Source: an uncultured Erysipelotrichaceae bacterium | GTDB lineage: Bacteria > Bacillota_I > Bacilli_A > RFN20 > CAG-826 | Assembly: GCA_902802905.1 (NCBI GenBank) | Contig: CADCNT010000002.1 | Span: 79,879-143,878 of the forward strand | Reading direction: 5' to 3' | Length of the DNA stretch: 64,000 nucleotides | Part shown: in pieces, positions 1 to 64,000 of the stretch | Layout: the number at the start of each line of letters is the position of its first letter | Position numbering within the stretch: the stretch's first letter is position 1 | Notes under the pieces: generated by a model | Told to the model about the DNA's origin: nothing | The model's input: only the letters and a program-made list of their open reading frames with translations | Database searches by the model: none | Made by a program: the position numbers and the translations under genes

Positions 1-1278
1 GTCAAATTCGCTGAAATTATCAAAGCCGTAGCCATTTGATCTATCCACATTATATGTGTCATAGTTAATGACTGAGTCTTTTAGACCGCCCGTTCTTCTA
101 ACGATTGGTAATGTACCATATCGTTGAGCAATCATTTGTCCTAAGCCACATGGTTCAAATAAAGATGGCATCATGAAGAAATCACTACCAGCGTAGATTA
201 AATGAGCAAGCTCATTGTTATAACCAATATAGATACCAACATGCTCTGGATAATCTCTTCTTAATTGTTCCATTTCTTGCTCGAGTTGATATTCTCCACT
301 ACCAAGCAAGATAATATTTGCTCCACGGTCTAATAAGCTCCTAGCAGCCGCAAACACAAGCGACATACCTTTTTGCCAAGTAACTCTAGAGACCAAGGAA
401 TATAAAGGTAAATCTTCATTTTGCAAACCAAAATGTCCTAAGATTGCTTTCTTATTCTCTTTTTTACCGCTTACAAAGTTATTAGCGTTAAAGTTTTTAG
501 CAATTAATGTATCGGTTTCTGGGTTGAATTCGTTATAGTCGATGCCGTTAAGAATACCGCAGAAATCCCATTCACGGTAAATGAGGATGTTATTTAAGCC
601 CATACTTCCTTCTGGGGTTAACAATTCATTTCTATGATTTGGAGAAACAGTAGTCACTTTGTTAGCGTAGACAATACCTGCTTTCAAAGTAGAAACTTTG
701 TCCATGAAACGAAGTGTGCCGTTATCGTAAAGATATTCAGGTAAGGCAAATAAATCACCTAACGCTGATCTATCTAACATACCTTGGAAGGCAGGATTAT
801 GAATTGACATCACAAATTTAGTGTTGTCATAGAAATGTAAATGTTTCTCCCTGATATAACAGAACACCATTCCTGGTTGCCAGTCATGAGCGTGAATGAT
901 ATCAGGTTTAAAATTAAATGCTTCAAGTACACGAGTGAAAGCGATGCAATAATAGGCAAATCTTTCTCCATCATCGTCATAGCCATAAATGGCTTCTCGC
1001 TCAAAATAGTGACGATTTTCAATAAAGAAATATTTAATGCCATCTCTTTCTAGAGAATAGATGTTCGCTCCTTCATTTCTCCACGACATTTCAATGTTCA
1101 TATAGCATTCATAATGAAGTGGTAAGCCTTTGGCTTTGATTTGATTATATAAAGGAAGAACAATGACGACTTCCTCGCCTAAATTGACGAGTTCTTTACT
1201 TAAAGCGTAAGTGACATCCGCTAGTCCACCAGTTTTCACAAAAGGATTAGCTTCTGAACACGCCATTGCGATTTTCAT
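1..1278 (-). CDS. glgA: Glycogen synthase GlgA, N-terminal ~425 codons; 3' end lies beyond the window start
   Basis: My translation from ATG 1278-1276 gives MKIAMACSEANPFVKTGGLADVTYAL, which contains the KTGGLADV signature. The frame is still open at position 1 (...NGYGFDNFSEFD). TAATG overlap with the glgD stop, and glgC-glgD-glgA order. Confidence 0.85.
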   Translation of the reverse strand, partial: MKIAMACSEANPFVKTGGLADVTYALSKELVNLGEEVVIVLPLYNQIKAKGLPLHYECYMNIEMSWRNEGANIYSLERDGIKYFFIENRHYFEREAIYGYDDDGERFAYYCIAFTRVLEAFNFKPDIIHAHDWQPGMVFCYIREKHLHFYDNTKFVMSIHNPAFQGMLDRSALGDLFALPEYLYDNGTLRFMDKVSTLKAGIVYANKVTTVSPNHRNELLTPEGSMGLNNILIYREWDFCGILNGIDYNEFNPETDTLIAKNFNANNFVSGKKENKKAILGHFGLQNEDLPLYSLVSRVTWQKGMSLVFAAARSLLDRGANIILLGSGEYQLEQEMEQLRRDYPEHVGIYIGYNNELAHLIYAGSDFFMMPSLFEPCGLGQMIAQRYGTLPIVRRTGGLKDSVINYDTYNVDRSNGYGFDNFSEFD

Positions 1279-2390
1279 TAGATTTTTGCTCCTTGTTTAA
1301 TCACGATGATGTTGTCTGGATCGCCTTGAAGTTTCTTCACTTCTTTGAAGACAACATTCTTATCTGATAAGACATATTCAAGCTTCACATCTTTAGCGAC
1401 TTGAGTTTGTGTAAAGATAATGCAGTTTTTAAGTTCAGCACCCTTTTCCACTACAACATCACGGGAAATGATACAGTTATGCACTTTTCCTTTAATGATA
1501 GCTCCATTAGCGACGAAGCTATTTTTCACATCCGCATCTTTGCCGTATAAGGCTGGTGGGGTGTTATGTGTAGTTGTATAAATTGGCCATTCTTTAAACA
1601 TTAATAAGCTACGAACATGATAATTAAGTAAATTCAAGGAATGCTCAACATAATTCTTAAGATTAAGAATTGGAACGACATAGCCTTCAAATTCATAGCC
1701 TTGAACACTTAAAGCATTCTCTTCGACATAGTAATTAATCATGTCATTGATGGAGAATAATTCACTGACCTTAACTGAATCAGAGACGATTTTCTTTAAA
1801 ATCTTTTTAGAAACGATAAATGTATCTAAAGATATATCAGCTTCTTTGACTCGGCCAAGATTCTTGCTGGTCTTGGTGATTTTGCCGTCTTTTACAACGA
1901 ATTTATCAGCGCGGAAATAATCAGTATCTGCATTATCCACATGCTTATAAACACATGTGACATCTGCGCCACTTTTGACATGTTTTTCAATAATTGGTCT
2001 AAAGTCCATACTACTTAAGTAGTAGCTTGGAGCAATGACGGCATAATCAAAATCAGCCTCATCAAGTGGGATGTTACGTTGAATATTATTGATATCAGTA
2101 TTGAAGGAAGGATATCTTAATCCTTTTTCATTGATTAAGAGTTCGATAAAACCAAGTTTAGTATTGTTGGTCCAAATAGAACCACTACCAACATGACGTT
2201 TAATGGCAACGATGCCATTTTTAATTAAGACATACACTCTATCGATATGTGAGTTAGAGAAATTTGATAAAGTGAAGTCGATTAAACCATATCTCCCTAA
2301 GAAGGTCACAGCACCTAAAGGACGTTTAGCGGTGAGTTCGCCTAATGATGGTTCGTTGTGTAAATCACAAATTCCAATAATTCTTCTCAT
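1278..2390 (-). CDS. glgD: Glucose-1-phosphate adenylyltransferase regulatory subunit GlgD
   Basis: 370-aa ORF. The N-terminus GELTAKRPLGAVTFLGRYGLIDFTLSNFSNS resembles GlgC but lacks the GGxGxRL loop. It lies between glgC and glgA, as in Firmicutes glg operons. Confidence 0.8.
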   Translation of the reverse strand: MRRIIGICDLHNEPSLGELTAKRPLGAVTFLGRYGLIDFTLSNFSNSHIDRVYVLIKNGIVAIKRHVGSGSIWTNNTKLGFIELLINEKGLRYPSFNTDINNIQRNIPLDEADFDYAVIAPSYYLSSMDFRPIIEKHVKSGADVTCVYKHVDNADTDYFRADKFVVKDGKITKTSKNLGRVKEADISLDTFIVSKKILKKIVSDSVKVSELFSINDMINYYVEENALSVQGYEFEGYVVPILNLKNYVEHSLNLLNYHVRSLLMFKEWPIYTTTHNTPPALYGKDADVKNSFVANGAIIKGKVHNCIISRDVVVEKGAELKNCIIFTQTQVAKDVKLEYVLSDKNVVFKEVKKLQGDPDNIIVIKQGAKI

Positions 2391-2402
2391 CTTCTATTCC
2401 TC

Positions 2403-3524
2403 CTAGGCAATTAAGACTACATCATCGCTACCGACATTGATAACAGCATCACCTTCAACAGTGACACCTGGAGCGATAATAGCGTTATGGATTCTCGCAC
2501 CTTTTTTGATGGTGGCGTTTTCCATGACAACGCATCTTGTAAGTTTGCTTGTTGATTCAATAATGGCACCTGTAGAAATAACACAGGAATCAACATCGCC
2601 TAAAATGATGGCGCCTTGATTAGCGATACTTCTAGTAATTCTGCCGTTTTTGCCAACGTATTGAGGAACACTATAAATGTCTTCGGTGTAGATTCTATTT
2701 GTTGGATCTTCATCATAGAGATTGAGTTCCATCTTATCTAAAGCGATATCCATATTGGCTTCATGTAATGAAGCAAGGGTACCAACATCTCTCCAATAGC
2801 CTTTAAATCTATATGCTTGAAGTTTGCATTTATCTTTAAGCATGTTTGGAATGATGTTTTTACCAAAGTCGTGATCGCTATTAGGATCTTTATCATCTTT
2901 CTTAAGATATTTGCGTAAGGTCTTCCATGTAAAAACATAAACACCCATTGAAGCCAAATTGCTTTTTGGCACTTTTGGTTTTTCTTGGAATTCGACGATG
3001 CGGTCTTTATTATCAACCGCCATAATGCCGAATCTAGAAGCTTCTTTTAGATCAACTTCAATAACAGAAATGGTGACATCAGCTTTGCTGTCTTCGTGTA
3101 ATTTAATCATTTCAGCATAACTGGTCTTATAAATATGGTCGCCAGAGAGGATGACAACATATTCAGGATCGGCATTATCCAAGAAATCAATGTTTTGGGT
3201 AATAGCATCAGCGGTACCTTTATACCAATTAGCCCCTTCTTCTGTTTGTCTAGGAGCAAGGGTAGACATTAAACAGTGAACTCCGTTTAAACCCCATTTT
3301 TCTCCGTTTCCAATATAGGAATCAAGTAATGTGGACTCATATTGAGTGAGAACTCCAACAACGTTGATGCCACTATTAGCACAGTTAGAAAGTGGGAAAT
3401 CGATAATACGGTATTTAGCCGCGAATGAGACTGCAGGTTTAGCAGTCTTTTTTGTTAATGATTCAAGTCTAGTGCCTTTTCCACCAGCGAGAATCATTGC
3501 CACTACTTTGTTTTTATTAAGCAT
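2403..3524 (-). CDS. glgC: Glucose-1-phosphate adenylyltransferase GlgC
   Basis: MLNKNKVVAMILAGGKGTRL (GGxGxRL loop) with a beta-helix-like C-terminus. GGAG sits 8 nt upstream of ATG 3524, so the track start at 3551 was judged too long. Confidence 0.9.
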   Translation of the reverse strand: MLNKNKVVAMILAGGKGTRLESLTKKTAKPAVSFAAKYRIIDFPLSNCANSGINVVGVLTQYESTLLDSYIGNGEKWGLNGVHCLMSTLAPRQTEEGANWYKGTADAITQNIDFLDNADPEYVVILSGDHIYKTSYAEMIKLHEDSKADVTISVIEVDLKEASRFGIMAVDNKDRIVEFQEKPKVPKSNLASMGVYVFTWKTLRKYLKKDDKDPNSDHDFGKNIIPNMLKDKCKLQAYRFKGYWRDVGTLASLHEANMDIALDKMELNLYDEDPTNRIYTEDIYSVPQYVGKNGRITRSIANQGAIILGDVDSCVISTGAIIESTSKLTRCVVMENATIKKGARIHNAIIAPGVTVEGDAVINVGSDDVVLIA

Positions 3525-3660
3525 GGTTTTTTCTCCTTCTGATAACATCATACTCTAATAATTAATAAATAAATATAAATTTATTTTCTTTAAAAAATAT
3601 GATGTCATCTATTTTTATACGTGTTTAATTGGGCAAGTAGGTTATATTTGAGCATTGTTC

Positions 3661-3689
3661 TTGTTAATCTATCACTAAAGACATATAAT
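3661..3689 (+). promoter_or_regulatory. Sigma-A-type promoter (TTGTTA-17 nt-TATAAT) placing the transcription start at or next to ATG 3696 (possible leaderless mRNA)
   Basis: TTGTTA at 3661-3666, an exact 17-nt spacer, TATAAT at 3684-3689, then ATG 7 nt downstream. There is no Shine-Dalgarno between them. Confidence 0.4.
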
Positions 3690-3695
3690 ACTCGC

Positions 3696-4175
3696 ATGAA
3701 ATTAAGAGTGGCTCCCTGGAGAATTGTGTGGCGATTCCTTGTCGTCTTTTTAGTAATCACTATCATCTTGTTTTTAAGCACATCTGCCGTCTATTTTGAT
3801 ATTGATCTTGAAACTTGGACTTGGACTCCAAAACCATGGGAATTCACCCAAGTTTTCATCATTATTGTTTTAGGAGTTGTCTTTGTTACTTTCCTAGTTA
3901 TGTCTTTGCTTTTTTATTATTATAAAATTGAAGACAAATACTTTATTATGAAGCGCTTTGGCAAAGAGTACCAATTCGAATATAAAAACATCGAATTTAT
4001 CGATATTGAAAAGAGCAAGAAAAAAGGACAAGTTATCTTTTATTCCAAGACCGCTAAGATGCGATATATGCTTGGAGATAAGGATGGAATTTTACTGGAA
4101 ACACTTATTAAAAAGTGTCCAGAAACTATGAGTGTAGAAGAATTTAGAAGACGCCATCCAGAGGAAAGATATTAG
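3696..4175 (+). CDS. Hypothetical membrane protein (two TM helices plus a soluble C-terminal domain)
   Basis: ORF track 3621..4175, with an internal ATG at 3696 preferred. Hydrophobic segments VVFLVITIILFLSTSAVYF and FIIIVLGVVFVTFLVMSLLFYYY. No family recognised. Confidence 0.5.
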   Translation: MKLRVAPWRIVWRFLVVFLVITIILFLSTSAVYFDIDLETWTWTPKPWEFTQVFIIIVLGVVFVTFLVMSLLFYYYKIEDKYFIMKRFGKEYQFEYKNIEFIDIEKSKKKGQVIFYSKTAKMRYMLGDKDGILLETLIKKCPETMSVEEFRRRHPEERY

Positions 4176-4259
4176 TTATTTGTTATTTTTTACAAATAAG
4201 TATTGAAATAAAGACGCAAATTGTGATAGAGTTTTCCAGACGCTTAAGGAGGTGTTGAT

Positions 4260-4448
4260 ATGTCAAGAGTATGTCCAGTTACAGGTAAAGGTCCAGTCAG
4301 TGGAAACAGACGTTCCCATTCTTTAAGAGCAACTCGTAGAAGATGGAACACTAATTTACAAGTTCGTAAAGTTATGGTTGACGGCAAAGAAGTTAAGGTT
4401 CGTATGTCTACTCGTGCTTATAGAACCCTCAACAAAGCCGAAAAATAA
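4260..4448 (+). CDS. rpmB: 50S ribosomal protein bL28
   Basis: MSRVCPVTGKGPVSGNRRSHSLRATRRRWNTNLQ is the typical L28 N-terminus. AAGGAGG RBS upstream. Confidence 0.95.
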   Translation: MSRVCPVTGKGPVSGNRRSHSLRATRRRWNTNLQVRKVMVDGKEVKVRMSTRAYRTLNKAEK

Positions 4449-4464
4449 TTATCATCTTGATGAT

Positions 4465-4493
4465 AAAAAAAGTGACCTGGCGGTCATTTTTTT
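4465..4493. terminator. Bidirectional intrinsic terminator between convergent rpmB and the membrane-protein gene
   Basis: A7-gTGACC-tggc-GGTCA-T7: a short GC-containing stem flanked by an A-run and a T-run. Confidence 0.55.
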
Positions 4494-4494
4494 A

Positions 4495-5136
4495 TTACAT
4501 TGAGATTATTAATATTGGCACAATAGCCGCAATTGATAAGGGATAAAGCATCCATTCTGAGAACGCTAGCAAGATGAATCTTTTTCGTTCAACTTCACCT
4601 TGTTCGTTCTTTTTGTTTTTAAGATCAAATAGCTTCGGATTAAGTAAATTAATAAGTACGATGAGCGCTAAAGAAAAGGCCACTATCATCGCAATTAATT
4701 GATTAGTGTCTAAGTATAATCGATATAAAGTAACACAGTAATATCCTTCCATTGCTAGAAGAATAAATAAAGCAAGCATGCCTCCTAAAGAAAGATAGAA
4801 ATGCTCTCTTAATTTATTTAAAGGAATAAAAGGAATTGTGCATAAACAAAACGCCATGATCACAGAAATAATCATGATGGTCATTGAGAAAGTATGCACA
4901 TGATAGAAAAGATAATAAACATAAGGAGTAATAGATATTAAAACTCCAAATATTAATAAATAATTAAGATAAGCGTTCTTCTCTTTAAAAGAAGGGCTAA
5001 CTTCAAAAATAAAAGTATTAAAGATTCTTAGATTCTTCTTCTCAATAGATTTATAAATAATAGAAAGCGCTAAAAAGAAGAATCCTTCAAATAAAATAGA
5101 TATCACTAAAGCAACAAAAAATAATTTGCTATTCAT
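4495..5136 (-). CDS. Hypothetical polytopic membrane protein
   Basis: ORF track 4495..5184. ATG 5136 is preferred because it lies 1 nt after the rpe stop. About 6 hydrophobic segments. No family recognised. Confidence 0.55.
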   Translation of the reverse strand: MNSKLFFVALVISILFEGFFFLALSIIYKSIEKKNLRIFNTFIFEVSPSFKEKNAYLNYLLIFGVLISITPYVYYLFYHVHTFSMTIMIISVIMAFCLCTIPFIPLNKLREHFYLSLGGMLALFILLAMEGYYCVTLYRLYLDTNQLIAMIVAFSLALIVLINLLNPKLFDLKNKKNEQGEVERKRFILLAFSEWMLYPLSIAAIVPILIISM

Positions 5137-5137
5137 C

Positions 5138-5800
5138 TTAAGCTTTGAGCTTTTCAATTCTTTCTTTGATGTCATCATGACCAAAGATATAAGATCCAGC
5201 CACTAAAACATCGACACCAGCAAGCTTAGCCACTTGCGCGGTTTCATCATTGATTCCACCATCAATTTCGATTAAGACTTTATCAATCTTATTGGTTTCC
5301 ATATAGTTTTTTAAACGGATGATTTTTGAACAAGATTCAGGCATGAATTTTTGTCCGCCAAATCCTGGTTCAACAGACATCACTAAAATCATATCCACTG
5401 AATATAAGAATGGATAAACCTTTTCAATTGGGGTGTTAGGCTTAACGGATAAGCCAGCTTTCGCACCACATTCATGGATTAAATCAATAACTTTAAACAC
5501 TTCAGAATCACTCTTGCATGCTTCGTAATGGAAGGTTAAATAATCTGCTCCGGCTTTAATGAACTCAGGAGCGTACTTATATGGGTCAGAAATCATGATG
5601 TGGACATCATTTATTAGCTTATGAGTATGAGCAATACTTTTTAGAACTGGTTGGCCAAAAGAAATATTTGGCACAAAATGTCCATCCATCACATCAAAAT
5701 GTAGCCACTCTGCTCCACCATCTTCAATCTTTTTAATATCTTCTCCTAAGTGTGAAAAATCAGCGCTTAAGATACTTGGAGCCACGATAATCTTTCTCAT
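5138..5800 (-). CDS. rpe: Ribulose-phosphate 3-epimerase
   Basis: 220 aa. APSILSADFSHLGEDI, FDVMDGHFVPN and EPGFGGQKF are Rpe signatures. Conserved position downstream of rsgA. Confidence 0.9.
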   Translation of the reverse strand: MRKIIVAPSILSADFSHLGEDIKKIEDGGAEWLHFDVMDGHFVPNISFGQPVLKSIAHTHKLINDVHIMISDPYKYAPEFIKAGADYLTFHYEACKSDSEVFKVIDLIHECGAKAGLSVKPNTPIEKVYPFLYSVDMILVMSVEPGFGGQKFMPESCSKIIRLKNYMETNKIDKVLIEIDGGINDETAQVAKLAGVDVLVAGSYIFGHDDIKERIEKLKA

Positions 5801-5801
5801 G

Positions 5802-6641
5802 TTATTCTCCCTCCTGAAGTAGTTTTATATAGTTTTCATAGGCAATAGAAGGAATAATTCCTTCTTTTACCGCCTCTAATATTTTACAATCTTTTTCTTT
5901 TTGATGTAGGCAATTTGAATAGAAGCAAGATAAATATTTTTCTTCAAATCCTGGGAAATAATGGGCTATTTCTAACTTACTTAGATTTAAATCCAAAGAA
6001 GAGAAACCAGGAGTGTCGGCGATAAATCCATCGGCGAAAGGTAGCAATGCCACTTCTTTTGTTTTGTGTTTGCCTCTTCCAAGGGCTTCTGAATATTCTC
6101 CTACATCTCTTTCATAGTTATCGTCAATCGCATTAAGAAGCGAAGACTTACCAACACCAGATTGTCCCACTAAAACTGACTTTTTATTCTTTAGTAAGTC
6201 TCTAATTTCTTGGATACCTTCTTTAGTTTTAGAACTGCAAATAAATACAGGTACATTTAATTTATTAAATGTCTTTTTGATATCCACTATTTCTTGTTCG
6301 TCAACTTTATCACTTTTAGAAAGAACAATAACCGCAGGAACTTCGTTATAATTAGCGTAAGTAAGATATTTGAATGCTAAGAAATATGAGAAGTCTGGTT
6401 CTTTTAAAGAGAAGACCAAAACTATTTGATCGACATTACTAATAGGTGGTCTTTTTAAAAGTGACTTTCTTTCTAAGACTTTTTCAATTATGTAATTGCT
6501 TTCACTAAGCATTACTTCATCGCCGACATAGGTTCGGTCTTTAATTTTTAAAGTGCCTCTAATGGATGCATTATAAATGATTCCGTCCGCTAAAACGGAA
6601 TAGACACCATATTTTTTCAAAATAATCGTTCCTTGTATCAT
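5802..6641 (-). CDS. rsgA: Ribosome small-subunit biogenesis GTPase RsgA (CpgA)
   Basis: Circularly permuted GTPase: LSKSD precedes the P-loop GQSGVGKSSLLN. C-terminal Cys/His cluster CFYSNCLHQKEKDC. Confidence 0.9.
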   Translation of the reverse strand: MIQGTIILKKYGVYSVLADGIIYNASIRGTLKIKDRTYVGDEVMLSESNYIIEKVLERKSLLKRPPISNVDQIVLVFSLKEPDFSYFLAFKYLTYANYNEVPAVIVLSKSDKVDEQEIVDIKKTFNKLNVPVFICSSKTKEGIQEIRDLLKNKKSVLVGQSGVGKSSLLNAIDDNYERDVGEYSEALGRGKHKTKEVALLPFADGFIADTPGFSSLDLNLSKLEIAHYFPGFEEKYLSCFYSNCLHQKEKDCKILEAVKEGIIPSIAYENYIKLLQEGE

Positions 6642-7501
6642 TTAAATATCCTTCTAAATGCGCGGTCTTTTTTTAGCTTTTCTTTATGTTGAATTTTCTT
6701 TAAATCAGAAATGAATTCTTTATCAGCTTTATAACGAAGTGAAGTATTGCGTGTAACCGCTTTATTGATTACATAATTCAAATCATTGATATCCAAAGAA
6801 GAAGAGAATAAATCTAGACGCACTACACCCGCATTAGCGTGAGCTCTAATAATCTCTTCGGAGTTAGTGCCTTGAAAAGGCAAATCTCCAGTTAATAACT
6901 CATAAAAGATAATTCCTAAGGAATAGATATCAGATTGTACTGAATATTTTTTATTAGTTATTACTTCTGGGGCAAGATATTTAACAGTGCCGAAGATTTG
7001 TTTTTCGTTCCTGTTAGATAAATGAGTGGCAGCCCCAAAATCAACGATTTTGATCGTTCCATCAGCAATAAGATATAAGTTCTCTGGCTTTAAATCATTA
7101 TGGAGTACTCCATGTTTATGAATCTCATCACTACCAGAAAGGATTTGAAACATATAGTCAAAAGCTTCATCAATAGATAGCTTGCCTCTATTGTCTAAAA
7201 CTTCTTTTAAAGTTTTTCCTTTTAAAAGTTCATAGCTAACATATGGTCTAAGCTCATATTCACCAACGTTATAGATTCTCATGATGTTAGGATGATTAAA
7301 AATCGATGTATATCTCGCTTCATTTTTAAACTGTTCAACGGCGTCAAAATTTTCTAAATATTTATCTTTGATAAATTTTAAAGCAACAGGCTTATTTAAA
7401 ATAACATCTTTAGCCTCGTAAATTTCCGCCATACCACCACTGGCTAAATATTTAGAGATGATATATCGAGAATCAAATAATGCGTTTAATGGTAAAGGCA
7501 T
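6638..7501 (-). CDS. prkC: Ser/Thr protein kinase, catalytic domain only (no TM or PASTA region)
   Basis: Hanks motifs GGMAEIYEA...ALKF, HNDLKPEN, DFG and APE. 287 aa. Operon position between prpC and rsgA. Confidence 0.85.
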   Translation of the reverse strand: MPLPLNALFDSRYIISKYLASGGMAEIYEAKDVILNKPVALKFIKDKYLENFDAVEQFKNEARYTSIFNHPNIMRIYNVGEYELRPYVSYELLKGKTLKEVLDNRGKLSIDEAFDYMFQILSGSDEIHKHGVLHNDLKPENLYLIADGTIKIVDFGAATHLSNRNEKQIFGTVKYLAPEVITNKKYSVQSDIYSLGIIFYELLTGDLPFQGTNSEEIIRAHANAGVVRLDLFSSSLDINDLNYVINKAVTRNTSLRYKADKEFISDLKKIQHKEKLKKDRAFRRIFK

Positions 7502-8253
7502 TAATTGTCACTCTCCCAAATAATTAAAGCCATGTTATCAGTACCACCGTTGGCGTTACCAAAAGCGATGAGCTGTGCACACTTTTTATCCAAAGAATCA
7601 TTGCCTTTAACAATTGATGTCATATCTTTTAAAGGAACATTGTTATATAAGCCATCAGTACAGAGCAAAACTCTTTCTTTGTTATATTGGTATTCTTGAA
7701 TATCAACGTTAAGAATTGCTTTTGTTCCCACAGCATTAGTGAGCTTATGTCTATCTGGATGGATATTAGCTACGCTTGGTTCCACTTTCTTAGTGTTAAT
7801 TAAATAATTAACGTAAGTTTGATCAACACTGATTTGTTCTAAATTCTTATCTTTTAATAGATAAATACGGCTATCACCAACTTGAGCGGTATATAAAGCA
7901 TCTTTAATAATCAAACACATGGATAAGGTTGTACCCATGCCTTTATATTCTTCATCTTTTTGTGCTTTTTGATAAATCTTGTCATTAGCAGCTTTAATAG
8001 TTTTATAAATCCACTTTTTAACGGCACCATCTTTTTTAAATTCCTTATCTAAAGATAAGAAAGAATTGATAATCGTTTTGACTAAAGTGGCTGAAGCATA
8101 TTCGCCTTTGTTTTCTCCACCCATCCCATCGGCAACCACTAAAAGGACGTTGCCATATGGATTAATAGCGGCATCGACACAATCTTCATTTACTTTTCTT
8201 ACTTTGCCTTTATCACTTAAGCAGAAATAATTGCCTGATAAATATTGGCTCAT
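7501..8253 (-). CDS. prpC: PP2C-family Ser/Thr phosphatase
   Basis: GKVRKVNEDC, VADGMGG, CTDGL and GGTDNM motifs. ATG 8253 is preferred over the TTG at 8265. Confidence 0.85.
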   Translation of the reverse strand: MSQYLSGNYFCLSDKGKVRKVNEDCVDAAINPYGNVLLVVADGMGGENKGEYASATLVKTIINSFLSLDKEFKKDGAVKKWIYKTIKAANDKIYQKAQKDEEYKGMGTTLSMCLIIKDALYTAQVGDSRIYLLKDKNLEQISVDQTYVNYLINTKKVEPSVANIHPDRHKLTNAVGTKAILNVDIQEYQYNKERVLLCTDGLYNNVPLKDMTSIVKGNDSLDKKCAQLIAFGNANGGTDNMALIIWESDN

Positions 8254-8254
8254 A

Positions 8255-9292
8255 TTAGTCACCAACTTTCGCTTTTAATTGACCGCACGCAGCATCAATG
8301 TCACTGCCAAATTCTTTTCTGATGGTGGCTTTTACTCCACCTTTCATGAGGATGTCTAAGAATGCGTGGACACGATTACCACTGCTGCGTTTATAGTCAT
8401 TTTTATTCGTTTCGTTATATGGAATTAAATTTACATAGCCATTTGTGCCTTTAATTAAACTGATTAATTCTTGGGCACACTCTTTTGTGTCGTTAATTCC
8501 TTCTAAAAGAAGATATTCATAAGTTACTCTTCTACCCGCAAGAGATTCATATTCTTTAATGGCAGGCAATAAAACTTCAAGAGGATAAACTTTGTTTATC
8601 TTCATTAATTTATTTCTTAATTCGTTATTTGGAGCGTGTAAAGAAATGGCTAAGTTAGTTTGTAAGCCCTCATTAGCGTATTGTCTAATTCTATCTGGTA
8701 AGCCACAAGTGGACACAGTGATGTGTCTAGCTCCAATCGCTAAACCTTTTTGCGCGTTAACGATGCGGATAAAATCCATCACGTTTTCATAGTTATCAAA
8801 AGGTTCTCCTGTCCCCATGACAACAATATGGGACACTCTTTCGCCTTTGCCTTCTTCTTTTAGAAGATTATTCATCACCATGATTTGCCCCACCATTTCA
8901 TGTGGCATGAGATTTCTTTGCTTTCCTAAAATACCACTAGAGCAGAATGAGCAGCCCATGTTACAGCCAACTTGGCTTGAAACACATACAGCGTTTCCAT
9001 AGTTATAACGCATTAAAACAGTTTCTACTTTGTAGCCATCTTCAAGTTCCAAAAGAAGTTTAATGGTGCCATCACTTGAAACTTGTTTAGTGTGAATTTT
9101 TGGTATTTTTAGTTCAAAGTCGCGATTTAAAACATCTCTAAAAGACTTGGAAATATCACTCATTTCATCAAATGAGGTTGCTCTTTTTTCATAGATCCAA
9201 GTATAGAGTTGAATAGCCCTATAAGGCTTTTGCTGATAAGTTTCTAATAATTTTTGGAGTTTTTTCAACTCCATGCCATAAAGATTAGTCAC
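8255..9292 (-). CDS. rlmN: 23S rRNA/tRNA A2503 C2-methyltransferase RlmN (radical SAM)
   Basis: CNMGCSFCSSG radical-SAM cluster motif, 345 aa, conserved C-terminal GSDIDAACGQL. Confidence 0.9.
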   Translation of the reverse strand: MTNLYGMELKKLQKLLETYQQKPYRAIQLYTWIYEKRATSFDEMSDISKSFRDVLNRDFELKIPKIHTKQVSSDGTIKLLLELEDGYKVETVLMRYNYGNAVCVSSQVGCNMGCSFCSSGILGKQRNLMPHEMVGQIMVMNNLLKEEGKGERVSHIVVMGTGEPFDNYENVMDFIRIVNAQKGLAIGARHITVSTCGLPDRIRQYANEGLQTNLAISLHAPNNELRNKLMKINKVYPLEVLLPAIKEYESLAGRRVTYEYLLLEGINDTKECAQELISLIKGTNGYVNLIPYNETNKNDYKRSSGNRVHAFLDILMKGGVKATIRKEFGSDIDAACGQLKAKVGD

Positions 9293-10541
9293 TTTCTTCC
9301 TCGACTTTCTTCATACGAGCGAAATAAAGGCAAGAATCATAAACTTCAAATGGGAAGAATTGTCTTTCTTCTTCTAATTGATACTCTTTATGGTTCACTA
9401 AGAAATTAGCGATGATGTTATTTGATTCTTTTCTATTAAGTGTTGGAACCATATAAACTAGTTCCCCACCTTTTTCTACAAACTTAGAAGATTCTTCTAA
9501 GGCTGCAGTTTCTAAAGCAATAATTTCGTCTAATTGTGATTGTTTAATTCTTAAGAAATAATCTGGTGTGCTTCTAAGCAAATCAAAGGTTGTGCTCTTT
9601 GGCATTGCAATAAAGGTATGAACTTTATTTGATAAGCAAGCAATGAGTCCACTAGCGTTACTCTCATATAAAAATACATGAGGAGGGTTACCCATTTTCT
9701 CAAGATTTCTTTTAGTTTCAATAAAGCAACTTGAATGATTGATAACATAATCTAACTTTAGAGTTGAGCCAAATCTAGTTAATAAATCAAGATAAATGTT
9801 ATTAGGCACTTCTGAGAAAACACCAATTCCTTTTAAAGGATCTAACTCTAAATTATCTAAGACATATTTAGTCGCCATTTTCATAAAGAAAATGTCGTAG
9901 GTATCATATTCTTCTAATTGTTTAGGAGAGTTTCTTCCTTGATAAATTATCATATTATCAATTGGAGAAGCAGAATAATCAGGATGTTTTGCTAAAAATT
10001 CGTCACGATTAATCTTCTTTTCATTGATTCGTAAAGAAGGAACAGAAGGGCGATAATTAACTTTCAAAGTTTTGAAAATAGCCCCTTTGCCGTATTGTTT
10101 TTGCCACATTCTAATCACCCAAGCAGGTGTGTTGTAACGTAACGCTAAAAACTCTGGGGATGCTTTATCTAATTCATTAGGAATGATTTGGTCAGTAGAT
10201 TTGACAAAGTCAAAAAGTGCTTTAATTTTATCTTTGTCTAAGTCTTGCTCCGCTAGAGCGAGAATTTTTGCTCCATCAAATCTTTTTAAGAAAAGTTGAT
10301 TTGCTAAAGCAAAACGAAGATAGACAGTTTTTTCGAATTCTTGGACATCAAGATATCTTTCAATGAGGTTATCAAAGAGATAATGATGACGAAGTTCACA
10401 TCCTACTAAAGCGGTAATATTAGAACGTTCTAAGCTAGATACGTTTACTTTTTTGAAGGTGCTTTTTAAAGCAATGGTAAAAGGCATCTCATTATTCACG
10501 AGCTTAAGAAGGATAATTTTGCTTACTTCAAATTCATTCAT
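9285..10541 (-). CDS. RsmB/NOP2-fold protein lacking the SAM-binding and catalytic-cysteine motifs (degenerate RsmB homologue)
   Basis: NusB-like N-terminus plus an MTase-fold C-terminus that aligns with RsmB. The CAAPGGKT position reads FSEVPNNI, DAPCS reads AMPKS and ATCS reads MVPT. Start 10541 is chosen because a terminator hairpin covers the longer start. Confidence 0.65.
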   Translation of the reverse strand: MNEFEVSKIILLKLVNNEMPFTIALKSTFKKVNVSSLERSNITALVGCELRHHYLFDNLIERYLDVQEFEKTVYLRFALANQLFLKRFDGAKILALAEQDLDKDKIKALFDFVKSTDQIIPNELDKASPEFLALRYNTPAWVIRMWQKQYGKGAIFKTLKVNYRPSVPSLRINEKKINRDEFLAKHPDYSASPIDNMIIYQGRNSPKQLEEYDTYDIFFMKMATKYVLDNLELDPLKGIGVFSEVPNNIYLDLLTRFGSTLKLDYVINHSSCFIETKRNLEKMGNPPHVFLYESNASGLIACLSNKVHTFIAMPKSTTFDLLRSTPDYFLRIKQSQLDEIIALETAALEESSKFVEKGGELVYMVPTLNRKESNNIIANFLVNHKEYQLEEERQFFPFEVYDSCLYFARMKKVEEESD

Positions 10542-10568
10542 ACGTCTATTATTGCACACACTCGCATG

Positions 10569-10598
10569 AAGAAAAAGAAAAAACGACATTTGTCGTTT
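10569..10598 (-). terminator. Intrinsic terminator or attenuator between the acidic-tail ORF and the rsmB-like gene
   Basis: On the minus strand: AAACGACA-aa-TGTCGTTT hairpin followed by TTTCTTTTTC. Confidence 0.45.
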
Positions 10599-10601
10599 CT
10601 T

Positions 10602-11051
10602 CTAGTGATCTATCCCTTCAAAAATGTCGCCGGTAAAAATCTCATCTTCTCCCTCACCTTCTTCAAGGTCTTCTGGGTAATCGGTTTCAAGCTCTACTTC
10701 TGGTTTTTCTTCCATGTAGAGAGGATAATCTTCATTAACATAGAGGTAGTGATTGTCTTGTAAGTAGTACTTAAACAAGATTTCGACATGAATTGCAATT
10801 TGCTTTACATGATGGAGAATAACATCAATTGCTTGATCTTGTAAAACTTCTAATTTCTTAGGAACGTTGACTTCTACGATAACTCTCCAAGAAGTTTGTT
10901 CCACTCCCTTATGGAAAATCATATCGTTAGGAGCGATGAAATTGATTTCATCTTCTTCTACTTCGTAAAGTTTTGCTAAATCCTTCTCTAGAGACATCGA
11001 TAAGTCTCCAACAAGGAATTGATCTAAACCATAAAAAACAACTGTAATCAT
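10602..11051 (-). CDS. Hypothetical protein with a strongly acidic C-terminal tail
   Basis: 149-aa ORF. C-terminus EEKPEVELETDYPEDLEEGEGEDEIFTGDIFEGIDH. It occupies the slot where def-fmt sit in Bacillus. Confidence 0.5.
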   Translation of the reverse strand: MITVVFYGLDQFLVGDLSMSLEKDLAKLYEVEEDEINFIAPNDMIFHKGVEQTSWRVIVEVNVPKKLEVLQDQAIDVILHHVKQIAIHVEILFKYYLQDNHYLYVNEDYPLYMEEKPEVELETDYPEDLEEGEGEDEIFTGDIFEGIDH

Positions 11052-11085
11052 CTTATTTACCTCGAGATATACTATACAACAATTT

Positions 11086-13281
11086 TTATAAATTGTAAGG
11101 GTCTATATTAACACTTAAAGAAATTCCGGTGATATTTAAAGAAGATTTCAATAGTTTCTCTAATGATTTTCTTACAATATCCGGATGCTTGTATTTAATC
11201 ATGATTGAGCGGATATGCTGCTTGTTTTCATAAGGAACATATGGAGTTGTCGGTCCTAAAATAACCGCTTCATCTTGTAGTTCATCATGTAACTTATCGA
11301 TGATTCTATAAACTGTATCAATTGTTAGTTCTTCATTTTTAGAAGCAATAGTAACACTAGCGATAAAAGAATAAGGTGGATAGAATTGTAGCTTTCTTAA
11401 TTCCATCTCTTTCTTATAGAAAAGTTCATAGTCTTGTCTAGCTGCCATGGTGATAGCGTAGTGAGTTGGCGAATAAGTTTGAATAATAGCTTCCCCTTTT
11501 TTATCGCTTCTTCCACTTCTACCCACAGCCTGAGTAATAAGTTGAAACACTCTTTCAGCACTTCGATAGCTTGGTAAAGATAGACCAATATCAGCATTAA
11601 CTACACCCACTAAAGTGACATCAGGGAAATCGTGTCCTTTAGCAATCATTTGCGTACCAATTAAGATATCTGCTTCTTTTCTTCTAAATGCTTCCACGAT
11701 CTGTGGGATTTTTGTTCTAATCTTGGCAGAATCACTATCAAGTCTTAAAGTTCTTGCTTCCGGAAATAAGCGATGCACTTCTTCTTCAATTCGCTCTGTT
11801 CCATAGCCCACTCTCATCAAATATTTCGAGCCACATTCCGAGCAGGTTTCGTGGTCAACTTCAACATAATTACAGTGATGACATTTAAGCATTCTGTCAC
11901 TCTTATGATAGGTTAAAGGTATGTTACATGTAGGGCATTTAAAAATGTGCCCACAACTACGACAATAAACCGAAGAAGAAAAACCACGTTTATTGATCAA
12001 AAGAATGACTTGATTAAAGTTATCTAAAGCCTTTTGAATCGCTTCTCTTAACTTAATAGAAAAGATGTAACTGTCTCGATCGATATTATGATAATCAGAT
12101 AAGTTGATAATTGTGGTTTTAGGCAAATCTTGATTGTTAATTCTTTTTTCTAATTTAAGCAAATGATAGACTCCTTTACCCGCTCTTGCCCTAGTCTCTA
12201 AAGATGGGGTAGCACTACCTAAAATTACTTTACAGTTATGCATCTTGCTTCTCATTAACGCTACTTCTCTAGCGTGATAGAAAGGTGGAACATCTTGCTT
12301 ATAGCTTTCTACATGTTCTTCATCAAGAATGATTAAGCCAATATTACTAAGTGGGGCAAAGATTGCACTACGTGCACCGACAACAATTTTACATTTTCCA
12401 GAAGCAATTTTACGATATTCATCATACTTTTCAGCAGGAGTTAATTCACTATGGAGAATCGCTACATCATCATTAAATCTTGAGATGAAATTTCTCATCA
12501 TCATTGGAGTTAAAGAGATTTCTGGAACTAGCATCAAAACTGATTTGCCAGATTCAAGAACTTGTTTTGATAAATGAAGATAGACTTCGCTTTTTCCACT
12601 GCCGGTAACGCCTTCTAATAGATAAACCAAATCTTTAGAATGATTGAATTCATCTACTACGCTTTGTTGATCCTTAGTTAAGGTAGGAATCTCAACTTTG
12701 TCATAGTTAGGAATCTCTAATCTTCTCTTCTCTTTCTTAACGATTTCCACTAATTCTTTTTCTAGTAATTTATTAAGAACGGAAACCTGTTTAATTTCTC
12801 TTTTTAAAACAGGCTGATTTTGCTTAATGAGTCTTAATAATTCTATTTGAGTAGAGGTTAAATCTTCTTCAGAATATTTTTTAACTTTTACATATTGGTC
12901 ATAGGCAATTTTTGGTGCTTTTAAAGAGCTTCTTCTTGGACTTAAAGAAGGAGGGAGCATAGTCTGCAAAACCGAGATTTTACTAGCGAGATAATAGTTA
13001 CTTACCTTATCCGCTAAAGTCATTAAATCTTCATTTAGTAATGGAGCAGAATCTATCACATCAATGACTTCATTAATTTGAAAACCAAGTTCTTCTTCTA
13101 ACTCCTCTACACTTTTATCTGTGTCATAGACTTTAGTGACATAGCCCACCAATTCTTGATGATTAAAATTAACAAGAACTCTAAAGCCTCTATCCACTTT
13201 CTTTTGACCATTATAAAAGTAAGAAAAAGGACGATTCAGGGAATAATTATGATGCTCGATGAGTAGTTCAATTATTTTCAT
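11086..13281 (-). CDS. priA: Primosomal replication-restart helicase PriA
   Basis: 731 aa. Walker A GVTGSGKSEVY, DEEH box, zinc-binding CRSCGHIFKCPTC...CHHCNY...CSECGS. Confidence 0.9.
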   Translation of the reverse strand: MKIIELLIEHHNYSLNRPFSYFYNGQKKVDRGFRVLVNFNHQELVGYVTKVYDTDKSVEELEEELGFQINEVIDVIDSAPLLNEDLMTLADKVSNYYLASKISVLQTMLPPSLSPRRSSLKAPKIAYDQYVKVKKYSEEDLTSTQIELLRLIKQNQPVLKREIKQVSVLNKLLEKELVEIVKKEKRRLEIPNYDKVEIPTLTKDQQSVVDEFNHSKDLVYLLEGVTGSGKSEVYLHLSKQVLESGKSVLMLVPEISLTPMMMRNFISRFNDDVAILHSELTPAEKYDEYRKIASGKCKIVVGARSAIFAPLSNIGLIILDEEHVESYKQDVPPFYHAREVALMRSKMHNCKVILGSATPSLETRARAGKGVYHLLKLEKRINNQDLPKTTIINLSDYHNIDRDSYIFSIKLREAIQKALDNFNQVILLINKRGFSSSVYCRSCGHIFKCPTCNIPLTYHKSDRMLKCHHCNYVEVDHETCSECGSKYLMRVGYGTERIEEEVHRLFPEARTLRLDSDSAKIRTKIPQIVEAFRRKEADILIGTQMIAKGHDFPDVTLVGVVNADIGLSLPSYRSAERVFQLITQAVGRSGRSDKKGEAIIQTYSPTHYAITMAARQDYELFYKKEMELRKLQFYPPYSFIASVTIASKNEELTIDTVYRIIDKLHDELQDEAVILGPTTPYVPYENKQHIRSIMIKYKHPDIVRKSLEKLLKSSLNITGISLSVNIDPYNL

Positions 13282-13290
13282 TGTTCGTCC

Positions 13291-13863
13291 TTAGCTTTTT
13301 AATTTTGCATTGATAAGATCTACGATTTCTCTACTTGCTCTTGCGACATCGTCATTTAAGATGACGTGGTCGTATTGATCAGATTTGCTCATTTCACTCA
13401 AGCCTTTTTGCAATCTAGCTTGAATGACTTCTTCGCTTTCTGTTTTTCTTCTTCTAATTCTACTTTCTAATGCTTGAATGGTTGGAGGCATTAAGAAGAA
13501 GGAGATTACGCGGTCATCTGTGACCTTTGACATCACTTCTGCTGCTCCATTGACTTCGATTTCAAGGAGAACATTGACACCTTTCTTTCTTTGTTCCTCA
13601 ACTTTATCCTTAGGGGTTCCATATCTATTACCGACAAATTCTTCCCATTCAAGGAAATTGTTTTCGGCAATATTTCGATCAAACTCTTCATTGGTGACAA
13701 AGTAATAATCAACACCTTCGACTTCTTTTTCTCTTTTTTGACGTGTGGTCATAGAAATAGAATAGGCTAACTTAAGATCAAAGTTATCCATGATATAACG
13801 TCTGATGGTGCCTTTTCCGACTCCGGAAGGTCCTGAAAGAATAATAAGTAATCCCTTTTTCAT
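13291..13863 (-). CDS. gmk: Guanylate kinase
   Basis: GPSGVGKGT P-loop, 190 aa, typical Gmk architecture. Confidence 0.95.
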   Translation of the reverse strand: MKKGLLIILSGPSGVGKGTIRRYIMDNFDLKLAYSISMTTRQKREKEVEGVDYYFVTNEEFDRNIAENNFLEWEEFVGNRYGTPKDKVEEQRKKGVNVLLEIEVNGAAEVMSKVTDDRVISFFLMPPTIQALESRIRRRKTESEEVIQARLQKGLSEMSKSDQYDHVILNDDVARASREIVDLINAKLKS

Positions 13864-13930
13864 ATTTGCCTAATATTATAAAGATATCTCTATCTTTTAT
13901 CAAATATTAGATTGTAAAATAATATCGCAA

Positions 13931-15304
13931 ATGAAAAAACTCAATCTAGAAGGCGTATTTCAAATAAAAGAAGATATAGAGAGAAGAATTTTAAATAACT
14001 TCATCACTAATGTTGTAGTCATTAATTCTTCGGATATCGTTTTTTCTTTCTCTTTTCATAAGGATAAATTACTCATTTCCTTAAACCATCAAAATCCATT
14101 TTTAGGGTTTGTAAAAGAGATCACGGCTCATACAGTGTTAGGTGGGCTAAACGATAACCTTAGGAAGTATTTAAAAGGCGCCTATATTGTTGGTGTTGAA
14201 GTGTTAAATAACGATAGAGTGTTGAAATTCACCCTTCATAAATCTGATGAATTTTATGAAAAGGAAACCTACTATCTAATTTTAGAATTAATCCCTACTA
14301 TTTCTAATTTAATTTTATTAAATGAGAAAAATGAGATAATTTTTGCTAAACATTATTCTGATTTAACAGCCTCTAGACCGATAGTTAGAAAGCTAACTTA
14401 TTCTCCAATAGTGAAACAAAAAGAATTAGAACGTGGTGAGTTTGATTATATCTCTTATCAACAAGAGGTTAATGAATATGTATTTAATTCTTTATCACAA
14501 AAACAAAAAGAAAAAGCGCTCCCCCTCTATAATTTCTTTAAAACCAGAATTAAATCTTTGTCTCGCAAGGTTAAAGTCCTAGAAAAAGAAGTTGAAGACG
14601 CAAAAAAGAAGTTGGTCTATATGGAATATGGGCAAACACTTTTAACTATTAAAGGAGATAAAGAAGAACTAGACGCCTTTATAAATATTATTAAGGATAT
14701 ATATGATAGCGATTTATCCCCTGAAGAAAACGCGACAAGTTTATTTAACCGCTACAAAAAGGCAAAAAGAACTATCGAAAACGATTTAAGAGAGATTGAT
14801 ATCGCTAACAATGAAATTCAAGAATATCAACATTATATCGATATTTTTGCTTATTTAAACGAAGATGAGATTCTCTCTTTAACTTATAAATATTTACCGA
14901 AGACACCTAAAGACAAAAGAAAAGTAATTGTGGACGCAAGCGAGCCATATTACGTTGAAGTTAACAAAGTAAGAATTGGCTTTGGCAAAAACAAAGAACA
15001 AAACAACAACTTAACTTTCAAGAAAGCAAAAAAAGAATATACCTTTATCCATCTAGCGGATTATTCAGCCTCACATGTAGTTATATTTTCAGATAAAGTA
15101 GATAAAGATTTATTGCTAATTGGCTTAGAAATCGCACTTCTTTTAAGTGGAAGAGAAGACGGCGACTTACAAGTTGCCAAAATCAAAGACATTAAAAAAG
15201 GACATAAGTTAGGCGAGGTAATTCTTAATAACTACCAAACTTATACCCTGAAGAATATAAGAAGTTCCACTAAGGAACTGCTAAATAATCAAAGAAGATT
15301 CTAA
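13931..15304 (+). CDS. NFACT-family protein (RqcH/FbpA-like), short form
   Basis: 457 aa. NFACT-N-like N-terminus, coiled-coil middle and a DUF814/NFACT-R-like C-terminus (YTFIHLADYSASHVVIF). Confidence 0.6.
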   Translation: MKKLNLEGVFQIKEDIERRILNNFITNVVVINSSDIVFSFSFHKDKLLISLNHQNPFLGFVKEITAHTVLGGLNDNLRKYLKGAYIVGVEVLNNDRVLKFTLHKSDEFYEKETYYLILELIPTISNLILLNEKNEIIFAKHYSDLTASRPIVRKLTYSPIVKQKELERGEFDYISYQQEVNEYVFNSLSQKQKEKALPLYNFFKTRIKSLSRKVKVLEKEVEDAKKKLVYMEYGQTLLTIKGDKEELDAFINIIKDIYDSDLSPEENATSLFNRYKKAKRTIENDLREIDIANNEIQEYQHYIDIFAYLNEDEILSLTYKYLPKTPKDKRKVIVDASEPYYVEVNKVRIGFGKNKEQNNNLTFKKAKKEYTFIHLADYSASHVVIFSDKVDKDLLLIGLEIALLLSGREDGDLQVAKIKDIKKGHKLGEVILNNYQTYTLKNIRSSTKELLNNQRRF

Positions 15305-15819
15305 TCTTCTTTTTTAAACAAGAAATCTTCTCCCTTTATCGATTCATGCGTGGATAGATTAGGGAATTTTTGTTGTCTTAATACTTCATAGACCACAATC
15401 GCAACAGAATTAGATAAATTTAAACTTCTAGCTTCTGGCACCATTGGAATACGAAGTAAACGATTAGGATGCTCTCTTAAGATATCATGAGGAATACCTG
15501 TTGATTCTCTTCCGAACATCAAAAAGATATCATGTGTCACTTCTTTAAAATCAAATGAAGAATAAACTTTATTAGAGTATCGAGTGACATAGTATGTATC
15601 AGCGTTAGGATACTCTTTTAAATAATCTTCATAAGTTGGAAAGAAATTATATTTCAAGGAATCAATATAGTCCATTCCTGCTCTTTTTAAATCTTTGCTA
15701 TCCAAAGAAAAAGAGAGGGGACCAATGATGTCTAGTGTAGCATTAATTGCTACACATGTTCTCATTATGTTCCCTGTATTTTGTGGTTTTTCTGGTCGAT
15801 AAAGGACTATATGAATCAT
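15301..15819 (-). CDS. trmL: tRNA (cytidine/uridine-2'-O)-methyltransferase TrmL (SpoU family)
   Basis: 172 aa. PEKPQNTGNIMRTCVA and LNLSNSVAIVVYE SPOUT motifs. Confidence 0.85.
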   Translation of the reverse strand: MIHIVLYRPEKPQNTGNIMRTCVAINATLDIIGPLSFSLDSKDLKRAGMDYIDSLKYNFFPTYEDYLKEYPNADTYYVTRYSNKVYSSFDFKEVTHDIFLMFGRESTGIPHDILREHPNRLLRIPMVPEARSLNLSNSVAIVVYEVLRQQKFPNLSTHESIKGEDFLFKKED

Positions 15820-16382
15820 TAATAGCCTCTAGCTTTTTTCTCCGCTAAATATTTTGGCTCGATAGTTGTTTTATAAGCTTTAATACATTCAGCAATAATG
15901 ACTTTAGCTTCATTGACATCTTTGACTTCATCAATAGCGGTAGATTTACCTTCTAAGGTTTTATAAACCGCAAAGAAGTGTTTAATCTCATCCATGATGT
16001 GGCCTGGGATATCGGTGATATTGTCATATTGCGCGTAGAATGGATCATTAAGAGGAACAGCGATAATCTTCTCATCGAAAAGACCATTGTCTTTCATAAT
16101 AAGAACGCCAATTGGCTTACATTCCACAAAACTCATCGGAATAATTGATTCGCTACAAAGCACTAAAACATCAAGAGGGTCATAGTCTCTAGCGTAGGTT
16201 CTTGGAATAAAACCATAGTTTTGTGGGTAGTGAGTACTAGTAAATAAGACACGGTCAAGCATTAAGTGACCAGTCTCCTTATCTAATTCGTATTTATTTT
16301 TACTGGCTTTTGAGATTTCAATTAACGCTAAAAAGCGATCTGGGGTAACTCTATTAGCTCTTACGTCATGCCAAGGATGCAT
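15819..16382 (-). CDS. ppa: Inorganic pyrophosphatase, family I
   Basis: 187 aa. MHPWHDV..., YGFIPRT and DPLDVLVL are family I PPase signatures. Confidence 0.9.
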   Translation of the reverse strand: MHPWHDVRANRVTPDRFLALIEISKASKNKYELDKETGHLMLDRVLFTSTHYPQNYGFIPRTYARDYDPLDVLVLCSESIIPMSFVECKPIGVLIMKDNGLFDEKIIAVPLNDPFYAQYDNITDIPGHIMDEIKHFFAVYKTLEGKSTAIDEVKDVNEAKVIIAECIKAYKTTIEPKYLAEKKARGY

Positions 16383-16410
16383 ATTATTTCTCCTCCATTA
16401 TTATTATAAT

Positions 16411-16811
16411 CTATTCATTTTTAACCGAAATACGATTTAAGGCTCTAGCTAAAGCGGCTTTTGCTCTAGTAACATCGACTTCTTCTTGATCTTGAAGTCT
16501 TTCTTCTGCTCTACGTTTTGCATCTAAAGCTCTATCTAAATCAATTTCTTCAACGCTTTCAATTGCGTCTAACATTAAAACGACATTGTGGTCTTTTTTG
16601 ATGTGCATCACTCCACCCGTAATAGCGTAGTTATCTTCTTTGCCGCCATTTCTAATTGTCATCTTACAAATTTCTAAAGTAGTAATTAGTGGGGCGTGAT
16701 TCGGCATAATTCCTAGCACACTTAAAGAGGATGTGACTTTTAAAAAGTCAGCATCTTTAGATAAATACTTCCCGGTTGGGGTATATACATCAATGTGGAA
16801 GACCTTATTCA

Positions 16812-16812
<1 letters not shown>
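16411..16812 (-). CDS. atpC: F1 ATP synthase epsilon subunit
   Basis: 133 aa, directly downstream of atpD, with the typical beta-sandwich plus helical hairpin pattern. Confidence 0.9.
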
Positions 16813-19078
<2,266 letters not shown>

Positions 19079-19084
19079 AAACTA

Positions 19085-20602
19085 TTATTTAAATTCTTCA
19101 AGATAAAGTTCGTTGAATTTAGTGAATGATTCCACTAATTTCTTTTCAACTTCTGGTTTAATTTCTTTTTCTTTAGCGATACTTTCTAAAATTCCTTTAT
19201 CAGTAGATTTAGTGAATTCATAGCTTTTAGCTAAGTAATCACCAATCTTGTTTTTCTTAAGCGAATCAAGATATTTGTTTTTCGCAGCAAAGAGATAAAA
19301 AATCTCTTTTTCCATTGGATAAGGATTATATTGGCCTTGTTTTAAGACCTCCAAAAGAGCCTCACCATGTTTCAATATCGATAATGTAGAAGCATCTAAA
19401 TCACTACCAAATTGCGCAAAGGATTTCATTTCTTCAAAGCTTGCTAAATCAATTTTTAAGCTTCTTGCTACTTGCTTCATCGCTTTGGTTTGGGCGGCAC
19501 CACCAACACGGGATACGGATAAACCAGCGTCGATAGCAGGTCTTTGTCCAGCGTTAAATAAATCAGTAACTAAGAAGATTTGTCCATCGGTGATGGAAAT
19601 GACATTAGTAGGAATATAAGCGGAGATGTCGCCTGATTGTGTCTCTACGATTGGTAAAGCGGTAATTGAACCACCGCCATATTCGTCAGATAATTTACAC
19701 GCTCTTTCGAGTAAACGGCTATGTAAATAGAAGACATCACCTGGATAAGCTTCTCTTCCTGGACTACGTTTTAGTAATAAAGATAAGGTACGATAACTAA
19801 CGGCGTGTTTACTTAGATCGTCATAGACGATTAAGACGTCTTTGCCTTGATGCATCCACTCTTCCGCCATTGCCACTCCAGCATAAGGAGCAACATATAA
19901 CATAGGAGCAGGTTCAGATGCAGTAGCAGACACCACTAAAGTGTAATCAAGAGCACCAAAGTTTCTTAATTTATCAACGATTTGGGCAACTGTGGAATTC
20001 TTTTGACCGATAGCCACATAAATACATAAGACATCTTTACCTTTTTGGTTGATGATTGTATCAATGGCAATCGCGGTTTTTCCGGTTTGTCTATCACCAA
20101 TAATTAATTCTCTTTGACCTCTACCAATAGGGGTGATTGCATCAATCGCAGTAATACCGGTTTCTAAAGGAGTATCAACACTCTTACGAGTAATAACTCC
20201 AGGAGCGATAACTTCAATTGGTCTGAGTTTTTTAGTTTCGATTGGGCCAAGGCCATCAATAGGTTGACCTAATGCGTTAACTACTCGACCTAATAAAGCA
20301 TCACCAACAGGGACTTCCATGACGCGTTTAGTACGTTTAACTTCATCTCCTTCTTTAATTAAAGAATCATCACCTAATAAGACTGCACCAACATGGTCGA
20401 GTTCAAGGTTCATCACTAAGCCATAAATATCATTTGGGAATAAAAGCAATTCACCAAGCATAGCTTGTGATAAGCCATAAACTAAAGCAATACCATCACC
20501 AACAGTAACAACTGTGCCGACGTCATTGCTATCGACTTCGTGGTGGTAGTTCTTAATTTGTTCTTTAATTAAAGCACTAATTTCGTTAGCGTTAATTTTC
20601 AT
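19085..20602 (-). CDS. atpA: F1 ATP synthase alpha subunit
   Basis: GDRQTGKTA Walker A, 505 aa. Confidence 0.97.
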
Positions 20603-20613
20603 AAAATTACCTC

Positions 20614-21141
20614 CTATTTAAGTAAGGATAATTTCATATTCTCAAGATGGTGTTTAATACTACCATCATAAATATGATCGTTAATCACGACTTTGACCCC
20701 ACCAATTAAGTTAGGATCAATAATATTTTTTAAGTCAGTAGGTCGTTTTTCTACTTTACTTATAGCGTTATTGAGTTTAAGAAGTTGTGCTTCTGAAAGT
20801 GGTTCAGTGCTATAAACTAAACCTTCTAAGACTCCACGTTCATCATTGATTAATGAGTTGACCTTCTCAAAGATATCTACCAAGTAGATAACACGATGAT
20901 TCTTCACCACAATTTTGATGAGGTTGATAATATCTTGGTCTACTCCTTTAAAGACTTTATCAATGATTTTTTCTTTTTCCTCGAATTCTTTATAAGAGGA
21001 ATTGAGCACCATAATGAAATCAGGGTTTTGTTTTAAAACCTTAATCAGTTCCTTGATCTCTCCTTGAGTCTCATCTAGTTGATTTTGATCTCTTTTAATG
21101 GAGAATAAGGCCTCGGCGTAACGTGAAGCAATCTCTTTCAT
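20614..21141 (-). CDS. atpH: F1 ATP synthase delta subunit (OSCP)
   Basis: 175 aa. Assigned from operon position and the N-terminal RYAEALF motif. Confidence 0.85.
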
Positions 21142-21143
21142 AA

Positions 21144-21722
21144 CTATTTCTTCACATCCTCAATAAATTCTTCGAGTAAACGGGTATTGTCTTCAGAAGT
21201 AACTTCTCTTCCAAGCAACTCTTTAGAAGCATCTAAAGCCACAGAGACCATTTCTTTTCTAATATTCTCTTGTGCTTCTACTTCCATACGAGCTATATCG
21301 TTTTCAGCATCTTTCTTCATTCTTTCCACATCAAAAGCGGTTTGCTCGAGAATTTTATTTCTCTCCACTTCAGCGTTAGATTTTGCCTCGGCAACGATAT
21401 CCGCCGCCGTCCTATTACTAGCAAGGACTGTTTCTTTAGATTTGAGTTCGTTTTCTTGCCAAACTGCTTTGCTTTTTTCAGCTTCTTCAATTTCGCTCAT
21501 AATGTGTTCTTGTCTTTTGTTAATAATCTTTTTGATTGGCTTATAACCAAAGATAATGACCACTAAAATAAGGACGAGCAAAGCACCTAGCTGGGCCACA
21601 AAGGAAATCCAGTTAGGGATGAGTTTTCCAATAAATGCATCGCCATTTAATTCTCCTGAGACATCACATCCAGTAAGTAATAGCGATATTGGAAGCAAGA
21701 AAATCAAATTTCTTTTCTTCAT
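21144..21722 (-). CDS. atpF: Fo ATP synthase b subunit with an N-terminal lipoprotein signal (lipobox LLTGC)
   Basis: MKKRNLIFLLPISLLLTGC, then a TM helix, then a long charged coiled coil. Operon position. Confidence 0.85.
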   Translation of the reverse strand: MKKRNLIFLLPISLLLTGCDVSGELNGDAFIGKLIPNWISFVAQLGALLVLILVVIIFGYKPIKKIINKRQEHIMSEIEEAEKSKAVWQENELKSKETVLASNRTAADIVAEAKSNAEVERNKILEQTAFDVERMKKDAENDIARMEVEAQENIRKEMVSVALDASKELLGREVTSEDNTRLLEEFIEDVKK

Positions 21723-21735
21723 AAGCTCCTCCTTA

Positions 21736-21951
21736 CTAAGCGACGAAAATAATTAAAATAGCGACTAATAATGCATAAATAGCGGTTGTTTCAACAAGAG
21801 CACAAGCAAGAATCATGTTGGTTCTGAGTTTTCCATACATTTCTGGATTGCGGCTCATTCCATCAACGGTTTTAGCACAAACTAAGGCTTCACCAAGAGC
21901 GGATGGCATAACGGCTAAGATAGCAATTGCGGCTGCTAAAGCATTTCCCAT
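21736..21951 (-). CDS. atpE: Fo ATP synthase c subunit
   Basis: 71-aa hairpin proteolipid with the conserved carboxylate in ACALVETTAIY. Confidence 0.9.
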   Translation of the reverse strand: MGNALAAAIAILAVMPSALGEALVCAKTVDGMSRNPEMYGKLRTNMILACALVETTAIYALLVAILIIFVA

Positions 21952-21954
21952 GTT

Positions 21955-22743
21955 CTATTTTCCTCCTTTCTCTGCAAGTTCTAATAAATCATCCTCGTCA
22001 GATGGTCCTTCGTTAGCGATGAAAATCATCGATAAGAAAAGGAACACGACGGTCTGAATTAATCCTGAGAATAAATCAAAATATGCGTGTAATATTGGGG
22101 TGACAAATGGAGGAAGCACTGCTGCTCCATATCCATTTGGAATAAATGAGAATAATTTTGCGGATACACCTTTTAAGGCTGCATAAAGTAAAGTCATGAG
22201 TGTCCAACCCGCTAGAGCATTACCAAGCAAACGCATCGTTAAACTAAGTAAAGGCGCCCACATCGAGATGAGGTTAATTGGTAAAAACAAAGGGATTGGT
22301 TCTACATATCGTTTGAAATAACGGAATTTGTTAAATCTCACGGCGTTAGCGTGGATTAACACAAACGTAACCAAGCCTAAAGATAAAGGCGTTGCTAAAT
22401 AAACAACTGGAGATGGTAAACCCGTCAGACCCCAAATAAACGCTAAGAAAAGATAGACAGCAATGGCCATGATAAAACCACCAAAGCCACGATATTTTTT
22501 GCCCATTAATGATTCCACTAACCCATCAAAGAAAGTGACACCAACTTCTGCTAAAAATAGGATGCCTCTAGGTTTCTTAAGAGGGTTAGCAAATCGAGCG
22601 CGAATGGCAATGTAAAAGCAAAGTAGGCAAATAATGCCTATCAAGATTAAAGAAGATATGGTTTCTCCAGATAATCCAGTGGAAGTATCTAGGAAACGAT
22701 CTGCTAAATCCTGTGCACCAGATAGTACAGTTGCTTTAATCAT
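21955..22743 (-). CDS. atpB: Fo ATP synthase a subunit
   Basis: Polytopic. The a-subunit motif LSLTMRLLGNALAG is present. ATG 22743 with an AAAGGA RBS is preferred over the TTG at 22758. Confidence 0.88.
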   Translation of the reverse strand: MIKATVLSGAQDLADRFLDTSTGLSGETISSLILIGIICLLCFYIAIRARFANPLKKPRGILFLAEVGVTFFDGLVESLMGKKYRGFGGFIMAIAVYLFLAFIWGLTGLPSPVVYLATPLSLGLVTFVLIHANAVRFNKFRYFKRYVEPIPLFLPINLISMWAPLLSLTMRLLGNALAGWTLMTLLYAALKGVSAKLFSFIPNGYGAAVLPPFVTPILHAYFDLFSGLIQTVVFLFLSMIFIANEGPSDEDDLLELAEKGGK

Positions 22744-22754
22744 TTCTTTTCCTT

Positions 22755-23141
22755 TCAATTATTTTTGTCTTTGATGTGTAGCATTGCGAACAAAATCACA
22801 TCAAGAGTATAAACGCCAACATAGGCGAATAAATTAAAAATTTTAATTTGCCAATAGTAATACAGCATTCCAAGTAAAACTATTGAGGAAATAGCAATCA
22901 CATTATGGATAATGATTGCGGTTATGGTAAATTTTGCACTTCCCTTTCTCGCATCTAGAACCACAAGTTCATGAGTGATGAAATGAAGAACAAACATCAT
23001 AGCTCCACCAAGCAAGATTCCTAGAGGAAGCTCCATATAATTGGTGAAGAAACAGTAGACAGTTGTAGCAAAGCCGATGATTGCAATAAACGCAATCAAG
23101 ATTGCGGCTTTGATGTGGATATCTACTTTTTTTAAAAACAT
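22755..23141 (-). CDS. atpI: ATP synthase protein I (AtpI-like small membrane protein)
   Basis: 128 aa, 4 hydrophobic segments, first gene of the atp operon. Confidence 0.6.
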   Translation of the reverse strand: MFLKKVDIHIKAAILIAFIAIIGFATTVYCFFTNYMELPLGILLGGAMMFVLHFITHELVVLDARKGSAKFTITAIIIHNVIAISSIVLLGMLYYYWQIKIFNLFAYVGVYTLDVILFAMLHIKDKNN

Positions 23142-24343
23142 TATTTAACTAAAACTTTCTTCCAGTTAGCCATAGTGACAATGCCGTTTTTGGTAATGAG
23201 TTCCACTTCACCTTCAATGAGTGGAACAACATAGTCTCTAAATTCTTGGCTCATTCTGGTATTGTCCACCATCATAGATGGCTTAATGACACTTTCCGCA
23301 TTAGCGACTAAGGATAAGTCTGCTAATTGGAATTCAATCTTGTATGGTTTTTGAGAAACTCTTTTGAAGATAACCATTTGTCCAGTAACGCCTCTTAAAG
23401 CGGCTTGAACAGCGGTTTCACCAGTTTTGATAGCTTCTTCTCTATCAACTTTAGAGATACAAAGTGGGCAAGCTCTTTGAGTTAAAGAGAACTCCACTGC
23501 TCTAGTTGGTAAATCTAATCTATCTTCGATAATTTCACATAATCCTGCAGCAGCACCACCGAGTTGAGCGTGGCCAAAGCCATCAACTCTAGCATTTTTG
23601 TTGCTTCTTGGGAATTCAATACCTTCAGAAATACAAACCATGGCATAGCCTTTTTCTTCATAGACTTTTTTGAGGTCCACTAAGAATTGTTCTAAATCGA
23701 ATTTATTTTCTGGGATATAAATTAAGTGTGGTCTAGTTTGTTCTGGGAGTAAGTCAGCAGCGGCAGTTAACCAACCAGCGTTTCTACCCATGATTTCCAC
23801 GACGTGGACTTTACCGACTTTGAAGCAGCAAGCATCCATGCTTAATGCGTTGACAGTGTTAACCACGAATTTAGCAGCGCTTGGGAAGCCTAATGAGTGG
23901 TCTGTACAAGCTAAGTCATTATCAATGGTTTTTGGAACGCCAATGACTCTAACGTCTAAATTGAGTTCTTTACAAAGTAATGATAACTTGTAGCAGGTAT
24001 CCATAGAGTCGTTACCACCATTGACGAAGACATATTTGATTTCATGTTTTCTCATGGTGTCAACAATCTTCATATAGATTGGATCATGGACATCTTTAGG
24101 AAGCTTTCTTCTTGTGGTCCCTAAGATGCTGCCTGGTGTTTGGAGCAATAACTCGATTTGCTCGTCGCTTTCCGCTCTAATATCAATTAATTTGTCATCA
24201 ATCATACCTTCGATTCCGTTTAAAGAACCATAGATATTATCGATTTCATCAGCGTGTTTTTTTGCTTCTTTGATGGCACCGTATAAAGATGTGTTAATGA
24301 CACTTGTTGGACCACCAGATTGGATATAAACCATATTTTTCAT
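23141..24343 (-). CDS. pfkA: 6-phosphofructokinase, long form; residues suggest a PPi-dependent or atypical class
   Basis: 400 aa. GGNDS, PKTIDNDL (Lys where ATP-PFKs have Gly) and MGRNAGWL. Confidence 0.8.
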   Translation of the reverse strand: MKNMVYIQSGGPTSVINTSLYGAIKEAKKHADEIDNIYGSLNGIEGMIDDKLIDIRAESDEQIELLLQTPGSILGTTRRKLPKDVHDPIYMKIVDTMRKHEIKYVFVNGGNDSMDTCYKLSLLCKELNLDVRVIGVPKTIDNDLACTDHSLGFPSAAKFVVNTVNALSMDACCFKVGKVHVVEIMGRNAGWLTAAADLLPEQTRPHLIYIPENKFDLEQFLVDLKKVYEEKGYAMVCISEGIEFPRSNKNARVDGFGHAQLGGAAAGLCEIIEDRLDLPTRAVEFSLTQRACPLCISKVDREEAIKTGETAVQAALRGVTGQMVIFKRVSQKPYKIEFQLADLSLVANAESVIKPSMMVDNTRMSQEFRDYVVPLIEGEVELITKNGIVTMANWKKVLVK

Positions 24344-24530
24344 GTTGTAGTACCTCTTAATTCTGTAATTTAACCGGTAATATTATGTTATATTATAAAA
24401 TAATATTCAATAAAAATCGGTCCCATCAAAACAACTTTCACACAAATACACGCATGTAAATATCTTTAATTGAATATAGACCTGAATTCATTTAAAATAG
24501 ATACGCAAATAATTTGTAAAGGAGAAACTT

Positions 24531-26171
24531 ATGTCATTTAAGATTACTTTTAATGGCGCAACAAAAACCTACGAATCCCCTGTCAAAGTACTCGATATCG
24601 TTGGTGATAGCAGAGACATCGTCTGTGCTTATGTTAATAATCGTGTCCGTGAATTAACATATTCATTCGACTATGACGCTACAGTTGTCGCATTATCATG
24701 TAAAGACAGAGACGCCAAACAAACTTACGAAGCAAGTATCAGATTTTTAGTGGCAATGGCGATGAAAAACCTCCATCCAAATACCCAAATTCGTTTTTCA
24801 TACAACGTGTCACGTTCTATCTTCATGCAAGTTCTCGACAAGAGCATTCTTGTTAACTCCCAAATGGTGGCAGAACTCGAAGCAGAAATGAAGAAAATTG
24901 TTGAAGCTGATTATCCACTAGTGAGATCTGTCGTCTCTAAAGAAGAAGCAAAGAAGGTCTTTGCTAAAGAAGGATATCAAGATAAAGTCGATATCATTCA
25001 ATACCGTCCAGAAAAAACCTGTCACTTATACGAGTGCAATGGATATATCAACTATATGTACAACCGTATGGTTCCATCCACAGGTTACTTAAGGAAATGG
25101 AAATTAAAATACTACCATCCAGGTGTTGTCATTCAATACCCACGTGTGGAAATGGACGGCGAGATTCCACCATTTGAGGAATCCCCAACATTTGGTAAAA
25201 CCTTAAAGAGAGCCCACCAATGGGCAGTTTCCACTAGATTTGATTCCATCGTTAATATTAACCATAGAATCGAACAAGATGGACCAATCGACATCATCAC
25301 CTTGGGTGAACAAAGACACAATCGTCAATTATGTGAATTAGGTGAACTCGTCGAAGCCAACAAAGAAGAAATCAGATTAATTTGTATCGCTGGTCCTTCT
25401 TCAAGTGGTAAAACCACCTTCGCTAACAGATTAAGAATCGAACTCTTATCTCGTGGTATTGATCCAATTAGAATTTCTATGGATGACTACTACTTACCAA
25501 AAGATCAAGTTCCACTTGATGAAAATGGCGAACCAGATTTAGAGGCTGTTGATGCCTTAGATGTTAAATTATTTAACGAAAACATGGCCGCTCTTATCTC
25601 TGGAGAAACTGTGGACCTTCCAAAATTCGATTTCAAACTTGGTCATAGAGTGAAAGGAAGAACATTATCCATCCCTGCTGATCAACCAATCATCATCGAA
25701 GGTATTCACGCTCTTAACGACAGAATGACCGAATCAATTCCACAACATCAAAAATTTAAGATCTTTATTGCTCCTCAAGCTCAAATAAATATCGATAATC
25801 ACAACCCACTAAGTCTTACAGACTTAAGATTATTAAGAAGAATCGTTCGTGACTATCAATTCAGAGGAAGCTCCGCCATTGAAACATTATCGATGTGGGC
25901 CAGTGTCAGAGCCGGAGAATTCAAATGGATTTATAAGACTCAAGAAGGCGCAAACTACGTCTTCAATAGCTTCTTGCCAGAAGAATTATCTGTAATGAAG
26001 AAGTACGCCATGCCACTACTTCAAAAGATTGAAGTTGAAAACCCATACTTCCCAGTTGCCGAAAGACTCATAAGAATGCTTAAGTTCTTCGACGACATGC
26101 CAGATGAGTGGGTTCCATGCAATTCCATCTTAAGAGAATTTATTGGCGGCTCATGCTATGCAGATGTATAA
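24531..26171 (+). CDS. Uridine-kinase-family P-loop protein with an N-terminal TGS/ThrRS-like domain
   Basis: 546 aa. P-loop GPSSSGKTTFANRL in the C-terminal half and a beta-grasp-like N-terminus. AAAGGAGA RBS. Confidence 0.65.
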   Translation: MSFKITFNGATKTYESPVKVLDIVGDSRDIVCAYVNNRVRELTYSFDYDATVVALSCKDRDAKQTYEASIRFLVAMAMKNLHPNTQIRFSYNVSRSIFMQVLDKSILVNSQMVAELEAEMKKIVEADYPLVRSVVSKEEAKKVFAKEGYQDKVDIIQYRPEKTCHLYECNGYINYMYNRMVPSTGYLRKWKLKYYHPGVVIQYPRVEMDGEIPPFEESPTFGKTLKRAHQWAVSTRFDSIVNINHRIEQDGPIDIITLGEQRHNRQLCELGELVEANKEEIRLICIAGPSSSGKTTFANRLRIELLSRGIDPIRISMDDYYLPKDQVPLDENGEPDLEAVDALDVKLFNENMAALISGETVDLPKFDFKLGHRVKGRTLSIPADQPIIIEGIHALNDRMTESIPQHQKFKIFIAPQAQINIDNHNPLSLTDLRLLRRIVRDYQFRGSSAIETLSMWASVRAGEFKWIYKTQEGANYVFNSFLPEELSVMKKYAMPLLQKIEVENPYFPVAERLIRMLKFFDDMPDEWVPCNSILREFIGGSCYADV

Positions 26172-26195
26172 TATTTAAAAAGAAAGGGAAAATTT

Positions 26196-26618
26196 ATGAC
26201 TGCTGAAGAATTATTTAATGCTTATTTAAACGAATCTCAAGAAGATAGACTTAGAAGAGTTTCGGGTGCTGCTCAAGTCGTCTTTGGATTCCTAAAGCAA
26301 ACAGAGCTTTCTGAAGAAGAACAATTTGGTTTCTTTATTCATGTAATCGGAATGTTTGTTGCCGCTGACGGACAATTAACAAGAGGAGAATTAGAATTAT
26401 TCAATGCTTTATTTGATGCAAGCTATTCTCCACAACAAGTTGCTGAATTATTCGGCAATTGCGCAAGACCAGAAGTTGTTCAAGCTATGGATGAATTAAT
26501 CGATTCCATGCCAGAAGAAGCAAAACTTGCAACCTGCTCTGTCGGTTTAGCATTTGCAGCTGCTGATGGACAATTAACAGAACACGAAGTCAACCTCTTT
26601 GCAAAGATTCTTCAATAA
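26196..26618 (+). CDS. Small helical protein, TerB-like (weak call)
   Basis: 140 aa. Duplicated A(A)DGQLT-x-x-E-hydrophobic-x-LF motif. Confidence 0.4.
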   Translation: MTAEELFNAYLNESQEDRLRRVSGAAQVVFGFLKQTELSEEEQFGFFIHVIGMFVAADGQLTRGELELFNALFDASYSPQQVAELFGNCARPEVVQAMDELIDSMPEEAKLATCSVGLAFAAADGQLTEHEVNLFAKILQ

Positions 26619-26640
26619 TTGAATTTAGCAAAAATAAAAA

Positions 26641-26668
26641 GTAAGTAGCATAGCTACTTGCTTTTTTT
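26641..26668. terminator. Hairpin plus T-run between convergent genes
   Basis: GTAAGTAGC-ata-GCTACTTGC followed by T7. It overlaps the stop codon of the minus-strand ORF. Confidence 0.5.
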
Positions 26669-27772
26669 ATTCAAATTTTGTAATCGATTTAGTTCTCGTT
26701 TATGGATTGATATGAGCTGTGAGAAATAGAGCTTTTTCATATCGAGATATCTTCTTTTAGCATCATCAGATATGTTAGCGAAGAACAAGGATTGGAAGAC
26801 ATTTTCGATTCTGAAGAACGACTCATACAAATTCACAATAGTTAGCAAATGGAAATAAGTTTTATTGCTATAGATAAGCAATGGGGTTCCGTGAAGAATT
26901 TCACTACTAGTCATATAGATTTGACTATATTGATGAAGTCCCGCTAGAGTCTCCACTCCATCTCTAAAATTAAGTTTAAAGTTTTCAACTTTTTCATGTT
27001 CAGGAATAGCTAAAAGCCAGCCATATTCGATGAACTTTTTCATGTCTTTACTCTTTAAATCAATAGCTTTCATTTCCGCTTTTAATTGATTAAAGATTTT
27101 TTGATGATTTTCATCTTCACTTTCTCCAGACTTAAACACTAAACCATATTGCATATGTTTAATATAAGTTGGGATAACTTTTTCTTTATATTTATCTAAT
27201 AAGATAAGAACGCACTCACATTCATGAAGTGTTCTCCACATCGCAAAGGCTTCAGTTTCATATCCATCGCAAAGAAGTTTTAGAATACATCTCGCAATGG
27301 AAAGTGTTTTATTAAGTAAGTCAACTAGGATGGCATTTGTGCGATCTTTGAGCGGATAATTATTAACAACGTTAAGCATTAAATTAACATACAATTCCAT
27401 CGATGAGATTGGAGGAAGATATTTATTGGTGAGTTTTCTTTCATCGTGTAAATAAACGCCTAAAGAAATGATTTTATCAGCGATAACATTGCTCATTGAT
27501 TCTTTAAAAGAATCATTAGAGATAAATTTCTCAAGTTGTTCTTCTTTTAATCCACTTGTGGAATAGATATATTCACCTAATAAATAGAAGATAATTTCTT
27601 GGGAATTAACATCAAAAGAATAACCAACTTGTTTGCTTGATGAAATCTCTTCTAGACCATCAAAAACATTGGAATAGACATCGTAAAGATATTCATTTCT
27701 CACAATGACATTTGGTAAAGTAAAGTTTTTTACAATTTGGTTAAATTCTTCGATTGTTAGTTTTTGTCCCAT
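26654..27772 (-). CDS. Hypothetical protein, no family recognised
   Basis: 372-aa uninterrupted ORF, soluble, helical-looking. Confidence 0.5.
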   Translation of the reverse strand: MGQKLTIEEFNQIVKNFTLPNVIVRNEYLYDVYSNVFDGLEEISSSKQVGYSFDVNSQEIIFYLLGEYIYSTSGLKEEQLEKFISNDSFKESMSNVIADKIISLGVYLHDERKLTNKYLPPISSMELYVNLMLNVVNNYPLKDRTNAILVDLLNKTLSIARCILKLLCDGYETEAFAMWRTLHECECVLILLDKYKEKVIPTYIKHMQYGLVFKSGESEDENHQKIFNQLKAEMKAIDLKSKDMKKFIEYGWLLAIPEHEKVENFKLNFRDGVETLAGLHQYSQIYMTSSEILHGTPLLIYSNKTYFHLLTIVNLYESFFRIENVFQSLFFANISDDAKRRYLDMKKLYFSQLISIHKRELNRLQNLNKKSK

Positions 27773-27780
27773 TTCTACCT

Positions 27781-29256
27781 CTATTTAAATAATCTTGTAA
27801 CTTCTACAGCTTTCTTCCAGCCGTTATATCTTTCTAATACTTCGCTCTTATTCATTTTTGGTTCAAAAATAGCTTGTGAACGATGGATTTTCTTAATGTG
27901 ATCAAGATTCTTAAAGAATCCTGAAGATAAACCCGCTAAATAAGCAGCACCTAATGCTGTTGTTTGTAAGCATTCTGGTAAATCAATATTGGTTTGTAAG
28001 ATGTCGCTTTGGAATTGCATTAAGAATTTATTAGCGGTTGCTCCACCATCTACCTTCAAAGAAGGTATAGAAAGATTTGATTCTTTTTTCATCACTTCAA
28101 AGACATCTTTACATTGATAGGCAATCGACTCTAACGCTGCTCTTACAAAGTGACGATTGTCACTATTTCTAGTAAGACCAAATACTGCACCTCTAGCGTC
28201 ATCATCCCAATACGGCGTTCCTAAGCCCACAAAAGCCGGAACAATATAAACACCATGCGTGTCTCTACAATCTAAGGCTAATTTTTCACTATCCGCGGAA
28301 TGAACAATGAGTTTCATTTTGTCTCTAAGCCATTGCACTACCGCACCACCAATAAAAACACTGCCTTCTAAGGCATAGGTGACTTTACCACCAATTTGCC
28401 AAGCAACAGTGGTTAATAAACCAGTTTTACTAAGAGTAATATTTTCACCAATATTCATTAACATAAAGCATCCAGTGCCATATGTATTCTTCGATTCACC
28501 AACTTCAAAACAAGCTTGTCCAAATAACGCTGCTTGTTGGTCTCCAGCTACGCCATGGATATGCACTTTATCCGAGAAAAAAGAGGCTTTGCCATAATCA
28601 TATGAGCTAGGTAAAATCTTTGGCAGCATGGTCATTGGCACATTGAACAATTCGCACAACTCTTTATCCCAACTTAAACTTTCTAAGTTTAATAGCATAG
28701 TTCTACTTGCATTGGAGACATCGGTTGCGTGCACTGCTCCATTGGTCATACGATAAATAATCCAAGAATCAATTGTGCCAAAAAGAAGTTCTCCTCTTTT
28801 AGCTTTAGCTTCCGCTCCTGGAACATTTTCTAAAATAAATCTAATCTTACTGGCCGAGAAATATGGGTTTATTAATAAACCAGTTTTCTTTTGAATGAAG
28901 TCTTTTTTATTTTCGAAGCGATCACATATTTCTGCAGATTGACGTGATTGCCACACGATTGCAGGACAAATCGGCATTCCTGTCTTTTTATCCCAAATAA
29001 CTGTGGTTTCTCTTTGATTGGTAATACCAATAGAGTCAATATTCTTAAAAGTGATGTTTTCTTTAACCAAGATTTCATTAACTACGTTAATAACACTGAC
29101 CCAAATGTTAAGTGCGTCAGTTTCTACCCAACCAGAATGCGGAAAATTACAGACCACTTCTTCTTGAGTCATGTTCACCACTCTACCTTCTTTATCAACA
29201 AGAATGGCACGGGTGCTAGTTGTACCTTGATCAATTGTTAAAACATACTTTTCCAT
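27781..29256 (-). CDS. glpK: Glycerol kinase
   Basis: 491 aa. MEKYVLTIDQGTTSTRAIL and other FGGY kinase motifs. Confidence 0.95.
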   Translation of the reverse strand: MEKYVLTIDQGTTSTRAILVDKEGRVVNMTQEEVVCNFPHSGWVETDALNIWVSVINVVNEILVKENITFKNIDSIGITNQRETTVIWDKKTGMPICPAIVWQSRQSAEICDRFENKKDFIQKKTGLLINPYFSASKIRFILENVPGAEAKAKRGELLFGTIDSWIIYRMTNGAVHATDVSNASRTMLLNLESLSWDKELCELFNVPMTMLPKILPSSYDYGKASFFSDKVHIHGVAGDQQAALFGQACFEVGESKNTYGTGCFMLMNIGENITLSKTGLLTTVAWQIGGKVTYALEGSVFIGGAVVQWLRDKMKLIVHSADSEKLALDCRDTHGVYIVPAFVGLGTPYWDDDARGAVFGLTRNSDNRHFVRAALESIAYQCKDVFEVMKKESNLSIPSLKVDGGATANKFLMQFQSDILQTNIDLPECLQTTALGAAYLAGLSSGFFKNLDHIKKIHRSQAIFEPKMNKSEVLERYNGWKKAVEVTRLFK

Positions 29257-29259
29257 ATC

Positions 29260-30522
29260 TTACCTACGGTTCTTTAATAATCTTTCAATATCATCTGCTT
29301 CTTTTTTAATGCCTTTAGATAAGCAAATAGAGCCAGACTCAGTCACTAAAACATCATCTTCAATTCTGATGCCAATTTTTAAATCAGGGAAATAAAGTCC
29401 TGGTTCAACTGTAATTACATTACCAGGAGCAAGTTTGCGTTGGCGGTCACCAACATCATGAGTGTCTAAACCTAAGAAATGCGAAACATTATGGATAAAA
29501 TAAGTCACAATATCTTCTTCAGATTTGATGAGCTTTCTTTTTAAACATTCTCCACGTAATACATTTCTAGCGTATTCGTTTAAATCCATGATGGTTAAGC
29601 CAGGTTTGATATAGTCAATAACGGCTTTATTGCATTCTAAAACCGCTTCATAAATAGCGCGTTGTTTATCAGTAAATTGTCCAGAAACTGGATATGCTCT
29701 AGATATATCAGCGTTATACCCGTGATACCTATAACCTAAATCGAATTGGACAATATCATCAAATTCAATGATGCGGTCTTGTTGCGCGATTGGGTGGTGA
29801 AGAATAATTGTATTTTCTCCACTACCGATAATGGTTTCAAAGGCTAAATCTAATCTGCCATGTGTTTTGCCATAATATTCAAAGCGATCAGCAAGTTCGT
29901 GTTCGCTGATACCAATATGGAGATTATTGAGTAAATCATTAATGCCAATACTAGTATTGTTAATAGCCTCTACAAGTTCATTAATTTCCGCTTGGCTCTT
30001 AACTAAACGGAGTTCCACTACAAGTGGGTAGAGGTTTTTGAATTCTAAGTGAATGTATTTAGAAGAGAGTTCTTCTTTAAATAGTTGAGTTGATTTATTT
30101 TGGGCAATTTTGAGTTCATCGCTTAAATCAATAAATACGGTGTTGATTTGTCCATACATATTATTCTCGCGAGTTAACGCCATAGAGAGCATGGTGTCAA
30201 AATTGCTGTAGGCATAGACGTTTTCAATTTGGCTGATTTCACTGGCTTGTTCAAAAGTTAGTCTTCTACCAGTCCATCTTTCTTTTACTTCATCATATTC
30301 ATCAACGAAAAGATATTCTTTTCTTTCTCCAGGACACTTGATGAGCATGAGTACACTATTTTCTTGCTCAATACCTGTTAAATAAAAGAAATTACGATTA
30401 GCTAAAAATGGTAGATGGGCATCTTCACTAGCAATTTTAGAAACACCAGCGAAAACAAGTGCCACTGAATGATCTGGCAAGGATTCAAATAATTTTTCAC
30501 GACGAATGTTATATTCTTTCAT
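29260..30522 (-). CDS. Xaa-Pro aminopeptidase / M24B peptidase
   Basis: 420 aa. Pita-bread metal-ligand context FDLGYRYHGYNADISR, HNVSHFLGLDTHD, VEPGLY, IRIEDD. Confidence 0.8.
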   Translation of the reverse strand: MKEYNIRREKLFESLPDHSVALVFAGVSKIASEDAHLPFLANRNFFYLTGIEQENSVLMLIKCPGERKEYLFVDEYDEVKERWTGRRLTFEQASEISQIENVYAYSNFDTMLSMALTRENNMYGQINTVFIDLSDELKIAQNKSTQLFKEELSSKYIHLEFKNLYPLVVELRLVKSQAEINELVEAINNTSIGINDLLNNLHIGISEHELADRFEYYGKTHGRLDLAFETIIGSGENTIILHHPIAQQDRIIEFDDIVQFDLGYRYHGYNADISRAYPVSGQFTDKQRAIYEAVLECNKAVIDYIKPGLTIMDLNEYARNVLRGECLKRKLIKSEEDIVTYFIHNVSHFLGLDTHDVGDRQRKLAPGNVITVEPGLYFPDLKIGIRIEDDVLVTESGSICLSKGIKKEADDIERLLKNRR

Positions 30523-30523
30523 T

Positions 30524-31345
30524 TTAATCCTCCTTAATCACTTTATTAGTGATGCTTTCAAATTCTGGTAAGTCAATTAATTCAACTTGTCCTTTATCCA
30601 TCTTTGTGGCGTTTTCGCTAACAATTGGTAAAGTTCCTAAAACATCAAACTTGAGTTTGTCGGCAAACTCTTGTAAGTGTGATTCACCAAAGACAGAAAT
30701 CTTTTCATTACATTTTGGGCATTTAAGATAAGACATGTTCTCGATAACACCTAAAACATTAATATTCATCATTCTCGCCATCTTAATTGCTTTAGTAACA
30801 ACTAATGAAACTAAATCTTGAGGTGATGTAACGATGATCAAATCATCAATTGGAATCATTTGGAAGGTGGTAAGTGCGATGTCACCAGTTCCTGGTGGCA
30901 TATCGATCAATAAATAGTCCAAGTCTTCCCACAAAACATCTTCGTAGAATTGCTTAACCAAGTTACCTAATAAGACACCTCTCCATATAATTGGTTCAGA
31001 ATCATCTTCAAGTAAGCAGTTAGCGGAAATAATTTGAATTCCAGTTTTAGATTCAAGTGGATAGATAATTCCATCTTCTCCCATAGCCTTAGCTTTGATG
31101 CCAAAGGCTTTAGGAATACTTGGTCCGGTCACATCAGCATCTAAGATGCCAACACGATATCCTTTTCTTTTTAAAGAAACAGCTAAGTAAGAGGTGATAA
31201 ATGATTTACCAACTCCGCCTTTTCCAGATAAAACGGCCACCACTCTTTTAACTGAGGAGCGTTCGTTTAATTGTGCTTTTTTAATCTCTTTGTCACAGTT
31301 ACCACTAGATGGGCAGCTAGAACAATCATGAGTACAATCTGACAT
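30524..31345 (-). CDS. mrp: Mrp/ApbC/NBP35-family Fe-S cluster carrier ATPase
   Basis: SGKGGVGKS deviant Walker A, N-terminal CTHDCSSCPSSGNC, CPKC. Confidence 0.85.
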   Translation of the reverse strand: MSDCTHDCSSCPSSGNCDKEIKKAQLNERSSVKRVVAVLSGKGGVGKSFITSYLAVSLKRKGYRVGILDADVTGPSIPKAFGIKAKAMGEDGIIYPLESKTGIQIISANCLLEDDSEPIIWRGVLLGNLVKQFYEDVLWEDLDYLLIDMPPGTGDIALTTFQMIPIDDLIIVTSPQDLVSLVVTKAIKMARMMNINVLGVIENMSYLKCPKCNEKISVFGESHLQEFADKLKFDVLGTLPIVSENATKMDKGQVELIDLPEFESITNKVIKED

Positions 31346-31348
31346 AAT

Positions 31349-31735
31349 TTATATCCTTTCAACGATAGTAGCGTGGTTTAAGGCATCCACGCCACTAGCT
31401 AAGTAAGTTCTTAATAACCTTGAGGCACCGAGTTCGGCTCCCCCAAAGTATCTAACAACAATAATTGCGGTATCAACCAAGTTCTTTTTGGTTAGTAATT
31501 CAAGTAAAGGCCTACCTGCTGTTCCTTTTGGTTCTTTATCATCTGTGGATTTTGAATTCACTCCAATACGATAAGCATAAACAACATGTTTGGCTTTAGG
31601 ATTAGCTTTTCTAATTTCTTCTAGTTTAGCCTTGAATGTTTCAACTTCACTTACAGGGAATACGTAAGAATAAAACTTGCTTCTTAGTAATTCAACATAT
31701 CCGTTAGCTGGCTCTTTTACTTGATAAACCGTCAT
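31349..31735 (-). CDS. YigZ/IMPACT-family protein (N-terminal domain only)
   Basis: 128 aa. HVVYAYRIG...DDKEPKGTAGRP is the IMPACT signature region. Confidence 0.65.
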   Translation of the reverse strand: MTVYQVKEPANGYVELLRSKFYSYVFPVSEVETFKAKLEEIRKANPKAKHVVYAYRIGVNSKSTDDKEPKGTAGRPLLELLTKKNLVDTAIIVVRYFGGAELGASRLLRTYLASGVDALNHATIVERI

Positions 31736-31803
31736 TTTAACTTGTTAAACCTATTATTCGCCTTGTTTTTAGTGTATTATTTTTCTTAAAGAAAATAAAG
31801 AGA

Positions 31804-32556
31804 ATGTTAGAAGAAGCAGAAAAAAACGTTAATAAAGAACGACAAAGAAATGGTTTATTAGATTATATTGTCTACCCTGAAATTCAACTTTGGAAAAGAG
31901 GGGTTCTTTTAGCAATCGGTAATGTTTTTACTCTTAGCTTTGCCGCTGCAATCATTCTTATTATTTTGAAATTTAGTGGTCATCCTGATCCAGCGAATGC
32001 AACAGAGTATATTGCTTATTCAATCCTATTTGTTGGCTTATTCGCTGTTGTTATGCTTGATGTTCCTCAAGTTGGAAAGTTATTAAAGCGATGGGAACCA
32101 TATGTTGTTGGCTTGGCTATTGGTATTACTGTGCTTATTCTAGATGACTCATACATCAGTTTAATTAACCTATTTAGACCATCATCAATCTCTGGAAATG
32201 AAGAGGCAGTTAGAAAAGCAATCGATGCTTTCCCAATCGCTTCCATTTTCATCTTTGGTTTAATAGGGCCTATGTGTGAAGAGCTCACTTATCGTAGCGG
32301 ACTATTTGGCCTACTTAGAAAGTGGCATAGGGTGCCAGCGTATATCATTACTGGTTTAGTATTTGGCTTGATTCATTTTCAATATGACGCCACTGATTTA
32401 GTAAGAGAATTCTTATTCTTACCTTCATATATTGTTCCAGGAGTACTCTTTTCCGCGGCTTATGATTTATATGGATTACCATGCTCATACGTTGCGCATA
32501 TGACCAACAATATGTTTGCTGTTCTAGCACAAATTATTTCAAAGAATATAGGATAA
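31804..32556 (+). CDS. CPBP-family intramembrane glutamic endopeptidase
   Basis: EExxxR (CEELTYRSG) and FxxxH (FGLIHF) motifs in a polytopic protein. Confidence 0.7.
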   Translation: MLEEAEKNVNKERQRNGLLDYIVYPEIQLWKRGVLLAIGNVFTLSFAAAIILIILKFSGHPDPANATEYIAYSILFVGLFAVVMLDVPQVGKLLKRWEPYVVGLAIGITVLILDDSYISLINLFRPSSISGNEEAVRKAIDAFPIASIFIFGLIGPMCEELTYRSGLFGLLRKWHRVPAYIITGLVFGLIHFQYDATDLVREFLFLPSYIVPGVLFSAAYDLYGLPCSYVAHMTNNMFAVLAQIISKNIG

Positions 32557-32560
32557 AACT

Positions 32561-33460
32561 ATGAATAGAGTCACATTTTTATCTTCTTTTATATTAAAAG
32601 TGCTTGCTCTTTTGTTCATGACTTTGGATCATATTGGGCAATTTTTGATGATTCAATATGTTAGTAATGCCGACTTGATGACCATGGCTAATATATTTAG
32701 AGTTTTTGGTAGATTAGCCTTACCACTTTTTGCTTTCATGATTGTGGAAGGCGTCTTACACACCAAGAATTTTAAGAAATATTTATTACGTCTTGGAATC
32801 ATGGCAAGCTTAGTAAGTTTGGTATTCATCACTTTTGAATATATCTATCCAATGCCTGAATTTTCTTCTTTATATCGAGCAGGTAATGTATTCCTTGATT
32901 TAACACTTTTAGCAATCGCTATTTACTTTGTTAAACACGAAAACAAAAATCTAAGATGGATTACACTACTTCCAGTTGCATTTTCCGCTCTTTCTTTTGT
33001 AGTAAAAGGTATCGAACATTCACAAAACATAGACATCCACTGGTTACCATATTTTTTAACCATGCAATATGATTGGCTCACAATTATTTTGGGTTTAGGA
33101 TTTTATGCAGCATACTTACTTGCAGACGCATACATCAAACATCTCCAACCAACCACCGGCATGGATAAAGAGATGTGGATTATGAACGGAAACTATCGTT
33201 TTCTTGTAAATTTAATTGCGGTAACTTTGGCCAGCATTATTCATATTTTCTATTATCTATTCGTGTATATGTGGCCTGTTGGAGTCTTTTGGGATGCTAG
33301 CACACAAATATATGCTTTATTTTCTAGTGCATTTATTTTGCTTTATTCTGGAAAAAGAGGATATAATGCAAAATGGTTCCAGTATGGTAGTTATATCTAC
33401 TATCCACTGCACCTTATTGCTTTAGCAATAGTAATGATCGTATTAAATGGAGGATTATAA
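32561..33460 (+). CDS. TraX-family membrane protein
   Basis: 299 aa, polytopic. The N-terminus LKVLALLFMTLDHIG is typical of TraX. Confidence 0.65.
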   Translation: MNRVTFLSSFILKVLALLFMTLDHIGQFLMIQYVSNADLMTMANIFRVFGRLALPLFAFMIVEGVLHTKNFKKYLLRLGIMASLVSLVFITFEYIYPMPEFSSLYRAGNVFLDLTLLAIAIYFVKHENKNLRWITLLPVAFSALSFVVKGIEHSQNIDIHWLPYFLTMQYDWLTIILGLGFYAAYLLADAYIKHLQPTTGMDKEMWIMNGNYRFLVNLIAVTLASIIHIFYYLFVYMWPVGVFWDASTQIYALFSSAFILLYSGKRGYNAKWFQYGSYIYYPLHLIALAIVMIVLNGGL

Positions 33461-33461
33461 A

Positions 33462-33770
33462 ATGATTAAACATGTTGAAACAATGGAAGAGTTACACGAA
33501 GAACTTAAAAAAGGCGACGTCTTATTAGATTTCTTTGCCCCATGGTGTGGACCATGCAGAATGCTTGGACCGGTTTTAGAAGGACTTGACGCTAAAGAAG
33601 ATTTTAATGTGCAAATCGTTAAAGTTGATACCGATGAAGCACCAGACCTCGCAATGGCATTTAATGTAGAAACTATTCCAACACTATTCTTCTTCTCGGA
33701 AGGAAAAGCAGTTAGAAGATTTTCTGGTTTTTTAAGAGAAGACCAAGTCAGAGAATTTTGTAAGAAATAA
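33462..33770 (+). CDS. trxA: Thioredoxin
   Basis: WCGPC active site. GGAGGA RBS before ATG 33462. Confidence 0.9.
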   Translation: MIKHVETMEELHEELKKGDVLLDFFAPWCGPCRMLGPVLEGLDAKEDFNVQIVKVDTDEAPDLAMAFNVETIPTLFFFSEGKAVRRFSGFLREDQVREFCKK

Positions 33771-33792
33771 ATTGATATCTTTTTAGTGAGTG

Positions 33793-35298
33793 TTATATAA
33801 TAACTCTCGCTGAAATGCACCTTGAGTTCGCTTTAGACAAAAATCCATACTTCGATTTAAGTGGTTCTTCATTAGAACCTTTTATTTTATAAATAATCTC
33901 GATTTTATCTTTATAGATAATTATCTTCTCAACGAATAAATCAATCATTCGTTTTAGGACATCTCTATCCTTGGTTTTAAGTGTCTCTCGGAAATACTTG
34001 AATGCATCCTTTAGTAGTTGTTTGTCTACTGGTTTGTTATCTTGTACTTCACAAGTGGCAAGTTCCATCTCGAGTCTAGAGATATCACCACTAATGGAGA
34101 TGTTTCTTTCATAATAGACATCCTTATCCAACTTTCCATCAAGATAGATATCCAATAGTCTATCTTTTTTATTTTTCAGTTTTCGAATCTCTTTTTCAAG
34201 TGATTCTCGTTTTGTCGGTTCTCCGCCACTTTTTTGTTTGTTTAGGTGAATTATCCATTCATCGACCATTTTGTCGGAAAAAAGGTCATTTGTAATTGAA
34301 AGAAAGATAATCTCTTCTAATCGGTCACGATTGATTGTGGATGGTTTCATATCACAAATGCCATGAGTGTGACCAGTACAACGGTATGCAAGGTAAACAC
34401 TATCTTTGTATGTGACTGAATGACCAGTATAGTGAGAACCACATTCACCACACCAAAGAACTCCAGTCAGTAAGAAGTCATTTTCCTTATGTCTCCTAAA
34501 GATTCTTTTCTTGGATTCGAGTTTGGAGTTGGCACTAATCCAGACATCATAAGAAACAATTGGATCACAAACATTATCGACAATAATTGGTTCATCACTC
34601 TTGGATGCATAAGTGTATGTTCCATAGTAGATTGTGTTACGAATAATCTTTTTAAGAGAGATGATTTCTAGGTTGGCACTTCGAGTTCCTTTAACTCCAC
34701 GATTCTTCAAGTCGGTACAAATAGCAGTTAAGGTATCTCCTTGGATGACACGAGAAAAAATCTCTTGGATAATTGGTGATTCATCTTGGTTAATAATAAA
34801 CTTGCCTTCTTCGTTGATGTCATATCCTAAAGGTCGAGTAGAACAAGACAAACCTTTTCTTGCTCGTGCATGTAAACCTTTTTTAGTTTCTCTTGATAAA
34901 TTAGATGAATAATACTCCGCCATACCTTCTAGAACTGATTCAAGGATGATGGTTTCTGGAGTGTCATCAAGTTTTTCCAAGACTGATATTACCTTGACTC
35001 CATTATCTTTAAGTATCTTCTTATAAAAGGCAAAGTCATATCTATTACGAGAGAATCTATCTAACTTATGAATAATGATAAAGTCGAATTGATGTTTTTC
35101 CGAATCTTTAATCATTCGTTGAAAGTTTTTTCTTTCATCAGTGGTTGCACTCTTGGCTTCATCGATGTATTCACCGACAAGTTCAAAATTCTCTTTGTTA
35201 CAAAATTCTTTGATGGCAAAGAGTTGTGCTTCTATCGAATATCCATCTCGTTGGTTTTCGGAAGAGAATCGGCAATAGGCAACTGCTCTCTTAATCAT
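33793..35298 (-). CDS. Large serine recombinase (phage integrase)
   Basis: 501 aa. N-terminal resolvase domain AVAYCRFSSENQRDGYSIEAQ, recombinase domain, zinc ribbon CGECGSHY...RCTGHTHGIC, then a coiled coil. Confidence 0.9.
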   Translation of the reverse strand: MIKRAVAYCRFSSENQRDGYSIEAQLFAIKEFCNKENFELVGEYIDEAKSATTDERKNFQRMIKDSEKHQFDFIIIHKLDRFSRNRYDFAFYKKILKDNGVKVISVLEKLDDTPETIILESVLEGMAEYYSSNLSRETKKGLHARARKGLSCSTRPLGYDINEEGKFIINQDESPIIQEIFSRVIQGDTLTAICTDLKNRGVKGTRSANLEIISLKKIIRNTIYYGTYTYASKSDEPIIVDNVCDPIVSYDVWISANSKLESKKRIFRRHKENDFLLTGVLWCGECGSHYTGHSVTYKDSVYLAYRCTGHTHGICDMKPSTINRDRLEEIIFLSITNDLFSDKMVDEWIIHLNKQKSGGEPTKRESLEKEIRKLKNKKDRLLDIYLDGKLDKDVYYERNISISGDISRLEMELATCEVQDNKPVDKQLLKDAFKYFRETLKTKDRDVLKRMIDLFVEKIIIYKDKIEIIYKIKGSNEEPLKSKYGFLSKANSRCISARVII

Positions 35299-35689
35299 TG
35301 TTTCTCTCCTTGTAAATGTTTGACATAAGAAGTGTTTTAGTCAAACCATCTTTATTCATACAAAGCAAGTTCTCAATTATGTTGAAGAGAAGAAGTTGTT
35401 CTTCATCAAGATAAGATGAATCAGTTTGTTTTTGGAGTTTCAAACGATTCGAATTACATAACAATACTAGAGACTCTTTGAAACCTCCATGAATATCAAT
35501 TAAATCTTCTCCTAATAACTCGGATGGATAACAATGAAGAGTGTTTGCCAAGATAATTGCAACTCTATAAGTCATCTTAACTCTATTCGTTTCTATGTGT
35601 GCAATTAAAGACCGTTCAATGCCACTTATATCAGCAAGTTCATATTGGGATAAATTATGTTCTTTACGGATTCTTTTAAGATTGTTCAT
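35291..35689 (-). CDS. XRE-family HTH repressor, paralogue A
   Basis: 132 aa. N-terminal HTH LSQYELADISGIERSLIAHIE. About 60% identical over the first 75 aa to the adjacent gene. Confidence 0.75.
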   Translation of the reverse strand: MNNLKRIRKEHNLSQYELADISGIERSLIAHIETNRVKMTYRVAIILANTLHCYPSELLGEDLIDIHGGFKESLVLLCNSNRLKLQKQTDSSYLDEEQLLLFNIIENLLCMNKDGLTKTLLMSNIYKERNND

Positions 35690-36084
35690 TGTTTCGTTTC
35701 CTTATCTAAATTATTTATTATTAGAACTACTTTCATTAGATTGTCATCATCAAGATTTAATAATCCGAGTATGGCATTATAAAGCATTTGTTCTCTCTTA
35801 TCGAAATTTCCACTTTGCAATTTTTGAATCATATCAACTGCATTAGAATCACATAATGCTCTTATCGATTCTTCAAATCCACCATGTATGGCAATTAAAT
35901 CTTCTCCAAGAATTTCGTTTGGGTAACAATGAAAAAAGTTTGCCAAGATAATTGCAACTCGATAAGTCATCTTTGCAGTGCCAAGTTCGAGTTGAGCAAT
36001 CAACGAACGAGATATTTTTGTTTTATTAGCTAGTTCTCTCTGGGATAATCCAGAACGAGTTCTAATTTCCTTCAAATTATTCAT
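35686..36084 (-). CDS. XRE-family HTH repressor, paralogue B (CI-like position)
   Basis: MNNLKEIRTRSGLSQRELANKTKISRSLIAQLE. ATG 36084 with an AAAGGAAAA RBS (track start 36156 rejected). ATGA overlap with paralogue A. Confidence 0.75.
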   Translation of the reverse strand: MNNLKEIRTRSGLSQRELANKTKISRSLIAQLELGTAKMTYRVAIILANFFHCYPNEILGEDLIAIHGGFEESIRALCDSNAVDMIQKLQSGNFDKREQMLYNAILGLLNLDDDNLMKVVLIINNLDKETKQ

Positions 36085-36110
36085 AATTTCCGATTTTCCT
36101 TTGCACAAAT

Positions 36111-36176
36111 ATAATAACAACTTGGTTAATTTTTTGCAACAAAGTGGTTGACACATTTTATTATCTTTGGTTTAAT
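36111..36176. promoter_or_regulatory. Divergent back-to-back promoters of the lysis/lysogeny switch
   Basis: Leftward: TTGCAA (36139-36134), 17 nt, TATTAT (36116-36111). Rightward: TTGACA (36148-36153), 17 nt, TTTAAT (36171-36176). Confidence 0.5.
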
Positions 36177-36219
36177 ATAATCGAGTTGTACAAAAATTCA
36201 ACCAAAAGGAGACTCTAGT

Positions 36220-36657
36220 ATGAAGAACTGGAAATGGAAAAAAGACTATGGTGATGGTCAAGAAACTGATGATTCAGTCTTATGGATCGATGGCAAACCG
36301 ACCAATAACTATGTATCTGGGTATGGATATTACACTGCCTATATTGATGGTGTAGAATTCGGATATATCTTTGATACCTTAAAAGAAGCCAAACAAGAAG
36401 TCGAAGAACAACTCGACTTACACGAGTTCGATTTCAAGGTTGGTGACAAAGTCAATGCAACATTCCATATATATGGAAGTCATAAAGTCATAGGTGTTGT
36501 AACCGAAGTTTCCAAGAACGAACATGGGTTAGATGGCACTTGGGTTTCTATCAAAGTTACTGATGGAGATAGAAAAGATAAGTCTATTGACTTAATGTTT
36601 CAATATGGAAATTTGAATATTATGTGTCCAATAAGAGATGTGAAACCTTGTATCTAA
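36220..36657 (+). CDS. Hypothetical early protein (first rightward gene)
   Basis: 145-aa ORF with an AAAGGAG RBS. No family recognised. Confidence 0.55.
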   Translation: MKNWKWKKDYGDGQETDDSVLWIDGKPTNNYVSGYGYYTAYIDGVEFGYIFDTLKEAKQEVEEQLDLHEFDFKVGDKVNATFHIYGSHKVIGVVTEVSKNEHGLDGTWVSIKVTDGDRKDKSIDLMFQYGNLNIMCPIRDVKPCI

Positions 36658-36692
36658 AGATACAAATTCATATCTTTTAGTTATATTCTAGT

Positions 36693-36711
36693 AAATAACT
36701 AGTAGTTATTT
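36693..36711. promoter_or_regulatory. Perfect 19-bp palindrome AAATAACTA-G-TAGTTATTT upstream of the cro-like gene (candidate operator)
   Basis: 9-bp arms that are exact reverse complements, 24 nt upstream of ATG 36735. Confidence 0.4.
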
Positions 36712-36734
36712 GGCAAATGAAGAAAGGAGAGTTT

Positions 36735-36953
36735 ATGGGTAAGAACGAGAAGAAATTGGCAAAGATTGACTCTAACAAAGTTCGTGCCGCCTTACTTGAA
36801 AAACACATGACAAGAGAAGATTTGGCAAAACATCTTGGAATCCACAAAGTCACTTTAGATAGAAAGTTATGTGGTGCAAGAAATTGGCAACTTGATGAAG
36901 TTTTAACAATGGTCAAATTATTCGATAAACCTCTTGAATTTTTTTTGGAGTAA
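36735..36953 (+). CDS. Small HTH DNA-binding protein (Cro/XRE-like)
   Basis: 72 aa. MTREDLAKHLGIHKVTLDRKL helix-turn-helix. GAAAGGAG RBS. Confidence 0.65.
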   Translation: MGKNEKKLAKIDSNKVRAALLEKHMTREDLAKHLGIHKVTLDRKLCGARNWQLDEVLTMVKLFDKPLEFFLE

Positions 36954-37002
36954 GTGGTTAAAATTTCAACCAAGTTATTATTAAAGAAAAGGAGACAATT
37001 CT

Positions 37003-37284
37003 ATGTCGGAAAATCAAATCTTTGAACTCACAAGCAGAGAGTTCGAAACAATGGTTCGTGAATATCAACTGAAGTTTGTTAGTCACGATAAAAAATGGGG
37101 TGGTTGTTTCATTTACTGCAATGAGTACAACACTCGTAAAGTTCTTGGTATTTCAGTCAAGGTCACTCAATGGATTGCCATCGATGACACTCAAGGAAAC
37201 TTCACTATGAGAGTTTTCAAGAAAAGAAGAGATGCAGTCAATTGGTTGATTAAGAATGCCAATGGCAAAACATGTAGGTACTAA
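37003..37284 (+). CDS. Hypothetical phage protein
   Basis: 93-aa ORF with an AAAGGAGA RBS. Confidence 0.55.
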   Translation: MSENQIFELTSREFETMVREYQLKFVSHDKKWGGCFIYCNEYNTRKVLGISVKVTQWIAIDDTQGNFTMRVFKKRRDAVNWLIKNANGKTCRY

Positions 37285-37348
37285 AAATGACTCCTACAAA
37301 CCTCCAAATTCAATTCGTTAGTCAAATACTCGATGACTATACGAAAAA

Positions 37349-37367
37349 CCTACCACGAACGAAAGGA
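37349..37367 (+). repeat. 19-nt element CCTACCACGAACGAAAGGA, copy 1 (5' UTR of the gene starting at 37378)
   Basis: Identical to 39323-39341. It ends 10 nt before the ATG and contains the likely SD. Confidence 0.8.
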
Positions 37368-37377
37368 ACAACGAAAG

Positions 37378-37917
37378 ATGGGAAAAAAGTTAGAACGAAA
37401 TGCAGTGGGTTTAACCACTCGACAAGCAAGAACTCACGATTTAATAGTCAAGAATAGTGAGTTAGGGAGAAAAACTCCAATTGATGAAATCATCGATAAT
37501 TATCCATACGATGCCGAAACTCGTAGAGATGGATATATCAAAAACACAAGTGCCAGAACACACCATCCTTGTATTCAAGTCTATGAAGATATTGATGCAT
37601 TAAATATGAATCTAGGAATCCATAAAGTGCATCTATGGGATAAAGAATACAACTTCTGGATTTCTCACGATATAGAGGAAGTTAAGGCATTTTGTAAACC
37701 ACTTTATGAGAGACAAGGCAAGAAGAAACTTTGGAAACAAGGAATCCTAATGTTAAAAGCAAGGAGACATGGACAAATGAGATTAAAGTTTGAATCCGAA
37801 TCCGAAGCTAGAGAGTATTGGGAGACATTCATTGATTCCATTAAGGGTGAATTAGTCGATGAACTTATAAAGGAAGGAGAATCGGAAGATGGCAAAGAGA
37901 AGGATGTTCTCAACTGA
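37378..37917 (+). CDS. Hypothetical phage protein
   Basis: ORF track 37333..37917. ATG 37378 is preferred because the shared 19-nt RBS-containing element precedes it. Confidence 0.5.
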   Translation: MGKKLERNAVGLTTRQARTHDLIVKNSELGRKTPIDEIIDNYPYDAETRRDGYIKNTSARTHHPCIQVYEDIDALNMNLGIHKVHLWDKEYNFWISHDIEEVKAFCKPLYERQGKKKLWKQGILMLKARRHGQMRLKFESESEAREYWETFIDSIKGELVDELIKEGESEDGKEKDVLN

Positions 37918-38782
37918 AATAGTTAGAAGTGATGCATTCTTGGACTTACCAGTTAGTAGTAGAGAATTATATTTCCAACTTGGAATGGACACTGATGATA
38001 GAGGATATATTCCAAATGCCAAATCAATCATTCGTGTCATAGGTGCAAACATAGGTGATTTAGAACCACTTATCAATAAAGGATTCTTGATGTTAAGAGG
38101 TGAAACACTGATGTTACAAAAACACTTTAGGATCAATAACACAATTAGGTCGGATAGATTCAAAGAAACTGAATACATCGATGACTTAAAGAAGTTATTT
38201 ATCAAAAGTAACGGTGTCTACACTGATGACTCAACCAAGGGAAAACCTACTCCATTGGTGCTTGGTATACCAAGTGGATACCAAATGGATACCAATGGGT
38301 TACCCCAATTAAATATAAGTAAAGATAATTTAATTAAAGATAATTCAAGTAAAGAAATAGATATAACTAGATATAACGAGATAAAAGCAAATGGATTTGC
38401 CGGAGAGTTGTTCTTGAAATTAGTCGATTCTGGTTATGTCTCGTTATATGAACTCGACACTAACGATTATATAAAGTTCCTTAAAGAACTATTAAGTCAA
38501 TATGAAGTAGTCGATATCAAGATTAAAGTCGAATACTTCTTGAGAGTAACTTGTCACTATCTACCAATCGGTAAAGACAAACAAGACAAACCTATATTCG
38601 GTTATAGGTACAAAGAAGAGAATCAAATTGGTAATAAGTTTCTTTACTTCAAAACCACTATTACTAATGCATTCAATCCTAAAGAGTATCTAACTGAACA
38701 AGAGCAGCTAGAACTCCAAAAGATAATGGATGAACTTGGTCAAGAAGATACTGACACCGATGATGACTCACTTCCATTCTAA
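37889..38782 (+). CDS. Phage replisome organizer / replication initiator
   Basis: The N-terminus MAKRRMFSTEIVRSDAFLDLPVSSRELYFQLGMDTDDRGYI is typical of the replisome-organizer N-terminal domain. Acidic C-terminus. Confidence 0.7.
   Translation: MAKRRMFSTEIVRSDAFLDLPVSSRELYFQLGMDTDDRGYIPNAKSIIRVIGANIGDLEPLINKGFLMLRGETLMLQKHFRINNTIRSDRFKETEYIDDLKKLFIKSNGVYTDDSTKGKPTPLVLGIPSGYQMDTNGLPQLNISKDNLIKDNSSKEIDITRYNEIKANGFAGELFLKLVDSGYVSLYELDTNDYIKFLKELLSQYEVVDIKIKVEYFLRVTCHYLPIGKDKQDKPIFGYRYKEENQIGNKFLYFKTTITNAFNPKEYLTEQEQLELQKIMDELGQEDTDTDDDSLPF
38320..38377. repeat. AT-rich direct-repeat cluster inside the replisome-organizer gene (candidate phage ori)
   Basis: TAAAGATAATT at 38320 and 38335. Perfect tandem TAGATATAAC x2 at 38358-38377. 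Confidence 0.4.
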
Positions 38783-38784
38783 TT

Positions 38785-39318
38785 ATGGGTAGAAGAAGGA
38801 AGAAAAGAAGAACTCTTCGGACAACTGAAGAGATACCAAAGGAAATAGCAACACCTCCACATAGACTCACATTTGAAACTGACTCAAAGCTAATTAAAGT
38901 CACTGCCAACATTAGAGATTGCTTAAGAACTAGAAGTATTAGGTCTTGTCTCAAATGTTGTAGGTGGCACGAGTGTAAGACTAGATTGGAGGGGATTAAG
39001 GTGGATGAGATTATCTTGAAAGTATCTTGGCAAGATTTTAAGAAGATTGAACGAGATGAAATTCGAGAGATTAGATCACTCACCAATCTAGCTACATTTC
39101 CACTACTGATATACCTCTATGTAGAACCTCCTTATTACGAAAGAGATAAGAAAGGTGAAATCAAAGGTGTCATCGAAGTAGTCAAAGATAAAACAACGAA
39201 TCAATGGAAGATAGACATGTTCTGGTATCCATTGATATCAGTGATTCCATACTTCATGAGATATGCCGCCAAGGATTGGACTTGGAGTTGGATATCACGA
39301 GAAAACAACAAAAAATAA
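38785..39318 (+). CDS. Hypothetical phage protein (basic N-terminus, Cys-rich segment)
   Basis: This is the only open frame here. 177 aa. CLRTRSIRSCLKCCRWHEC. Confidence 0.4.
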   Translation: MGRRRKKRRTLRTTEEIPKEIATPPHRLTFETDSKLIKVTANIRDCLRTRSIRSCLKCCRWHECKTRLEGIKVDEIILKVSWQDFKKIERDEIREIRSLTNLATFPLLIYLYVEPPYYERDKKGEIKGVIEVVKDKTTNQWKIDMFWYPLISVIPYFMRYAAKDWTWSWISRENNKK

Positions 39319-39322
39319 AGTT

Positions 39323-39341
39323 CCTACCACGAACGAAAGGA
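39323..39341 (+). repeat. 19-nt element CCTACCACGAACGAAAGGA, copy 2 (5' UTR of the C5-MTase gene)
   Basis: Identical to 37349-37367. It ends 6 nt before ATG 39348. Confidence 0.8.
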
Positions 39342-39347
39342 GAATTT

Positions 39348-40763
39348 ATGAGAGATGATGATTTTTGTCAGTTAAACCTCTTTAATTCGTTTAGAGATTA
39401 TAAGAAGTTTGATTCTAACAAGAAATTATTGGTGGTTGAATTCTTCTCCGGGATTGGTGCTACTGCACAAGGATTAAAGAATCTCGGAATCAAATTCACT
39501 CATCATCGAACATGTGAATGGTGTTCAGTAAGTATCAAAGCATACAACATGATTCACATGAAAGACACTACTGATTACTCCAAAGATTTGACCAAGGATC
39601 AACTAATTGCATACCTTGATGGGAATATCTCAACTGATTGGAACACATTATGCAATGTCAAAAAGCAAAATGAGAAATGGTTGAGAGAGACATATAACAA
39701 TTGCATTGCCACTCATAACATGATGAATATCTCGAATGTTCATGGAGAAGATTTGGGAATTCCTTATTCCGATGATTATGAAACATTTTGTTCTTACTCA
39801 TTTCCATGCCAAGACTTGTCTCTTGCTGGAAAGATGAAAGGAATGGAAGAAGGTTCTGGAACACGAAGTTCACTACTCTTTGAGTTCTTACGAATATTAA
39901 GAGAAATAGATGAACTCTATAAACAAGGTAAAAGTGGAAGAATCACTTATCTCTTGATGGAGAATGTACCAGAAGTCATTGGTTCAAAAAATGTGAAGCA
40001 ATTCGTTAAGTTTGAAGAAGAACTAACGAAACTCGGATATACAAATTTTGGTGGAATCTTGAATGGCAAGAATTACTGCATACCACAAAACCGTAGGAGA
40101 TTCTTCTTATTCTCGATTCTTGGTGATTATTCATATGACTTTCCTAAAAGAAGAGAACTGAAATATCACCTTAAGGACTTTTTAGAAGATGAAGTTGATG
40201 AAAAATACTACTTGTCACAAAGAATGATTAACTTCTTCATGTCCAACACCGAGAAACAAGCCGAGAGCGGCAATGGGATTAAAAGCAAATCCATTGCCGC
40301 TACTGATGAAGGTTCGATTGCTCGAACCATTACCACTAAAGCTGGTAGTCGAATGGATGATAACTTCATTATCTACGAAGATGAAGAAGATGACTCCGAA
40401 GAAGTGACAACTCATCAAGACTTAAAAGAAACTCTTGAGGGGGGGGTTATTGAAGAAGGAGACTTTGTCGACACATACAATCGAACGATTAAGAAAGATG
40501 GATGCAGTGGCACTATCACAACTAGGATCAGTGAATGCAATCATCAATATGTAGTTGTGAAAGGCAAAACTATCAAAATCAAGAATGCCACAAAAAAAGG
40601 GTATATCGAAGCTGAAGTCGGTGATGCAATCGATATCTCTGGAAGAATGCAATATCACCGAGGAACGGTTCAAAAAGGAATCAGCCAAACAATCACTACA
40701 ATGGGCGGAGATAATGTTGCAGTGGTTGTAGAAGATAAAGGAGACAACGATGAAGAAAAATGA
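39348..40763 (+). CDS. DNA (cytosine-5) methyltransferase, large ORF: motifs I-VIII plus three TRD-like units
   Basis: FFSGIGA (I), SFPCQDLS (IV), MENV (VI), QNRRRFF (VIII). Then ARTITTK, SGTITTR and SQTITTMGG units. The start is set at 39348, not 39204. Confidence 0.85.
   Translation: MRDDDFCQLNLFNSFRDYKKFDSNKKLLVVEFFSGIGATAQGLKNLGIKFTHHRTCEWCSVSIKAYNMIHMKDTTDYSKDLTKDQLIAYLDGNISTDWNTLCNVKKQNEKWLRETYNNCIATHNMMNISNVHGEDLGIPYSDDYETFCSYSFPCQDLSLAGKMKGMEEGSGTRSSLLFEFLRILREIDELYKQGKSGRITYLLMENVPEVIGSKNVKQFVKFEEELTKLGYTNFGGILNGKNYCIPQNRRRFFLFSILGDYSYDFPKRRELKYHLKDFLEDEVDEKYYLSQRMINFFMSNTEKQAESGNGIKSKSIAATDEGSIARTITTKAGSRMDDNFIIYEDEEDDSEEVTTHQDLKETLEGGVIEEGDFVDTYNRTIKKDGCSGTITTRISECNHQYVVVKGKTIKIKNATKKGYIEAEVGDAIDISGRMQYHRGTVQKGISQTITTMGGDNVAVVVEDKGDNDEEK
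40439..40446 (+). repeat. G8 homopolymer inside the C5-MTase large ORF (in frame, encodes part of EGGV)
   Basis: gaGGGGGGGGtt, read directly. This is the longest G run seen in the window. Confidence 0.95.
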
Positions 40764-41151
40764 GTATGTTGGAGTGTTCGACATTAAAGAATCCGATACA
40801 TTTCGACCAACACTTGAATCAAGAATCCATTTAGACTCACCAGTCTCCAAGACATTAACTTGTCGAGAGGATAGCTGCGGTGTCATCGAGAGAGAGAGAG
40901 AGAGTAGACTCCGAATCCGAAAACTCACTCCGAGAGAATGTTTCCGCCTTATGGGTTTCGATGATGACTCATTTAATTCTCTTGAAGGTCAATTCTCAAA
41001 CAACAATCTCTATCATCTTGCCGGAGACTCAATCATCAGTGTTGTTATCTCATACATATGTCTAGGTCTTATGGAAGATGAAAAAGAAGCTGAAAGCAAA
41101 ATTCAAAAATATGTCGATACATTAAAGGAGGACAAAGATGGAAACAAATAA
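40750..41151 (+). CDS. DNA (cytosine-5) methyltransferase, small ORF: fourth TRD-like unit plus motifs IX-X
   Basis: SKTLTCRED, RKLTPRECFRLMGFDD (IX), AGDSI (X). It has its own AAAGGAG RBS 7 nt upstream and overlaps the large ORF by 14 nt. Confidence 0.8.
   Translation: MKKNEYVGVFDIKESDTFRPTLESRIHLDSPVSKTLTCREDSCGVIERERESRLRIRKLTPRECFRLMGFDDDSFNSLEGQFSNNNLYHLAGDSIISVVISYICLGLMEDEKEAESKIQKYVDTLKEDKDGNK
40888..40904 (+). repeat. (GA)8 tract inside the C5-MTase small ORF (in frame, encodes ERERE)
   Basis: GAGAGAGAGAGAGAGAG, read directly. It lies about 15 nt upstream of motif IX. Confidence 0.95.
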
Positions 41152-41876
41152 GATTTACTTCGGTGATGCATATGAACTCATTAAGGAAATCCCGGATAAA
41201 TCAATCGACTTAATTTATACTGATCCACCTTATGACTTCCATAGTGGAACTGCAGTATCTGGTGGAATCTTCAAAGATAGAGAATGCAAACCATATCAAG
41301 ATGTGGTTGATGCCAAATTAAATGCTGGAATAGACAACTCAATCTTGGATGAATTTGTAAGAATACTAAAGCATATATATATATATATGGTGCAACAAGT
41401 CTCAAATTCCGTTCTATCTAAATTACTTCTTGTCTTATCCAAATATAAGTTTCGAGATTCTAACATGGCACAAGAAAAATCCATCACCAATTACAAAAAA
41501 CACATTCTTACCAGATACCGAATACTGCCTTATGTTTCGAGAAAAGGGTGTGTGCCTATTAAATGATGGATATGAATTAAAACATAAGTATTACATCTCA
41601 AGTACCAACAAAGATGACAAAGATGATTACTTGCATCCGACAATCAAACCAATTGAATTTGTCGAAAAGCACATTGCTCATTCTACTCAAGTCGGTGATA
41701 TCGTATTTGATCCATTCTTGGGTAGTGGCACTACTGCACTTGCAGCTAAACATCTTGGAAGAAAATATATCGGATTTGAAATCAATGAGACTTATTACAA
41801 AATCGCGGTTGACCGTTTACAAGGAATCAATCAAAAAGGAGAGATGAATCTCTTCGACATAATGGGAGATGAATGA
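41138..41876 (+). pseudogene. Beta-class DPPY (N6-adenine-type) DNA methyltransferase, frame-shifted at an (AT)8 tract (phase-OFF allele)
   Basis: Frame 1 carries IYTDPPYDF up to the tract. From the tract on, the +1 frame reads IYIWCNKSQ...ILTWHKKNP...HPTIKP...FDPFLGSGTTALAA. (AT)9 would give one 246-aa ORF. Confidence 0.85.
41373..41388 (+). repeat. (AT)8 tract at the frameshift point of the DPPY methyltransferase
   Basis: gcATATATATATATATATgg, read directly. Confidence 0.95.
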
Positions 41877-42040
41877 TGGCAAAGAAATATCTAGAGTTCA
41901 CTGATATAGAACTCATCCAAGAAATTCATAGAATTGAACATTTACTTACAACTAATAAGAAACCACTAACACATAGGCAAAATAAAATCTACTTACAAAA
42001 GCTGCATAACGAATGGGGAAGGAGAAAAAATGGCAAATAG
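41876..42040 (+). CDS. Small hypothetical ORF (54 aa), below the ORF-track cutoff
   Basis: My translation: MAKKYLEFTDIELIQEIHRIEHLL...WGRRKNGK. ATGA-type overlap with the MTase stop. Confidence 0.3.
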   Translation: MAKKYLEFTDIELIQEIHRIEHLLTTNKKPLTHRQNKIYLQKLHNEWGRRKNGK

Positions 42041-42260
42041 ACAACAATTACTCGGAAGAGTCATCGATGGATATTGGGAAATCGTTAAAGCAATTAAGAC
42101 TGGAAATTCCCGAAACTACAATTACATTCTCCGAAACCAATATAACGGAACTGAAGTTCAAGTTGGTGGTACAACGGTTAGATCAATCATTAAAGGAGAA
42201 ACTAGTGTCTCCAAAATCGTATCAAGAAGAATCAAAAAAGGAGAAAGAAGAAATGGATAA
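42030..42260 (+). CDS. Hypothetical small phage protein
   Basis: 76 aa with a GGAGAAAAAA RBS before the ATG. Confidence 0.45.
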   Translation: MANRQQLLGRVIDGYWEIVKAIKTGNSRNYNYILRNQYNGTEVQVGGTTVRSIIKGETSVSKIVSRRIKKGERRNG

Positions 42261-43156
42261 TGAATTACTACTCTTCGATAGATTAGAAATCATTAAAACC
42301 ACTATCAATAAATATGGAATAGATAATTTCTACTTATCGTTCTCTGGTGGTAAAGATTCCACTATTCTCCATCACTTGATAGATATGGCACTTCCGGGAA
42401 ATAGAATTCCAAGAGTGTTTGTAAACACTGGAATCGAATACAACATGATTGTTCAGTTTGTTAAGGATATGGCAGCTAAAGATGACCGATTCGTAATCAT
42501 TGCACCAAGTAAACCAATTAAAAAGGTGTTAGAAGAATTCGGTTATCCGTTCAAATCCAAAGAACACTCACTACGAGTTTACCAATTCAACAAAGGTCAA
42601 AACTCGAATTACATCAAGAAATACATATCTGGTTATGACCATAATGGCAAAGAATCGACATTTGTATGTCCAAAGATTCTCAAGTATCAGTTTGAGGAAA
42701 GAGGTAAATACAACTACTCAAATCTATGTTGCCAAAAACTGAAGAAAGAACCAGTTCATAAATGGGAGAAGGAAAACCATAAGTCCATTGCGATGACTGG
42801 TATGAGAGCGGAGGAAGGTGGCAATCGAGCAAGACTCGGATGCATCATCACCGACTCTAAAGGAAGATTGAAGAGATTCCATCCACTCATCAAAGTCGAT
42901 GAACAATGGGAAGATTGGTTATTAGAGAGAGAGAGAGAGAATAGCACTCGCACCACTCTATTGCCAACCATTCAACTTCAAAAGGACCGGATGTAAAGGA
43001 TGCCCGTTCAGTCTTGAACTCCAAGAACAACTTGACATCATGCAAATCTATCTCCCGGCTGAACGAAAACAATGTGAATTCATTTGGGAGTATGTCTACA
43101 AGGAATATCGAAGAATCGGATATCGATTGAAAGACAAAATCACTATTTGGGATTAA
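42253..43156 (+). pseudogene. PAPS/APS-reductase-like PP-loop protein (DndC-like fold), frame-shifted at a (GA)8 tract (phase-OFF allele)
   Basis: SFSGGKDS PP-loop and LCCQKLKKEPV in frame 0. After the tract the +1 frame reads IALAPLYCQPFNFKRTGCKGCPF... through to a stop at 43154-43156. The start is set at ATG 42253 (AAAGGAGAAAG RBS). Confidence 0.8.
42924..42940 (+). repeat. (AG)8A / (GA)8 tract at the frameshift point of the PAPS-reductase-like gene
   Basis: ttAGAGAGAGAGAGAGAGAat, read directly. Confidence 0.95.
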
Positions 43157-43170
43157 GGAGACTCAAAAAA

Positions 43171-43578
43171 ATGAAATATCTAAAGGTTCTCACACCGTTA
43201 GAATCAGTCAAAATCTTAAATCATAAAATGGATCAAATCGATTTCTTCTATGAATTGACTGATAAAGATGAAATCTATTTGTTGGTCAGTAACGATGAAA
43301 GATTCGTTCTAGACTATGACTACGATGGAAGTTGGTTTGTCTGGGATAAAAAGGCACACCACTATCCATTCAAAGATATTGAAATGAACAATGGCAAAAT
43401 CGTTGCACACTGCAAAGCTGCCAAAGTTGAAAAGAAAATAATCGGTTCAATCAATTATTACCGAACAAAAATAAAAGACTTAATTGTCTATGACTCTCCA
43501 AAAGATGATGTTGGAGAAATCTTCAAGAAAGATGTTGCACCACAATTCGTGGAAGAAGGAGAAAACGATGGAAGATAG
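43171..43578 (+). CDS. Hypothetical phage protein
   Basis: ATG 43171 preceded by AAGGAG. 135 aa. Confidence 0.5.
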   Translation: MKYLKVLTPLESVKILNHKMDQIDFFYELTDKDEIYLLVSNDERFVLDYDYDGSWFVWDKKAHHYPFKDIEMNNGKIVAHCKAAKVEKKIIGSINYYRTKIKDLIVYDSPKDDVGEIFKKDVAPQFVEEGENDGR

Positions 43579-43891
43579 AATCGAATCAGTTATCAAGAAA
43601 GTCTTATCAATCGAAGATAAGGTTTCCATCAGTGAAGTTGCCACTATGATTCTAGGATCAATTGAGTTATTAAACGATAATTCAGTTTCATTCAAAGAAG
43701 TTAAAGCGGCAATGCCAAGTCAATATAACGGTATTATCAACTCTCTATGTAATACATTCATAGTCAACTGCTTATCACTAGCTGGTGCAAGTAAGGAAGA
43801 GTTGATTCAAGCTGCAAAAGACTTGAAATCAGTAAGAATCGGTATTTCCGAACTCCATATCCGAAAGAAAACCGATAAATATGATGCATAG
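43568..43891 (+). CDS. Hypothetical phage protein
   Basis: ATG 43568 preceded by GAAGGAG. 107 aa. Confidence 0.5.
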   Translation: MEDRIESVIKKVLSIEDKVSISEVATMILGSIELLNDNSVSFKEVKAAMPSQYNGIINSLCNTFIVNCLSLAGASKEELIQAAKDLKSVRIGISELHIRKKTDKYDA

Positions 43892-43908
43892 GAAAGGAGG
43901 AATTGCCG

Positions 43909-44172
43909 ATGAGAATAAAACTGCATCCAGAGATTGTTCTATCAATCGATGATATTCCAATCATCACCAAGTCTATTAGAGATAGGAAAATCCTCTTAAA
44001 GACTTTAGCTGAAGAACTCGGATGGTCAAAGTCAAAACTCTATTATGTGATTCGTGGCAAAGGAAATGCCAAAAAACTCTTGGATCACTTAAAAGAGAAA
44101 TATCAAATCATAGTGCCACTTACATATGAAGGTGACATATCAGTGGTCGATTCAAACATTCTCACCTATTAA
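43909..44172 (+). CDS. Hypothetical small protein, possible HTH
   Basis: AGGAGG sits 8 nt before ATG 43909. LKTLAEELGWSKSKLYYVIRGKG looks like a helix-turn-helix. Confidence 0.45.
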   Translation: MRIKLHPEIVLSIDDIPIITKSIRDRKILLKTLAEELGWSKSKLYYVIRGKGNAKKLLDHLKEKYQIIVPLTYEGDISVVDSNILTY

Positions 44173-44183
44173 GGAGACAAAAA

Positions 44184-44930
44184 ATGGAAAACGAAGAAAG
44201 AGCATTATCAATATTGAACCTTTGTGGGAACATCAAAGCTGATATGCACGAATCAACTAATAAATATGAAATATTACAACTTAATGTTAACAACGAATAT
44301 TTCTATTACTGCACTTTATTCAAATTAAGTGACAAGCAATCATTACTTACAATTTTTGGGGAAGAAAAAGCACATGGACTATTTTGCAAAGGTGAAAGAG
44401 TCTTTGGAGGAGAGATGTTCCAGTCAATTAAAGATTGTTTGGATCAGTCTTATCACTTCTTAACCAAAATGCATTTCGAACAAGAAGTCGATGCCGAACA
44501 AACTCGACTCAAAATCGCACAAGAGAGTGATGTCTATTATGAAGATGCACTATATCCGACATCTAAAACTAGAGAAGCATTCTTACTTGAAATATCTGAA
44601 TGGGATAGTGATTTAGAAAATTTAGAACCAATTATGGATTTTAGTGTTCAAGCATACATTTGTTATCATGCATTAGCTAGATTGTTTGGAAAAGAAAAGA
44701 CACCAAAACTAATCAATCGAAAAGGGATGGAAGTTGAGTATGTCGAATGGGTATGTTTACCAAAAGAAAAATATTTCGATGGTATTCATGCAGTGGTATA
44801 CGATGAATCCGAAATATACCATCTTCAAGATTGCTATGGTGAAGTCTTATATGTCTTTAGATGTGATTCCGGTGCAAAGGCACTTGAAATTGCCAAAGGA
44901 TGGTTAGAAGAACATGGAAAGACTAATTAA
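44184..44930 (+). CDS. Hypothetical phage protein
   Basis: 248-aa ORF with an AAGGAGA RBS. Confidence 0.5.
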   Translation: MENEERALSILNLCGNIKADMHESTNKYEILQLNVNNEYFYYCTLFKLSDKQSLLTIFGEEKAHGLFCKGERVFGGEMFQSIKDCLDQSYHFLTKMHFEQEVDAEQTRLKIAQESDVYYEDALYPTSKTREAFLLEISEWDSDLENLEPIMDFSVQAYICYHALARLFGKEKTPKLINRKGMEVEYVEWVCLPKEKYFDGIHAVVYDESEIYHLQDCYGEVLYVFRCDSGAKALEIAKGWLEEHGKTN

Positions 44931-45267
44931 AGATGGAGATATCATTCTCGATGGTACACTACCACGATATCAAAAAGAGAAAAATGCATTTCTTAAATTA
45001 TCATCATTTGAAGATTTCGAACAAGAATTCGGAATCAGTCTAGTAAAACTTCTTGCAGCCAAAAAAGTCTACTACATGGATTGGAATCATGATTGTTCTG
45101 GATTCGTTATAAAAGAGACTCACGAATTATTTATAAATCTTACTAATAGAACCATTGAATATTATGAGAACGAATATAGTGAATTCACATTTGATTTAGA
45201 AATCCAAAACTATGGTAAGAAAGATATATTTGGTGGATGGGCATTTACAAAGGAGGAATTAGAATGA
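44914..45267 (+). CDS. Hypothetical phage protein
   Basis: 117-aa ORF overlapping its neighbours. Confidence 0.45.
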   Translation: MERLIKDGDIILDGTLPRYQKEKNAFLKLSSFEDFEQEFGISLVKLLAAKKVYYMDWNHDCSGFVIKETHELFINLTNRTIEYYENEYSEFTFDLEIQNYGKKDIFGGWAFTKEELE

Positions 45268-45797
45268 CACAAAAAGAAAAAGAATTCCTTGAAGGATATC
45301 AAGACGCAATGATTCAGTTCGGACAAAGAATCGCACATTGTGATAGAAAAGGCATTGGACCAAATTGGTATTACGAAGTAGCTCAAGACATGGTATATGA
45401 TGATGAACCATCAAAACAATTCTTTTGCCACGATAAACATGGGAATACTGCTTATCGAGTGATTGTGACTGAACGAGATAAAGGTTGGCACAAAGCAGTT
45501 GATGAATTATATGACCGATTCGTTCTTCGTATAGGTCGCAAGACACATTATAGAGACAAAAACAATAAAACAATTTGTGTTGGTGATGTTGTACTTGTTG
45601 AAAATGAAAAATTCTCATTTCTAGGATGCATTGTAATGAATGAAAAGGATAAAATCGAAATTCATTATGATGAAACATTTGATCCATCGAAACACGAAGA
45701 ATTTGAATTATCGGTTTTTAGAAGAAGTGAAAGAGAAATTGTTTCTCCTTGGAACGATTCGAAAGAGCATAGAAAGAAGGTGTATGAAACATTATGA
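45264..45797 (+). CDS. Hypothetical phage protein
   Basis: AGGAGG sits 7 nt before ATG 45264. 177 aa. Confidence 0.5.
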   Translation: MTQKEKEFLEGYQDAMIQFGQRIAHCDRKGIGPNWYYEVAQDMVYDDEPSKQFFCHDKHGNTAYRVIVTERDKGWHKAVDELYDRFVLRIGRKTHYRDKNNKTICVGDVVLVENEKFSFLGCIVMNEKDKIEIHYDETFDPSKHEEFELSVFRRSEREIVSPWNDSKEHRKKVYETL

Positions 45798-45955
45798 AAG
45801 TTAGAAAAGCATATAAAATCACTGGTGTTAGTCAAGGTAATGTCTACACCACTGAATGTATTTATGCAACTAGTCAAAAGGAAGCTATTGAAGAATTTCA
45901 AATTAGATTCCCGGAACTAGCAGTTTGCCGAATCAAACATGTTAGGAAGGTGTAA
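45794..45955 (+). CDS. Small hypothetical ORF (53 aa), below the ORF-track cutoff
   Basis: My translation: MKVRKAYKITGVSQGNVYTTECIYATSQKEAIEEFQIRFPELAVCRIKHVRKV. ATGA overlap with the upstream stop. Confidence 0.3.
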   Translation: MKVRKAYKITGVSQGNVYTTECIYATSQKEAIEEFQIRFPELAVCRIKHVRKV

Positions 45956-45957
45956 TT

Positions 45958-46689
45958 ATGTCTAGTCTTACAAAGAAAGTAAAAACTGAAAGATACACCA
46001 CTAAAGTCAATGGAAGAGTCATGAAGAATGACCGACCAAAGAACACTCACATTCCTACTTATCCAATCAAGGATGAAAAGGATATCAAAAAAATCTATCG
46101 ATACCTTGAACTCCAAATTGCCTATTCCAAATCGACATTTGAAGAATTCATTGCTTATCGAAACTACATGCTCTTTATGTTAGGGATCAACACTGCGTTA
46201 AGAGCGGAAGATTTACTCCAACTCAAAGTTAAAGGTGTTATCAAAGGTCGAATTGATACAACTGAAAACAAAACCAAGAAAGACCAACACTTTATGCTTA
46301 ATAAGAAGTTGTTCGAGGAAATCAAAAAATACATCGATAAATTTGACTTGAGATTAGATGATTATCTATTTGCAAGTCGAAAGTCTGGTGATGATGGATT
46401 CACAAAACCAATTACTAGACAAGCATCTCACAAGATAATGAAAACCATTGCCGAAGTTGTTGGGATCAACTACTCATTCGGTCTCCACTCCTTGAGAAAG
46501 ACATTTGGTTACCATTACATAAAAAGGAATCTCAATTCAGCGGATGCTTGGTTGACTTTATCAAAGATGTATAACCACTCATCTCCGGCAACTACAATGA
46601 TGTACATTTGTTGGGATGATAAAGATTACAAGGCAAGAGAAGAATTCTTCCTTGATAATGAATCCGCTATTAAAAGGAGAAAAAAATGA
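45958..46689 (+). CDS. Tyrosine recombinase (phage-integrase/Xer family), internal to the prophage
   Basis: 243 aa. ALRAEDLLQLK (box I Arg), HSLRKTFGYHY (HxxR), NHSSPATTMMYI (His...catalytic Tyr). Confidence 0.8.
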   Translation: MSSLTKKVKTERYTTKVNGRVMKNDRPKNTHIPTYPIKDEKDIKKIYRYLELQIAYSKSTFEEFIAYRNYMLFMLGINTALRAEDLLQLKVKGVIKGRIDTTENKTKKDQHFMLNKKLFEEIKKYIDKFDLRLDDYLFASRKSGDDGFTKPITRQASHKIMKTIAEVVGINYSFGLHSLRKTFGYHYIKRNLNSADAWLTLSKMYNHSSPATTMMYICWDDKDYKAREEFFLDNESAIKRRKK

Positions 46690-47192
46690 AGAACAATGAC
46701 AACTTAAAAGGTTTTATTAAAATCTCTCAAGAACAACTCAAAATCGTTATTAAATATTATGGTGATAATTTGAAACACACTCAATTCCAAGATTGTCATC
46801 TCTTATATATCGGAAATATGAACAATGTGGTCATTAAGAAATTTGTTCAAGACAAATATGCATATCTCAATACCAAATATAACGATTGGTTAATTGAACC
46901 AGCCGAAATCATTGAAGAGAAGAGATTCATTCCAGTCAAAACCAAAATGGTTGAGATGAAAGCACATCCACCATATATCGATAAGGATGGAACATATCCA
47001 ATGCCACTTGAAGATGAGAACATTGCCGAGAAGATAAAAGCTGCAATGGATGAAGTTCTCAAACCTTATGAAGAAGATGAAGAGAATCTAAAGGTCGATG
47101 TTGGCGAAGTGAATCAAGAACCGATGACTGAACAAGGATTCAACATCACATTCCAGATTCTTGTTTGGAAGAAGGAGACTGCCAAAGCATGA
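46686..47192 (+). CDS. Hypothetical phage protein
   Basis: 168-aa ORF, ATGA overlap with the recombinase gene. Confidence 0.5.
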   Translation: MKNNDNLKGFIKISQEQLKIVIKYYGDNLKHTQFQDCHLLYIGNMNNVVIKKFVQDKYAYLNTKYNDWLIEPAEIIEEKRFIPVKTKMVEMKAHPPYIDKDGTYPMPLEDENIAEKIKAAMDEVLKPYEEDEENLKVDVGEVNQEPMTEQGFNITFQILVWKKETAKA

Positions 47193-47416
47193 GTGCCAAA
47201 AGAAGATTACTAACCAACCTTCTCTTACCAACTATGATGTTAGGAATGATGGGTGCAAATACCTATAATGACATTCCTAAAGAACCAAAGAGTCCACCAA
47301 GACCAAAAGGTTACACTCCTAAAGGTAAGACTGATGAAGAACGAATCCAACATAAACTTCATCAAAAGAAAATCAAGGCAAGAAGAAATGCCAGAAGGAG
47401 AAAACCTAGAAGATGA
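47189..47416 (+). CDS. Hypothetical small basic protein
   Basis: ATG 47189 in an ATGA overlap. The C-terminus is very basic (KKIKARRNARRRKPRR). Confidence 0.4.
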   Translation: MSAKRRLLTNLLLPTMMLGMMGANTYNDIPKEPKSPPRPKGYTPKGKTDEERIQHKLHQKKIKARRNARRRKPRR

Positions 47417-47676
47417 AAGACAAAGAAGATGAAGATTACTTGACCATAGTTATTGGTCGAGAAGAAGATGACTACATTCCACCGAAAGCAACGGTTGGTG
47501 AAATAATCAGTGACATAATCTCAATCGTTCTTCACATTCTAGTTCTTCTCTCAATTATCTCCATATGGGTTATATTCTTCATCAATAGAAAATTCATATG
47601 GATTCCAGTCGGAACATTCATTCTTCTACTTCTTATATCCTTAATTAAAAAGGGTATAGATGGACCAAGTGGATAG
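47413..47676 (+). CDS. Hypothetical small membrane protein
   Basis: 87 aa with two hydrophobic helices. Confidence 0.45.
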   Translation: MKDKEDEDYLTIVIGREEDDYIPPKATVGEIISDIISIVLHILVLLSIISIWVIFFINRKFIWIPVGTFILLLLISLIKKGIDGPSG

Positions 47677-47699
47677 AATATTTAGACAAAACATTTCAG

Positions 47700-47801
47700 T
47701 TGACATGGGCTTATAAACTGTCAAATTCATATAAGTATCATATATACATAGTATATAAAGTCATAGTGTCAACATAACTCTAACAACACCGAATTTGACA
47801 T
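47700..47801. promoter_or_regulatory. Intergenic array of four TTGACA(T)/TGTCAA hexamers upstream of the late-regulator operon
   Basis: TTGACAT at 47700, TGTCAA at 47719, TGTCAA at 47767, TTGACAT at 47795. The layout is mirror-like. Confidence 0.35.
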
Positions 47802-47830
47802 AATTCATAAAAAAGAAAGGAAAAAATGAT

Positions 47831-48298
47831 ATGAAAAACATTACATTAAATAGACTCATAGAACATATCAAGTCTACTAATGAAGATGGCAAGTACGATG
47901 AATTGATTAACGATATCGATTCGTGGATCACTGCCACAAAAGAAAACAAAGCTGCCAACACTAAACCACGAAAGATTAAAGAGAACAATCCTACCACGAA
48001 TGAAATCTCTAATGATGATAAAGAACCTAAAGACAAACTAACGATTGTCGATAAGAACAACATTCCTCAAGGTGAGTTCATCAACATTGATATGGTCAAA
48101 GCACTTGCCGAATCATTTGCCGAAGAAACTAGACAAGAGATTGATGGCATCGATAAAGAACTGAAAGAGTTGGTGTCTCCAACATCCAAGTTTATGTTCG
48201 TGACCGAGAAGATGAACAAGAGTCATTATCTCCAAGGTCAACTCTCTGGAATCTATGGGTTGTTAAAAAGAGTCGATGACAAATTCAACAACGATTAA
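47831..48298 (+). CDS. Hypothetical phage protein
   Basis: 155-aa ORF with an AAAGGAAAAAA RBS. Confidence 0.5.
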   Translation: MKNITLNRLIEHIKSTNEDGKYDELINDIDSWITATKENKAANTKPRKIKENNPTTNEISNDDKEPKDKLTIVDKNNIPQGEFINIDMVKALAESFAEETRQEIDGIDKELKELVSPTSKFMFVTEKMNKSHYLQGQLSGIYGLLKRVDDKFNND

Positions 48299-48626
48299 GG
48301 TAGAGTTCTATCGAAACTACATCTTCCTTCAAGCACTCATCAATGATTGTTATCTTCAGTTAAAACACTCGACCAATGATACCGAGAAAGTTGGTGTCGA
48401 AAAGAAACTGAATAACTACCTTGAGAGAAAAGAAAAATACGATAAAACTCTTATCCAAATTAAGAAGGTTTGTAGTGATTCCGAGTTCAAAGTTTTCTAT
48501 TATCATTATTTCCAAGGTTTTTCACTCTCCGAGACTGCAAGAAAAATGCACTACTCCAAAGGAGGAATAACCAAAATACTAAACAAAATCAATCGTAAAG
48601 TGGGGACAATTTGTATACCGGGTTAA
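48276..48626 (+). CDS. Putative late-gene transcriptional activator (sigma-70 region-4 / ArpU/RinA-like HTH)
   Basis: 116 aa. The C-terminus FYYHYFQGFSLSETARKMHYSKGGITKILNKINRKV resembles sigma region 4. Position immediately upstream of the packaging genes. Confidence 0.5.
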   Translation: MTNSTTIKVEFYRNYIFLQALINDCYLQLKHSTNDTEKVGVEKKLNNYLERKEKYDKTLIQIKKVCSDSEFKVFYYHYFQGFSLSETARKMHYSKGGITKILNKINRKVGTICIPG

Positions 48627-48646
48627 CATTGACTCGGTTTTTCTTT
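48617..48646 (+). terminator. Intrinsic terminator after the late-regulator gene
   Basis: ACCGGGT-taacattg-ACTCGGT (7 bp, one G-U pair) followed by TTTTCTTT. The stop codon sits in the loop. Confidence 0.5.
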
Positions 48647-48751
48647 ATATGGTATCTATCTTAATGTCGAAGTTGAGTCCATGTGGAGGTGTTGCTACGA
48701 ATTATTCACGATGGTTCTTCTTTGACGCCAATTCTTTTATCGGAGGAACAA

Positions 48752-49063
48752 ATGCCCGGAAGTCCAAAGAGAGATAAGTTCTATCATTCAACTGCATGGA
48801 AGAAATGCCGAGAACAAATCATTATCTCTCGTTACCAACTTTGTGAGAAGTGTGGGAAGAAAGGAACTGAAGTGCATCACATCATTCCACTAACTGATGA
48901 GAATGTAGATGATCCAATGATTAGTCTTAATCCAGAGAATCTTATGTTGCTTTGTAAAGAGTGCCACGATTCGATAAGACTTGAGGAATCAATGGTCAAT
49001 TATGTTGGAGTTCGTGGTGATGTTTCGTTCGATGCTCAAGGGAATATTATATTTAAGAAATAA
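48752..49063 (+). CDS. HNH endonuclease (terminase-associated)
   Basis: CEKCGKKGTEVHHIIPL...NLMLLCKECHD. GGAGGA RBS before ATG 48752. Confidence 0.85.
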   Translation: MPGSPKRDKFYHSTAWKKCREQIIISRYQLCEKCGKKGTEVHHIIPLTDENVDDPMISLNPENLMLLCKECHDSIRLEESMVNYVGVRGDVSFDAQGNIIFKK

Positions 49064-49315
49064 TGTTCCACACGAAATGGCATAGGGGGGGTTGAAAATT
49101 CGAAAAAAGGTCGATTTTTGACACCGGGTGTGGACCACAAAAATATATATTCCAAAAATGGATAAAAAAGGACAAATGAGAGGAAATTTGAACAAATTTC
49201 AGCAACTAACTCCATCTTCATTAGAATCTCCTTATTTATAACTAAATACTAGCTGAAGTTGGTTGCTTAAAATTGTTGGAAAATCGTAGATCAAAAATTT
49301 ATAAAGGAGGAGTCT
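49064..49315. other. Non-coding gap between HNH and terS: candidate cos region
   Basis: 252 nt without a credible ORF. Locally GC-rich elements: a G7 run at 49085-49091 and the palindrome ACACC-G-GGTGT at about 49121-49131. Confidence 0.35.
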
Positions 49316-49825
49316 ATGGCTGGGAGAAAACCGAAAGTCACTGGAAGTGGTCATCGTACCAAAAAGGAAAAGTCGGCTTATAAAGAGATGACTGAATCTC
49401 TCCGTACTCCAAGCACTATGCCTTGTCCGAAATGGTTGACCAAACAAGGTCAACAAATCTTCCGTAAGTTGAAGAAGCAGTATAACGAGATGCCCGGCAA
49501 TCCGTTATGTAATCTTGATATCACTCCATTGGCGGTTCTTGCTAATGCGATGGATATATATATTGAAGCTCATAAGGAGTTTGTAGAAGGTGGATCACAT
49601 CTAACCGTAATACAAATTTCAAAGGGCAGTGAAAAAGAGGTCATCAATCCACTTGTTAAAACAATGAATGAACAAGCTGCGATTGTAGCCAAGTTGTCCG
49701 ACCAACTATGTCTCACTCCAATCGGTAGAATGAGAATGGGTGTCAATGCATCAAAAACACCGAAAGATGAATTCTTGGATATCTTCAATGATCCAGATGA
49801 AAACGAAGATGTGGATGATGGCTAA
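49316..49825 (+). CDS. Terminase small subunit (P27 family)
   Basis: MAGRKPKVTG... N-terminus and LCLTPIGRMRMG C-terminal motif, typical of the P27 family. Confidence 0.8.
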   Translation: MAGRKPKVTGSGHRTKKEKSAYKEMTESLRTPSTMPCPKWLTKQGQQIFRKLKKQYNEMPGNPLCNLDITPLAVLANAMDIYIEAHKEFVEGGSHLTVIQISKGSEKEVINPLVKTMNEQAAIVAKLSDQLCLTPIGRMRMGVNASKTPKDEFLDIFNDPDENEDVDDG

Positions 49826-51498
49826 TGAACTATGTCTCTCAATACATTGATGCAATTGAGTCTGGAACAATAGTTGTTGGAAAACGAATTAAGCAGTTCT
49901 ACTGCGGAATCATCAAACCAATTATCAATGGGTTAGATGATAAATATTACTTCGATGAAAGACCGGGAAACCGATTCATCAAGTTTGCCGAAACCTTGTG
50001 TAGACAAAGCAAAGGCAAGTGGAGAGGTCAAACTCTCAAACTGATGCTATTTCAAAAGGCAAAATACCAATGTCTTTTTGGAATAAAACATAGAGATACC
50101 AAACTCCGTAGATTCACTGAAGTGTTCGATTTAAGAGGTCGAAAAAATGGTAAGTCGGAAGAGAATGCAGTTCTTGGTTTGTATCTCCTTGCTGAAGAAG
50201 CTGGTGCTGAAGTGTATGCCGCTGCAAACACTCTCAAACAAGCACGAAGAATCTTCGAAGAAGCGAGGTCGATGATTAACAAAGATAAGTATCTCCAAAA
50301 ACACTATTCCGCTAGATCATTTCCAAACGAGGAAATTCTTCTAAAGGAACGAGACTCTTATTTTAGAGTCTTATCTTCAAATCTAGATGCTTTAGATGGT
50401 TTGAACTGCTCATTCGGTGTTATCGATGAAATTCATGCCGGAAGTTCGAGAGATATCTACGATTTGTTAAAACAAGCTACATCAGTTCGTGATGAACCGT
50501 TAATCAGTTTAATCACTACTGCTGGAGATAAAAGAGGTGGTTTATTCGATGATGAATACGAACTCTCCATCAAAATTCTCGAAGGAACAATCGAGGGTTG
50601 TGAATGGTTAATGCCATTACTCTATGAACTCGATGACAAAAACGAGATTGACAATGAATCTTGTTGGATCAAAGCGAATCCAACACTCGGAACAATCAAA
50701 TCGTTCAAATTCATTCGAGATGAACTTGAGAGAGCAAAAGGAGACCAGAATGCACTCCGCTCTATCAAGATTAAAGACTTTAACTTAATCGAATCATCCG
50801 CGGTTGCATGGTTGTCTGGTGAAACTATTGCCAATCACCATGTTTACACTGATGAAGAATTAAGAAAGTTCGACAATTCCGTAGTCATTGGTGGATATGA
50901 CTTATCTAGAACAAATGACTGCACCGCATTCACCACATTAGTCTTTGACAAAGAAAACCAAAGAATAATCGCATTGACCAAATATTGGATCACTGAAGAA
51001 TTCCTTGATTCTCCAGAAGCAAAGGCAAGTAAAGTTCCTTGGAAAGCATGGATAGATAGAGGTTTGGTTTCTATCTCCGGGAAGAATCTTATAGACTACC
51101 GAGATATTGCCAAATATGTCTACGATATGTTCCAAGAACACGGATGGTATTATTACCGAATCAATTACGATGCTTATTCAGCGGCATATCTTGTTCAAGA
51201 ACTTGCATCGTATGGATTCCAAGAAGGTAGTTGCCAAATCAAGACTCAACAAGGGTTTAAGACTCTCTCAATTCCAATGCGAGAAATGGAATCGCTTCTT
51301 AAATCTAAAATGTTGTGTTATCAAAACAATCCAGTTACTGCTTGGATGTTCTCCAATGTAGAACTCGTTAAAGATAGAAACGATAACTGGATGCCAAGAA
51401 AAGCTGGAGATAAACGAGCAAATAAAATCGATGGTCCAGCCACTATCTTAAATGCCTTGGTCTCATTTTGTGAGTCTAAAGCATATTACTTATCGTAA
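49825..51498 (+). CDS. Terminase large subunit
   Basis: 557 aa. ATPase region (GRKNGKSE, GVIDEIHA) and a C-terminal nuclease region. Confidence 0.9.
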   Translation: MNYVSQYIDAIESGTIVVGKRIKQFYCGIIKPIINGLDDKYYFDERPGNRFIKFAETLCRQSKGKWRGQTLKLMLFQKAKYQCLFGIKHRDTKLRRFTEVFDLRGRKNGKSEENAVLGLYLLAEEAGAEVYAAANTLKQARRIFEEARSMINKDKYLQKHYSARSFPNEEILLKERDSYFRVLSSNLDALDGLNCSFGVIDEIHAGSSRDIYDLLKQATSVRDEPLISLITTAGDKRGGLFDDEYELSIKILEGTIEGCEWLMPLLYELDDKNEIDNESCWIKANPTLGTIKSFKFIRDELERAKGDQNALRSIKIKDFNLIESSAVAWLSGETIANHHVYTDEELRKFDNSVVIGGYDLSRTNDCTAFTTLVFDKENQRIIALTKYWITEEFLDSPEAKASKVPWKAWIDRGLVSISGKNLIDYRDIAKYVYDMFQEHGWYYYRINYDAYSAAYLVQELASYGFQEGSCQIKTQQGFKTLSIPMREMESLLKSKMLCYQNNPVTAWMFSNVELVKDRNDNWMPRKAGDKRANKIDGPATILNALVSFCESKAYYLS

Positions 51499-51515
51499 AG
51501 AAAGGAGTGTCAATA

Positions 51516-52721
51516 ATGGGTTGGTTAACAAATGTATGGAATGCCATCACTGGTAAAAAAACAACGGTCAAACCATCTAAAGTCAATCTAGTAGGATTCT
51601 TGGATTCACTCTCTGGAAGCAGTGATGTTACATTGTCATCTACATATATGTCATGTGTTAATTGTCATGCTAGACACTTCTCTAAAATATTACCTACTCA
51701 CTACTTTGGAAAAGATATTTCAAAGAGTAAACATAATAATTATCTACTTCAACTCCAACCTAATGACTACCAAACTGCACCTACTCTTTGGAAGTCAGTT
51801 GCCTTCAACTACTTCTTTGGAAGTGTGGCAATTTTATGGTTGGAATTTGATTATTCAAATCTTGCTGAACCACTTAAATCTATTTGGTCATTAGATGTTG
51901 ATGCCAATCAAATAAGGGTGTTTATTAGCGAAGAAGGAAAACAATATTGTTCGTTCTCCATAAATGGTCAAGTTCATTATGTTGCCGCCGAAGATTTGAT
52001 TATCTTACAAAGAGAAGTTGATTTGTCATCTTTGTTTGGTGGAAGGTCTAAAGCAATTGATGCTTCAATCAAGGCATTAAATACATCTTATAAGGGATTA
52101 GAAAAAGCAGTTGAACAATCTCAACTCATTAGATTCTTAATCACTGGTAATGCACCAGCTAATGCGGCAGTTAAAGAAGAAAGACAAAAAGAATATTCCG
52201 AACAATTATTTAAGAATCAAGATGGTGTCGCATATGTGACCGGCGGAGACAAAATCCAAGAAGTTACATCGAATGGAAAATATCCACTATCACCAGAACT
52301 TGAATCATTAAAGAAAGACATTTACGAATATCAAGCAGTCACTTCCGAAATTGTTCAAGGCAAATATAACGAAGATGAATTCCAAGCATATTGGGAATCA
52401 ACACTCGAACCACTTGCAAACGAACTTGCAGTAGCATTAACAATTAAATTGTTCAGTAGAAGAGAAATCTCACAAGGAAATGTTATTCATATCCAGAGTG
52501 ATAGAGTGCAAACTGCATCACTCAAAACAAGACTCAATATGGCAAATTTATTAAGACAACTTCCAATAGTTGTTGAAAATGACATCCTTGCCTTATTGTA
52601 CTTAAAACCAGTTGAAGGAGGAGATGAACCACAAGTTAATCTCTCATTCATAAAACAAAAGGATCAAAGCCAATATCAAGTTGGTGGAGAAGATAATCCC
52701 GGAGAGGGAGAAGGAGAATAG
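51516..52721 (+). CDS. Portal protein (HK97 family)
   Basis: About 400 aa, directly after terL. AAAGGAG sits 8 nt before ATG 51516. Confidence 0.85.
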   Translation: MGWLTNVWNAITGKKTTVKPSKVNLVGFLDSLSGSSDVTLSSTYMSCVNCHARHFSKILPTHYFGKDISKSKHNNYLLQLQPNDYQTAPTLWKSVAFNYFFGSVAILWLEFDYSNLAEPLKSIWSLDVDANQIRVFISEEGKQYCSFSINGQVHYVAAEDLIILQREVDLSSLFGGRSKAIDASIKALNTSYKGLEKAVEQSQLIRFLITGNAPANAAVKEERQKEYSEQLFKNQDGVAYVTGGDKIQEVTSNGKYPLSPELESLKKDIYEYQAVTSEIVQGKYNEDEFQAYWESTLEPLANELAVALTIKLFSRREISQGNVIHIQSDRVQTASLKTRLNMANLLRQLPIVVENDILALLYLKPVEGGDEPQVNLSFIKQKDQSQYQVGGEDNPGEGEGE

Positions 52722-52722
52722 T

Positions 52723-53490
52723 ATGGAAAATGAAAATTTGACTCCAAAACCATTTATCCGAGACACCGATTACCATCGTTTATTACAAGTAAGAAGTGTT
52801 GAACCAGCCGAAGAGAAAAAAGAAGAAATGATTCTCGAAGGTAGAGCGGTTGTCTTTAACGAAGAAATCGAACTCTTCTCATTTGTTGATTTTGATGGCG
52901 AAAGAGTCATCGTAAAAGAATCAATCGATGAACATGCCTTGGATAAAACTGATTTTGATGGTTGCTTTTTGAAATTTAACCATAGTGACCAAGTATTTCC
53001 ACTAGCTAGATGTAAAAATGGCACATTAGAAATCAGTATCAAAGAAGATGGTGCTTATATTCGTGCGAAGTTAGCCGATATTCAAGCATCTCGTGATTTA
53101 TATACTCTAGTGAAAGAGGGTATCATCGACAAAATGTCATTTGCTTTCACAATTAAAGAGGAAGAAAGGGTTGAGACCGTTACTACTGATGATGATGGCA
53201 TCACTACAAGAACCATTGTCTATCGTGTCAAAGATATTGACAAAATGTACGATGTCGCAGCGGTTAACAATCCAGCATACGATAATACATCTATCGCAGT
53301 AGCAAGAATGGAAGATGTTCCACAAATCTATGCTCGAAGGAAAGGCGATGTGGAGTCACGCATTTCCGAGGTGGAGACCGAATTAAAGCAAAAGAAGGAA
53401 CAAGAAGCCAAAGAGTTACTCGAAAGAGAAAAATCGGAAGCACTTCAAATCGTTGAAAATATGCTAAACGGAGGTAATCCAGATGAATAA
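52723..53490 (+). CDS. Prohead protease (HK97/S78 family) with a C-terminal coiled-coil (scaffold-like) segment
   Basis: LEGRAVVFNEEIEL...FLKFNHSDQVFPLAR...MSFAF. Lies between portal and capsid. Confidence 0.8.
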   Translation: MENENLTPKPFIRDTDYHRLLQVRSVEPAEEKKEEMILEGRAVVFNEEIELFSFVDFDGERVIVKESIDEHALDKTDFDGCFLKFNHSDQVFPLARCKNGTLEISIKEDGAYIRAKLADIQASRDLYTLVKEGIIDKMSFAFTIKEEERVETVTTDDDGITTRTIVYRVKDIDKMYDVAAVNNPAYDNTSIAVARMEDVPQIYARRKGDVESRISEVETELKQKKEQEAKELLEREKSEALQIVENMLNGGNPDE

Positions 53491-54631
53491 GCGTTTTCAA
53501 GAAATTAGAGATAGAGTCTCGGAACTAAAAGACTTAATCACGAATTCCTCCGATATCGAAGAGGTTCGTAAGTATCGTTCCGAACTTGATGCTCTACAAA
53601 CTGAACTCACTACTCTCTCTAGTGAGGAACATGCAAAGAGAGAAATTCAATCGAAAGGAAAAGAAATTGTCATGGAAAAAGAAATGTCCAGAAAAGAAAG
53701 ACTTGCTCTTGCTCTCGGTTTAGTTGCTCGTGGCAAAAGACCAGATGAAGAACAAACTCGTGCATTAGGTAATGCATTAACCACAACTGCTACAACTTAT
53801 GTTGAAGCAACTAGTGGTGCAAACGGTGTCAATAATGGCGGTGTCATGATTGCCACTGATATTCTCTTTGATTTATTAAGAGAAGAAAAACTTTTAACAC
53901 CAATTCTTGAAGATATCCTCTTCACCAATGTTAAAGGTTTAGTCAAATTCCCATATCGTTATCAAAGAGATGCAGCCAAGAAAAAAGTCGAGGGTGCAGC
54001 TCCCGGTGATAACCAAATGGAATGGAAAGTTCTCGAAGGTTCTATCGGTAGACTTCAAATCACCATCAAAGTTACTGATGAATTAGAAGAAATGACCGAT
54101 ATCGATTTCGGTCAATACATCGCCACTCAAATCATGCAAGATTTAGGTGAAGATTGGGGTGAATCAGTCATTTATGGTTCTGGTTCAAATAACGAAATCA
54201 AAGGTGTCTCCATCGGTGCTTTAACAACTAATATCAGTTCATATGCCGCCGGCAAAGAACTCGAAACATTAGAAAAAGCAGTTAAATTACTCGCTGGTTC
54301 AAAGAGAAAAGGTGCGAAAGTTTATTGCTCTCAATCCTTCTTCGATGGTCTTGCATTTGCGAAAGATGACAATGGCAACTACATCTATGGTGTTGGTGGT
54401 CAAGGTCCAAAACAATTCGCAAACTGCCCAGTAGTTGTTGATGAAACATTACATGCTGGTGACTTCCTCGTTGGTAATGTTGCCAAGAACTACAAAGCGA
54501 ACTTATTAACTGGTCTCAAGTTCGAAAAAGATAGAGACATTGAAAAAGGCATCACAACTTATGTTGCTAAAGTCAGTGCCGCTGCCGCACCAGTTCCAAA
54601 TGCATTTGCATTCGGTAGTAAAGCTGCCTAG
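53483..54631 (+). CDS. Major capsid protein (HK97 fold) with an N-terminal delta domain
   Basis: 382 aa. Coiled-coil N-terminus followed by a capsid core. Assigned by position. Confidence 0.85.
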   Translation: MNKRFQEIRDRVSELKDLITNSSDIEEVRKYRSELDALQTELTTLSSEEHAKREIQSKGKEIVMEKEMSRKERLALALGLVARGKRPDEEQTRALGNALTTTATTYVEATSGANGVNNGGVMIATDILFDLLREEKLLTPILEDILFTNVKGLVKFPYRYQRDAAKKKVEGAAPGDNQMEWKVLEGSIGRLQITIKVTDELEEMTDIDFGQYIATQIMQDLGEDWGESVIYGSGSNNEIKGVSIGALTTNISSYAAGKELETLEKAVKLLAGSKRKGAKVYCSQSFFDGLAFAKDDNGNYIYGVGGQGPKQFANCPVVVDETLHAGDFLVGNVAKNYKANLLTGLKFEKDRDIEKGITTYVAKVSAAAAPVPNAFAFGSKAA

Positions 54632-54649
54632 TCAAGAGAGGTAACAATC

Positions 54650-55102
54650 ATGGGAAAGATTTGTGATAGTATCAATAGAATTCTCGTTGCCAATGGCGGA
54701 GAAAAAGTCGATGGATCAAAAGGCGAATGTGTTCGTGCTTTAATCTATCAATTAGAAGGTGTCACAATTCCATCCTCAAAAGAATCTCTCGGAGATATCC
54801 TCGAATACTGGGCTGATTTAGAAGAAGGAATCGCAAAGACTTCCTTTGTATGCAAGTCTGGTTCAACTGATGTCACTCCAACATCTATTACTTTGAAGAA
54901 AGGTAGTACCGTTGGTTCTGGTGATGAAGTTGCAGTCGATACGGATGGAACATACCATCTTGCGCAAGGTAGTTATAACTACTCAATCGTTGCCGAAGGT
55001 TACAACACAAAAACTGGCACATTCAATGTCAGTGCAAGTGATGTTAAATCTGGCACAAAATCAGTTGCAGTCGAATTAGTAGCTGCATCTAGTCAACTTT
55101 AA
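54650..55102 (+). CDS. Hypothetical head-associated protein (possible Ig-like decoration domain)
   Basis: 150 aa. The C-terminal half is beta-rich (GTYHLAQGSYNYSIVAEGYNTKTGTFNVSA). Confidence 0.45.
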   Translation: MGKICDSINRILVANGGEKVDGSKGECVRALIYQLEGVTIPSSKESLGDILEYWADLEEGIAKTSFVCKSGSTDVTPTSITLKKGSTVGSGDEVAVDTDGTYHLAQGSYNYSIVAEGYNTKTGTFNVSASDVKSGTKSVAVELVAASSQL

Positions 55103-55123
55103 TGAAAATAGGAGGTAATCGTA

Positions 55124-55426
55124 ATGATAAAGCAAATTTTAACTGCTGATGAAGTAAAAGAAGCAATCTATGTTGATGCTGATTTTTCTACTGACCAAGC
55201 AAACGCATTATCTCAATCGGTTACCTCCTATATCAAGCAAATCACTGGATATGATTGGTCAGCTGATAAAGAGATAGAGCCACTTGCTAAACAATGTGCA
55301 AAAATGCTTTGTTTACAATTCTATTACAATAATGGAGACAACTATAAACCAGAGTATGACATGCATGTTGGTGCAACTGCACTACTCGAACATCTAAAAG
55401 ATATTGCGAGGTCGAAGAAAAAATGA
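55124..55426 (+). CDS. Head-tail connector (gp6-like)
   Basis: LTADEVKEAIYVDADFSTDQANALSQSVTSYIKQITGYDW is typical of gp6-like adaptors. Confidence 0.65.
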   Translation: MIKQILTADEVKEAIYVDADFSTDQANALSQSVTSYIKQITGYDWSADKEIEPLAKQCAKMLCLQFYYNNGDNYKPEYDMHVGATALLEHLKDIARSKKK

Positions 55427-55818
55427 GTGGTTTATTCAAATATCAAGATAAGAATCGATTGATTAGAATCTATCGACAAAGACCGATTCGTTGGAAAAAT
55501 GAGTATGGTCAAGGTCAATACTTGAACAAACACTACATTCATCCTAAAGACAAATTCATTCATGCTTGTGTTCAACAAGTAAGAGCAAATGTCTATGATG
55601 ACAAGACCGCCAACATTCCAGCTGATAGATTCCAATTTGTTATTGGATATCGAAAACTCGATGAAGGTCAATATTACATCGAATTTAATAATGAGACATA
55701 TAAGGTCATTGAAATTGACCAATATGATATGAGAAAAACCGAAATAAAAATCGTTTGTCAAAAAATATCGGTGGATGACACGATTTATAAAAAAGTCTCT
55801 TATGAAAGGTGGGATTAA
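55423..55818 (+). CDS. Head closure protein
   Basis: 131 aa. Assigned from position and the ...FVIGYRKL...YKVIEID... pattern. Confidence 0.5.
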   Translation: MSGLFKYQDKNRLIRIYRQRPIRWKNEYGQGQYLNKHYIHPKDKFIHACVQQVRANVYDDKTANIPADRFQFVIGYRKLDEGQYYIEFNNETYKVIEIDQYDMRKTEIKIVCQKISVDDTIYKKVSYERWD

Positions 55819-55820
55819 CA

Positions 55821-56252
55821 ATGGGATCAGTTATTGATACATATGTAAATACACAAAAAGAGATTGAGGAAATTCTCGACAAACTCAAATTTAGGAACGG
55901 AGATTTACTCCGAGATGATGAACTAAAAGGATTAACTAAAGAAACGGTTGTCTATTGGTTCAACAAACCAGAAATCACCGATACGAAAAGAGCAGTTATT
56001 ATCAGTATCGTGGACAATGTACCTAATAACATTGGACTTGCCGATAATCAAGTTGCCTTTAGAGAAATGTATGCTTTCATCAATGTTCTAACTTCAAAAA
56101 AGAATACTGATCCAAAGTTAATGACAATTCTCAAAAAAATCGAGAATGGATTTATCACAAAAGGATGGAAATTCTCGATGAATCGTGCCGCTGACTACGA
56201 TTCTTCAAGTGAAAGAACTACATGGTCTTTCTTGGTCAGCAAACTAATTTAG
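55821..56252 (+). CDS. Neck/tail completion protein (putative)
   Basis: 143 aa. Assigned by position only. Confidence 0.4.
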   Translation: MGSVIDTYVNTQKEIEEILDKLKFRNGDLLRDDELKGLTKETVVYWFNKPEITDTKRAVIISIVDNVPNNIGLADNQVAFREMYAFINVLTSKKNTDPKLMTILKKIENGFITKGWKFSMNRAADYDSSSERTTWSFLVSKLI

Positions 56253-56264
56253 GAGGAATAACCT

Positions 56265-56849
56265 ATGGGTTACAAACAAGCTAGATTTTTTGTTAAAGAT
56301 GGTTCTAATGAAGATGGCTCACCAAAGATTATTGGTACTGCTATTCCATTCTTATTGGAAGATGAAGAAGTCAATAACATTTCTCTTGCCTTAACTCCAA
56401 ATGAATCCGAAAGAGAATATAAAGCTGATAATCGTGTTGTTAAAGACAAGGTTCTTAACGGATATGATGGTACGGTTGCATATTATGGAATGGATAAATC
56501 CGCAATGGTAAATTTATCCGCTTTCCGTGTTGATTCTAATAACCACTTGGTTCTCAAGAGTTCAACATCCGGCAATCCATCAGTTGTTTTATTCGCTCGT
56601 GGTCAAAGTGAAAAAGGAAAGAAATATATCATCTGGTTATATGATGTGGAATTCTCTACACCAGCATTCAATATGGATCAACCAGAAGATAATCCAAAAT
56701 CATCTTCATTAAGTTTCTTTGCATCTAAAATCTCCTACGGTGGAGAAGATGTCATCGGTATCTTAATTTATGAAGGCGAAGCTGGATATATTGCCGAAGG
56801 TACTGAACCAACAACTGCTGACTTGGTTATGCCAGCCAGTGCTAGTTAA
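56265..56849 (+). CDS. Major tail protein (putative)
   Basis: 194 aa with an AGGAGGA RBS. It immediately precedes the chaperone pair. Confidence 0.6.
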   Translation: MGYKQARFFVKDGSNEDGSPKIIGTAIPFLLEDEEVNNISLALTPNESEREYKADNRVVKDKVLNGYDGTVAYYGMDKSAMVNLSAFRVDSNNHLVLKSSTSGNPSVVLFARGQSEKGKKYIIWLYDVEFSTPAFNMDQPEDNPKSSSLSFFASKISYGGEDVIGILIYEGEAGYIAEGTEPTTADLVMPASAS

Positions 56850-56887
56850 TTTTGCAAAACATTCAATATAAAGGAGATTAGGAAATT

Positions 56888-57190
56888 ATGGTAGTAAAGG
56901 AATTCAAAGGTCATAAATTATGCAATAGCAATTGGGCGATTGCATTTGGATATCCAGAAGTGTCCAATGGCGGAGACTTAATCAAGGATGTCGCATCAAT
57001 GGAAAAAGAAGTCAGTGTTCCAATTTTATTGAAATTATATGTTTCGTTTAGAAGAGCAGCTGATAAAGAAGCAAGAAATAAATCAGTTGATGAAATTATG
57101 GATGAGGTGTCAGTCTTTGATACTGAAGAAATGACCAAATTCACGGAAATCATAATGGACTTAATCTCCGAAAAAGCAAAAAAAGACTAG
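56888..57190 (+). CDS. Tail assembly chaperone (G-like)
   Basis: 100 aa, sited between the major tail and tape measure genes. It ends just after the slippery A AAA AAA. Confidence 0.6.
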   Translation: MVVKEFKGHKLCNSNWAIAFGYPEVSNGGDLIKDVASMEKEVSVPILLKLYVSFRRAADKEARNKSVDEIMDEVSVFDTEEMTKFTEIIMDLISEKAKKD

Positions 57191-57438
57191 CAAGAGATAA
57201 TGAAAATCAAGGCGGAGGTCTCTTGCAAAACTGCATCTCCGCCTTTGAAATCATTTACAAAATCTCTTTGTATAAACTACCGGGAGATGTGTGGGATCAA
57301 TGGTCTCTCGCCGATTTGAATTCTTATGTTGCCTATATCAATGAAAAAATGGAGAAGGCACAAGGAAAGAAAACAAAAGTCGGCAAAAAAACATATACCG
57401 GAGATGAAATCGAAGGATTATTTAGAGGAGGAATGTGA
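56888..57438 (+). CDS. Tail assembly chaperone GT-like fusion made by -1 programmed frameshift at 57178-57184
   Basis: The heptamer A AAA AAA is in the correct zero-frame register. The -1 frame reads RLARDNENQGGGLLQNCISAFE... and is open to 57438. Confidence 0.55.
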
Positions 57439-57440
57439 TT

Positions 57441-57860
57441 ATGGCTGATGAACTCGGTATGGAAGAATTAAGTGAAAATTTTTCCAAAGAAGTTCTCACT
57501 GCCGCTCACGAATCCATTTACGAAGTCTTATCCGAGAGAGCGAAAAATTTAGAAGATTATCTTCGTTCCACTACTCCAGTAAAAACTGGTGAATTGGTTG
57601 GTTCACTAGTAAGAGTTCTTGTAGAAAACTCCGATATCAAAGTTACCATAAGAGTTAAATTTGATGGATATAACAAGTCTCATCAACCATACCAAGTTAT
57701 TGCTAATGCCTTAAATAAAGGATATTTCCTCCCGGATGGAACATATGTGACCAAACACCAAAACTTTATTGATAAAGGAATCCATCAATATCTTTCCAAT
57801 ATGGATTCCGAAATTGCCGAAAGGTTTGAAATAAAAATAGGAGGAACAACTCGTGTCTAG
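57441..57860 (+). CDS. HK97 gp10-like tail-component protein (putative)
   Basis: TPVKTGELVGSL resembles the gp10-family P-x-x-TG-x-L motif. ATG 57441 lies 9 nt after GGAGG. Confidence 0.45.
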   Translation: MADELGMEELSENFSKEVLTAAHESIYEVLSERAKNLEDYLRSTTPVKTGELVGSLVRVLVENSDIKVTIRVKFDGYNKSHQPYQVIANALNKGYFLPDGTYVTKHQNFIDKGIHQYLSNMDSEIAERFEIKIGGTTRV

Positions 57861-59355
57861 TGGCGGAACAAAAATTGAAAGAACTCTTAAAACTATTAAC
57901 GAAGAAATTAAAAATTGTAATAGTAGTTTTAGGAGTGCTTCCAAGTCAGCTCAAGAGTTGTCCAAATTATTAAAACTTGATCCAAAGAATGTCAAACTCA
58001 CTGCCGCTTATTATGAAAAGGTTCAAGCAGCGGTTGATGCATGTAAGAAGAAAATCGAGTTATTAAGAGAACAACAAAGACTGATGGTTGAGAAAAATGG
58101 CGATGTTGCCAAGAATACTCAACAATATAAAGATTTAGAAGTTGAAATCGAAAAGACTACGGTCAAGATGAACAACTTGTCCACTTCTATTGAAAAGGCA
58201 AGTAACCAGAATGTTCAGTTCACTGACACATTCCAAAAGAATCTAAAGACCGTTCAAGTTATTTATCAAGGTGTTCAACAAGCAATTTCTAATGTTGCCA
58301 ATACCTATAAAACGGTTATTGGTGGAATTATCAATGTTGCCAAGCAATATGCCGAAACCGCTGAAGAAATTGCCAAGGCAAGTCAAAAATATGGAATGAC
58401 TGCCGAAGAATACCAATTTCAAGTAAATAGATGGGAAAGGTTAACTGGTGAAGCTGGTGCTTATGAATCCGTTCTTGCATCACTCCAATCTTTATCCGCT
58501 AGTGCCGAATTAGAAAACACCAAACTTGGAAAGGTGTTAGAAAGACTCGGATTAACATTTGATGATTTGACATCAATGAATCCAGCCGAAACTTTAGAAA
58601 TTTATCTCCAAGCATTAAGAGAATGTGAGGATGAAACTGAAAGAACGAATCTTGCGACTCGTTTATTTGGCAGTTCTATTGGACCATGGATGGCTACAAT
58701 GGCAATGACTGGAAATGACCAACTTGCCGAATGGGATAAGTGGTTAGAAGAAGCTGGTTATTTGACTAATGAACAAGTGGCAAAAGGAGAACAACTCCAA
58801 GACACATTCGAAAAATTACAACAAACAATTAAATCAGTAATTGCCGATGCCGGAGAAGATTTAATTGATTTAACTAAATCCTTAATCAGTTTATTCACGA
58901 ATTTAATTCCTTTAATTAGAGGTGTTGCACAATTTTTTGCCGCTATTGGACCAAGTGGAACTATGGCGGTGACCGCTATTATGGCAATGCTTTCAGTGAT
59001 TCCACCACTTGTTGTTATGTTGGCAGCTCTTAATGCATCGGCAAAACAATATGTTGCCGCCTTTACTGCTCTTGCAATTTTAGGCACGGTTGCAGCGGTT
59101 GGAGGTGCAGCTTTAGTTGCCGGAAGTGGATATGGTGCATCCGATGTACAAGTGGATGACAACATGATTCAAGAGATTGAAGATATGGCAAGTGGCTCGG
59201 ATATCGTAACTTCTTATAATGAAAGTTCATCCGATTCCCACAATGTGACATATGTAGATAATTCAACAAATAATTACGAGATTAACAATCAAAGTGATGT
59301 TGATGAAATCATTGAACAAATCAGTGATGCAAGAAGAGGAATAATTGGAGGATAG
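57853..59355 (+). CDS. Tape measure protein (short, 500 aa)
   Basis: Coiled-coil N-terminal half and a hydrophobic Ala/Gly-rich segment (AIGPSGTMAVTAIMAMLSVIPPLVVMLAAL). Assigned by position. Confidence 0.7.
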   Translation: MSSGGTKIERTLKTINEEIKNCNSSFRSASKSAQELSKLLKLDPKNVKLTAAYYEKVQAAVDACKKKIELLREQQRLMVEKNGDVAKNTQQYKDLEVEIEKTTVKMNNLSTSIEKASNQNVQFTDTFQKNLKTVQVIYQGVQQAISNVANTYKTVIGGIINVAKQYAETAEEIAKASQKYGMTAEEYQFQVNRWERLTGEAGAYESVLASLQSLSASAELENTKLGKVLERLGLTFDDLTSMNPAETLEIYLQALRECEDETERTNLATRLFGSSIGPWMATMAMTGNDQLAEWDKWLEEAGYLTNEQVAKGEQLQDTFEKLQQTIKSVIADAGEDLIDLTKSLISLFTNLIPLIRGVAQFFAAIGPSGTMAVTAIMAMLSVIPPLVVMLAALNASAKQYVAAFTALAILGTVAAVGGAALVAGSGYGASDVQVDDNMIQEIEDMASGSDIVTSYNESSSDSHNVTYVDNSTNNYEINNQSDVDEIIEQISDARRGIIGG

Positions 59356-59358
59356 AAC

Positions 59359-60315
59359 ATGAAAGACCACAAGATTTATACTGCAGTTGATTCCATTACT
59401 GATACATTGCAATTTGATGTTGTCTATACAAGCACTGGTGATACTATCAAAGTTAATGGTGTTCCAATTCATCCAGATGTCGATATGATTGAGATGCCAA
59501 GTGGCATCGGTTTTAAGCAAACTCTCGACATCGTTGAAGGTGATACTATCGATTATGTTGTCAATCAAAAAATCAATAAGAAGAACATTTCTATGGTTCT
59601 CCACTTTTTTGGCAATTCAGCATATCAAAAATATCAATCGTTCGGTTCTTGGCTAGGAAAGTATCTCGATTTGAATACATATCATATTAGACTTTCTTGG
59701 CAAGTTGGATCATTAAGAAGATATATTGAAGTATCTCCAATCAATTTAGATTTAGTCGGAAGAGAAGGCAATTGTGTTTCCGCTAAATTAACACTTCAAC
59801 CAATTACTCCTCAATATGAAGAGTACGATAATTTCTTCACAATTATTCACGATACTAACGAAGGTAAGATTTATAACTACGAATACCCATATCAATATGG
59901 CGGTGGTGCTTACTCTTCTAATAATGTCATCACTAATGACTACTTAAAACCACTACCACTTAAAGTTAAATTACTTGGACCAATGGCACATGTTTATGTC
60001 TCAATTTCCAAGATTAAAGAAGATGGAAGTGTGGAAAATACTCCATACCTTAAGGTGGAATTTGCAAGTGGTTTTGAACTTACTGCAAATCAAGAAGTTG
60101 TTATTGATGCTTTTAATAATAAAGTCTATCTAAATACATACACCGTTGATGCTGGTGGCAACAAGACACTAGTCTCTACAACTGATGTATTCAATAGTGT
60201 CAACAAAACACACGATTCATTCTTGTTTGCAAAACCGGGAAATAGCCGAATTGCAGCCGAGTTAGATTTAGCTGGTTCATCTTGCATCGTGAATTATGTG
60301 AGGTACATGGTATGA
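59359..60315 (+). CDS. Distal tail protein (Dit-like, putative)
   Basis: 318 aa, first gene after the tape measure gene. Confidence 0.45.
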   Translation: MKDHKIYTAVDSITDTLQFDVVYTSTGDTIKVNGVPIHPDVDMIEMPSGIGFKQTLDIVEGDTIDYVVNQKINKKNISMVLHFFGNSAYQKYQSFGSWLGKYLDLNTYHIRLSWQVGSLRRYIEVSPINLDLVGREGNCVSAKLTLQPITPQYEEYDNFFTIIHDTNEGKIYNYEYPYQYGGGAYSSNNVITNDYLKPLPLKVKLLGPMAHVYVSISKIKEDGSVENTPYLKVEFASGFELTANQEVVIDAFNNKVYLNTYTVDAGGNKTLVSTTDVFNSVNKTHDSFLFAKPGNSRIAAELDLAGSSCIVNYVRYMV

Positions 60316-61421
60316 TTGAAAACAATGTTGGATTCATTTGTCTTTATGACCATCAGTGGACTGCACTCGGTAACTGGACACAACACATTGCAAAATCTTG
60401 GACTTTGAAAAGAAAGGCACAAGAAAGTGATGAGTTCAGTGCAATATGTCAAGGTTTTGAGAATTCTAAAAAAGCATGTTTTGTTGGTCTCCATGAATTG
60501 ACTGGTGCTTTGAAATATGCTTGTTTTTGTGGAATTCCAAAAACTGATGAAAAAGGATTTACCACTATTTCTGGCATTGATTGTAGAAGTATTTTTAATC
60601 AAACATTAAGAGTCAAATATGGTTCTTCTCTTCCAAATAACAATATGACCGTAGAAAAACTATTCCAATATCTTATGGTTGGAGTATTTGTTGAAGAAGG
60701 TTGGATCAATTATGACAACAACACTGGAGTTATTACCGATTTGAAAATGGGTATCAATTATAAAATAAATCTAAATGATTTGTCTTTATTAGATACTCCT
60801 TGGAACGAAGAATATATTTGTAGAACTGATGAAAATAGAAATGTCTGGGAAGAACTTCTAAAGGTTTGTGCTTGTTATGATTTGTATCTTATGGCGGAAG
60901 TCACGATTAACTCCGAGACAAACACACCACAATTAACATTTAAGGTTCATAGAATATATAACTCAAGAAACATCAAATTAAGTGATTACAATGTCAAAAC
61001 AAAATTAAATCAAAACATCGTTAATAGAGTAAATATTAGATATGGTGATTCACACACATACTACACCACTTTATATTTATATAACGATAATACGATTGGA
61101 ACTACTTATGATTCAAGTAAGGTGTTATTTCCACCAGTCACTGATACGGTTGACAAAGAGACACTCGATGAAGCATTATCCGATGCTTACGAGATTCTCA
61201 AGGAAAATAGATTCAAAGATAGAGTCACTATCGACTTGACTTCCAAACTCGGAAGTACACTTGAAGATATGGATTTCTCTTATTACGGAGATTTAGTTGG
61301 ATATAATCCAGCTGATGCAAGTTCAGTAAAGAGATTACCTATTAGTGGGATCACTACTGATTCAAGTGGAAAGAAGATATTGGAATTTGGTCGATTAAGT
61401 GAATATTGGTTTTTAGATTAG
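60312..61421 (+). CDS. Tail-tip/baseplate protein (putative)
   Basis: ATG 60312 in an ATGA overlap. 369 aa. Assigned by position only. Confidence 0.4.
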   Translation: MIENNVGFICLYDHQWTALGNWTQHIAKSWTLKRKAQESDEFSAICQGFENSKKACFVGLHELTGALKYACFCGIPKTDEKGFTTISGIDCRSIFNQTLRVKYGSSLPNNNMTVEKLFQYLMVGVFVEEGWINYDNNTGVITDLKMGINYKINLNDLSLLDTPWNEEYICRTDENRNVWEELLKVCACYDLYLMAEVTINSETNTPQLTFKVHRIYNSRNIKLSDYNVKTKLNQNIVNRVNIRYGDSHTYYTTLYLYNDNTIGTTYDSSKVLFPPVTDTVDKETLDEALSDAYEILKENRFKDRVTIDLTSKLGSTLEDMDFSYYGDLVGYNPADASSVKRLPISGITTDSSGKKILEFGRLSEYWFLD

Positions 61422-61433
61422 GAGGTAAAAGAT

Positions 61434-62429
61434 ATGGCACTTGTTCTTAAAAGAAAAAACAATAGTGATGAAATAACTGCCTTTGATGATGCAGCTCTTA
61501 TTTACTCATCTATTGGTGATGGAATTCTTGAAAAAGTTTTCAATGGAATGACTTGTTCAGTAAATTCATCTACCAAAAAGGTCACCATTTCATCTGGTGT
61601 TTTGTTATTTGGTGGAAGAATGGTTGTTATTGAAAGTGGTACAACTTATGAATTAGATGTCACTTCGTTATGGAGTGGTTCTCTACCAATCAATATCATT
61701 TGCGAAATGACCATTGCTGAAAACGATGAAGAATCATCGGTAACAATCTATGCATCTAAAACAACTAGTGAAACAACTGCATCTCCTCTTCTTCCCGGAA
61801 CTCATAGAAAGAAAATCTTCCAATTCTATCCAAGTCATGTAAATACTGCGTGGTATCCTTGTGGATTTATTTCACCGGGTGTAGCTAAAAGTGCTTTGAA
61901 TATAAGCAAAGATGGAATGATAGGTTCAGTCAAATTTACTGATATTTTTCTGGACAATTTGAGTGGCGTTCGATATGCACGAGAGTCGGATGTCGCTGCG
62001 GAGGCAACTGGATTTGTCGGTGGCTCAATCAATAAGGTTGAAGAGAATCTATACATGCCTAACCGCGGGGTGTATCTTCTGCAAAGGTTAGTTTTAGTTG
62101 AAAGCACTGAATCATTCACAATCGAGAATGGCAAAACAAAAGAATTTTCATTCAAATATGCATCCAAGATCAATTTGAGTGGAATGAAATTTATTCAGTA
62201 TGTTGCTTGTGATGGAAGTCACAATATTGGATTTCCATCAACATCATCAAGTGATGTCTATCTCGGTATTATAGGATCAAGTGGAGAACTTGCTAACAAA
62301 TATAATAATTTAACAATAAAAATCAGTGGTTCTGGAACAAGTGGTAAAGTCACATTGTCCAATAACTCTGGTTCAAATATTACATTAAGTGGATTCAAAT
62401 TAAATACATATGCATATGGAGGAAAGTAA
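61434..62429 (+). CDS. Distal tail / receptor-binding candidate, paralogue 1
   Basis: 331 aa. Its N-terminal domain is shared with the next two genes (FDDAALIYSSIGDG...TKKVTISSG...GGR). Confidence 0.45.
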   Translation: MALVLKRKNNSDEITAFDDAALIYSSIGDGILEKVFNGMTCSVNSSTKKVTISSGVLLFGGRMVVIESGTTYELDVTSLWSGSLPINIICEMTIAENDEESSVTIYASKTTSETTASPLLPGTHRKKIFQFYPSHVNTAWYPCGFISPGVAKSALNISKDGMIGSVKFTDIFLDNLSGVRYARESDVAAEATGFVGGSINKVEENLYMPNRGVYLLQRLVLVESTESFTIENGKTKEFSFKYASKINLSGMKFIQYVACDGSHNIGFPSTSSSDVYLGIIGSSGELANKYNNLTIKISGSGTSGKVTLSNNSGSNITLSGFKLNTYAYGGK

Positions 62430-63899
62430 ATGAATCAAGTCAAATTAGTTACAAAGAAAGGTGCGATTGTCAGTGCATACCTCGACACTGCTCTTTTCTA
62501 TGCAACTAAAGGCAATGGTGTCGAGACTGAATTTAATGGTTCATTGAAGAAAGTTCCTTATGGAATCATTGATGACATTGATGAAAATCCATTTGAATTG
62601 GAATTTGATTCCGTTACAAAGAAAGTTTATATGAATCCCGGAGAAGCACATATCTACGGGAGACAAATTAGATTAACTGAAAGAACCGAAATTTTTGACT
62701 TCCACAACACAAGTGAAAGTGTGAAGTTATATTGCACCGTTTTCTTCAATTTAGACTTGGATGACTTTACTCAACAAAGAGTATCTATTGCAATCGATTT
62801 AACTGGTGCAAAATTCAAAGACTTCAGTGATAGTATGGTGCAAGATAATGTCTACGAACTCGGTCATGGTATTTTCCAAGCACCAATTTCAATCTTTAAT
62901 TACACTCCATCTTCCGGCACATTTAGTAATTATCAAAGAATCATGCCAATTCTCAAAGCCGAAGAAAGAGATTTTGTTGCTAATCTTCCTTTAACTTCCA
63001 CTATTGATAAAACCATTCCATTAAACGAAAGAGTAACAATCGAGAATGGCAAATTCAAATTTAATCATGCATCAAATGTAGATGCTCTAAATAGATATAT
63101 TGCTCGTGGTTATAAAGGCAAGAACGATGAAGATTATAGTTTGTGTACTGGTGCAACAAGTATTGGTGGCACTACTATTACTTCTTCGATTGCGAATGTT
63201 TGGACCACAAAAAGATACGAACTTGGTTCGTTAGGCAATATGGGTGGAAGTAGTTATTCATTCAAAAAAGAATTAACAATCGATAAGACATATGCTCAAA
63301 GATTTAGATTCTATACAACTGGTTCTTTCAAGGCAAAAATAAAATATACATTTAAGGGCATTTTAACATTTGGTGCTGAAACAACAAAAGTTTTGCCAGA
63401 AAATGATAACTATATTGAAGCACCATTCACTGAACATCAACATGGTTTAGATCATTTTCCTTATTCTATTGAAAGATTCCATCGTTCTAGAAGTGTTGAT
63501 GTATGGTTCTCCTTGCCAAGTGTCGGAAGTACATTAACTCTTATTTACTACTATCAAAATACACTTCGTTGGTTAAGTGATTCTGGGGTTTATGAAGATT
63601 ATTGGAAATTTGATATTTGTAAAGAATCCGATTGGAGTTCAATCAGTGGTAGTGAAAATGCAGTAAATAATAACACGGTAGGAAGTTCCACCGCAAAAAG
63701 AAAACTTGCGTTCATAAAGATTAAAACCATTAGTAATCAAAAACTTGAAATTAGCATTGAATCAAATGCAGCTTACTATTGGGAAGGTTGGTCTGGGTTA
63801 ATCTATGAATGGTCAACACTTCATCAATTAAGTGATTTTAAGGACAATACATTAAAAGGATATATAGATATTTTGTATAAAGGAGATGTGAGATTATGA
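62430..63899 (+). CDS. Distal tail / receptor-binding candidate, paralogue 2
   Basis: 489 aa. N-terminus YLDTALFYATKGNG...TKKVYMNPG...YGRQ. Confidence 0.45.
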   Translation: MNQVKLVTKKGAIVSAYLDTALFYATKGNGVETEFNGSLKKVPYGIIDDIDENPFELEFDSVTKKVYMNPGEAHIYGRQIRLTERTEIFDFHNTSESVKLYCTVFFNLDLDDFTQQRVSIAIDLTGAKFKDFSDSMVQDNVYELGHGIFQAPISIFNYTPSSGTFSNYQRIMPILKAEERDFVANLPLTSTIDKTIPLNERVTIENGKFKFNHASNVDALNRYIARGYKGKNDEDYSLCTGATSIGGTTITSSIANVWTTKRYELGSLGNMGGSSYSFKKELTIDKTYAQRFRFYTTGSFKAKIKYTFKGILTFGAETTKVLPENDNYIEAPFTEHQHGLDHFPYSIERFHRSRSVDVWFSLPSVGSTLTLIYYYQNTLRWLSDSGVYEDYWKFDICKESDWSSISGSENAVNNNTVGSSTAKRKLAFIKIKTISNQKLEISIESNAAYYWEGWSGLIYEWSTLHQLSDFKDNTLKGYIDILYKGDVRL

Positions 63900-64000
63900 G
63901 ACTTATAGAAAAGAAAAGTGATTCAACTGGTGTAACCGTAGATAATGATGCCTTAATGAATTTTTATACATTAGGTGGTCAAAATGGTTCGCTATTTGGT
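63896..64000 (+). CDS. Distal tail candidate, paralogue 3 (5' fragment, truncated by the window end)
   Basis: My translation: MRLIEKKSDSTGVTVDNDALMNFYTLGGQNGSLFG. ATGA overlap with the upstream stop. Confidence 0.35.
   Translation, partial: MRLIEKKSDSTGVTVDNDALMNFYTLGGQNGSLFG

Follow-up and report, generated by a model that had tools for sequence, protein, structure and literature searches.

Phasevarions rest on methyltransferases (MTases) that vary in phase, namely Type III mod or Type I hsd enzymes of Haemophilus, Neisseria, Helicobacter, Moraxella and Mycoplasma, and simple-sequence tracts that gate MTase genes are their hallmark. A tract lies in the MTase reading frame, slippage turns the gene ON or OFF, and tract length is polymorphic among near-identical strains. 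The locus described here, a prophage in an uncultured rumen bacterium with a short repeat tract inside each DNA-modifying enzyme gene, resembles phasevarions in these respects, slippage being the presumed cause of switching. However, its genes are apparently carried by a temperate phage in an early lytic operon, its C5 and beta-class N6/N4 MTases are Type II-like orphans that lack a restriction partner, and four or five seemingly independent switches lie in 3.8 kb, one of which would gate a PP-loop enzyme that is not an MTase. Campylobacter phages reportedly carry hypermutable polyG tracts on receptor-binding and structural genes; there, as presumably here, phage-encoded tracts diversify phenotypes within the phage population, whereas at the present locus DNA-modification genes are targeted and dinucleotide tracts are found as well. 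The multispecific C5 MTases of Bacillus phages known from the Trautner laboratory's literature (M.SPRI, M.phi3TI, M.rho11sI and M.BssHII) are also phage-borne, with tandem target-recognition modules between motifs VIII and IX. Putative modules of this kind occur here too, but in two genes and with repeat tracts at the module boundaries. The two-gene layout is that of M.AquI, in which the variable region is divided between two overlapping ORFs, one for a large subunit that also has motifs I-VIII and one for a small subunit that also has motifs IX-X; in contrast, each subunit here has its own repeat switch, and the pair is known from sequence. A literature search found no account of a phage module of this kind, in agreement with an earlier, sequence-only reading of this DNA, which was not aware of a described system that gates a PP-loop/Fe-S enzyme together with two MTases. 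We consider it likely that the block is a set of self-modification (anti-restriction) genes which a temperate phage carries in its early lytic operon and which vary in phase by slipped-strand mispairing.

The window, that is the whole stretch of 64,000 nucleotides that was analysed, comprises an integrated prophage and 33 kb of host DNA. The host is an uncultured rumen bacterium of the class Bacilli, and the carrier is a temperate phage. All four tracts are on the forward strand within the 3.8 kb of modification genes, and the remaining 60 kb is without any. G8 (40439-40446) lies in ORF1 of the C5 MTase and (GA)8G (17 nt, 40888-40904) in ORF2, both in frame. (AT)8 (41373-41388), encoding HIYIYIW, lies in the N6/N4 MTase gene, and (AG)8 (42924-42939, equivalent to (GA)8 at 42925-42940), encoding (ER)n, in a length-variable segment of a PAPS-reductase-like gene. 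These two genes are out of frame and therefore OFF in the window copy, the ON lengths of both tracts being 6, 9 and 12 units; by frame arithmetic, a change of +1 or -2 units gives proteins of 246 (244) and 301 (299) aa, respectively. In an in-silico series, length changes toggled between full-length and truncated products, and natural products of both kinds are on record. A scan of the whole 64-kb window found no other dinucleotide tract of more than five units, the next longest being (AT)5 at 49554-49563 within terS. The only other G run of at least 7 is a non-coding G7 (49085-49091), and C runs of 6 or more were not found in the window. (GA)8 is seen twice, against 0.00 expected from 100 dinucleotide-preserving shuffles. 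The sequence-only reading had placed four tracts at these positions, one or more in every enzyme gene (the split C5 MTase, the N6/N4 MTase and the PAPS-like gene), two in frame and two out, and had noticed no further dinucleotide tract of at least 6 units, with the (AT)5 as the next longest, and no other long G run than the G7; all of this was borne out, as was its proposal that one added unit restores full-length proteins. Its description of the tracts as having 8 units is correct for the window copy but a coincidence of that copy, as relatives carry 5-12 units.

Slipped-strand mispairing at such tracts during replication leads to gain or loss of units far faster than point mutation. Such changes would put the codons beyond the tract into or out of frame. 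Slippage of (GA)n in ORF2 would remove motifs IX-X and silence the C5 MTase, slippage of (AT)n would silence the N6/N4 MTase and that of (AG)n the PAPS-reductase-like PP-loop enzyme, while slippage of the G tract would truncate the large C5 subunit beyond its first target-recognition module and inversion of a hairpin loop would rewrite five residues of that module. The phage population would thus become a mixture of modification genotypes. The benefit might be bet-hedging: modified progeny could escape classical restriction-modification systems, and unmodified progeny could escape modification-dependent (Type IV or PT-sensing) nucleases as well as the cost or toxicity of the enzymes. The modification genes lie in a rightward operon downstream of a cI-like/Cro region and replication genes. 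They are packed tightly behind a DnaD-like replication gene and no promoter or terminator signal was found among them, which points to an early lytic operon. A restriction enzyme gene was not detectable near the MTases by Pfam, by PHROG or among the neighbour genes; thus, both MTases look like orphans. It could be argued that the block is a prophage-borne phasevarion, with the MTases expressed in the lysogen and random switching re-programming host gene expression, as Mod phasevarions do in Haemophilus and Neisseria. The gating tracts would fit, the window copy is an integrated prophage, and a prophage MTase, PamA, can change the phenotype of its host (PMC13076061). However, genes that sit in an early operon and show no separate promoter-like signal are expected to be kept repressed in the lysogen, gene regulation does not explain why a PP-loop enzyme is switched in a similar manner, and the same tracts vary in contigs that resemble free phage genomes (34-37 kb). 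Host gene regulation by the module is therefore unlikely. The sequence-only reading had left open whether the phage modifies itself or its lysogen; of the two, the location in the lytic early operon makes modification of phage DNA likelier than epigenetic control of the lysogen.

The sequence-only reading had suggested a comparison of homologous prophages to find out whether tract lengths vary between conserved flanks, and alignment clearly showed this for all four tracts. About 16 near-identical contigs carry G7-9, (GA)7-10, (AT)8-10 and (AG)5-9, with (AG)12 in one protein footprint. Contig L017 has 0 mismatches to the window in 11,505 aligned bp, its sole differences being (GA)7, (AT)10 and (AG)9; L018 and L010 are identical to the window save for (AG)9. 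Tract length also differs within pairs whose 865 bp of flanking sequence show 0-1 mismatches, and such pairs occur in at least two lineages. The tracts are thus hypermutable, and their states assort independently: six contigs with several tracts have five different ON/OFF combinations, which fits independent switches. L055 has G7 and L056 has G9 between the same flanking sequences, and L006 has G10 at the same C5 site with motif IX directly after it. G8 is constant in the six closest copies, the variants coming from C5 genes only ~77-85% identical to that of the window. The C5 (GA)n has 7 units in L017, 8 in the window, L007, L009, L018 and L055, 9 in L008 and 10 in L001. (AT)10 is found in L001 and L017; an ON state of the N6 MTase was not found among the three sampled (AT) alleles (8, 10 and 10), which are all OFF. 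Among 14 near-identical contigs, (AG)n occurs with 5, 6, 8 and 9 units, and the P0241 cluster has 12. Ten of the 14 contigs keep the PAPS gene in frame, and the lengths of the ON alleles (6, 9 and 12 units) are whole codons apart. Differences between assemblies suggest that lengths also switch within a clone; the only hint from within one sample is that contigs of ERR3201422 break exactly at the (AT) tract.

Two of the four genes are frameshifted in the window, every sampled N6 allele is OFF, and some relatives can do without the N6 gene (another ORF takes its place in L007, L008 and L055, and it is absent from L009). This would also be expected if the tracts were accidental, neutral slippage hot spots and the frameshifted genes dying pseudogenes of a decaying prophage. 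Such decay is very improbable. The repaired frames are under strong purifying selection, with dN/dS values of 0.007-0.26 (N6 0.06, PAPS 0.007-0.018, C5 0.12-0.26, of which ORF1 0.12-0.17), which argues that the genes are not pseudogenes; the N6 value was measured against L005, and both copies compared are OFF. Between lineages at a dS distance of 0.6-0.7 (~0.65), G8 and (GA)8 are both still uninterrupted. The (AT) tract is made of synonymous codons, as the 87% orthologue in L057 yields an identical peptide from codons that interrupt the repeat; perfect tracts are thus maintained through synonymous codon choice. Further points against decay are the excess of in-frame alleles, the spacing of ON alleles by 3 units, the confinement of the tracts to the modification genes, and the independent origin of tracts at different sites in homologues across phyla. 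Homopolymer and dinucleotide tracts are error-prone and some contigs end at the (AT) tract, but it is hardly credible that the lengths are mere sequencing or assembly errors in short-read metagenome assemblies. Independent assemblies from different assemblers (ENA, Logan, IMG/VR) have consensus lengths as much as 3-4 units apart; the lengths are discrete, in-frame biased and lineage-consistent, and are matched by truncated and extended proteins recorded by gene callers, the largest cluster having 82 member sequences.

The C5 cytosine MTase is encoded by two overlapping ORFs on the forward strand. ORF1 (39348..40763, 471 aa) is the large subunit and matches PF00145 (E 8e-36, profile positions 24-234) with motifs I (FFSGIGA), IV (FPCQDLS), VI (ENV) and VIII (QNRRR), followed by the target-recognition-like cores T1 SIARTITTKAGS, T2 CSGTITTRISECN and T3 ISQTITTMGGDN; it aligns with residues 6-274 of M.MpeI. 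ORF2 (40750..41151, 133 aa), the small subunit, matches PF00145 at profile positions 270-318, aligns with M.MpeI residues 328-383 and holds a T4 core VSKTLTCREDSCG, motif IX RKLTPRECFRLMGF and motif X (GDSI). It overlaps the stop of ORF1 and has its own Shine-Dalgarno sequence (AAAGGAG) 6 nt upstream of the ATG. The motif set is complete across the pair, with I-VIII on ORF1 and IX-X on ORF2. The split is conserved in L001, L007, L018 and L055, and the split type, ending in GVVVKDEK, accounts for at least 30 of 80 C5 homologue clusters. The enzyme is thus predicted to be a natural two-subunit MTase, split inside the variable region. It appears to carry several target-recognition modules (TRDs) with tracts at the module boundaries, G8 lying between T1 and T2 and the (GA)8 between T4 and motif IX. 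As a sequence pattern, four T[IL]T-type cores are spaced by ~55 aa, and the same modules recur in C5 homologues in shuffled order and number, from one to six or so. G7 or G9 truncates ORF1 just after T1, and truncated products (P0003, P0005) are on record. The two tracts of the C5 enzyme probably do not act as ON/OFF switches of the same kind. In a two-subunit enzyme with apparent multiple modules, the G tract most likely removes downstream modules and not activity, while (GA)n in ORF2 is the putative master switch that controls motifs IX-X. Fragment complementation can make split C5 MTases functional (PMC3404938), therefore some cases of frameshift and restart, as in L069, may keep activity. 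In related phages, the homologous genes have different tracts at different positions. In L072 and L009, G10 and G9, respectively, are found inside a target-recognition core. L069 carries (AG)5, (GA)9 and (AC)8 in its C5 gene and (GA)10 in its N6 gene.

Minute hairpin-loop inversions are known from plastid DNA, and intragenic invertons have reportedly been described. A candidate switch of this type lies within ORF1 (40266..40301, forward strand), with 11-bp inverted arms, AGCGGCAATGG and CCATTGCCGCT, and a 14-nt loop that encodes GNG-IKSKS-IA in the window or, when inverted, GNG-FAFNP-IA. The loop of L001/L005 and L055 is the exact reverse complement of that of the window, L007, L008, L017 and L018, and both orientations occur across the family (30 vs 8 clusters). 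In the distant L069, complementarity of the arms is kept through compensatory change. A short loop, perfect inverted arms and both orientations in relatives are shared with the inversions mentioned and with template-switch mutations (PMC10710096), in contrast to which the present loop is coding, is in frame both ways and has arms kept by compensatory change; at 14 nt, it is too small for recombinase synapsis. We infer that the hairpin loop is a fifth switch, rewriting five residues of the T1 module. The sequence-only reading had counted up to 2^4 modification states; the four tracts stand, but the number is an undercount because of at least one more switch, and the C5 tracts are probably not equivalent.

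A more far-reaching interpretation, possible but rather doubtful, is that phase variation makes the C5 enzyme a combinatorial MTase with multiple specificities which, together with the switchable N6/N4 and PP-loop enzymes, represents a general phage strategy. ORF2 would then supply motifs IX-X in trans, so that frameshifts at the boundary tracts would not kill the enzyme; G or GA frameshifts would delete downstream modules or turn a fused enzyme into a split one, and inversion of the hairpin loop would toggle module T1 in frame. If this were true, one phage genotype would give rise to a set of methylation specificities, beyond ON and OFF, and the recurrent tracts in PAPS-like and MTase genes would reflect a strategy widely shared by phages of the gut and rumen, across bacterial phyla.

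Under the main reading of switchable self-modification, the genes of the two remaining enzymes would be turned ON or OFF. The beta-class N6/N4 DNA MTase (41138..41876, forward strand) is frameshifted, and PF01555 (E 1.6e-30) is matched only after +AT. The repaired protein aligns with the profile over positions 1-220 of 221; its DPPY motif (aa 29-32) is N-terminal to FLGSGTT, which lies near aa 190. The N6 gene of L006 contains (GA)10. Two small overlapping ORFs (55 and 76 aa; 41873..42260, forward strand) separate it from the PAPS-like gene; Pfam and PHROG searches with both gave zero matches, and the 76-aa protein is identical across 15 contigs.

The PAPS-reductase-like PP-loop/Fe-S enzyme (42253..43156, forward strand) is likewise frameshifted and matches PF01507 (E 5e-17) in full length only after +GA. 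Its motifs are SFSGGKDS and CC...CxxC, and SGGKDS, CC and CxxC are invariant in 50 PAPS-like homologues. It matches the phage 'PAPS reductase' family PHROG 424 and, in PADLOC, BrxP (1.5e-15), SspD and DndC. The AF2 model (pLDDT 89) has CysH/APS reductase, TtuA and NcsA as its closest folds. With DndC, SspD, BrxP and PHROG 424 it shares the SGGKDS PP-loop, the Cys-Cys...CxxC pattern, the PAPS/APS-reductase fold and a location amid DNA-modification genes in a variable phage region; unlike DndC, SspD and BrxP, it is a stand-alone protein of 301 aa with no DndD/SspC/BrxC ATPase, nickase or DUF4007 nearby. A Dnd/Ssp/BREX-4 phosphorothioation (PT) system was considered on account of the PP-loop and Fe-S features. 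The partner P-loop ATPase (DndD/SspC/BrxC), which is needed for PT synthesis (PMC12914056), was not found beside the gene, where the neighbours are small ORFs without a family match, and the gene was therefore not assigned to these systems. In PMC13551039 (citing Piel et al., 2022), an anti-defence role is proposed for phage PAPS reductases, with one case reported. PAPS-like genes in unrelated gut prophages also carry repeat tracts, at other sites.

The modification block of the prophage (39348-43156) harbors four simple-sequence tracts, which lie exactly where the sequence-only reading had placed them: G8 (40439-40446), (GA)8G (40888-40904), (AT)8 (41373-41388) and (AG)8 (42924-42939). Its frame arithmetic agrees with our own frame calculation. 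Pfam assigned ORF1 (39348-40763) to the first two-thirds of a C5 methyltransferase (MTase), ORF2 (40750-41151) to the last part of this enzyme and, after repair of the frame by one additional AT or GA unit, respectively, the other two genes to an N6_N4 MTase (41138-41876) and a PAPS-reductase-domain protein (42253-43156). That these tracts stand out from the remaining DNA, as had been read by eye, held in scans of the whole window. The regular-expression scan detected no other dinucleotide tract of more than five units, the longest remaining one being (AT)5 at 49554 in terS, and no C run of at least 6, and the only further long G run, none reaching 8, is a non-coding G7 at 49085. For (GA)8, dinucleotide-preserving shuffles give an expectation of 0.00. 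A general host mutator effect was rejected, as neither the 33 kb of host DNA nor the 26 kb of other phage genes contain such a tract. The G7 (49085-49091) is located 225 nt upstream of terS and is unchanged in length in L066, the sole relative covering it, which belongs to the same clone as contig L017.

It had been proposed to align homologous prophages and to ask whether tract length varies while the flanks stay conserved, and this is what we observed. Contigs encoding exactly identical small neighboring proteins, together with an IMG/VR search, provided approximately 16 near-identical copies. Contig L017 (ENA ERZ27280647) shows 0 mismatches to window positions 33814-45314 over 11,505 bp and three gaps, each at a tract, namely (GA)7, (AT)10 and (AG)9. 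L018 and L010, from one Logan sample, differ from the window only by (AG)9, and both contigs end exactly at the (AT) tract. Overall, the G tract was found with 7, 8 and 9 units (10 in L006), the GA tract with 7, 8, 9 and 10, the AT tract with 8 and 10 and the AG tract with 5, 6, 8, 9 and 12. The (AG) length differs, in two separate lineages, between pairs with 0-1 mismatches per 865 flanking bp, and six contigs spanning several tracts display five different state combinations. Thus, tract mutation is orders of magnitude faster than single-base mutation and each tract mutates independently, which comes close to showing that the tracts are hypermutable switches.

We consider it probable that slipped-strand phase variation, which would diversify the phage's own DNA-modification state, is the best explanation for these tracts. 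Potentially, this is a form of bet-hedging, in which exposure to classical restriction would be weighed against modification-dependent restriction and enzyme cost. The first 33.7 kb of the window are host chromosome and encode PriA, ATP synthase and glycerol kinase; the nearest named match of the host AtpD (92% identity) is labeled 'MAG: Bacilli bacterium'. The prophage starts with a large serine recombinase (integrase) gene on the minus strand (33793-35298); two HTH repressor-like genes come next. The rightward operon then runs from a DnaD-like loader through the modification block to a small tyrosine recombinase, HNH, terS and terL. With this tyrosine recombinase (243 aa, PF00589; 45958-46689), which is part of the early operon, the prophage encodes a further recombinase besides the serine integrase. 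The modification genes are tightly packed, each preceded by an AAAGGAG Shine-Dalgarno sequence, and the promoter/terminator scan found no such signals within the block, the first plus-strand terminator-like site being at 48617. Promoter-like sites were fewer than in shuffles, therefore independent expression of the module is unsupported. This arrangement is consistent with early lytic genes. Near the block, neither a restriction enzyme gene nor a partner ATPase could be detected. The sequence-only reading had proposed that the phage could set the modification states of itself or its lysogen. Of these two, the phage's own DNA is favored; a phasevarion of the lysogen is disfavored by the operon position and we regard it as unlikely. 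All related contigs originate from rumen or gut metagenomes, and a distant BLASTN search of the region against 50,697 GenBank phages yielded a single 100-bp match, thus there is no cultured relative.

Neutral decay of the frameshifted genes is very improbable in the light of dN/dS and of the maintenance of the tracts. With the frames repaired, the N6 MTase has a dN/dS of 0.06 in a comparison of two OFF copies, and the PAPS-like gene one of 0.007-0.018; the two C5 ORFs show values of 0.12-0.26. G8 and (GA)8 are still perfect across lineages at dS ~0.65. In L057, which encodes an 87% orthologue, the peptide HIYIYIW is likewise present but is written with the codons CAC ATA TAT ATC TAC ATA, therefore the perfect (AT)n reflects synonymous choices. 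The (AG) tract is an expansion of a native ERER that is present in many homologues; 10 of its 14 alleles are in frame and whole codons separate the ON alleles. A sequencing or assembly artefact is even harder to credit, since the alleles are discrete, frame-biased and consistent by lineage, and sequencing stutter cannot be the source of differences of up to 3-4 units between independent assemblies. Programmed frameshifting at the tracts, whether ribosomal or transcriptional, was set aside, because a slippery heptamer and a long A/T run are both absent and real length alleles suffice.

The C5 MTase is split and, judging from its sequence pattern, apparently a multi-module enzyme. ORF1 aligns with M.MpeI residues 6-274 (motifs I-VIII), and residues 49-102 of ORF2 align with M.MpeI 328-383 (motifs IX-X). 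ORF2, which overlaps the stop of ORF1, is equipped with a ribosome-binding site of its own, and the split is kept in relatives. The best 80 homologue clusters comprise ~37 single chains with motifs IX-X and 43 without them, most of the latter sharing the natural terminus ...GVVVKDEK. Halves of a C5 MTase can assemble into an active enzyme, as described for M.AquI and fragment complementation (PMC3404938). The region from motif VIII to motif IX contains four target-recognition cores of the T[IL]T type (T1-T4), spaced by ~55 aa, three of them in ORF1 and one in ORF2, and the recognition modules reappear in homologues of 386-771 aa with shuffled order and number. Bacillus phages have multispecific MTases, which this putative module architecture resembles.

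In the window, the tracts are placed at module boundaries, G8 separating T1 from T2 and (GA)8 separating T4 from motif IX. In the single-chain, one-module enzyme of L006, motif IX comes directly after the G tract, and L009 and L072 carry a different G tract inside the T3 core. The coordinates of this G9-G10 tract are 109-117 in L009 and 3796-3805 in L072. In the distant relative L069, a module boundary carries (GA)9, and the ATG behind it starts a new ORF of 126 aa consisting of a recognition module plus motifs IX-X; (AC)8 stands ahead of motif IX. By its sequence, the frameshift together with this ATG would turn a fused C5 enzyme into a split one. The L069 C5 gene contains (AG)5, (GA)9 and (AC)8, and tracts of this contig lie at 3068-3077, 3670-3687, 3808-3823 and 5120-5139. 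Homologous MTase genes of related phages thus bear different tracts at different sites, including (GA)10 in N6 MTase genes (2526-2545 in L006). Truncated database products match predicted frameshifts in the protein clusters P0003, P0005, P0015, P0026, P0029, P0040, P0061 and P0066. Tract footprints (RERE, THTH, GGG) were found in 20/43 clusters without motifs IX-X and in 2/37 single-chain clusters. Presumably, (GA)n of ORF2 acts as the master switch, and a frameshift at the G tract would remove the modules behind it without abolishing the enzyme as a whole. L055 encodes a G7-truncated ORF1 together with an in-frame ORF2.

Beside the four tracts, a hairpin within the C5 MTase gene (40266-40301) is, on comparison of its loop among relatives, a putative fifth switch. 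Its 11-bp perfect inverted arms, AGCGGCAATGG and CCATTGCCGCT, enclose a 14-nt loop, with the sequence GATTAAAAGCAAAT in the window as well as in L007, L008, L017 and L018; L001/L005 and L055 carry its exact reverse complement. Depending on the orientation, the peptide changes from GNG-IKSKS-IA to GNG-FAFNP-IA, both in frame. The window lineage and the L007 lineage each contain both orientations, which family-wide are distributed over 30 vs 8 clusters. The hairpin is located at 6916-6957 in L005, 2443 in L055 and 3413 in L069. The L069 arms, GGTAGCGGAAATGG and CCATTTCCGCTACC, show a C-to-A change that is matched by G-to-T in the opposite arm and entails an Ala-to-Ser replacement, therefore the palindrome is conserved as a DNA element. 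Since shuffles yield ~2 perfect hairpins with arms of at least 10 bp per 64 kb, it is not the presence of the hairpin that makes the case but its observed inversion together with the compensatory change. Because the loop has only 14 nt, template switching at the hairpin is more plausible than a recombinase (compare PMC10710096); the 243-aa tyrosine recombinase probably does not act on it, as so short a loop would not permit synapsis. Whether boundary tracts and hairpin inversion together make a combinatorially re-specifiable split MTase is a tentative idea, possible but on balance doubtful.

The PAPS-like protein matches PHROG 424 ('PAPS reductase') and, in PADLOC, BrxP (1.5e-15), SspD and DndC. 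The PP-loop SGGKDS and the CC...CxxC cysteines are invariant among 50 homologues. In a search of genome contigs, the best homologue of the PAPS-like protein is 64% identical. Because the PDB sequence match was weak (E 0.008), structure prediction and Foldseek were used. For P0242, an 87% homologue, the AlphaFold model (pLDDT 89) is nearest to CysH/APS reductases, with TtuA, NcsA and LarE, Fe-S sulfurtransferases of the PP-loop type, coming next. BrxP makes DNA phosphorothioate and needs BrxC (PMC12914056). In contrast to BREX-4, no BrxC-type partner was detectable beside the PAPS-like gene, which is therefore not filed under Dnd/Ssp/BREX-4. An anti-defence role is proposed for phage PAPS reductases, one of which is reported to aid Dnd evasion (PMC13551039, citing Piel et al. 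2022). Five of the 34 distant homologous loci compared in GTDB genomes contain (AG/GA) tracts of 7-10 units within the PAPS-like gene, all in unrelated prophages: L033 (1254-1267), L036 (6210-6229), L047 (6210-6225), L049 (2312-2327) and L052 (5595-5610), with the MAG labels Elusimicrobia, Eubacteriales, Fimenecus, Rikenellaceae and Lachnospiraceae. These tracts occupy two sites of the gene, other than that in the window, and leave three copies OFF and two ON; repeat gating is therefore recurrent in this gene family. MTase genes neighboring the distant loci carry G8-G9 tracts.

Phase variation of DNA methylation is a known bacterial strategy. Here, a virus, the opponent in the arms race, probably uses the same device, which would govern each enzyme of a phage self-modification block, the PAPS-like one included. 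The literature searched describes bacterial phase-variable MTases, polyG tracts of Campylobacter phages and non-variable prophage MTases; it yielded no phage modification module with multiple repeat-tract gates and no phase-variable PAPS-reductase-like gene, in line with the sequence-only reading, which was aware of no described system with such joint gating of a PP-loop/Fe-S enzyme and two MTases. If confirmed, phages would balance being protected from classical restriction against being exposed to the modification-dependent type, and the cryptic phage 'PAPS reductase' would have a role in DNA modification or anti-defence that is costly under some conditions, for which the tracts would be a first genetic handle. 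Likewise, repeat tracts and a minute hairpin inversion would be able to re-specify modular C5 MTases. Frameshifted MTase and PAPS-reductase genes of gut phages may be switches instead of pseudogenes or errors, which should be considered in annotation.

The slot of the N6/N4 MTase (41138-41876) is mosaic among near relatives. The gene is missing from L009 and is replaced by a 176-aa ORF in L007 (4305-4835), L008 (2951-3481) and L055 (3314-3844); this ORF has an NPPF motif and gave no significant match in the Pfam search. Another variable cassette adjoins the block downstream of the PAPS-like gene, where L009 and L012-L015 carry a DUF5131 (PF07505) gene, ~3.0-3.8 kb into each locus, in place of a 248-aa and a 117-aa ORF. 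Compared with the IMG/VR relative L005, dS is uneven, with 0.21 in the PAPS-like gene (42253-43156) and 0.06-0.08 in the MTase genes (39348-41876), which suggests recent recombination inside the module.

Follow-up and report, generated by a model that had tools for sequence, protein, structure and literature searches.

The window, by which we mean the whole 64-kb stretch of DNA analysed, has a GC content of 35.4% and carries two overlapping ORFs that together encode a DNA methyltransferase. The element to which they belong is a temperate phage whose host, judged by relatives of its rpoB, is an uncultured Bacilli bacterium represented by a MAG. Related contigs of 36-38 kb encode a serine recombinase, a repressor and a replisome organiser, followed by the methylase, and this gene content identifies the element as a temperate phage. 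The features referred to below are as follows; alleles in which the G tract is out of frame are termed OFF, and those in frame ON.

39348..40763, plus strand: C5-methyltransferase large subunit (PF00145, E=1.1e-35), 471 aa from the ATG at 39348
40320..40370, plus strand: core of TRD-like unit 1 (ARTITTKAGSRMDDNFI) in the translation, conserved in homologues and kept in all OFF alleles
40371..40403, plus strand: acidic linker YEDEEDDSEEV in the translation, with in-frame 3n indels among relatives and an AlphaFold pLDDT of ~27-37
40435..40437, plus strand: TTG opening the 109-aa remainder ORF (M-RGGVIEEGDF...) of G9 alleles, called on 7 contigs (P0123, P0124)
40439..40446, plus strand: putative G8 slippage site, ctt gaG GGG GGG Gtt = L-E-G-G-V, with the frame kept by G8 or G11
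40447..40763, plus strand: segment missing from the large subunit in OFF alleles, comprising units 2 and 3 in the translation
40451..40453, plus strand: TGA stop in G9 (or G6) alleles, ending a 368-aa product in ...LEGGGY*, from simulation and natural alleles
40552..40554, plus strand: TAG stop in G7 (or G10) alleles, ending a 401-aa product with a 35-aa out-of-frame tail, from simulation and P0006/L004
40737..40743, plus strand: ribosome-binding site AAAGGAG of the small subunit, from the sequence
40750..41151, plus strand: small subunit, with unit 4 (SKTLTC) and motifs IX (RKLTPRECFRLMGF) and X (AGDSI)
40888-40903, plus strand: (GA)8 inside the small-subunit ORF, 6-10 units in relatives

Judged by its motifs, the enzyme is a cytosine-5 DNA methyltransferase: all of those sought (I, IV, VI, VIII, IX and X) are present, spread over the two ORFs. 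The longest version of the large ORF begins at 39204, and its likely start is the ATG at 39348, which has GGAG upstream; most homologues begin with MRDDDF. This ORF encodes motifs I-VIII, with FFSGIGA as motif I, FPCQD as IV, MENVP as VI and QNRRRFF as VIII, and three TRD-like units built around T-I-T-T, and it is without motifs IX and X. The small ORF starts at the ATG at 40750, preceded by AAAGGAG, and shares 14 nt with the large ORF, relative to which it is read in the +1 frame. Across both ORFs there are four T-[IL]-T-[TC] units, which are shuffled among homologues; those of the large subunit lie in a region that AlphaFold modelled with low confidence. In many homologues the large ORF stops at the same point, others being fused, and in one relative (L002) a 3-nt insertion leaves both overlapping frames open. 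The shared end point and the open frames of L002 indicate that the split into two ORFs is natural, as in M.AquI. We also considered that the ORFs might normally be fused, by loss of one A from the A5 run at 40756-40760, and rejected this because the split is conserved and both frames are open.

The best solved relative of the large subunit is the mycoplasma CpG methylase M.MpeI (4dkj, E=1.9e-26). The alignment spans residues 70-336, which are the catalytic domain only, and the variable region gave no alignment to M.MpeI. An AlphaFold2 model of the large subunit is confident in the catalytic domain and has a pLDDT below ~56 in the variable region. Because its confidence is limited to the catalytic domain, the model has no bearing on the function of the OFF state.

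The G8 tract encodes the GG of ...YEDEEDDSEEVTTHQDLKETLEGGVIEEGDF... and lies where unit 2 begins, beyond unit 1 and the acidic linker. The translation runs from unit 1 (ARTITTKAGSRMDDNFI) through the linker YEDEEDDSEE and ...KETLEGGV to unit 2 (GDFVDTYN...GTITTR) and unit 3 (KNATKKGY..SQTITT). The sequence-only reading had placed the longest G/C homopolymer of the 64 kb at 40439-40446, and direct inspection of the sequence agrees: the runner-up, at 49085-49091, has seven Gs, and the window lacks C runs of 6 or more. Over the whole assembly (1.54 Mb in 25 contigs, 35% GC) we counted 96 G/C runs of length 5, 11 of length 6, 3 of length 7 and 2 of length 8. Because a model of independent bases expects ~2 runs of 8 genome-wide, and 2 are observed, the G8 on its own is not beyond chance at that scale. 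Relative to the same model, runs of 5 and 6 are depleted 3.6- and 5.5-fold, whereas runs of 8 are not depleted. The spelling of the tract is improbable, because GGG accounts for 6.7% of the glycine codons on the plus strand of the window and GGGGGG encodes just one of 33 Gly-Gly pairs, the tract's own. A recoding that would lock the tract is GGAGGTGG.

A protein search returned three close clusters at 77-99% identity, and the close relatives all come from metagenomes (rumen and gut) and from IMG/VR. Some of the source assemblies could stem from platforms prone to homopolymer error. Against a phage collection, megablast of the region gave no match, and tblastn gave only distant methylases, all below 60% identity, with the best 25 listed at 37% or less. 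A search of genome contigs for related loci found nothing, and 300 species genomes from the host family, searched at the DNA level, yielded distant methylase pieces only. The exact pattern of tract plus downstream flank had no match in viral contigs, because the sole close IMG/VR relative carries a substitution in that flank.

The homologous site could be read in the DNA of 21 contigs, the window included. Their tract lengths are as follows.

G7 (n=1): L004
G8 (n=10): window, L002, L005, L113-L119
G9 (n=9): L003, L008, L101-L107
G10 (n=1): L006

The G8 is therefore not fixed among relatives, since every length from G7 to G10 occurs across the 21 contigs. The site is nevertheless spelled as a pure G run at every one of these loci, and no close homologue encodes the glycine pair as GGxGGx without a homopolymer. 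Thirty-two distinct listed proteins span the site: 25 are in frame (...LEGGV...), 6 end in ...LEGGGY* and 1 has the tail of a G7 allele (...LEGGLLKKETL...). Because the contig look-ups were biased towards OFF alleles, their frequency is better judged from these proteins, of which 22% are OFF.

Simulated from the window sequence, the G8, G9 and G7 products are 471, 368 and 401 aa long, and the natural G9 and G7 proteins end exactly as the simulation has them end. It had been predicted from the sequence that a change of a single G would truncate the enzyme after its first TRD-like unit, and this is exactly what is encoded by the natural G9 alleles ending in GGGY* (P0004, P0126, P0140, P0144, P0145 and P0147) and by the natural G7 allele. 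In G9 alleles the downstream 109-aa segment is without stops and the small ORF is intact. The TTG that opens this segment lies just upstream of the tract and is possibly a candidate re-initiation codon; no obvious Shine-Dalgarno sequence accompanies it.

Out-of-frame alleles are common in the natural populations of this phage group, have arisen repeatedly and are otherwise intact. In a maximum-likelihood tree built from the part of the gene upstream of the tract, they appear in each of three well-supported clades, and some match ON alleles everywhere else (for example, P0140 and P0146), which argues for at least three events. From the sequences we estimate that the OFF state probably arose six or more times, a count that recombination could blur. 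Recombination between phages could also carry one OFF allele into other backgrounds.

Three relatives show that the tract accompanies the unit-1 module at its 3' edge. L003 keeps a pure G9 although its downstream sequence is only 67% identical and the codon preceding the tract has changed from GAG to GCG. In L008, the tract comes after unit 1 and the linker and leads straight into motif IX. L006 carries a G10 at the corresponding junction, between unit 1 and motif IX, where that length is in frame. We rejected L006 as a single-TRD enzyme because its record has more methylase pieces at its other end, so that only in L008 is motif VIII shown to be followed directly by unit 1, the tract and motif IX.

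To avoid alignment artefacts, which blastn produced as many compensating gap pairs in comparisons with the divergent L002, L102, L004 and L101, we scored indels from a MAFFT alignment and from relatives of at least 97.6% identity. When the 1.8-kb gene pair is aligned to 6 relatives by MAFFT, indels that are not multiples of three are confined to the G tract and (GA)n, and all others are 3n. Among the closest relatives (97.6-97.9% identity over 7 kb or less), net indels occur only in four repeats, namely the G tract, two (GA)n tracts and (AT)n, or in a small spacer inversion. In ten control comparisons, A/T runs of 7 or more showed zero length change. The neighbouring repeats range among relatives over 8-11 units for (AT)n, 6-10 for (GA)n and 8-10 for the (GA)n of a PAPS-reductase gene, and these three vary in assorted combinations with the G tract in the same contigs. 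The confinement of indels, the fixed controls and the intact downstream sequence together fit a reversible switch under purifying selection and are at odds with gene decay and with random errors of sequencing. As the compared contigs differ by 2-6%, and by up to ~17% inside the gene pair, the comparison does not demonstrate a rate of slippage far above that of point mutation.

G runs are also frequent further afield. We surveyed 80 distant homologue loci (31-50% identity) from metagenomes, comprising 110 kb of methylase span and 208 kb outside it. The methylase spans contain 25 G runs of 7 or more against 2.8 expected (maximum 7 in 200 shuffles), an enrichment of ~9-fold, and 16 more such runs lie in the 208 kb outside. 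C runs of 7 or more are absent from the 80 loci. The G runs have lengths of 7, 8, 9 and 10 in 13, 19, 8 and 1 cases, respectively, so that their mode is 8. When a long ORF leads into the run (27 cases), it stays in frame in 17 and reaches a stop within 40 codons in the other 10. At the position of the window's tract itself, glycine is absent from homologues no more than 60% identical (e.g. ...ETIESNNVKDGDF...).

We consider it likely that the G8 is a hypermutable slipped-strand contingency tract in the early-region C5-methyltransferase of a temperate phage. The sequence-only reading had suggested a contingency locus, and the G7-G10 polymorphism, the predicted truncations and the intact downstream sequence lend it support. 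Gain or loss of one G, which this hypothesis places in replication, shifts the frame right after unit 1 and the linker. Such length changes would arise by slipped-strand mispairing during replication and would be reversible, as expected from what is known of slipped strands and from the poly(G) tracts of mycoplasmas (PMC9465063); switching would also be fast.

Alternatively, the tract could be an accidental spelling of Gly-Gly that acts as a mutational hotspot without selected switching, in which case the G7 and G9 alleles would represent transient loss of function or tolerated decay. The genome-wide number of runs of 8, which matches the independent-base expectation, would be consistent with such an accident, as would the majority of ON alleles (25/32) and the lack of any known phenotype of the tract alleles. 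We nevertheless regard this explanation as unlikely. It would leave unaccounted for a pure G run that is kept over clades and over two gene architectures despite a strong codon bias against GGG, OFF alleles that lack secondary damage, three more repeats in adjacent DNA-modification genes that vary in the same contigs, and the ~9-fold enrichment of G runs, with a length mode of 8, in the variable regions of distant homologues. A second alternative is that every phage truly has G8 and that the length differences are errors of sequencing or assembly, for which homopolymers are the classic sites. This we find very hard to credit: G9 is the consensus in no fewer than nine independent contigs, which come from two or more studies and from two assembly pipelines (ENA scaffolds and Logan contigs); within a single study (WILK20-1), one sample has G8 and three others have G9; A/T runs of 7-8 keep their length in the aligned relatives; and errors would not cluster in exactly four repeats. 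Finally, programmed slippage of RNA polymerase or the ribosome, by which one genotype would make both products and the DNA variation would be secondary, might be entertained because homopolymers can cause transcriptional slippage and because the truncated and full products are both plausible subunits, but it is highly improbable given that the variation is seen directly in DNA and that transcriptional slippage, where it is known, mostly takes place at A/T runs of at least 9.

We conclude that the tract is probably a real mutational switch of a known general kind, either on/off or re-programming, in an unusual modular enzyme. DNA methylation shields phage DNA from classical restriction enzymes and exposes it to methylation-dependent ones. 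By extension of what has been proposed for phage contingency loci (PMC12633550), progeny of mixed tract length could be a bet-hedge between hosts with methylation-sensitive and hosts with methylation-dependent restriction. By analogy, a switch of repertoire is probably the better description than plain ON/OFF, such that an OFF tract would prune the specificities of units 2 and 3 and would not abolish methylation. Because motifs IX-X and unit 4 are encoded apart, on a small subunit that has start signals of its own, and because truncated N-terminal fragments of C5-methylases are able to complement C-terminal ones (PMC3404938), the OFF state probably spares some activity.

Close parallels come from mycoplasmas. 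Their CpG C5-methylases include phase-variable genes of M. agalactiae with a mid-gene poly(G) of 6-11, and poly(GA) occurs in the CpG C5-methylase genes of M. pulmonis and M. crocodyli (PMC9465063). The resemblance to the window extends to a mid-gene poly(G) in a C5-methylase, variation of its length and truncation of the product; the window's gene pair also has a poly(GA), and M.MpeI is its closest solved enzyme. Unlike the mycoplasma enzymes, that of the window is phage-borne, has two subunits and contains several TRD-like units, and its tract is placed downstream of motif VIII, between two TRD units. Truncation therefore leaves motifs I-VIII and one unit, motifs IX-X being made separately. 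The window's enzyme would act like the mycoplasma poly(G) genes, yet it appears to fall outside the M.SssI/M.MpeI group, for its variable region does not align with M.MpeI.

Among phages, contingency loci have been proposed for the A-runs of T2 agt and T4 rIIA (PMC12633550; bioRxiv 10.1101/2025.10.21.683753; Gomez, Barrick and Waters), and the word 'methyltransferase' is absent from PMC12633550. As is proposed for the window, reversible frameshifts and mixed progeny that hedge against host defence are traced to a homopolymer within a phage gene, which in T2 serves DNA modification. T2 and T4 are, however, virulent coliphages with A-runs and laboratory evidence, whereas the window presents a temperate phage with a G-run and comparative evidence. 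In phasevarions, simple repeats control Type III mod and Type I hsd methyltransferases, which are host N6-adenine enzymes that alter host gene expression (summarised in PMC9465063). There too a change of repeat length in a methyltransferase ORF switches methylation, as is predicted for the window, but the window's enzyme is a phage C5 enzyme in a replication/early module and is more likely to serve anti-restriction.

The modular build of the enzyme has precedents as well. The Bacillus phages SPR, phi3T, rho11s and H2 encode multispecific C5-methyltransferases with tandem TRDs between motifs VIII and IX, in which deleting one domain deletes one specificity. Those enzymes are single polypeptides that are not known to have repeat tracts; the window's enzyme may share with them the presence of several TRDs in a phage protein, at only ~22% identity (tblastn). 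Two-subunit C5-methyltransferases are known in M.AquI and M.EcoHK31I, and fragment complementation in M.SssI, M.HhaI and M.BspRI, efficient complementation in M.SssI having required an intact small domain (PMC3404938). As in M.AquI and M.EcoHK31I, the small subunit in the window contains motifs IX-X together with what remains of the variable region. Neither a mutable tract nor several TRDs have been reported for those two enzymes or the complemented ones.

Repeat-driven phase variation of methyltransferases was thus already known in host bacteria, and for phages it has only just been proposed, for laboratory virulent coliphages only. What this case adds is the same logic in natural populations of a temperate phage of a gut or rumen bacterium, with ON and OFF alleles from many metagenomes, and a pointer to a wider pattern, in which phage C5-methylases, a large family, have variable regions strongly enriched in G runs. 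A bolder and more doubtful extension is that the tract is one of several break points in a modular two-subunit methylase, where slippage, with motifs IX-X supplied in trans, would shorten the large subunit unit by unit and re-program its targets without switching the enzyme off, and that G runs at unit junctions might be a family-wide design of the C5-methylases of gut and rumen phages. In the window, the tract would on this view act together with the three other repeat switches and with a flip-flop hairpin inside the same gene. If true, such re-programming would be a simple device letting a phage population sample several epigenetic disguises, and it would bear on host range, on the arms race of restriction and anti-restriction, and on the annotation of 'frameshifted' methylases in metagenomes. 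Several of the distant G runs encode GGG after a T-L-T-type core, and two of the distant loci, L027 and L063, carry four or five G runs each.

Eleven bases repeated in inverted orientation flank a short spacer within the large-subunit ORF of the cytosine-5 (C5) methylase, and this hairpin is found in two forms among related loci. The hairpin and the other features discussed here are as follows.

Repeats and junctions in the methylase region (window positions unless a locus is named)
40266-40301: flip-flop hairpin in the C5-methylase ORF (arms 40266-40276 and 40291-40301, spacer 40277-40290)
40737-40743: AAAGGAG, upstream of the second ATG, that of the small-subunit ORF
40750-40763: overlap of the two C5-methylase ORFs (14 nt, +1 frame)
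40888-40903: (GA)8 in the small-subunit ORF, directly upstream of motif IX
41373-41388: (AT)8 in the DPPY-type N6/N4 methylase adjoining the C5-methylase (ORFs 41138..41566 and 41430..41876)
42925-42940: (GA)8 in a downstream PAPS-reductase-like gene
L008 (a related locus), 79-96: extra (GA)n tract encoding RERERE in the catalytic domain, also in homologous proteins P0028, P0041 and P0121

The hairpin arms form a perfect 11-bp inverted pair, AGCGGCAATGG and CCATTGCCGCT. When we compared related loci, we found the 14-nt spacer in either orientation: in the window and two relatives (L003 and L119) it is translated within GNG-IKSKS/IKRES-IA, and in the remaining 16 loci it is the exact reverse complement of the window form, giving GNG-FAFNP-IA. 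The reading frame stays open both ways. In two pairs of homologous proteins, P0001 versus P0002 and P0136 versus P0138, the flipped spacer is the sole difference between otherwise identical sequences, and both orientations occur in all three clades of the tree built from the methylase part upstream of the G tract. Both pentapeptide types, xKxKS/T and FxFxP, also appear in homologues of 50-60% identity. The two orientations would most simply reflect recurrent inversion of the spacer by template switching. Because the hairpin lies directly upstream of TRD-like unit 1, a putative target-recognition unit, its inversion could be a fifth switch of the locus.

Dinucleotide repeats in the adjacent genes also vary in length. 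The small-subunit (GA)n has 6, 7, 8 or 10 units in relatives; six contigs encode an identical large-subunit protein, yet among them this tract has 6, 7 and 8 units. The frame of the DPPY-type methylase is interrupted at (AT)8 in the window, and relatives have 8, 10 or 11 units at this tract. For the PAPS-reductase-like gene, the (GA)n of relatives comprises 8, 9 or 10 units. The RERERE tract, present in some relatives, follows the motif-V region and precedes motif VI (ENV). At this tract the frame of L008 shifts, and the G9 of the same locus is likewise out of frame. The two-ORF split is kept in many C5-methylase homologues, and in others the two parts are fused.

Among distant phage methylase loci, L027 (3414-4146), L063 (2043-4738), L023, L050, L066, L072 and L076 each contain between two and five runs of G7-G10, in every case on the coding strand. 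Several coincide with the GGG that follows a T-L-T-type core, and some belong to adjacent N6-methylase genes (L063:2043, L067:1948).

Elsewhere in the prophage that carries the methylase, the second-longest G run is a G7 at 49085-49091, which is intergenic and immediately follows a stop codon (..IIFKK*). Besides the window G8, the genome's only G/C run of 8 is a C8 in AT-rich surroundings (G000:C16:22640-22647, on contig 16 of the source assembly). On contig 20 (G000:C20:194-200), a G7 and a G6 are separated by 22 bases and have similar contexts (CTCAGGGGGGGACA / TAGAGGGGGGACA).

What the first reader, a model, noticed from the sequence alone, without database searches (positions are those of the whole stretch)
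39990..40900. C5-methyltransferase variable region contains four tandem TRD-like units: possibly a multispecific phage MTase
Seen: between motif VIII (QNRRRFF) and motif IX there are about 270 residues. They contain four similarly built units: GSIARTITTKAGSRMDDNFII, DGCSGTITTRISECNHQYVVV, KGISQTITTMGGDNVAVVV and SPVSKTLTCREDSCGVIE. Each is a T-[IL]-T-[TC] core followed by 8-11 residues and a hydrophobic strand. Established: monospecific C5-MTases have one target-recognition domain with a conserved T-L/I-type dipeptide. Bacillus phage enzymes (SPR, phi3T, rho11s, H2, SPbeta group) carry several TRDs in tandem and methylate several unrelated sites. Inference: this enzyme may protect against several host R-M systems.
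Basis: partly seen in the sequence, partly recalled or inferred. Interest (0 to 1): 0.6.

Follow-up and report, generated by a model that had tools for sequence, protein, structure and literature searches.

The report
Split four-module phage cytosine methyltransferase
A prophage gene pair encodes a DNA cytosine methyltransferase whose DNA-reading part is built from four different, interchangeable modules, so it probably marks several different DNA sequences at once and shields the phage from several bacterial restriction enzymes.

Summary
The four T-[IL]-T-[TC] units are real: 4 observed against 0.02 expected, spaced 58-62 residues. They are not in one reading frame. Units 1-3 end the large ORF (39348-40763, motifs I-VIII). 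Unit 4 begins a small ORF in the +1 frame (40750-41151, motifs IX-X) that has its own Shine-Dalgarno and ATG.

Comparison with about 330 relatives shows that each unit is a separate cassette, here called A, B, C and G. The pool holds at least 11 such module types, combined 1 to 8 per enzyme. Two other types in the pool, E and F, match stretches of the SPR and SPbeta/phi3T variable regions. Block B-C-G is 89-97% identical in DNA to a relative whose catalytic core is only 70-85% identical.

So the multi-TRD reading is supported by sequence architecture. The number of active specificities is untested, and two AlphaFold runs left the variable region at low confidence.

The split after module C recurs in 34 of 120 top relatives, as in the two-subunit enzyme M.AquI. 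G8 and (GA)8 tracts vary among relatives. Unit 1 carries a 14-bp inversion that destroys a conserved motif.

Earlier notes of this scan on this same window had already flagged the split and the repeats. None concerned other DNA.

The parts
39348..40763 (+). Large-subunit ORF (471 aa): C5-MTase motifs I-VIII followed by TRD modules A, B and C. It ends ...VAVVVEDKGDNDEEK-TGA. The Shine-Dalgarno AAAGGAG lies just upstream of the ATG.
   Evidence: ORF list and sequence. PF00145 E 8e-36 over profile positions 24-234. Best solved relative is M.MpeI 4dkj, E 2e-26. Motif positions.
40245..40379 (+). TRD module A (unit 1, core TITT 40326-40337). This is a 'first-slot' module type.
   Evidence: jackhmmer envelope aa 300-344, E 7.5e-23; 87 occurrences in 242 relatives. 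It is the sole module of the two-subunit relative L025.
40267..40300 (.). Perfect 10-bp inverted repeat (GCGGCAATGG / CCATTGCCGC) flanking a 14-bp loop. Here the loop is inverted relative to the family consensus, turning GNGFAFNPIAAT into GNGIKSKSIAAT inside module A.
   Evidence: the window, L003, L004 and L005 carry one orientation; L001, L006, L007 and L008 carry the other. P0001 and P0002 also have the consensus. Both orientations keep the frame.
40439..40446 (+). G8 tract (codes EGGV) in the linker between modules A and B.
   Evidence: The tails of relatives P0005 and P0003 equal the G7 and G9 readings of this site.
40422..40565 (+). TRD module B (unit 2, core TITT 40512-40523).
   Evidence: Envelope aa 359-406, E 2.6e-26; 72 occurrences. 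Profile similarity to modules D (95%), J (82%) and E (76%).
40572..40736 (+). TRD module C (unit 3, core TITT 40689-40700). It is the last module of the large subunit.
   Evidence: Envelope aa 409-463, E 1.6e-30; 112 occurrences. 34 of the 120 top relatives end a few residues after this module.
40737..40763 (+). Subunit junction: Shine-Dalgarno AAAGGAG (40737-40743), ATG of the small ORF (40750) and TGA of the large ORF (40761-40763), with a 14-nt overlap.
   Evidence: Sequence. The same layout with different letters occurs in L001, L002 and L095.
40750..41151 (+). Small-subunit ORF (133 aa): TRD module G (unit 4), an ERERE linker and motifs IX and X.
   Evidence: PF00145 E 5e-7 over profile positions 270-318. 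583 stand-alone relatives of 73-233 aa.
40759..40890 (+). TRD module G (unit 4, core TLTC 40852-40863), in the canonical TRD position next to motif IX.
   Evidence: Envelope aa 4-47, E 3.9e-30; 69 occurrences. It is fused in frame behind module C in 17 relatives with ABCG architecture.
40888..40904 (+). (GA)8G tract, in frame here (IERERES), 13 nt before motif IX.
   Evidence: Tract is 17 nt in the window and L001, 13 nt in L004-L008, 15 nt in L002 and 19 nt in L003. L004 is 99.6% identical to the window apart from this. Frameshifted products are P0154-P0156.

Best explanation
The locus encodes a prophage-borne orphan DNA (cytosine-5) methyltransferase of the multi-TRD ('multispecific') kind, made as two polypeptides.

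The large subunit carries the catalytic motifs I-VIII (an M.MpeI-like core) followed by three different target-recognition modules, A, B and C. The small subunit is started from its own Shine-Dalgarno and ATG, which overlap the end of the first ORF. It carries a fourth module, G, and motifs IX-X.

Inferred mechanism: the two chains assemble as in M.AquI. Each module in turn presents its own recognition loops (the T-I/L-T core and the stretch before it) to the one catalytic pocket. The enzyme would therefore methylate up to four unrelated short sequences and protect phage DNA from several restriction systems.

Shown here:
- the module architecture and its independence;
- the conserved split;
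- exchange of the B-C-G cassette between diverged cores;
- the prophage setting.

Inferred, not shown:
- assembly of the two chains;
- activity of each module;
- the number and identity of target sites.

Expression is at the mercy of two slippery tracts, G8 between A and B and (GA)8 before motif IX. Module A may be crippled in this copy by a 14-bp inversion.
For: - Four cores against 0.02 expected, with regular 58-62-residue spacing.
- Each unit is a separate profile family: A, B, C and G occur 87, 72, 112 and 69 times in 242 proteins. Architectures range from one module to eight (for example AFBCDGEH), and order varies. The same holds in 80 species-representative genomes.
- In relative L025, module A is the only module detected between motifs VIII and IX. 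For J (L075) the variable region is short enough that it may be the only module. The 'D-only' and 'J-only' rows were not checked for modules outside my eleven seeds.
- Pool members F and E match SPbeta/phi3T residues 291-331 (E 3e-18) and SPR 254-293 / rho11s 352-389 (E 1e-9). B, C and G link to these by profile similarity: B-E 76%, B-D 95%, C-D 90%, D-G 69%.
- Window versus L001: DNA identity is 89-97% over 40448-40947 (B, C, G) but 70-85% over the core and 68-69% over IX-X. dS is 0.10-0.42 in the modules against 1.35 in the core, and dN/dS is about 0.09-0.11 for B, C and G (small counts).
- The split is conserved. 34 of 120 top hits stop just after C with unrelated short tails. A small ORF follows in every lineage looked at. 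Shine-Dalgarno plus ATG is present in the window, L001 and L095. 583 stand-alone small-subunit relatives exist.
- Two-subunit C5-MTases and fragment complementation in the variable region are documented (PMC3404938).
- Core fold: the AF2 model matches M.MpeI with TM 0.81.
- Prophage context: integrase, repressor, terminase, portal and tape measure. This is the only PF00145 gene in the 1.54-Mb genome.
Against: - No methylation data exist for this enzyme or for any member of this family that I could find.
- The window's own modules match the Bacillus-phage enzymes only at the short core (E 0.003-0.3 in a six-sequence search). Modules C and G have no match among solved structures.
- Pairwise profile similarity among A, B, C and G is weak: 55%, 37%, 33%, 31%, 5% and 1%.
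- Two AF2 models leave residues 295-519 at pLDDT 20-75, so a TRD fold is not shown for any unit.
- B, C and G were never seen as the only module of an enzyme.
- Inactive 'pseudo-TRDs' are known in rho11s and H2 (from memory: Lange et al. 1991).
- Module A has lost its conserved FAFNP here.
- Many near-identical copies are out of frame at (GA)n.
Confidence: 0.65

Rival explanations
1. The enzyme is multi-module in sequence but effectively mono- or bispecific. Only the module next to motif IX (G), and perhaps one more, is active. The others are pseudo-TRDs or spacers carried along by cassette exchange.
For: B, C and G were not found as sole modules. Module A's conserved motif is destroyed by the inversion in this copy. 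AF2 gives no confident fold for A, C or G. Pseudo-TRDs are known in rho11s and H2 (from memory).
Against: B and C show 1-2 non-synonymous against 3-6 synonymous changes versus L001, with dN/dS about 0.09. Their key residues are nearly invariant across 86 relatives of 43-84% identity. Fused relatives in which C directly abuts motif IX are common (ABC-[IX-X]).
Confidence: 0.2
2. The two ORFs are read as one polypeptide by programmed ribosomal frameshifting at GAA-GAA-AAA-TGA (a -2 or +1 slip on the A run). The enzyme would then be a single 600-residue chain.
For: An A5 run lies directly before the TGA stop, and the frames overlap. Fused ABCG relatives exist. L002 also has A5 before TGA.
Against: L001 has only CAAAATGA, on which a -2 re-pairing is not possible, yet it keeps the same split. 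A strong Shine-Dalgarno at canonical spacing from an ATG is kept in the window, L001 and L095. Other relatives have non-overlapping small ORFs with their own Shine-Dalgarno (L025, L094).
Confidence: 0.08
3. The gene is a decaying pseudogene of a fused MTase. The frame change at 40750-40763 is a disabling mutation or an assembly error.
For: Deleting one base would fuse the frames. Neighbouring genes also carry frame breaks.
Against: The same break point recurs in 34 diverged protein clusters with different tail sequences. It is present in nine independent assemblies. The downstream ORF has a Shine-Dalgarno and ATG. Both ORFs show purifying selection.
Confidence: 0.05
4. The region is one large TRD in which the T-I-T-T motif recurs by chance or by internal duplication, without functional independence.
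For: Only the short core is shared among the four units.
Against: Modules occur separately, in other orders and with other partners. A cassette boundary is visible in DNA identity. The chance expectation is 0.02 cores.
Confidence: 0.02

Closest known systems
Multispecific C5-MTases of Bacillus phages SPR, phi3T, rho11s, SPbeta and H2 (M.SPRI group; Trautner laboratory)
   Same: Both are phage-borne orphan enzymes with an enlarged region between motifs VIII and IX made of tandem 40-60-residue units, each with a T-L/I-T-T core (their sequences). Both have the shared VDEKYYLS lead-in. Module types E and F of this family match stretches of their variable regions.
   Different: Overall identity is only 21.6% (E 9e-10). 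The catalytic core is closer to M.MpeI. The window's four modules are of other types with unknown targets. The enzyme is encoded as two ORFs. It carries G8 and (GA)8 tracts. The pool of module types is much larger, with up to 8 modules per enzyme.
M.AquI (alpha/beta) and M.EcoHK31I, the two-subunit C5-MTases
   Same: As in M.AquI, the large subunit holds motifs I-VIII plus part of the variable region, and the small subunit holds the rest of the variable region plus motifs IX-X (PMC3404938). The overlapping ORFs are from memory of Karreman & de Waard 1990. Relative L025 has a small subunit of motifs IX-X only.
   Different: Those enzymes are monospecific components of cellular R-M systems. Here the split lies between complete TRD modules of a phage enzyme and recurs across a large family.
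M.MpeI / M.SssI (CpG MTases of Mollicutes)
   Same: This is the best sequence and fold match for the catalytic core (E 2e-26; TM 0.81), including the long insert between motifs I and IV.
   Different: Those enzymes have a single TRD, a single chain and CG specificity. The variable region does not align.
M.(phi)BssHII (Sethmann et al. 1999)
   Same: It is a prophage-derived multispecific C5-MTase outside the SPbeta group.
   Different: Its TRDs lie at separated places in the enzyme (known to me only from the title cited; the paper is not held). Here they are all between motifs VIII and IX.
Phase-variable DNA methyltransferases (phasevarions) and phage contingency loci
   Same: Simple-sequence tracts inside the MTase ORF differ in length among near-identical copies and set the frame.
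   Different: The known cases are mostly Type III mod or Type I hsd genes of pathogens. Here the tracts sit between the TRD cassettes of a phage C5-MTase.

Membership tests
C5 DNA methyltransferase (PF00145) | Conserved motifs I (FxGxG), IV (PCQ), VI (ENV), VIII (QxRxR), IX (RxLTPRE) and X (GNS/GDS) in canonical order | tested here: met
   FSGIG, SFPCQ, ENV and QNRRR are in ORF1; RKLTPREC and GDSI are in ORF2. PF00145 hits both ORFs on complementary parts of the profile. The fold matches M.MpeI and M.HhaI.
Multispecific (multi-TRD) C5-MTase, Trautner type | Enlarged variable region between motifs VIII and IX holding two or more non-overlapping TRD-sized units, each with a T-L/I core | tested here: met
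   There are four units of about 45-55 residues, with cores 58-62 residues apart.
Multispecific (multi-TRD) C5-MTase, Trautner type | TRDs are independent modules: removing or swapping one changes one specificity only | tested here: inconclusive
   The natural-variation analogue is met: modules are present or absent independently, and the cassette has been exchanged. The effect on specificity cannot be tested with these tools.
Multispecific (multi-TRD) C5-MTase, Trautner type | Methylation of several unrelated target sequences by one enzyme | not testable with these tools
   This needs expression and 5mC mapping. No data were found in the literature held.
Multispecific (multi-TRD) C5-MTase, Trautner type | Sequence relatedness of the TRDs to those of the SPR/phi3T/rho11s/H2 enzymes | tested here: not met
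   Modules A, B, C and G match only at the core (E 0.003-0.3). The sister modules E and F of the family do match (E 1e-9 to 3e-18), but they are absent from the window.
Two-subunit C5-MTase (M.AquI type) | Two ORFs split within the variable region: I-VIII in the first and IX-X in the second, with its own translation start | tested here: met
   There is a 14-nt overlap, and AAAGGAG lies 6 nt before the ATG at 40750. The layout is conserved in L001, L002 and L095, and in 34 of 120 relatives.
Two-subunit C5-MTase (M.AquI type) | Both polypeptides are made and both are required for activity | not testable with these tools
   This needs co-expression against single-ORF expression.
TRD fold (small domain of M.HhaI / M.HaeIII) | Each unit folds as a TRD-like beta-rich subdomain | tested here: inconclusive
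   Two AF2 runs were made, with 108 and 86 rows. The core has pLDDT above 90. Module A is about 30, B 55-68, C 45-75 and G 21-27. Profiles of C and G find no solved TRD.

The most novel reading that the evidence does not exclude
The split architecture and the slippery tracts may together form a switch of the specificity repertoire, not just an on/off switch.

A slip at the G8 tract between modules A and B truncates the large subunit to [I-VIII]-A. Natural two-subunit enzymes of exactly that form exist (L025). The small subunit G-[IX-X] has its own start and could still be made. The phage population would then alternate between an enzyme reading four module types and one reading two.

Across the family, poly-G tracts are 12-fold enriched inside these genes and sit mostly between TRD cassettes. 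Gut Firmicutes phages may therefore carry a general, previously undescribed system of hypermutable, cassette-shuffled multispecific methyltransferases.
Probability: 0.15. Interest if true: 0.85.

Novelty: new variant of a known kind. Interest (0 to 1): 0.6.

Why it matters
Multispecific cytosine methyltransferases have been a textbook curiosity of a handful of Bacillus phages since the 1980s, and no structure shows how one catalytic core serves several TRDs.

This locus belongs to a large family. At least 569 loci were confirmed in species-representative genomes, and the 80 listed are almost all gut bacteria, mainly Clostridia, Bacilli and Erysipelotrichales. In this family TRD cassettes are shuffled on a large scale, the enzyme is often split into two chains, and hypermutable tracts sit between cassettes.

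If the modules are active, the family would help explain how temperate gut phages cross restriction barriers. It would offer a natural library of portable 5mC specificities. It would also give a tractable system for asking how TRDs dock on a shared core.

Tried and rejected
- **Structure.** I made two AF2 models of the conceptually fused protein, using the code AACG=N at 40746 only as a modelling device. One used a mixed alignment and one a collinear ABC alignment. The variable region stayed at low confidence, so nothing can be said about TRD folds. Foldseek only re-found the core.
- **Solved structures.** Profiles of modules C and G found no methyltransferase TRD. I did not run A and B.
- **Phage collection.** Megablast of 36000-44000 found no match.
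- **Genome contigs.** The search with the single protein found nothing. Alignment A1 was too variable to search with. Alignment A2 worked.
- **Papers.** The Trautner 1996, Wilke 1988 and Sethmann 1999 papers are not held. TRD-to-target assignments for the SPR group rest on my memory and on which phages share which module.
- **Recurrent inversion switch.** I considered that the 14-bp inversion flips back and forth. The orientation follows the sequence clades (97.5% identity or more against 95.4%), so a single event suffices, and I rejected the idea.
- **Alternative code.** I considered TGA=Trp read-through at the ORF1 stop. The frame stops again 8 codons later, so I rejected it.
- **Local MAFFT with small subunits included.** This misaligned module C, so I dropped those rows.
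Full report
**1. What is in the sequence**

The region lies in a prophage. A serine integrase (33793-35298, minus strand) and a repressor sit upstream, followed by a DnaD-like loader. Downstream are terminase, portal, major head and tape-measure genes.

The methyltransferase is not one ORF.
- ORF1 runs from 39348 to 40763 (471 aa from the ATG behind AAAGGAG).
- ORF1 stops at TGA 40761-40763.
- ORF2 runs from 40750 to 41151 (133 aa) in the +1 frame. Its ATG lies 6 nt after AAAGGAG (40737-40743). It holds the fourth unit, an ERERE linker, motif IX (RKLTPREC) and motif X (GDSI).
- Pfam PF00145 hits ORF1 on profile positions 24-234 and ORF2 on 270-318.
- The best solved relative of the core is the CpG methyltransferase M.MpeI.
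- This is the only PF00145 gene in the 1.54-Mb host genome.

**2. The observation**

All four quoted peptides are present. The pattern T-[IL]-T-[TC] occurs four times in the 276 residues between motifs VIII and IX (joined conceptually). Shuffles give a mean of 0.021, and none of 200,000 shuffles reached three. The cores are 62, 59 and 58 residues apart.

**3. Are the units separate TRDs or one large domain?**

I collected relatives in three searches and cut the variable regions into module families by iterative profile search.

The window's units fall into four different families, which I call A, B, C and G. I seeded eleven families (A-K), and unassigned stretches show several more types. Each has a T-[LIV]-x-T-like core.

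The modules behave as independent cassettes.
- Enzymes carry from one to eight of them, for example AB, ABC, ABCD, ABCG, ABDECH and AFBCDGEH. I checked J-only directly in L075. The D-only and J-only rows may hide module types I did not seed.
- Order and neighbours vary.
- The same picture holds in 80 species-representative genomes. At least 569 loci were confirmed, and the 80 listed are almost all gut bacteria, mainly Clostridia, Bacilli and Erysipelotrichales.
- Seventeen relatives have exactly the window's ABCG order in a single frame, one of them an annotated Intestinibacter sp. protein.
- A relative from an Erysipelotrichaceae genome (L025) has A as its only detected module, so A-type modules appear to suffice as a TRD.

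Profile-profile comparison shows that the window's four modules resemble each other only weakly and mainly at the core: A-B 55%, B-G 37%, B-C 33%, A-G 31%, A-C 5% and C-G 1% probability. They are linked through other pool members: B-D 95%, C-D 90%, D-G 69%, B-J 82% and B-E 76%. This is what one expects of TRDs for different targets, not of a recent tandem duplication.

**4. Link to the classical multispecific enzymes**

I fetched the SPR, SPbeta, phi3T, rho11s and H2 enzymes. Their variable regions show the same tandem T-L-T-T units.
- Module family F matches SPbeta/phi3T residues 291-331 (E 3e-18).
- Module family E matches SPR 254-293 and rho11s 352-389 (E about 1e-9).

By my memory of the Trautner work, and by which phages share these stretches, they are experimentally mapped TRDs. 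The papers themselves are not held.

E and F are not in the window. A, B, C and G match the Bacillus enzymes only at the core (E 0.003-0.3). The family therefore shares its building principle and part of its module pool with the known multispecific enzymes. The window's own modules are of types whose targets are unknown. Overall identity to rho11s is 21.6%.

**5. Cassette exchange and constraint**

I compared the window with L001, a related prophage, at the DNA level.

| Region | Window coordinates | DNA identity |
|---|---|---|
| Catalytic core | 39348-40247 | 70-85% |
| Modules B, C, G and start of motif IX | 40448-40947 | 89-97% |
| Rest of IX-X | 40948-41147 | 68-69% |

Synonymous divergence is 1.35 in the core against 0.10-0.42 in the modules. 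dN/dS for B, C and G is about 0.09-0.11, on few substitutions. The TRD block has thus moved between diverged backbones and is under purifying selection.

**6. The split**

- Thirty-four of the 120 best relatives of ORF1 end a few residues after module C, with unrelated hydrophilic tails.
- 583 stand-alone proteins resemble ORF2.
- In every lineage whose DNA I read, a small ORF with motifs IX-X follows: the window, L001, L002, L094, L095 and L096. In the window, L001 and L095 it follows with the same overlapping layout and a Shine-Dalgarno.
- L025 has a non-overlapping 58-residue small subunit of motifs IX-X only.

This argues against an error or a pseudogene. It also argues against programmed frameshifting, because L001 lacks the A5 run yet keeps the split.

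Two-subunit C5-MTases (M.AquI, M.EcoHK31I) and complementation of fragments cut in the variable region are established (PMC3404938).

**7. Structure**

I modelled the conceptually fused protein twice. The catalytic core is confident and superposes on M.MpeI (TM 0.81). Residues 295-519 remain at pLDDT 20-75 even with 86 collinear rows. Profiles of C and G find no solved TRD. The case rests on comparative sequence evidence.

**8. Features that bear on function**

(a) *The (GA)8G tract at 40888-40904.* It is in frame here. It is 13 nt in five other assemblies, one of them 99.6% identical to the window. It is 15 and 19 nt in two others, and 23 nt in in-frame relatives. Frameshifted products are on record.

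(b) *The G8 tract at 40439-40446, between A and B.* It is constant in nine close copies. The tails of relatives P0005 and P0003 are exactly the G7 and G9 readings.

(c) *Poly-G/C runs across the 80 genome loci*.
- Runs of 7 or more occur at 0.47 per kb inside these genes against 0.04 per kb in the flanks.
- 31 of the 80 loci carry at least one.
- 53 of the 59 runs lie in the variable region, and 43 of those lie between modules.
- 30 of the 48 frame changes between modules coincide with a run.

(d) *A 14-bp loop at 40277-40290,* between perfect 10-bp inverted repeats. It is inverted relative to the family consensus and changes GNGFAFNPIAAT to GNGIKSKSIAAT inside module A. The orientation follows the sequence clades, so one event suffices. 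Module A may be impaired in this copy.

**9. Verdict**

This is a multi-TRD phage C5-methyltransferase with four different recognition modules.

It differs from the classical enzymes in four ways:
- it is split into two translationally linked subunits;
- it draws on a much larger pool of modules;
- it has an M.MpeI-like core;
- it carries hypermutable tracts.

How many of the four modules are active, and on which sequences, needs an expression and 5mC-mapping experiment.

Earlier notes of this scan on the same window had already listed the split ORF and the simple-sequence tracts. I reached them independently before reading those notes, and I add:
- the module analysis;
- the cassette exchange;
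- the G7 and G9 relatives;
- the family-wide poly-G enrichment;
- the inversion.

Noticed in passing
window 40267-40300: A 14-bp segment between perfect 10-bp inverted repeats is inverted relative to L001, L006-L008 and the family consensus. The frame is kept, but FAFNP becomes IKSKS in module A. The same orientation occurs in L003, L004 and L005, which are the closest copies.
   Followed up: yes
window 40439-40446; proteins P0003 and P0005: The G8 tract between modules A and B is constant in nine close copies. However, the C-terminal tails of relatives P0005 and P0003 equal the G7 and G9 readings of this site.
   Followed up: yes
L014-L093 (80 genome loci of the family): Poly-G runs of 7-12 are about 12-fold enriched inside these methyltransferase genes (0.47 against 0.04 per kb). 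Nearly all are on the coding strand, most lie between TRD modules, and 30 of 48 frame changes coincide with one.
   Followed up: partly
window 40448-40947 against L001: The DNA of modules B, C and G is 89-97% identical to L001, while the catalytic core and motifs IX-X are 68-85% identical. The TRD block is a recently exchanged cassette.
   Followed up: yes
L002 4600-5200: An HNH endonuclease ORF (4663-5154) is inserted in the motif IX region of a related methyltransferase. The NLRIRKLTP segment is duplicated on both sides. This may be an intron or a homing element.
   Followed up: no
L094 2722-2860: Between the large and small subunit ORFs of a relative lies an orphan module B with no start codon. 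It is put out of frame by a G9 tract, and could be a silent cassette or a remnant.
   Followed up: no
L025 3203-3540: This two-subunit relative has module A as its only TRD. Its 58-residue small subunit holds motifs IX-X only and has its own TAGGAG Shine-Dalgarno.
   Followed up: partly
window 41138-41876: The adjacent DPPY N6/N4 methyltransferase is broken into two ORFs at a (TA)n tract near 41373-41392. Close copies carry two more units and are also out of frame. This was already noted by the scan.
   Followed up: partly
whole genome G000: The host genome is small (1.54 Mb, about 35% GC, 95.6% complete). It has no C5-methyltransferase gene other than this prophage one.
   Followed up: partly

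Follow-up and report, generated by a model that had tools for sequence, protein, structure and literature searches.

The window, a stretch of 64,000 nt with a GC content of 35%, contains a prophage gene for an orphan beta-class DNA methyltransferase that is very probably controlled by a hypermutable (AT)n tract within its open reading frame. In the window the gene would be in the phase-OFF state with eight AT units. The tract (ATATATATATATATAT, read off the sequence at window positions 41373-41388, + strand) divides the gene into two reading frames on the + strand. The N-terminal ORF of 142 amino acids (41138-41566) starts with the ATG at 41138, reads METNK...IYTDPPYDF...LKHIYIYM across the tract, with motif IV (DPPY) at 41222-41233, and ends out of frame at a TAA (41564-41566). 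The C-terminal half is located in the +1 frame relative to this ORF (41370-41876). A TAA at 41367-41369 just precedes the sequence SIYIYIWCNK, which is followed by HPTIKP and FDPFLGSGTT, with motif I (DPFLGSGTT) at 41709-41735, and the frame is closed by a stop codon at 41874-41876. Addition of one AT unit in silico fuses both halves to a protein of 246 amino acids, in which the tract encodes the core beta-strand I-Y-I-Y-I of KHIYIYIWCNK. As in other simple-sequence-repeat (SSR) contingency loci, the repeat lies within the ORF and sets its frame: (AT)8 results in two half ORFs and (AT)9 is the ON state.

The (AT)8 tract is not a chance occurrence, because dinucleotide repeats of at least seven units were absent from 300 dinucleotide-preserving shuffles of the 64-kb window, in comparison with three in the actual sequence. 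Repeats of at least six units appeared with a mean of 0.03 per shuffle. The window itself has three dinucleotide repeats of at least six units in total. Each of them has eight units, together they span 2.05 kb, and all three sit inside modification genes.

The protein repaired to (AT)9 matches the Pfam family PF01555 (N6_N4_Mtase) in one stretch from position 1 to 220 of 221 (E=1.6e-30, 107 bits, score cut-off 26.7 bits). The DPPY motif at residues 29-32 and DPFLGSGTT at residues 192-200 are both invariant in the homologue alignment. Motif IV is located N-terminal to the SAM-binding motif I (FxGxG), which is the circular permutation of the beta class. Among solved structures the best matches are two N6-adenine enzymes of the beta class, M1.HpyAVI (5hek/5hfj) and CcrM (6pbd), with E=5e-20 over residues 5-229, and the tract-encoded IYIYIW aligns to their core strand 'cmvIFC'. 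Since DPPY precedes motif I, PF01555 is covered over its full length and the nearest solved relatives belong to the beta class, the product can be assigned to the beta-class amino-methyltransferases. The first-pass annotation had proposed a beta-class enzyme from the order of motifs IV and I, and had recognized a DPPY methyltransferase split by (AT)8. Both proposals agree with the motif order, the Pfam coverage, the solved relatives and the two intact halves. The target is likely to be adenine N6 rather than N4-cytosine, because of the DPPY motif and the best PDB relatives M1.HpyAVI and CcrM; N4C enzymes (8s9m, 1boo) are also among the PDB matches. A search of the neighbouring genes with Pfam and PHROGs revealed no restriction endonuclease partner beside the methyltransferase, and the enzyme is an orphan methyltransferase of the phage anti-restriction type, not part of a restriction-modification system.

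In total 4,697 homologues were identified at E<=1e-10 with end-to-end alignment to the repaired protein, of which 120 were listed. Among those listed, the closest homologues are full length and share 99% (P0001, 247 amino acids), 87% (P0002), 85% (P0003) and 73% (P0004) of their amino acids with the repaired protein. All four read KHIYIYIWCNK, and remoter relatives show K(H/K)(I/V)NI(F/Y)(I/L)WCNK with identical length in an alignment of 16 sequences. The DNA of three of these lineages (99%, 85% and 73%) contains the unbroken (AT)9. The possibility that homologues lack the repeat and are always split in the same way, named in the first-pass annotation as a finding that would speak against a switch, is not realized. 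In the 87% lineage (L004, L047 and L051) the same peptide is encoded by ATA TAT ATC TAC ATA, which is an interrupted tract; this lineage has neither an (AG) tract nor a C5 methyltransferase gene. Because these loci make the same peptide with an interrupted tract, the repeat is dispensable for protein function and is not kept universally. The wider family uses mixed codons at the tract position (ATA/ATT/ATC, TAT/TAC and AAT/AAC) without a long tract, with the exception of the 52% homologue L027, which has an in-frame (AT)8.

The alleles of close relatives form a length series at this tract. A cluster at 90% identity to the 142-amino-acid fragment of the window has 22 members, and the tract length of each can be deduced from the protein tail. 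The tail ...IYIYMVQQ corresponds to (AT)8, ...IYIYIYMVQQ to (AT)11, ...IYIYGATSLKFRSI to (AT)7, ...IYIYIYGATS to (AT)10 and ...IYIYIYIYGATS to (AT)13. The OFF alleles thus comprise 7, 8, 10, 11 and 13 units and represent both wrong frames. The cluster of ON proteins has nine members, seven of which span the tract (the representative P0001 and six others). All seven of these full-length proteins (P0001, P0152, P0153 and P0155-P0158) show IYIYIW, equivalent to (AT)9. At the DNA level (AT)8 was found in three further samples (L044-L046), (AT)9 in L001-L003 and (AT)10 in L048 and L070. Six of nine close DNA alleles are OFF, a count that is skewed by the retrieval route, as the loci were fetched by exact-protein look-up.

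The first-pass annotation had stated that (AT)9 or (AT)6 would restore 246 amino acids. This is correct for (AT)9. The (AT)6 version yields 244 amino acids in silico and loses the residues Y-I of a strand that has the same length in 16 of 16 aligned homologues. Alleles with (AT)6 or (AT)12 were found neither in the 12 tract-carrying DNA loci nor among about 22 protein alleles. We therefore rejected (AT)6 as an ON allele, since it is unseen and cuts two residues out of a core strand.

Comparison of near-identical genomes demonstrated that the differences are concentrated at the tracts. The contig L070 aligns with window positions 39829-61498 over 21,676 nt with 0 mismatches; its three gaps add up to 8 nt and correspond exactly to (GA)7, (AT)10 and (AG)9 in L070 versus eight units of each repeat in the window. 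L071 aligns over 20,128 nt with 0 mismatches and a single 2-nt gap, located at the (AG) tract, and in L044 and L046 the gap counts match the differences in tract length. Among relatives with at least 99.6% identity the three tracts account for every indel. As controls, the repeats G8 (40439), G7 (49085) and (AT)5 (49554) are of constant length in 11 loci each, down to 90% nucleotide identity. Because the indels are confined to the tracts and the control repeats are invariant, the pattern points to hypermutability of the tracts and not to general assembly noise, and the three tracts mutate orders of magnitude faster than the remaining genome. Such tract polymorphism on near-identical genomes, above the background, is what characterizes a contingency locus. 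The sequencing run ERR3201422 contains the host contig of the window (L073, 0 mismatches over 13,132 nt) and also the phage contig L071, which begins exactly where the AT tract does (41373). L071 has (AG)9 in comparison with (AG)8 in the window. This is a hint that both (AG) lengths may coexist in ERR3201422, provided that the window came from the same sample.

The first-pass annotation treated the methyltransferase gene alone. In the prophage it belongs to a group of three neighbouring modification genes, each switched by an SSR. The C5 cytosine methyltransferase is encoded by two overlapping ORFs on the + strand: an alpha ORF of 519 amino acids (39204-40763) with an in-frame G8 at 40439-40446, and a beta ORF of 133 amino acids (40750-41151), which contains a TRD-like TLTC and the motifs IX-X. 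The sequence AAGGAG is located 7 nt upstream of the ATG of the beta ORF as its own Shine-Dalgarno sequence. The beta ORF crosses a (GA)8 tract (40888-40903, + strand) in frame (...TLTCREDSCGVIERERESRLRIRKLTPRECFRLMGF) and is ON in the window. Relatives have 6, 7, 8, 9, 10 or 11 GA units; 8 or 11 units leave the ORF intact (133 or 135 amino acids) and 6, 7, 9 or 10 units break it. Relatives with as little as 77% nucleotide identity keep the alpha/beta arrangement, and so does L005, a rearranged locus with a different junction. The C5 gene of L005 contains G8 and (AG)8 at equivalent places, and its beta ORF is OFF. Since the beta ORF has its own Shine-Dalgarno sequence and the arrangement is conserved despite differing junctions, the split of the C5 gene is not a lesion. 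Other explanations for this split were rejected. An alternative code with TGA as tryptophan does not help, because a TAA follows within a few codons past the TGA at 40761-40763 and the beta ORF has its own Shine-Dalgarno sequence and ATG. Slippage on the A5 at the split was ruled out, as the split is conserved where the junction sequences differ. The G8 was also dismissed as a fourth switch, since its length is invariant in 11 loci.

The third gene encodes a PAPS-reductase-like protein (42253-43156, + strand). It is frameshifted and OFF in the window, with frame A at 42253-42996 and frame B beginning near 42922 and ending at 43156, and contains an (AG)8 tract at 42924-42939 on the + strand. 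Relatives have 6, 8, 9, 10 or 12 AG units. (AG)9 results in a protein of 301 amino acids, as in L061, L062, L067 and L071, (AG)6 and (AG)12 give in-frame forms of 299 amino acids and longer, and (AG)8 and (AG)10 are OFF. In an SSR-free lineage the protein contains EKIETEKGKH in place of (RE)n, and the (AG) repeat accordingly sits in a variable linker. The position in a linker compared with a core strand explains why several in-frame lengths are tolerated at the (AG) tract and only one in the methyltransferase. The three tracts vary independently among relatives. In the order C5, N6 and PAPS-reductase-like gene, the phasotype of the window is ON/OFF/OFF, that of L070 is OFF/OFF/ON and that of L044 is OFF/OFF/OFF; L061 is ON for the first and the third gene (ON/-/ON).

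These three genes, the C5 methyltransferase with its two overlapping ORFs, the N6_N4 methyltransferase and the PAPS-reductase-like gene, form the modification module of the prophage. The first 33.5 kb of the window contain ordinary chromosomal genes (PriA, ATP synthase, FGGY kinase and aminopeptidase P), and the prophage extends from 33.8 kb onward. Its left end (33793-36156) is on the - strand, with the gene for a large serine recombinase at 33793-35298 and, at 35291-36156, two HTH repressor-type genes. The phage genes past 36156 are all located on the + strand in the order DnaD-like loader (37889-38782), modification module, small tyrosine recombinase, HNH and TerS/TerL (49825-51498), followed by portal, protease, capsid and tail genes. 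The prophage is of a temperate, siphovirus-like type. The neighbourhood of the methyltransferase thus consists of the DnaD-like loader, the C5 methyltransferase, two small ORFs of 55 and 76 amino acids and the PAPS-reductase-like gene, with the small ORFs situated between the N6_N4 methyltransferase and the PAPS-reductase-like gene. The genes of the module abut or overlap, and a search for a dedicated promoter or terminator of the methyltransferase gave no signal above shuffled controls. For these reasons the module is probably co-transcribed with the early/replication genes. The activity of the methyltransferase in the lysogen is uncertain. No tRNA genes were found in the window.

Ruminant-gut metagenomes contain relatives of the prophage on contigs of 34-38 kb. 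No cultured phage is closely related: no match turned up when the region 38.7-43.6 kb was compared by megablast with 50,697 phage records, and the best protein matches in cultured phages are 45% for the methyltransferase and 37% for TerL. A scan of genome contigs also revealed no close relative, the best match (69%) being a MAG of uncultured Bacilli.

The first-pass annotation had considered reversible phase variation more likely than decay, and this preference gains support from the allele series, the tract-only differences of L070 and low dN/dS values. In a plain pseudogene a one-off slippage would have killed an unneeded methyltransferase, and the tract would drift without selected switching. 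The frequent OFF state in close DNA alleles would fit such a loss, as would the replacement of the gene by a different methyltransferase in some relatives (L060, L061, L065 and L068) and the exchange F134C in the two OFF contigs L044 and L045. The latter affects a residue that is invariant in the alignment of 16 sequences and is possibly a first step of decay. Against decay, when the tract of the OFF alleles of the window, L044, L045, L046 and L048 was set to (AT)9, each of them gave an uninterrupted protein of 246 amino acids, and no additional frameshift or stop, the kind of lesion that the first-pass annotation had named as contrary evidence, was found in any of these five alleles. Compared with the ON allele L001, the window shows a dN/dS ratio of 0.05 overall (downstream half: 0.04), and values of 0.03-0.16 were obtained for each half against remoter ON homologues. 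An intact remainder of the gene under purifying selection is expected for a contingency locus, with the reservation of F134C in L044 and L045. ON alleles also occur on very close backgrounds, OFF alleles fall into both wrong frames, three adjacent genes show the same pattern and the perfect tract persists across lineages with saturated dS. Compared with L005 and L007 (dS at least 1.8), six of six tract codons are identical, in contrast to 54-57% of the codons for the same amino acids elsewhere; the probability of a six-codon match is about 0.03 per lineage, which speaks, if modestly, for conservation of the repeat itself. OFF is at least as common as ON. This frequency is compatible with fast neutral slippage plus intermittent selection for function, the signature of a contingency locus, but neutral slippage alone would also produce it, and the argument for selection of the ON state therefore rests on the intact halves and the low dN/dS. 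Taken together, the full-length (AT)9 homologues, the OFF series, the tract-only difference and the lack of extra lesions in the OFF alleles strongly support phase variation, which fits the sequences far better than decay, and we consider a plain pseudogene improbable. For a single clone, the switching itself as well as its rate and reversibility are deduced from differences between assemblies.

It is extremely unlikely that (AT)9 is the real tract, misread as eight units during sequencing or assembly. PCR-based libraries are error-prone at dinucleotide repeats and some contigs end at the tracts (L071 at 41373) or at the G8 (L062 begins there), but contigs of three or more further independent samples and assemblers (L044, L045 and L046) encode the exact 142-amino-acid OFF product. 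Furthermore, tract lengths of 7-13 units recur in ENA, Logan and IMG/VR data, the shorter control repeats are constant, and changes of two units (8 to 10) are untypical of consensus errors. A very unlikely explanation is also that the ribosome produces the full-length protein from the (AT)8 gene by recoding, so that the gene would not truly be OFF. The (AU)8 sequence would allow perfect re-pairing of the tRNA two bases back, and the shift needed (+1/-2) would fit a -2/+1 slip. However, a routinely recoded gene should have a tract of fixed length in the genome. The relatives instead have tracts in all three frames, (AT)9 is the in-frame form met most often among full-length genes, and the other two tracts behave alike with different repeat units.

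Similar switches are known from phages and bacteria. In phage T2 an SSR makes agt a contingency locus with a trade-off between TgvAB and McrBC restriction; the repeats are A9 homopolymers in a glucosyltransferase gene of a lytic T-even phage, and mutant frequencies of about 7e-4 were measured (Gomez, Barrick and Waters, bioRxiv 10.1101/2025.10.21.683753). In both cases an SSR within the gene frameshifts a phage function that modifies phage DNA. In T2, which of the two states is of advantage depends on the restriction system of the host, a form of bet-hedging. The prophage module differs from T2 by dinucleotide tracts of 16-20 bp, by two methyltransferases and a PAPS-reductase-like gene as targets and by its temperate phage, and the evidence is a natural allele series instead of an experiment. 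Orphan Type II CpG methyltransferases of Mycoplasma are phase variable by poly(G) or poly(GA) in the middle of the gene (PMC9465063). They share with the prophage gene the orphan status and a homopolymer or dinucleotide tract in mid-ORF, closely followed by a conserved domain, and the C5 gene of the prophage likewise carries G8 and (GA)n. The Mycoplasma enzymes are chromosomal C5 methyltransferases of Mollicutes, whereas the prophage gene encodes an N6_N4 enzyme of the beta class in which (AT)n encodes a strand of the catalytic core. The Mycoplasma CpG methyltransferases are the closest bacterial parallel and T2 agt is the closest experimental precedent.

Phasevarions are based on SSR-switched Type III mod (and Type I hsd) genes in Haemophilus, Neisseria, Helicobacter and Moraxella (PMC13076061). 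Slipped-strand ON/OFF switching of a DNA methyltransferase is common to both systems. In phasevarions, however, a Type III Mod has a Res partner, the repeats are usually tetra- or pentanucleotides or homopolymers near the 5' end, and sets of host genes are regulated; the prophage methyltransferase has no restriction partner. We do not class the locus as a phasevarion. In Bibersteinia trehalosi the prophage-encoded orphan m6A methyltransferase M.Btr192IV, similar to M.HindVII, contains (CAAG)12, the significance of which was called unclear by the authors (PMC4996451). Here too an SSR is located within the coding sequence of a prophage methyltransferase, for which adenine is the likely target in our case. 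The repeat of M.Btr192IV is a tetranucleotide near the 5' end of a gene of a different enzyme family and lacks an allele series, in contrast to the length polymorphism with ON and OFF alleles described above. M1.HpyAVI and CcrM have the fold family and motif order of the phage enzyme with distant sequence similarity and contain no repeat.

Dinucleotide and other simple repeats change their length by slipped-strand mispairing at replication, which results in reversible ON/OFF switching. In the prophage, such mispairing would add or remove AT units, and the frame of the methyltransferase would be kept by (AT)9 alone, with (AT)8 as an OFF state. The 16-20-bp dinucleotide tracts in the C5 beta subunit and the PAPS-reductase-like gene would switch these genes independently, and as many as eight modification states would then occur side by side in the phage population. 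The enzymes would most likely act mainly on phage DNA during lytic growth, as suggested by the tightly packed early/replication operon and the missing partner nuclease. The resulting heterogeneity could hedge between hosts with restriction that is blocked by methylation and hosts with modification-dependent (Type IV) attack; alternatively or additionally, switching may limit the cost of the methylase to the lysogen. We infer an adaptive role as bet-hedging against restriction systems from these considerations. A more far-reaching reading is that the C5, N6 and PAPS-reductase-like genes form a three-switch module of a ruminant-gut Bacillota phage, which generates up to eight phasotypes in virions and lysogens and is selected as bet-hedging; we give this reading slightly less than an even chance. 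If it is true, the PAPS-reductase-like protein would itself be a DNA-modification or anti-defence enzyme, and the module would be a natural multi-locus contingency system in a phage.

SSR phase variation of methyltransferases is textbook knowledge for host-adapted bacterial pathogens, and to our knowledge the first claim of contingency loci in phages came with a preprint of 2025, on short homopolymers of laboratory coliphages. The mechanism is that of a known slipped-strand contingency locus and not categorically new. The setting is unusual and noteworthy: three long dinucleotide switches that vary independently sit together in the DNA-modification module of one temperate phage, and ON and OFF alleles occur naturally in otherwise identical genomes. 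The locus thereby provides a natural, population-level example of contingency in an uncultured temperate phage. 'Frameshifted pseudogenes' of this kind are worth keeping in annotation, and contig breaks at such tracts are biologically informative. The co-switching marks the widespread PAPS-reductase-like genes of phages as candidates for DNA-modification or anti-defence genes. If the switches are adaptive, phages would stochastically diversify their own epigenetic coat. This would matter for how they withstand R-M and Type IV defences in combination, for predicting host range from metagenomes and for annotation.

The C5 methyltransferase of the modification module (window positions 39204-41151) is encoded by two overlapping ORFs. 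The second of these, the beta ORF (40750-41151), has its own Shine-Dalgarno sequence and ATG, which are conserved, and we take the C5 methyltransferase to be a natural two-polypeptide enzyme resembling M.AquI. The presence of several TRD-like T(I/L)T(T/C) motifs in the alpha ORF suggests that the enzyme is multispecific. The beta ORF contains an in-frame (GA)8 repeat (40888-40903), which is located between a TRD-like TLTC...GVIE segment and motif IX (RIRKLTPRE). Among the relatives this repeat consists of 6, 7, 8, 9, 10 or 11 units, and the beta ORF is unbroken only with 8 or 11 of them. The alpha ORF comprises a further run, an in-frame G8 (40439-40446). In contrast to the dinucleotide tracts, its length was identical in all related loci (11 of 11). 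L005, another of the loci compared with the window, contains a different C5 gene, likewise with a G8.

The PAPS-reductase-like gene (42253-43156) is frameshifted in the window by an (AG)8 repeat (42924-42939). Nine units yield a PAPS-reductase-like protein of 301 aa, as in relatives, and (AG)6 and (AG)12 are likewise in frame. The repeat occupies a linker position, at which a repeat-free homologue has the residues EKIETEKGKH.

The N6 methyltransferase was also compared with distant homologues. Enterococcus phage 156 (L074, LR031359.1), a cultured Herelleviridae phage, contains a 45%-identical homologue annotated as two CDS. The break in this gene is an A8 run (L074 820-830), located where the window has its AT tract. 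In phage AE4_2 (L075), whose homologue is 94% identical to that of phage 156, the run is A7 and the gene is intact. In an uncultured Firmicutes MAG (L027) a homologue with 52% identity comprises an in-frame (AT)8, located at about 4459-4474 and encoding KKIYIYIWCNK; this tract apparently arose independently at the same position as that of the window. Two contigs with the (AT)8 OFF allele, L044 and L045, carry the exchange F134C at codon 134. This residue is invariant across the alignment of 16 homologues. The exchange may represent early decay of a silent allele. Four related phages (L060, L061, L065 and L068) lack the N6_N4 gene and encode in its place a protein of 176 aa that belongs to another methyltransferase family, phrog_799 (for example L060 1845-2375); the C5 and PAPS-like genes flanking this replacement retain their repeats.

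The prophage harbors a small tyrosine recombinase of 243 aa (45958-46689) in the middle of the early region, in addition to a large serine recombinase (33793-35298) at the left end.

Several metagenome contigs start at or near the repeats. Position 1 of L071 corresponds to window position 41373, exactly at the AT tract, position 1 of L062 to 40439, exactly at the G8, and L064 begins 11 nt before the first base of its (AG) tract. Sequencing run ERR3201422 contains the host contig of the window with 0 mismatches (L073, equivalent to window 17707-30838), whereas its phage contig has (AG)9 compared with (AG)8 in the window. This suggests that the tract lengths are heterogeneous within one sample.
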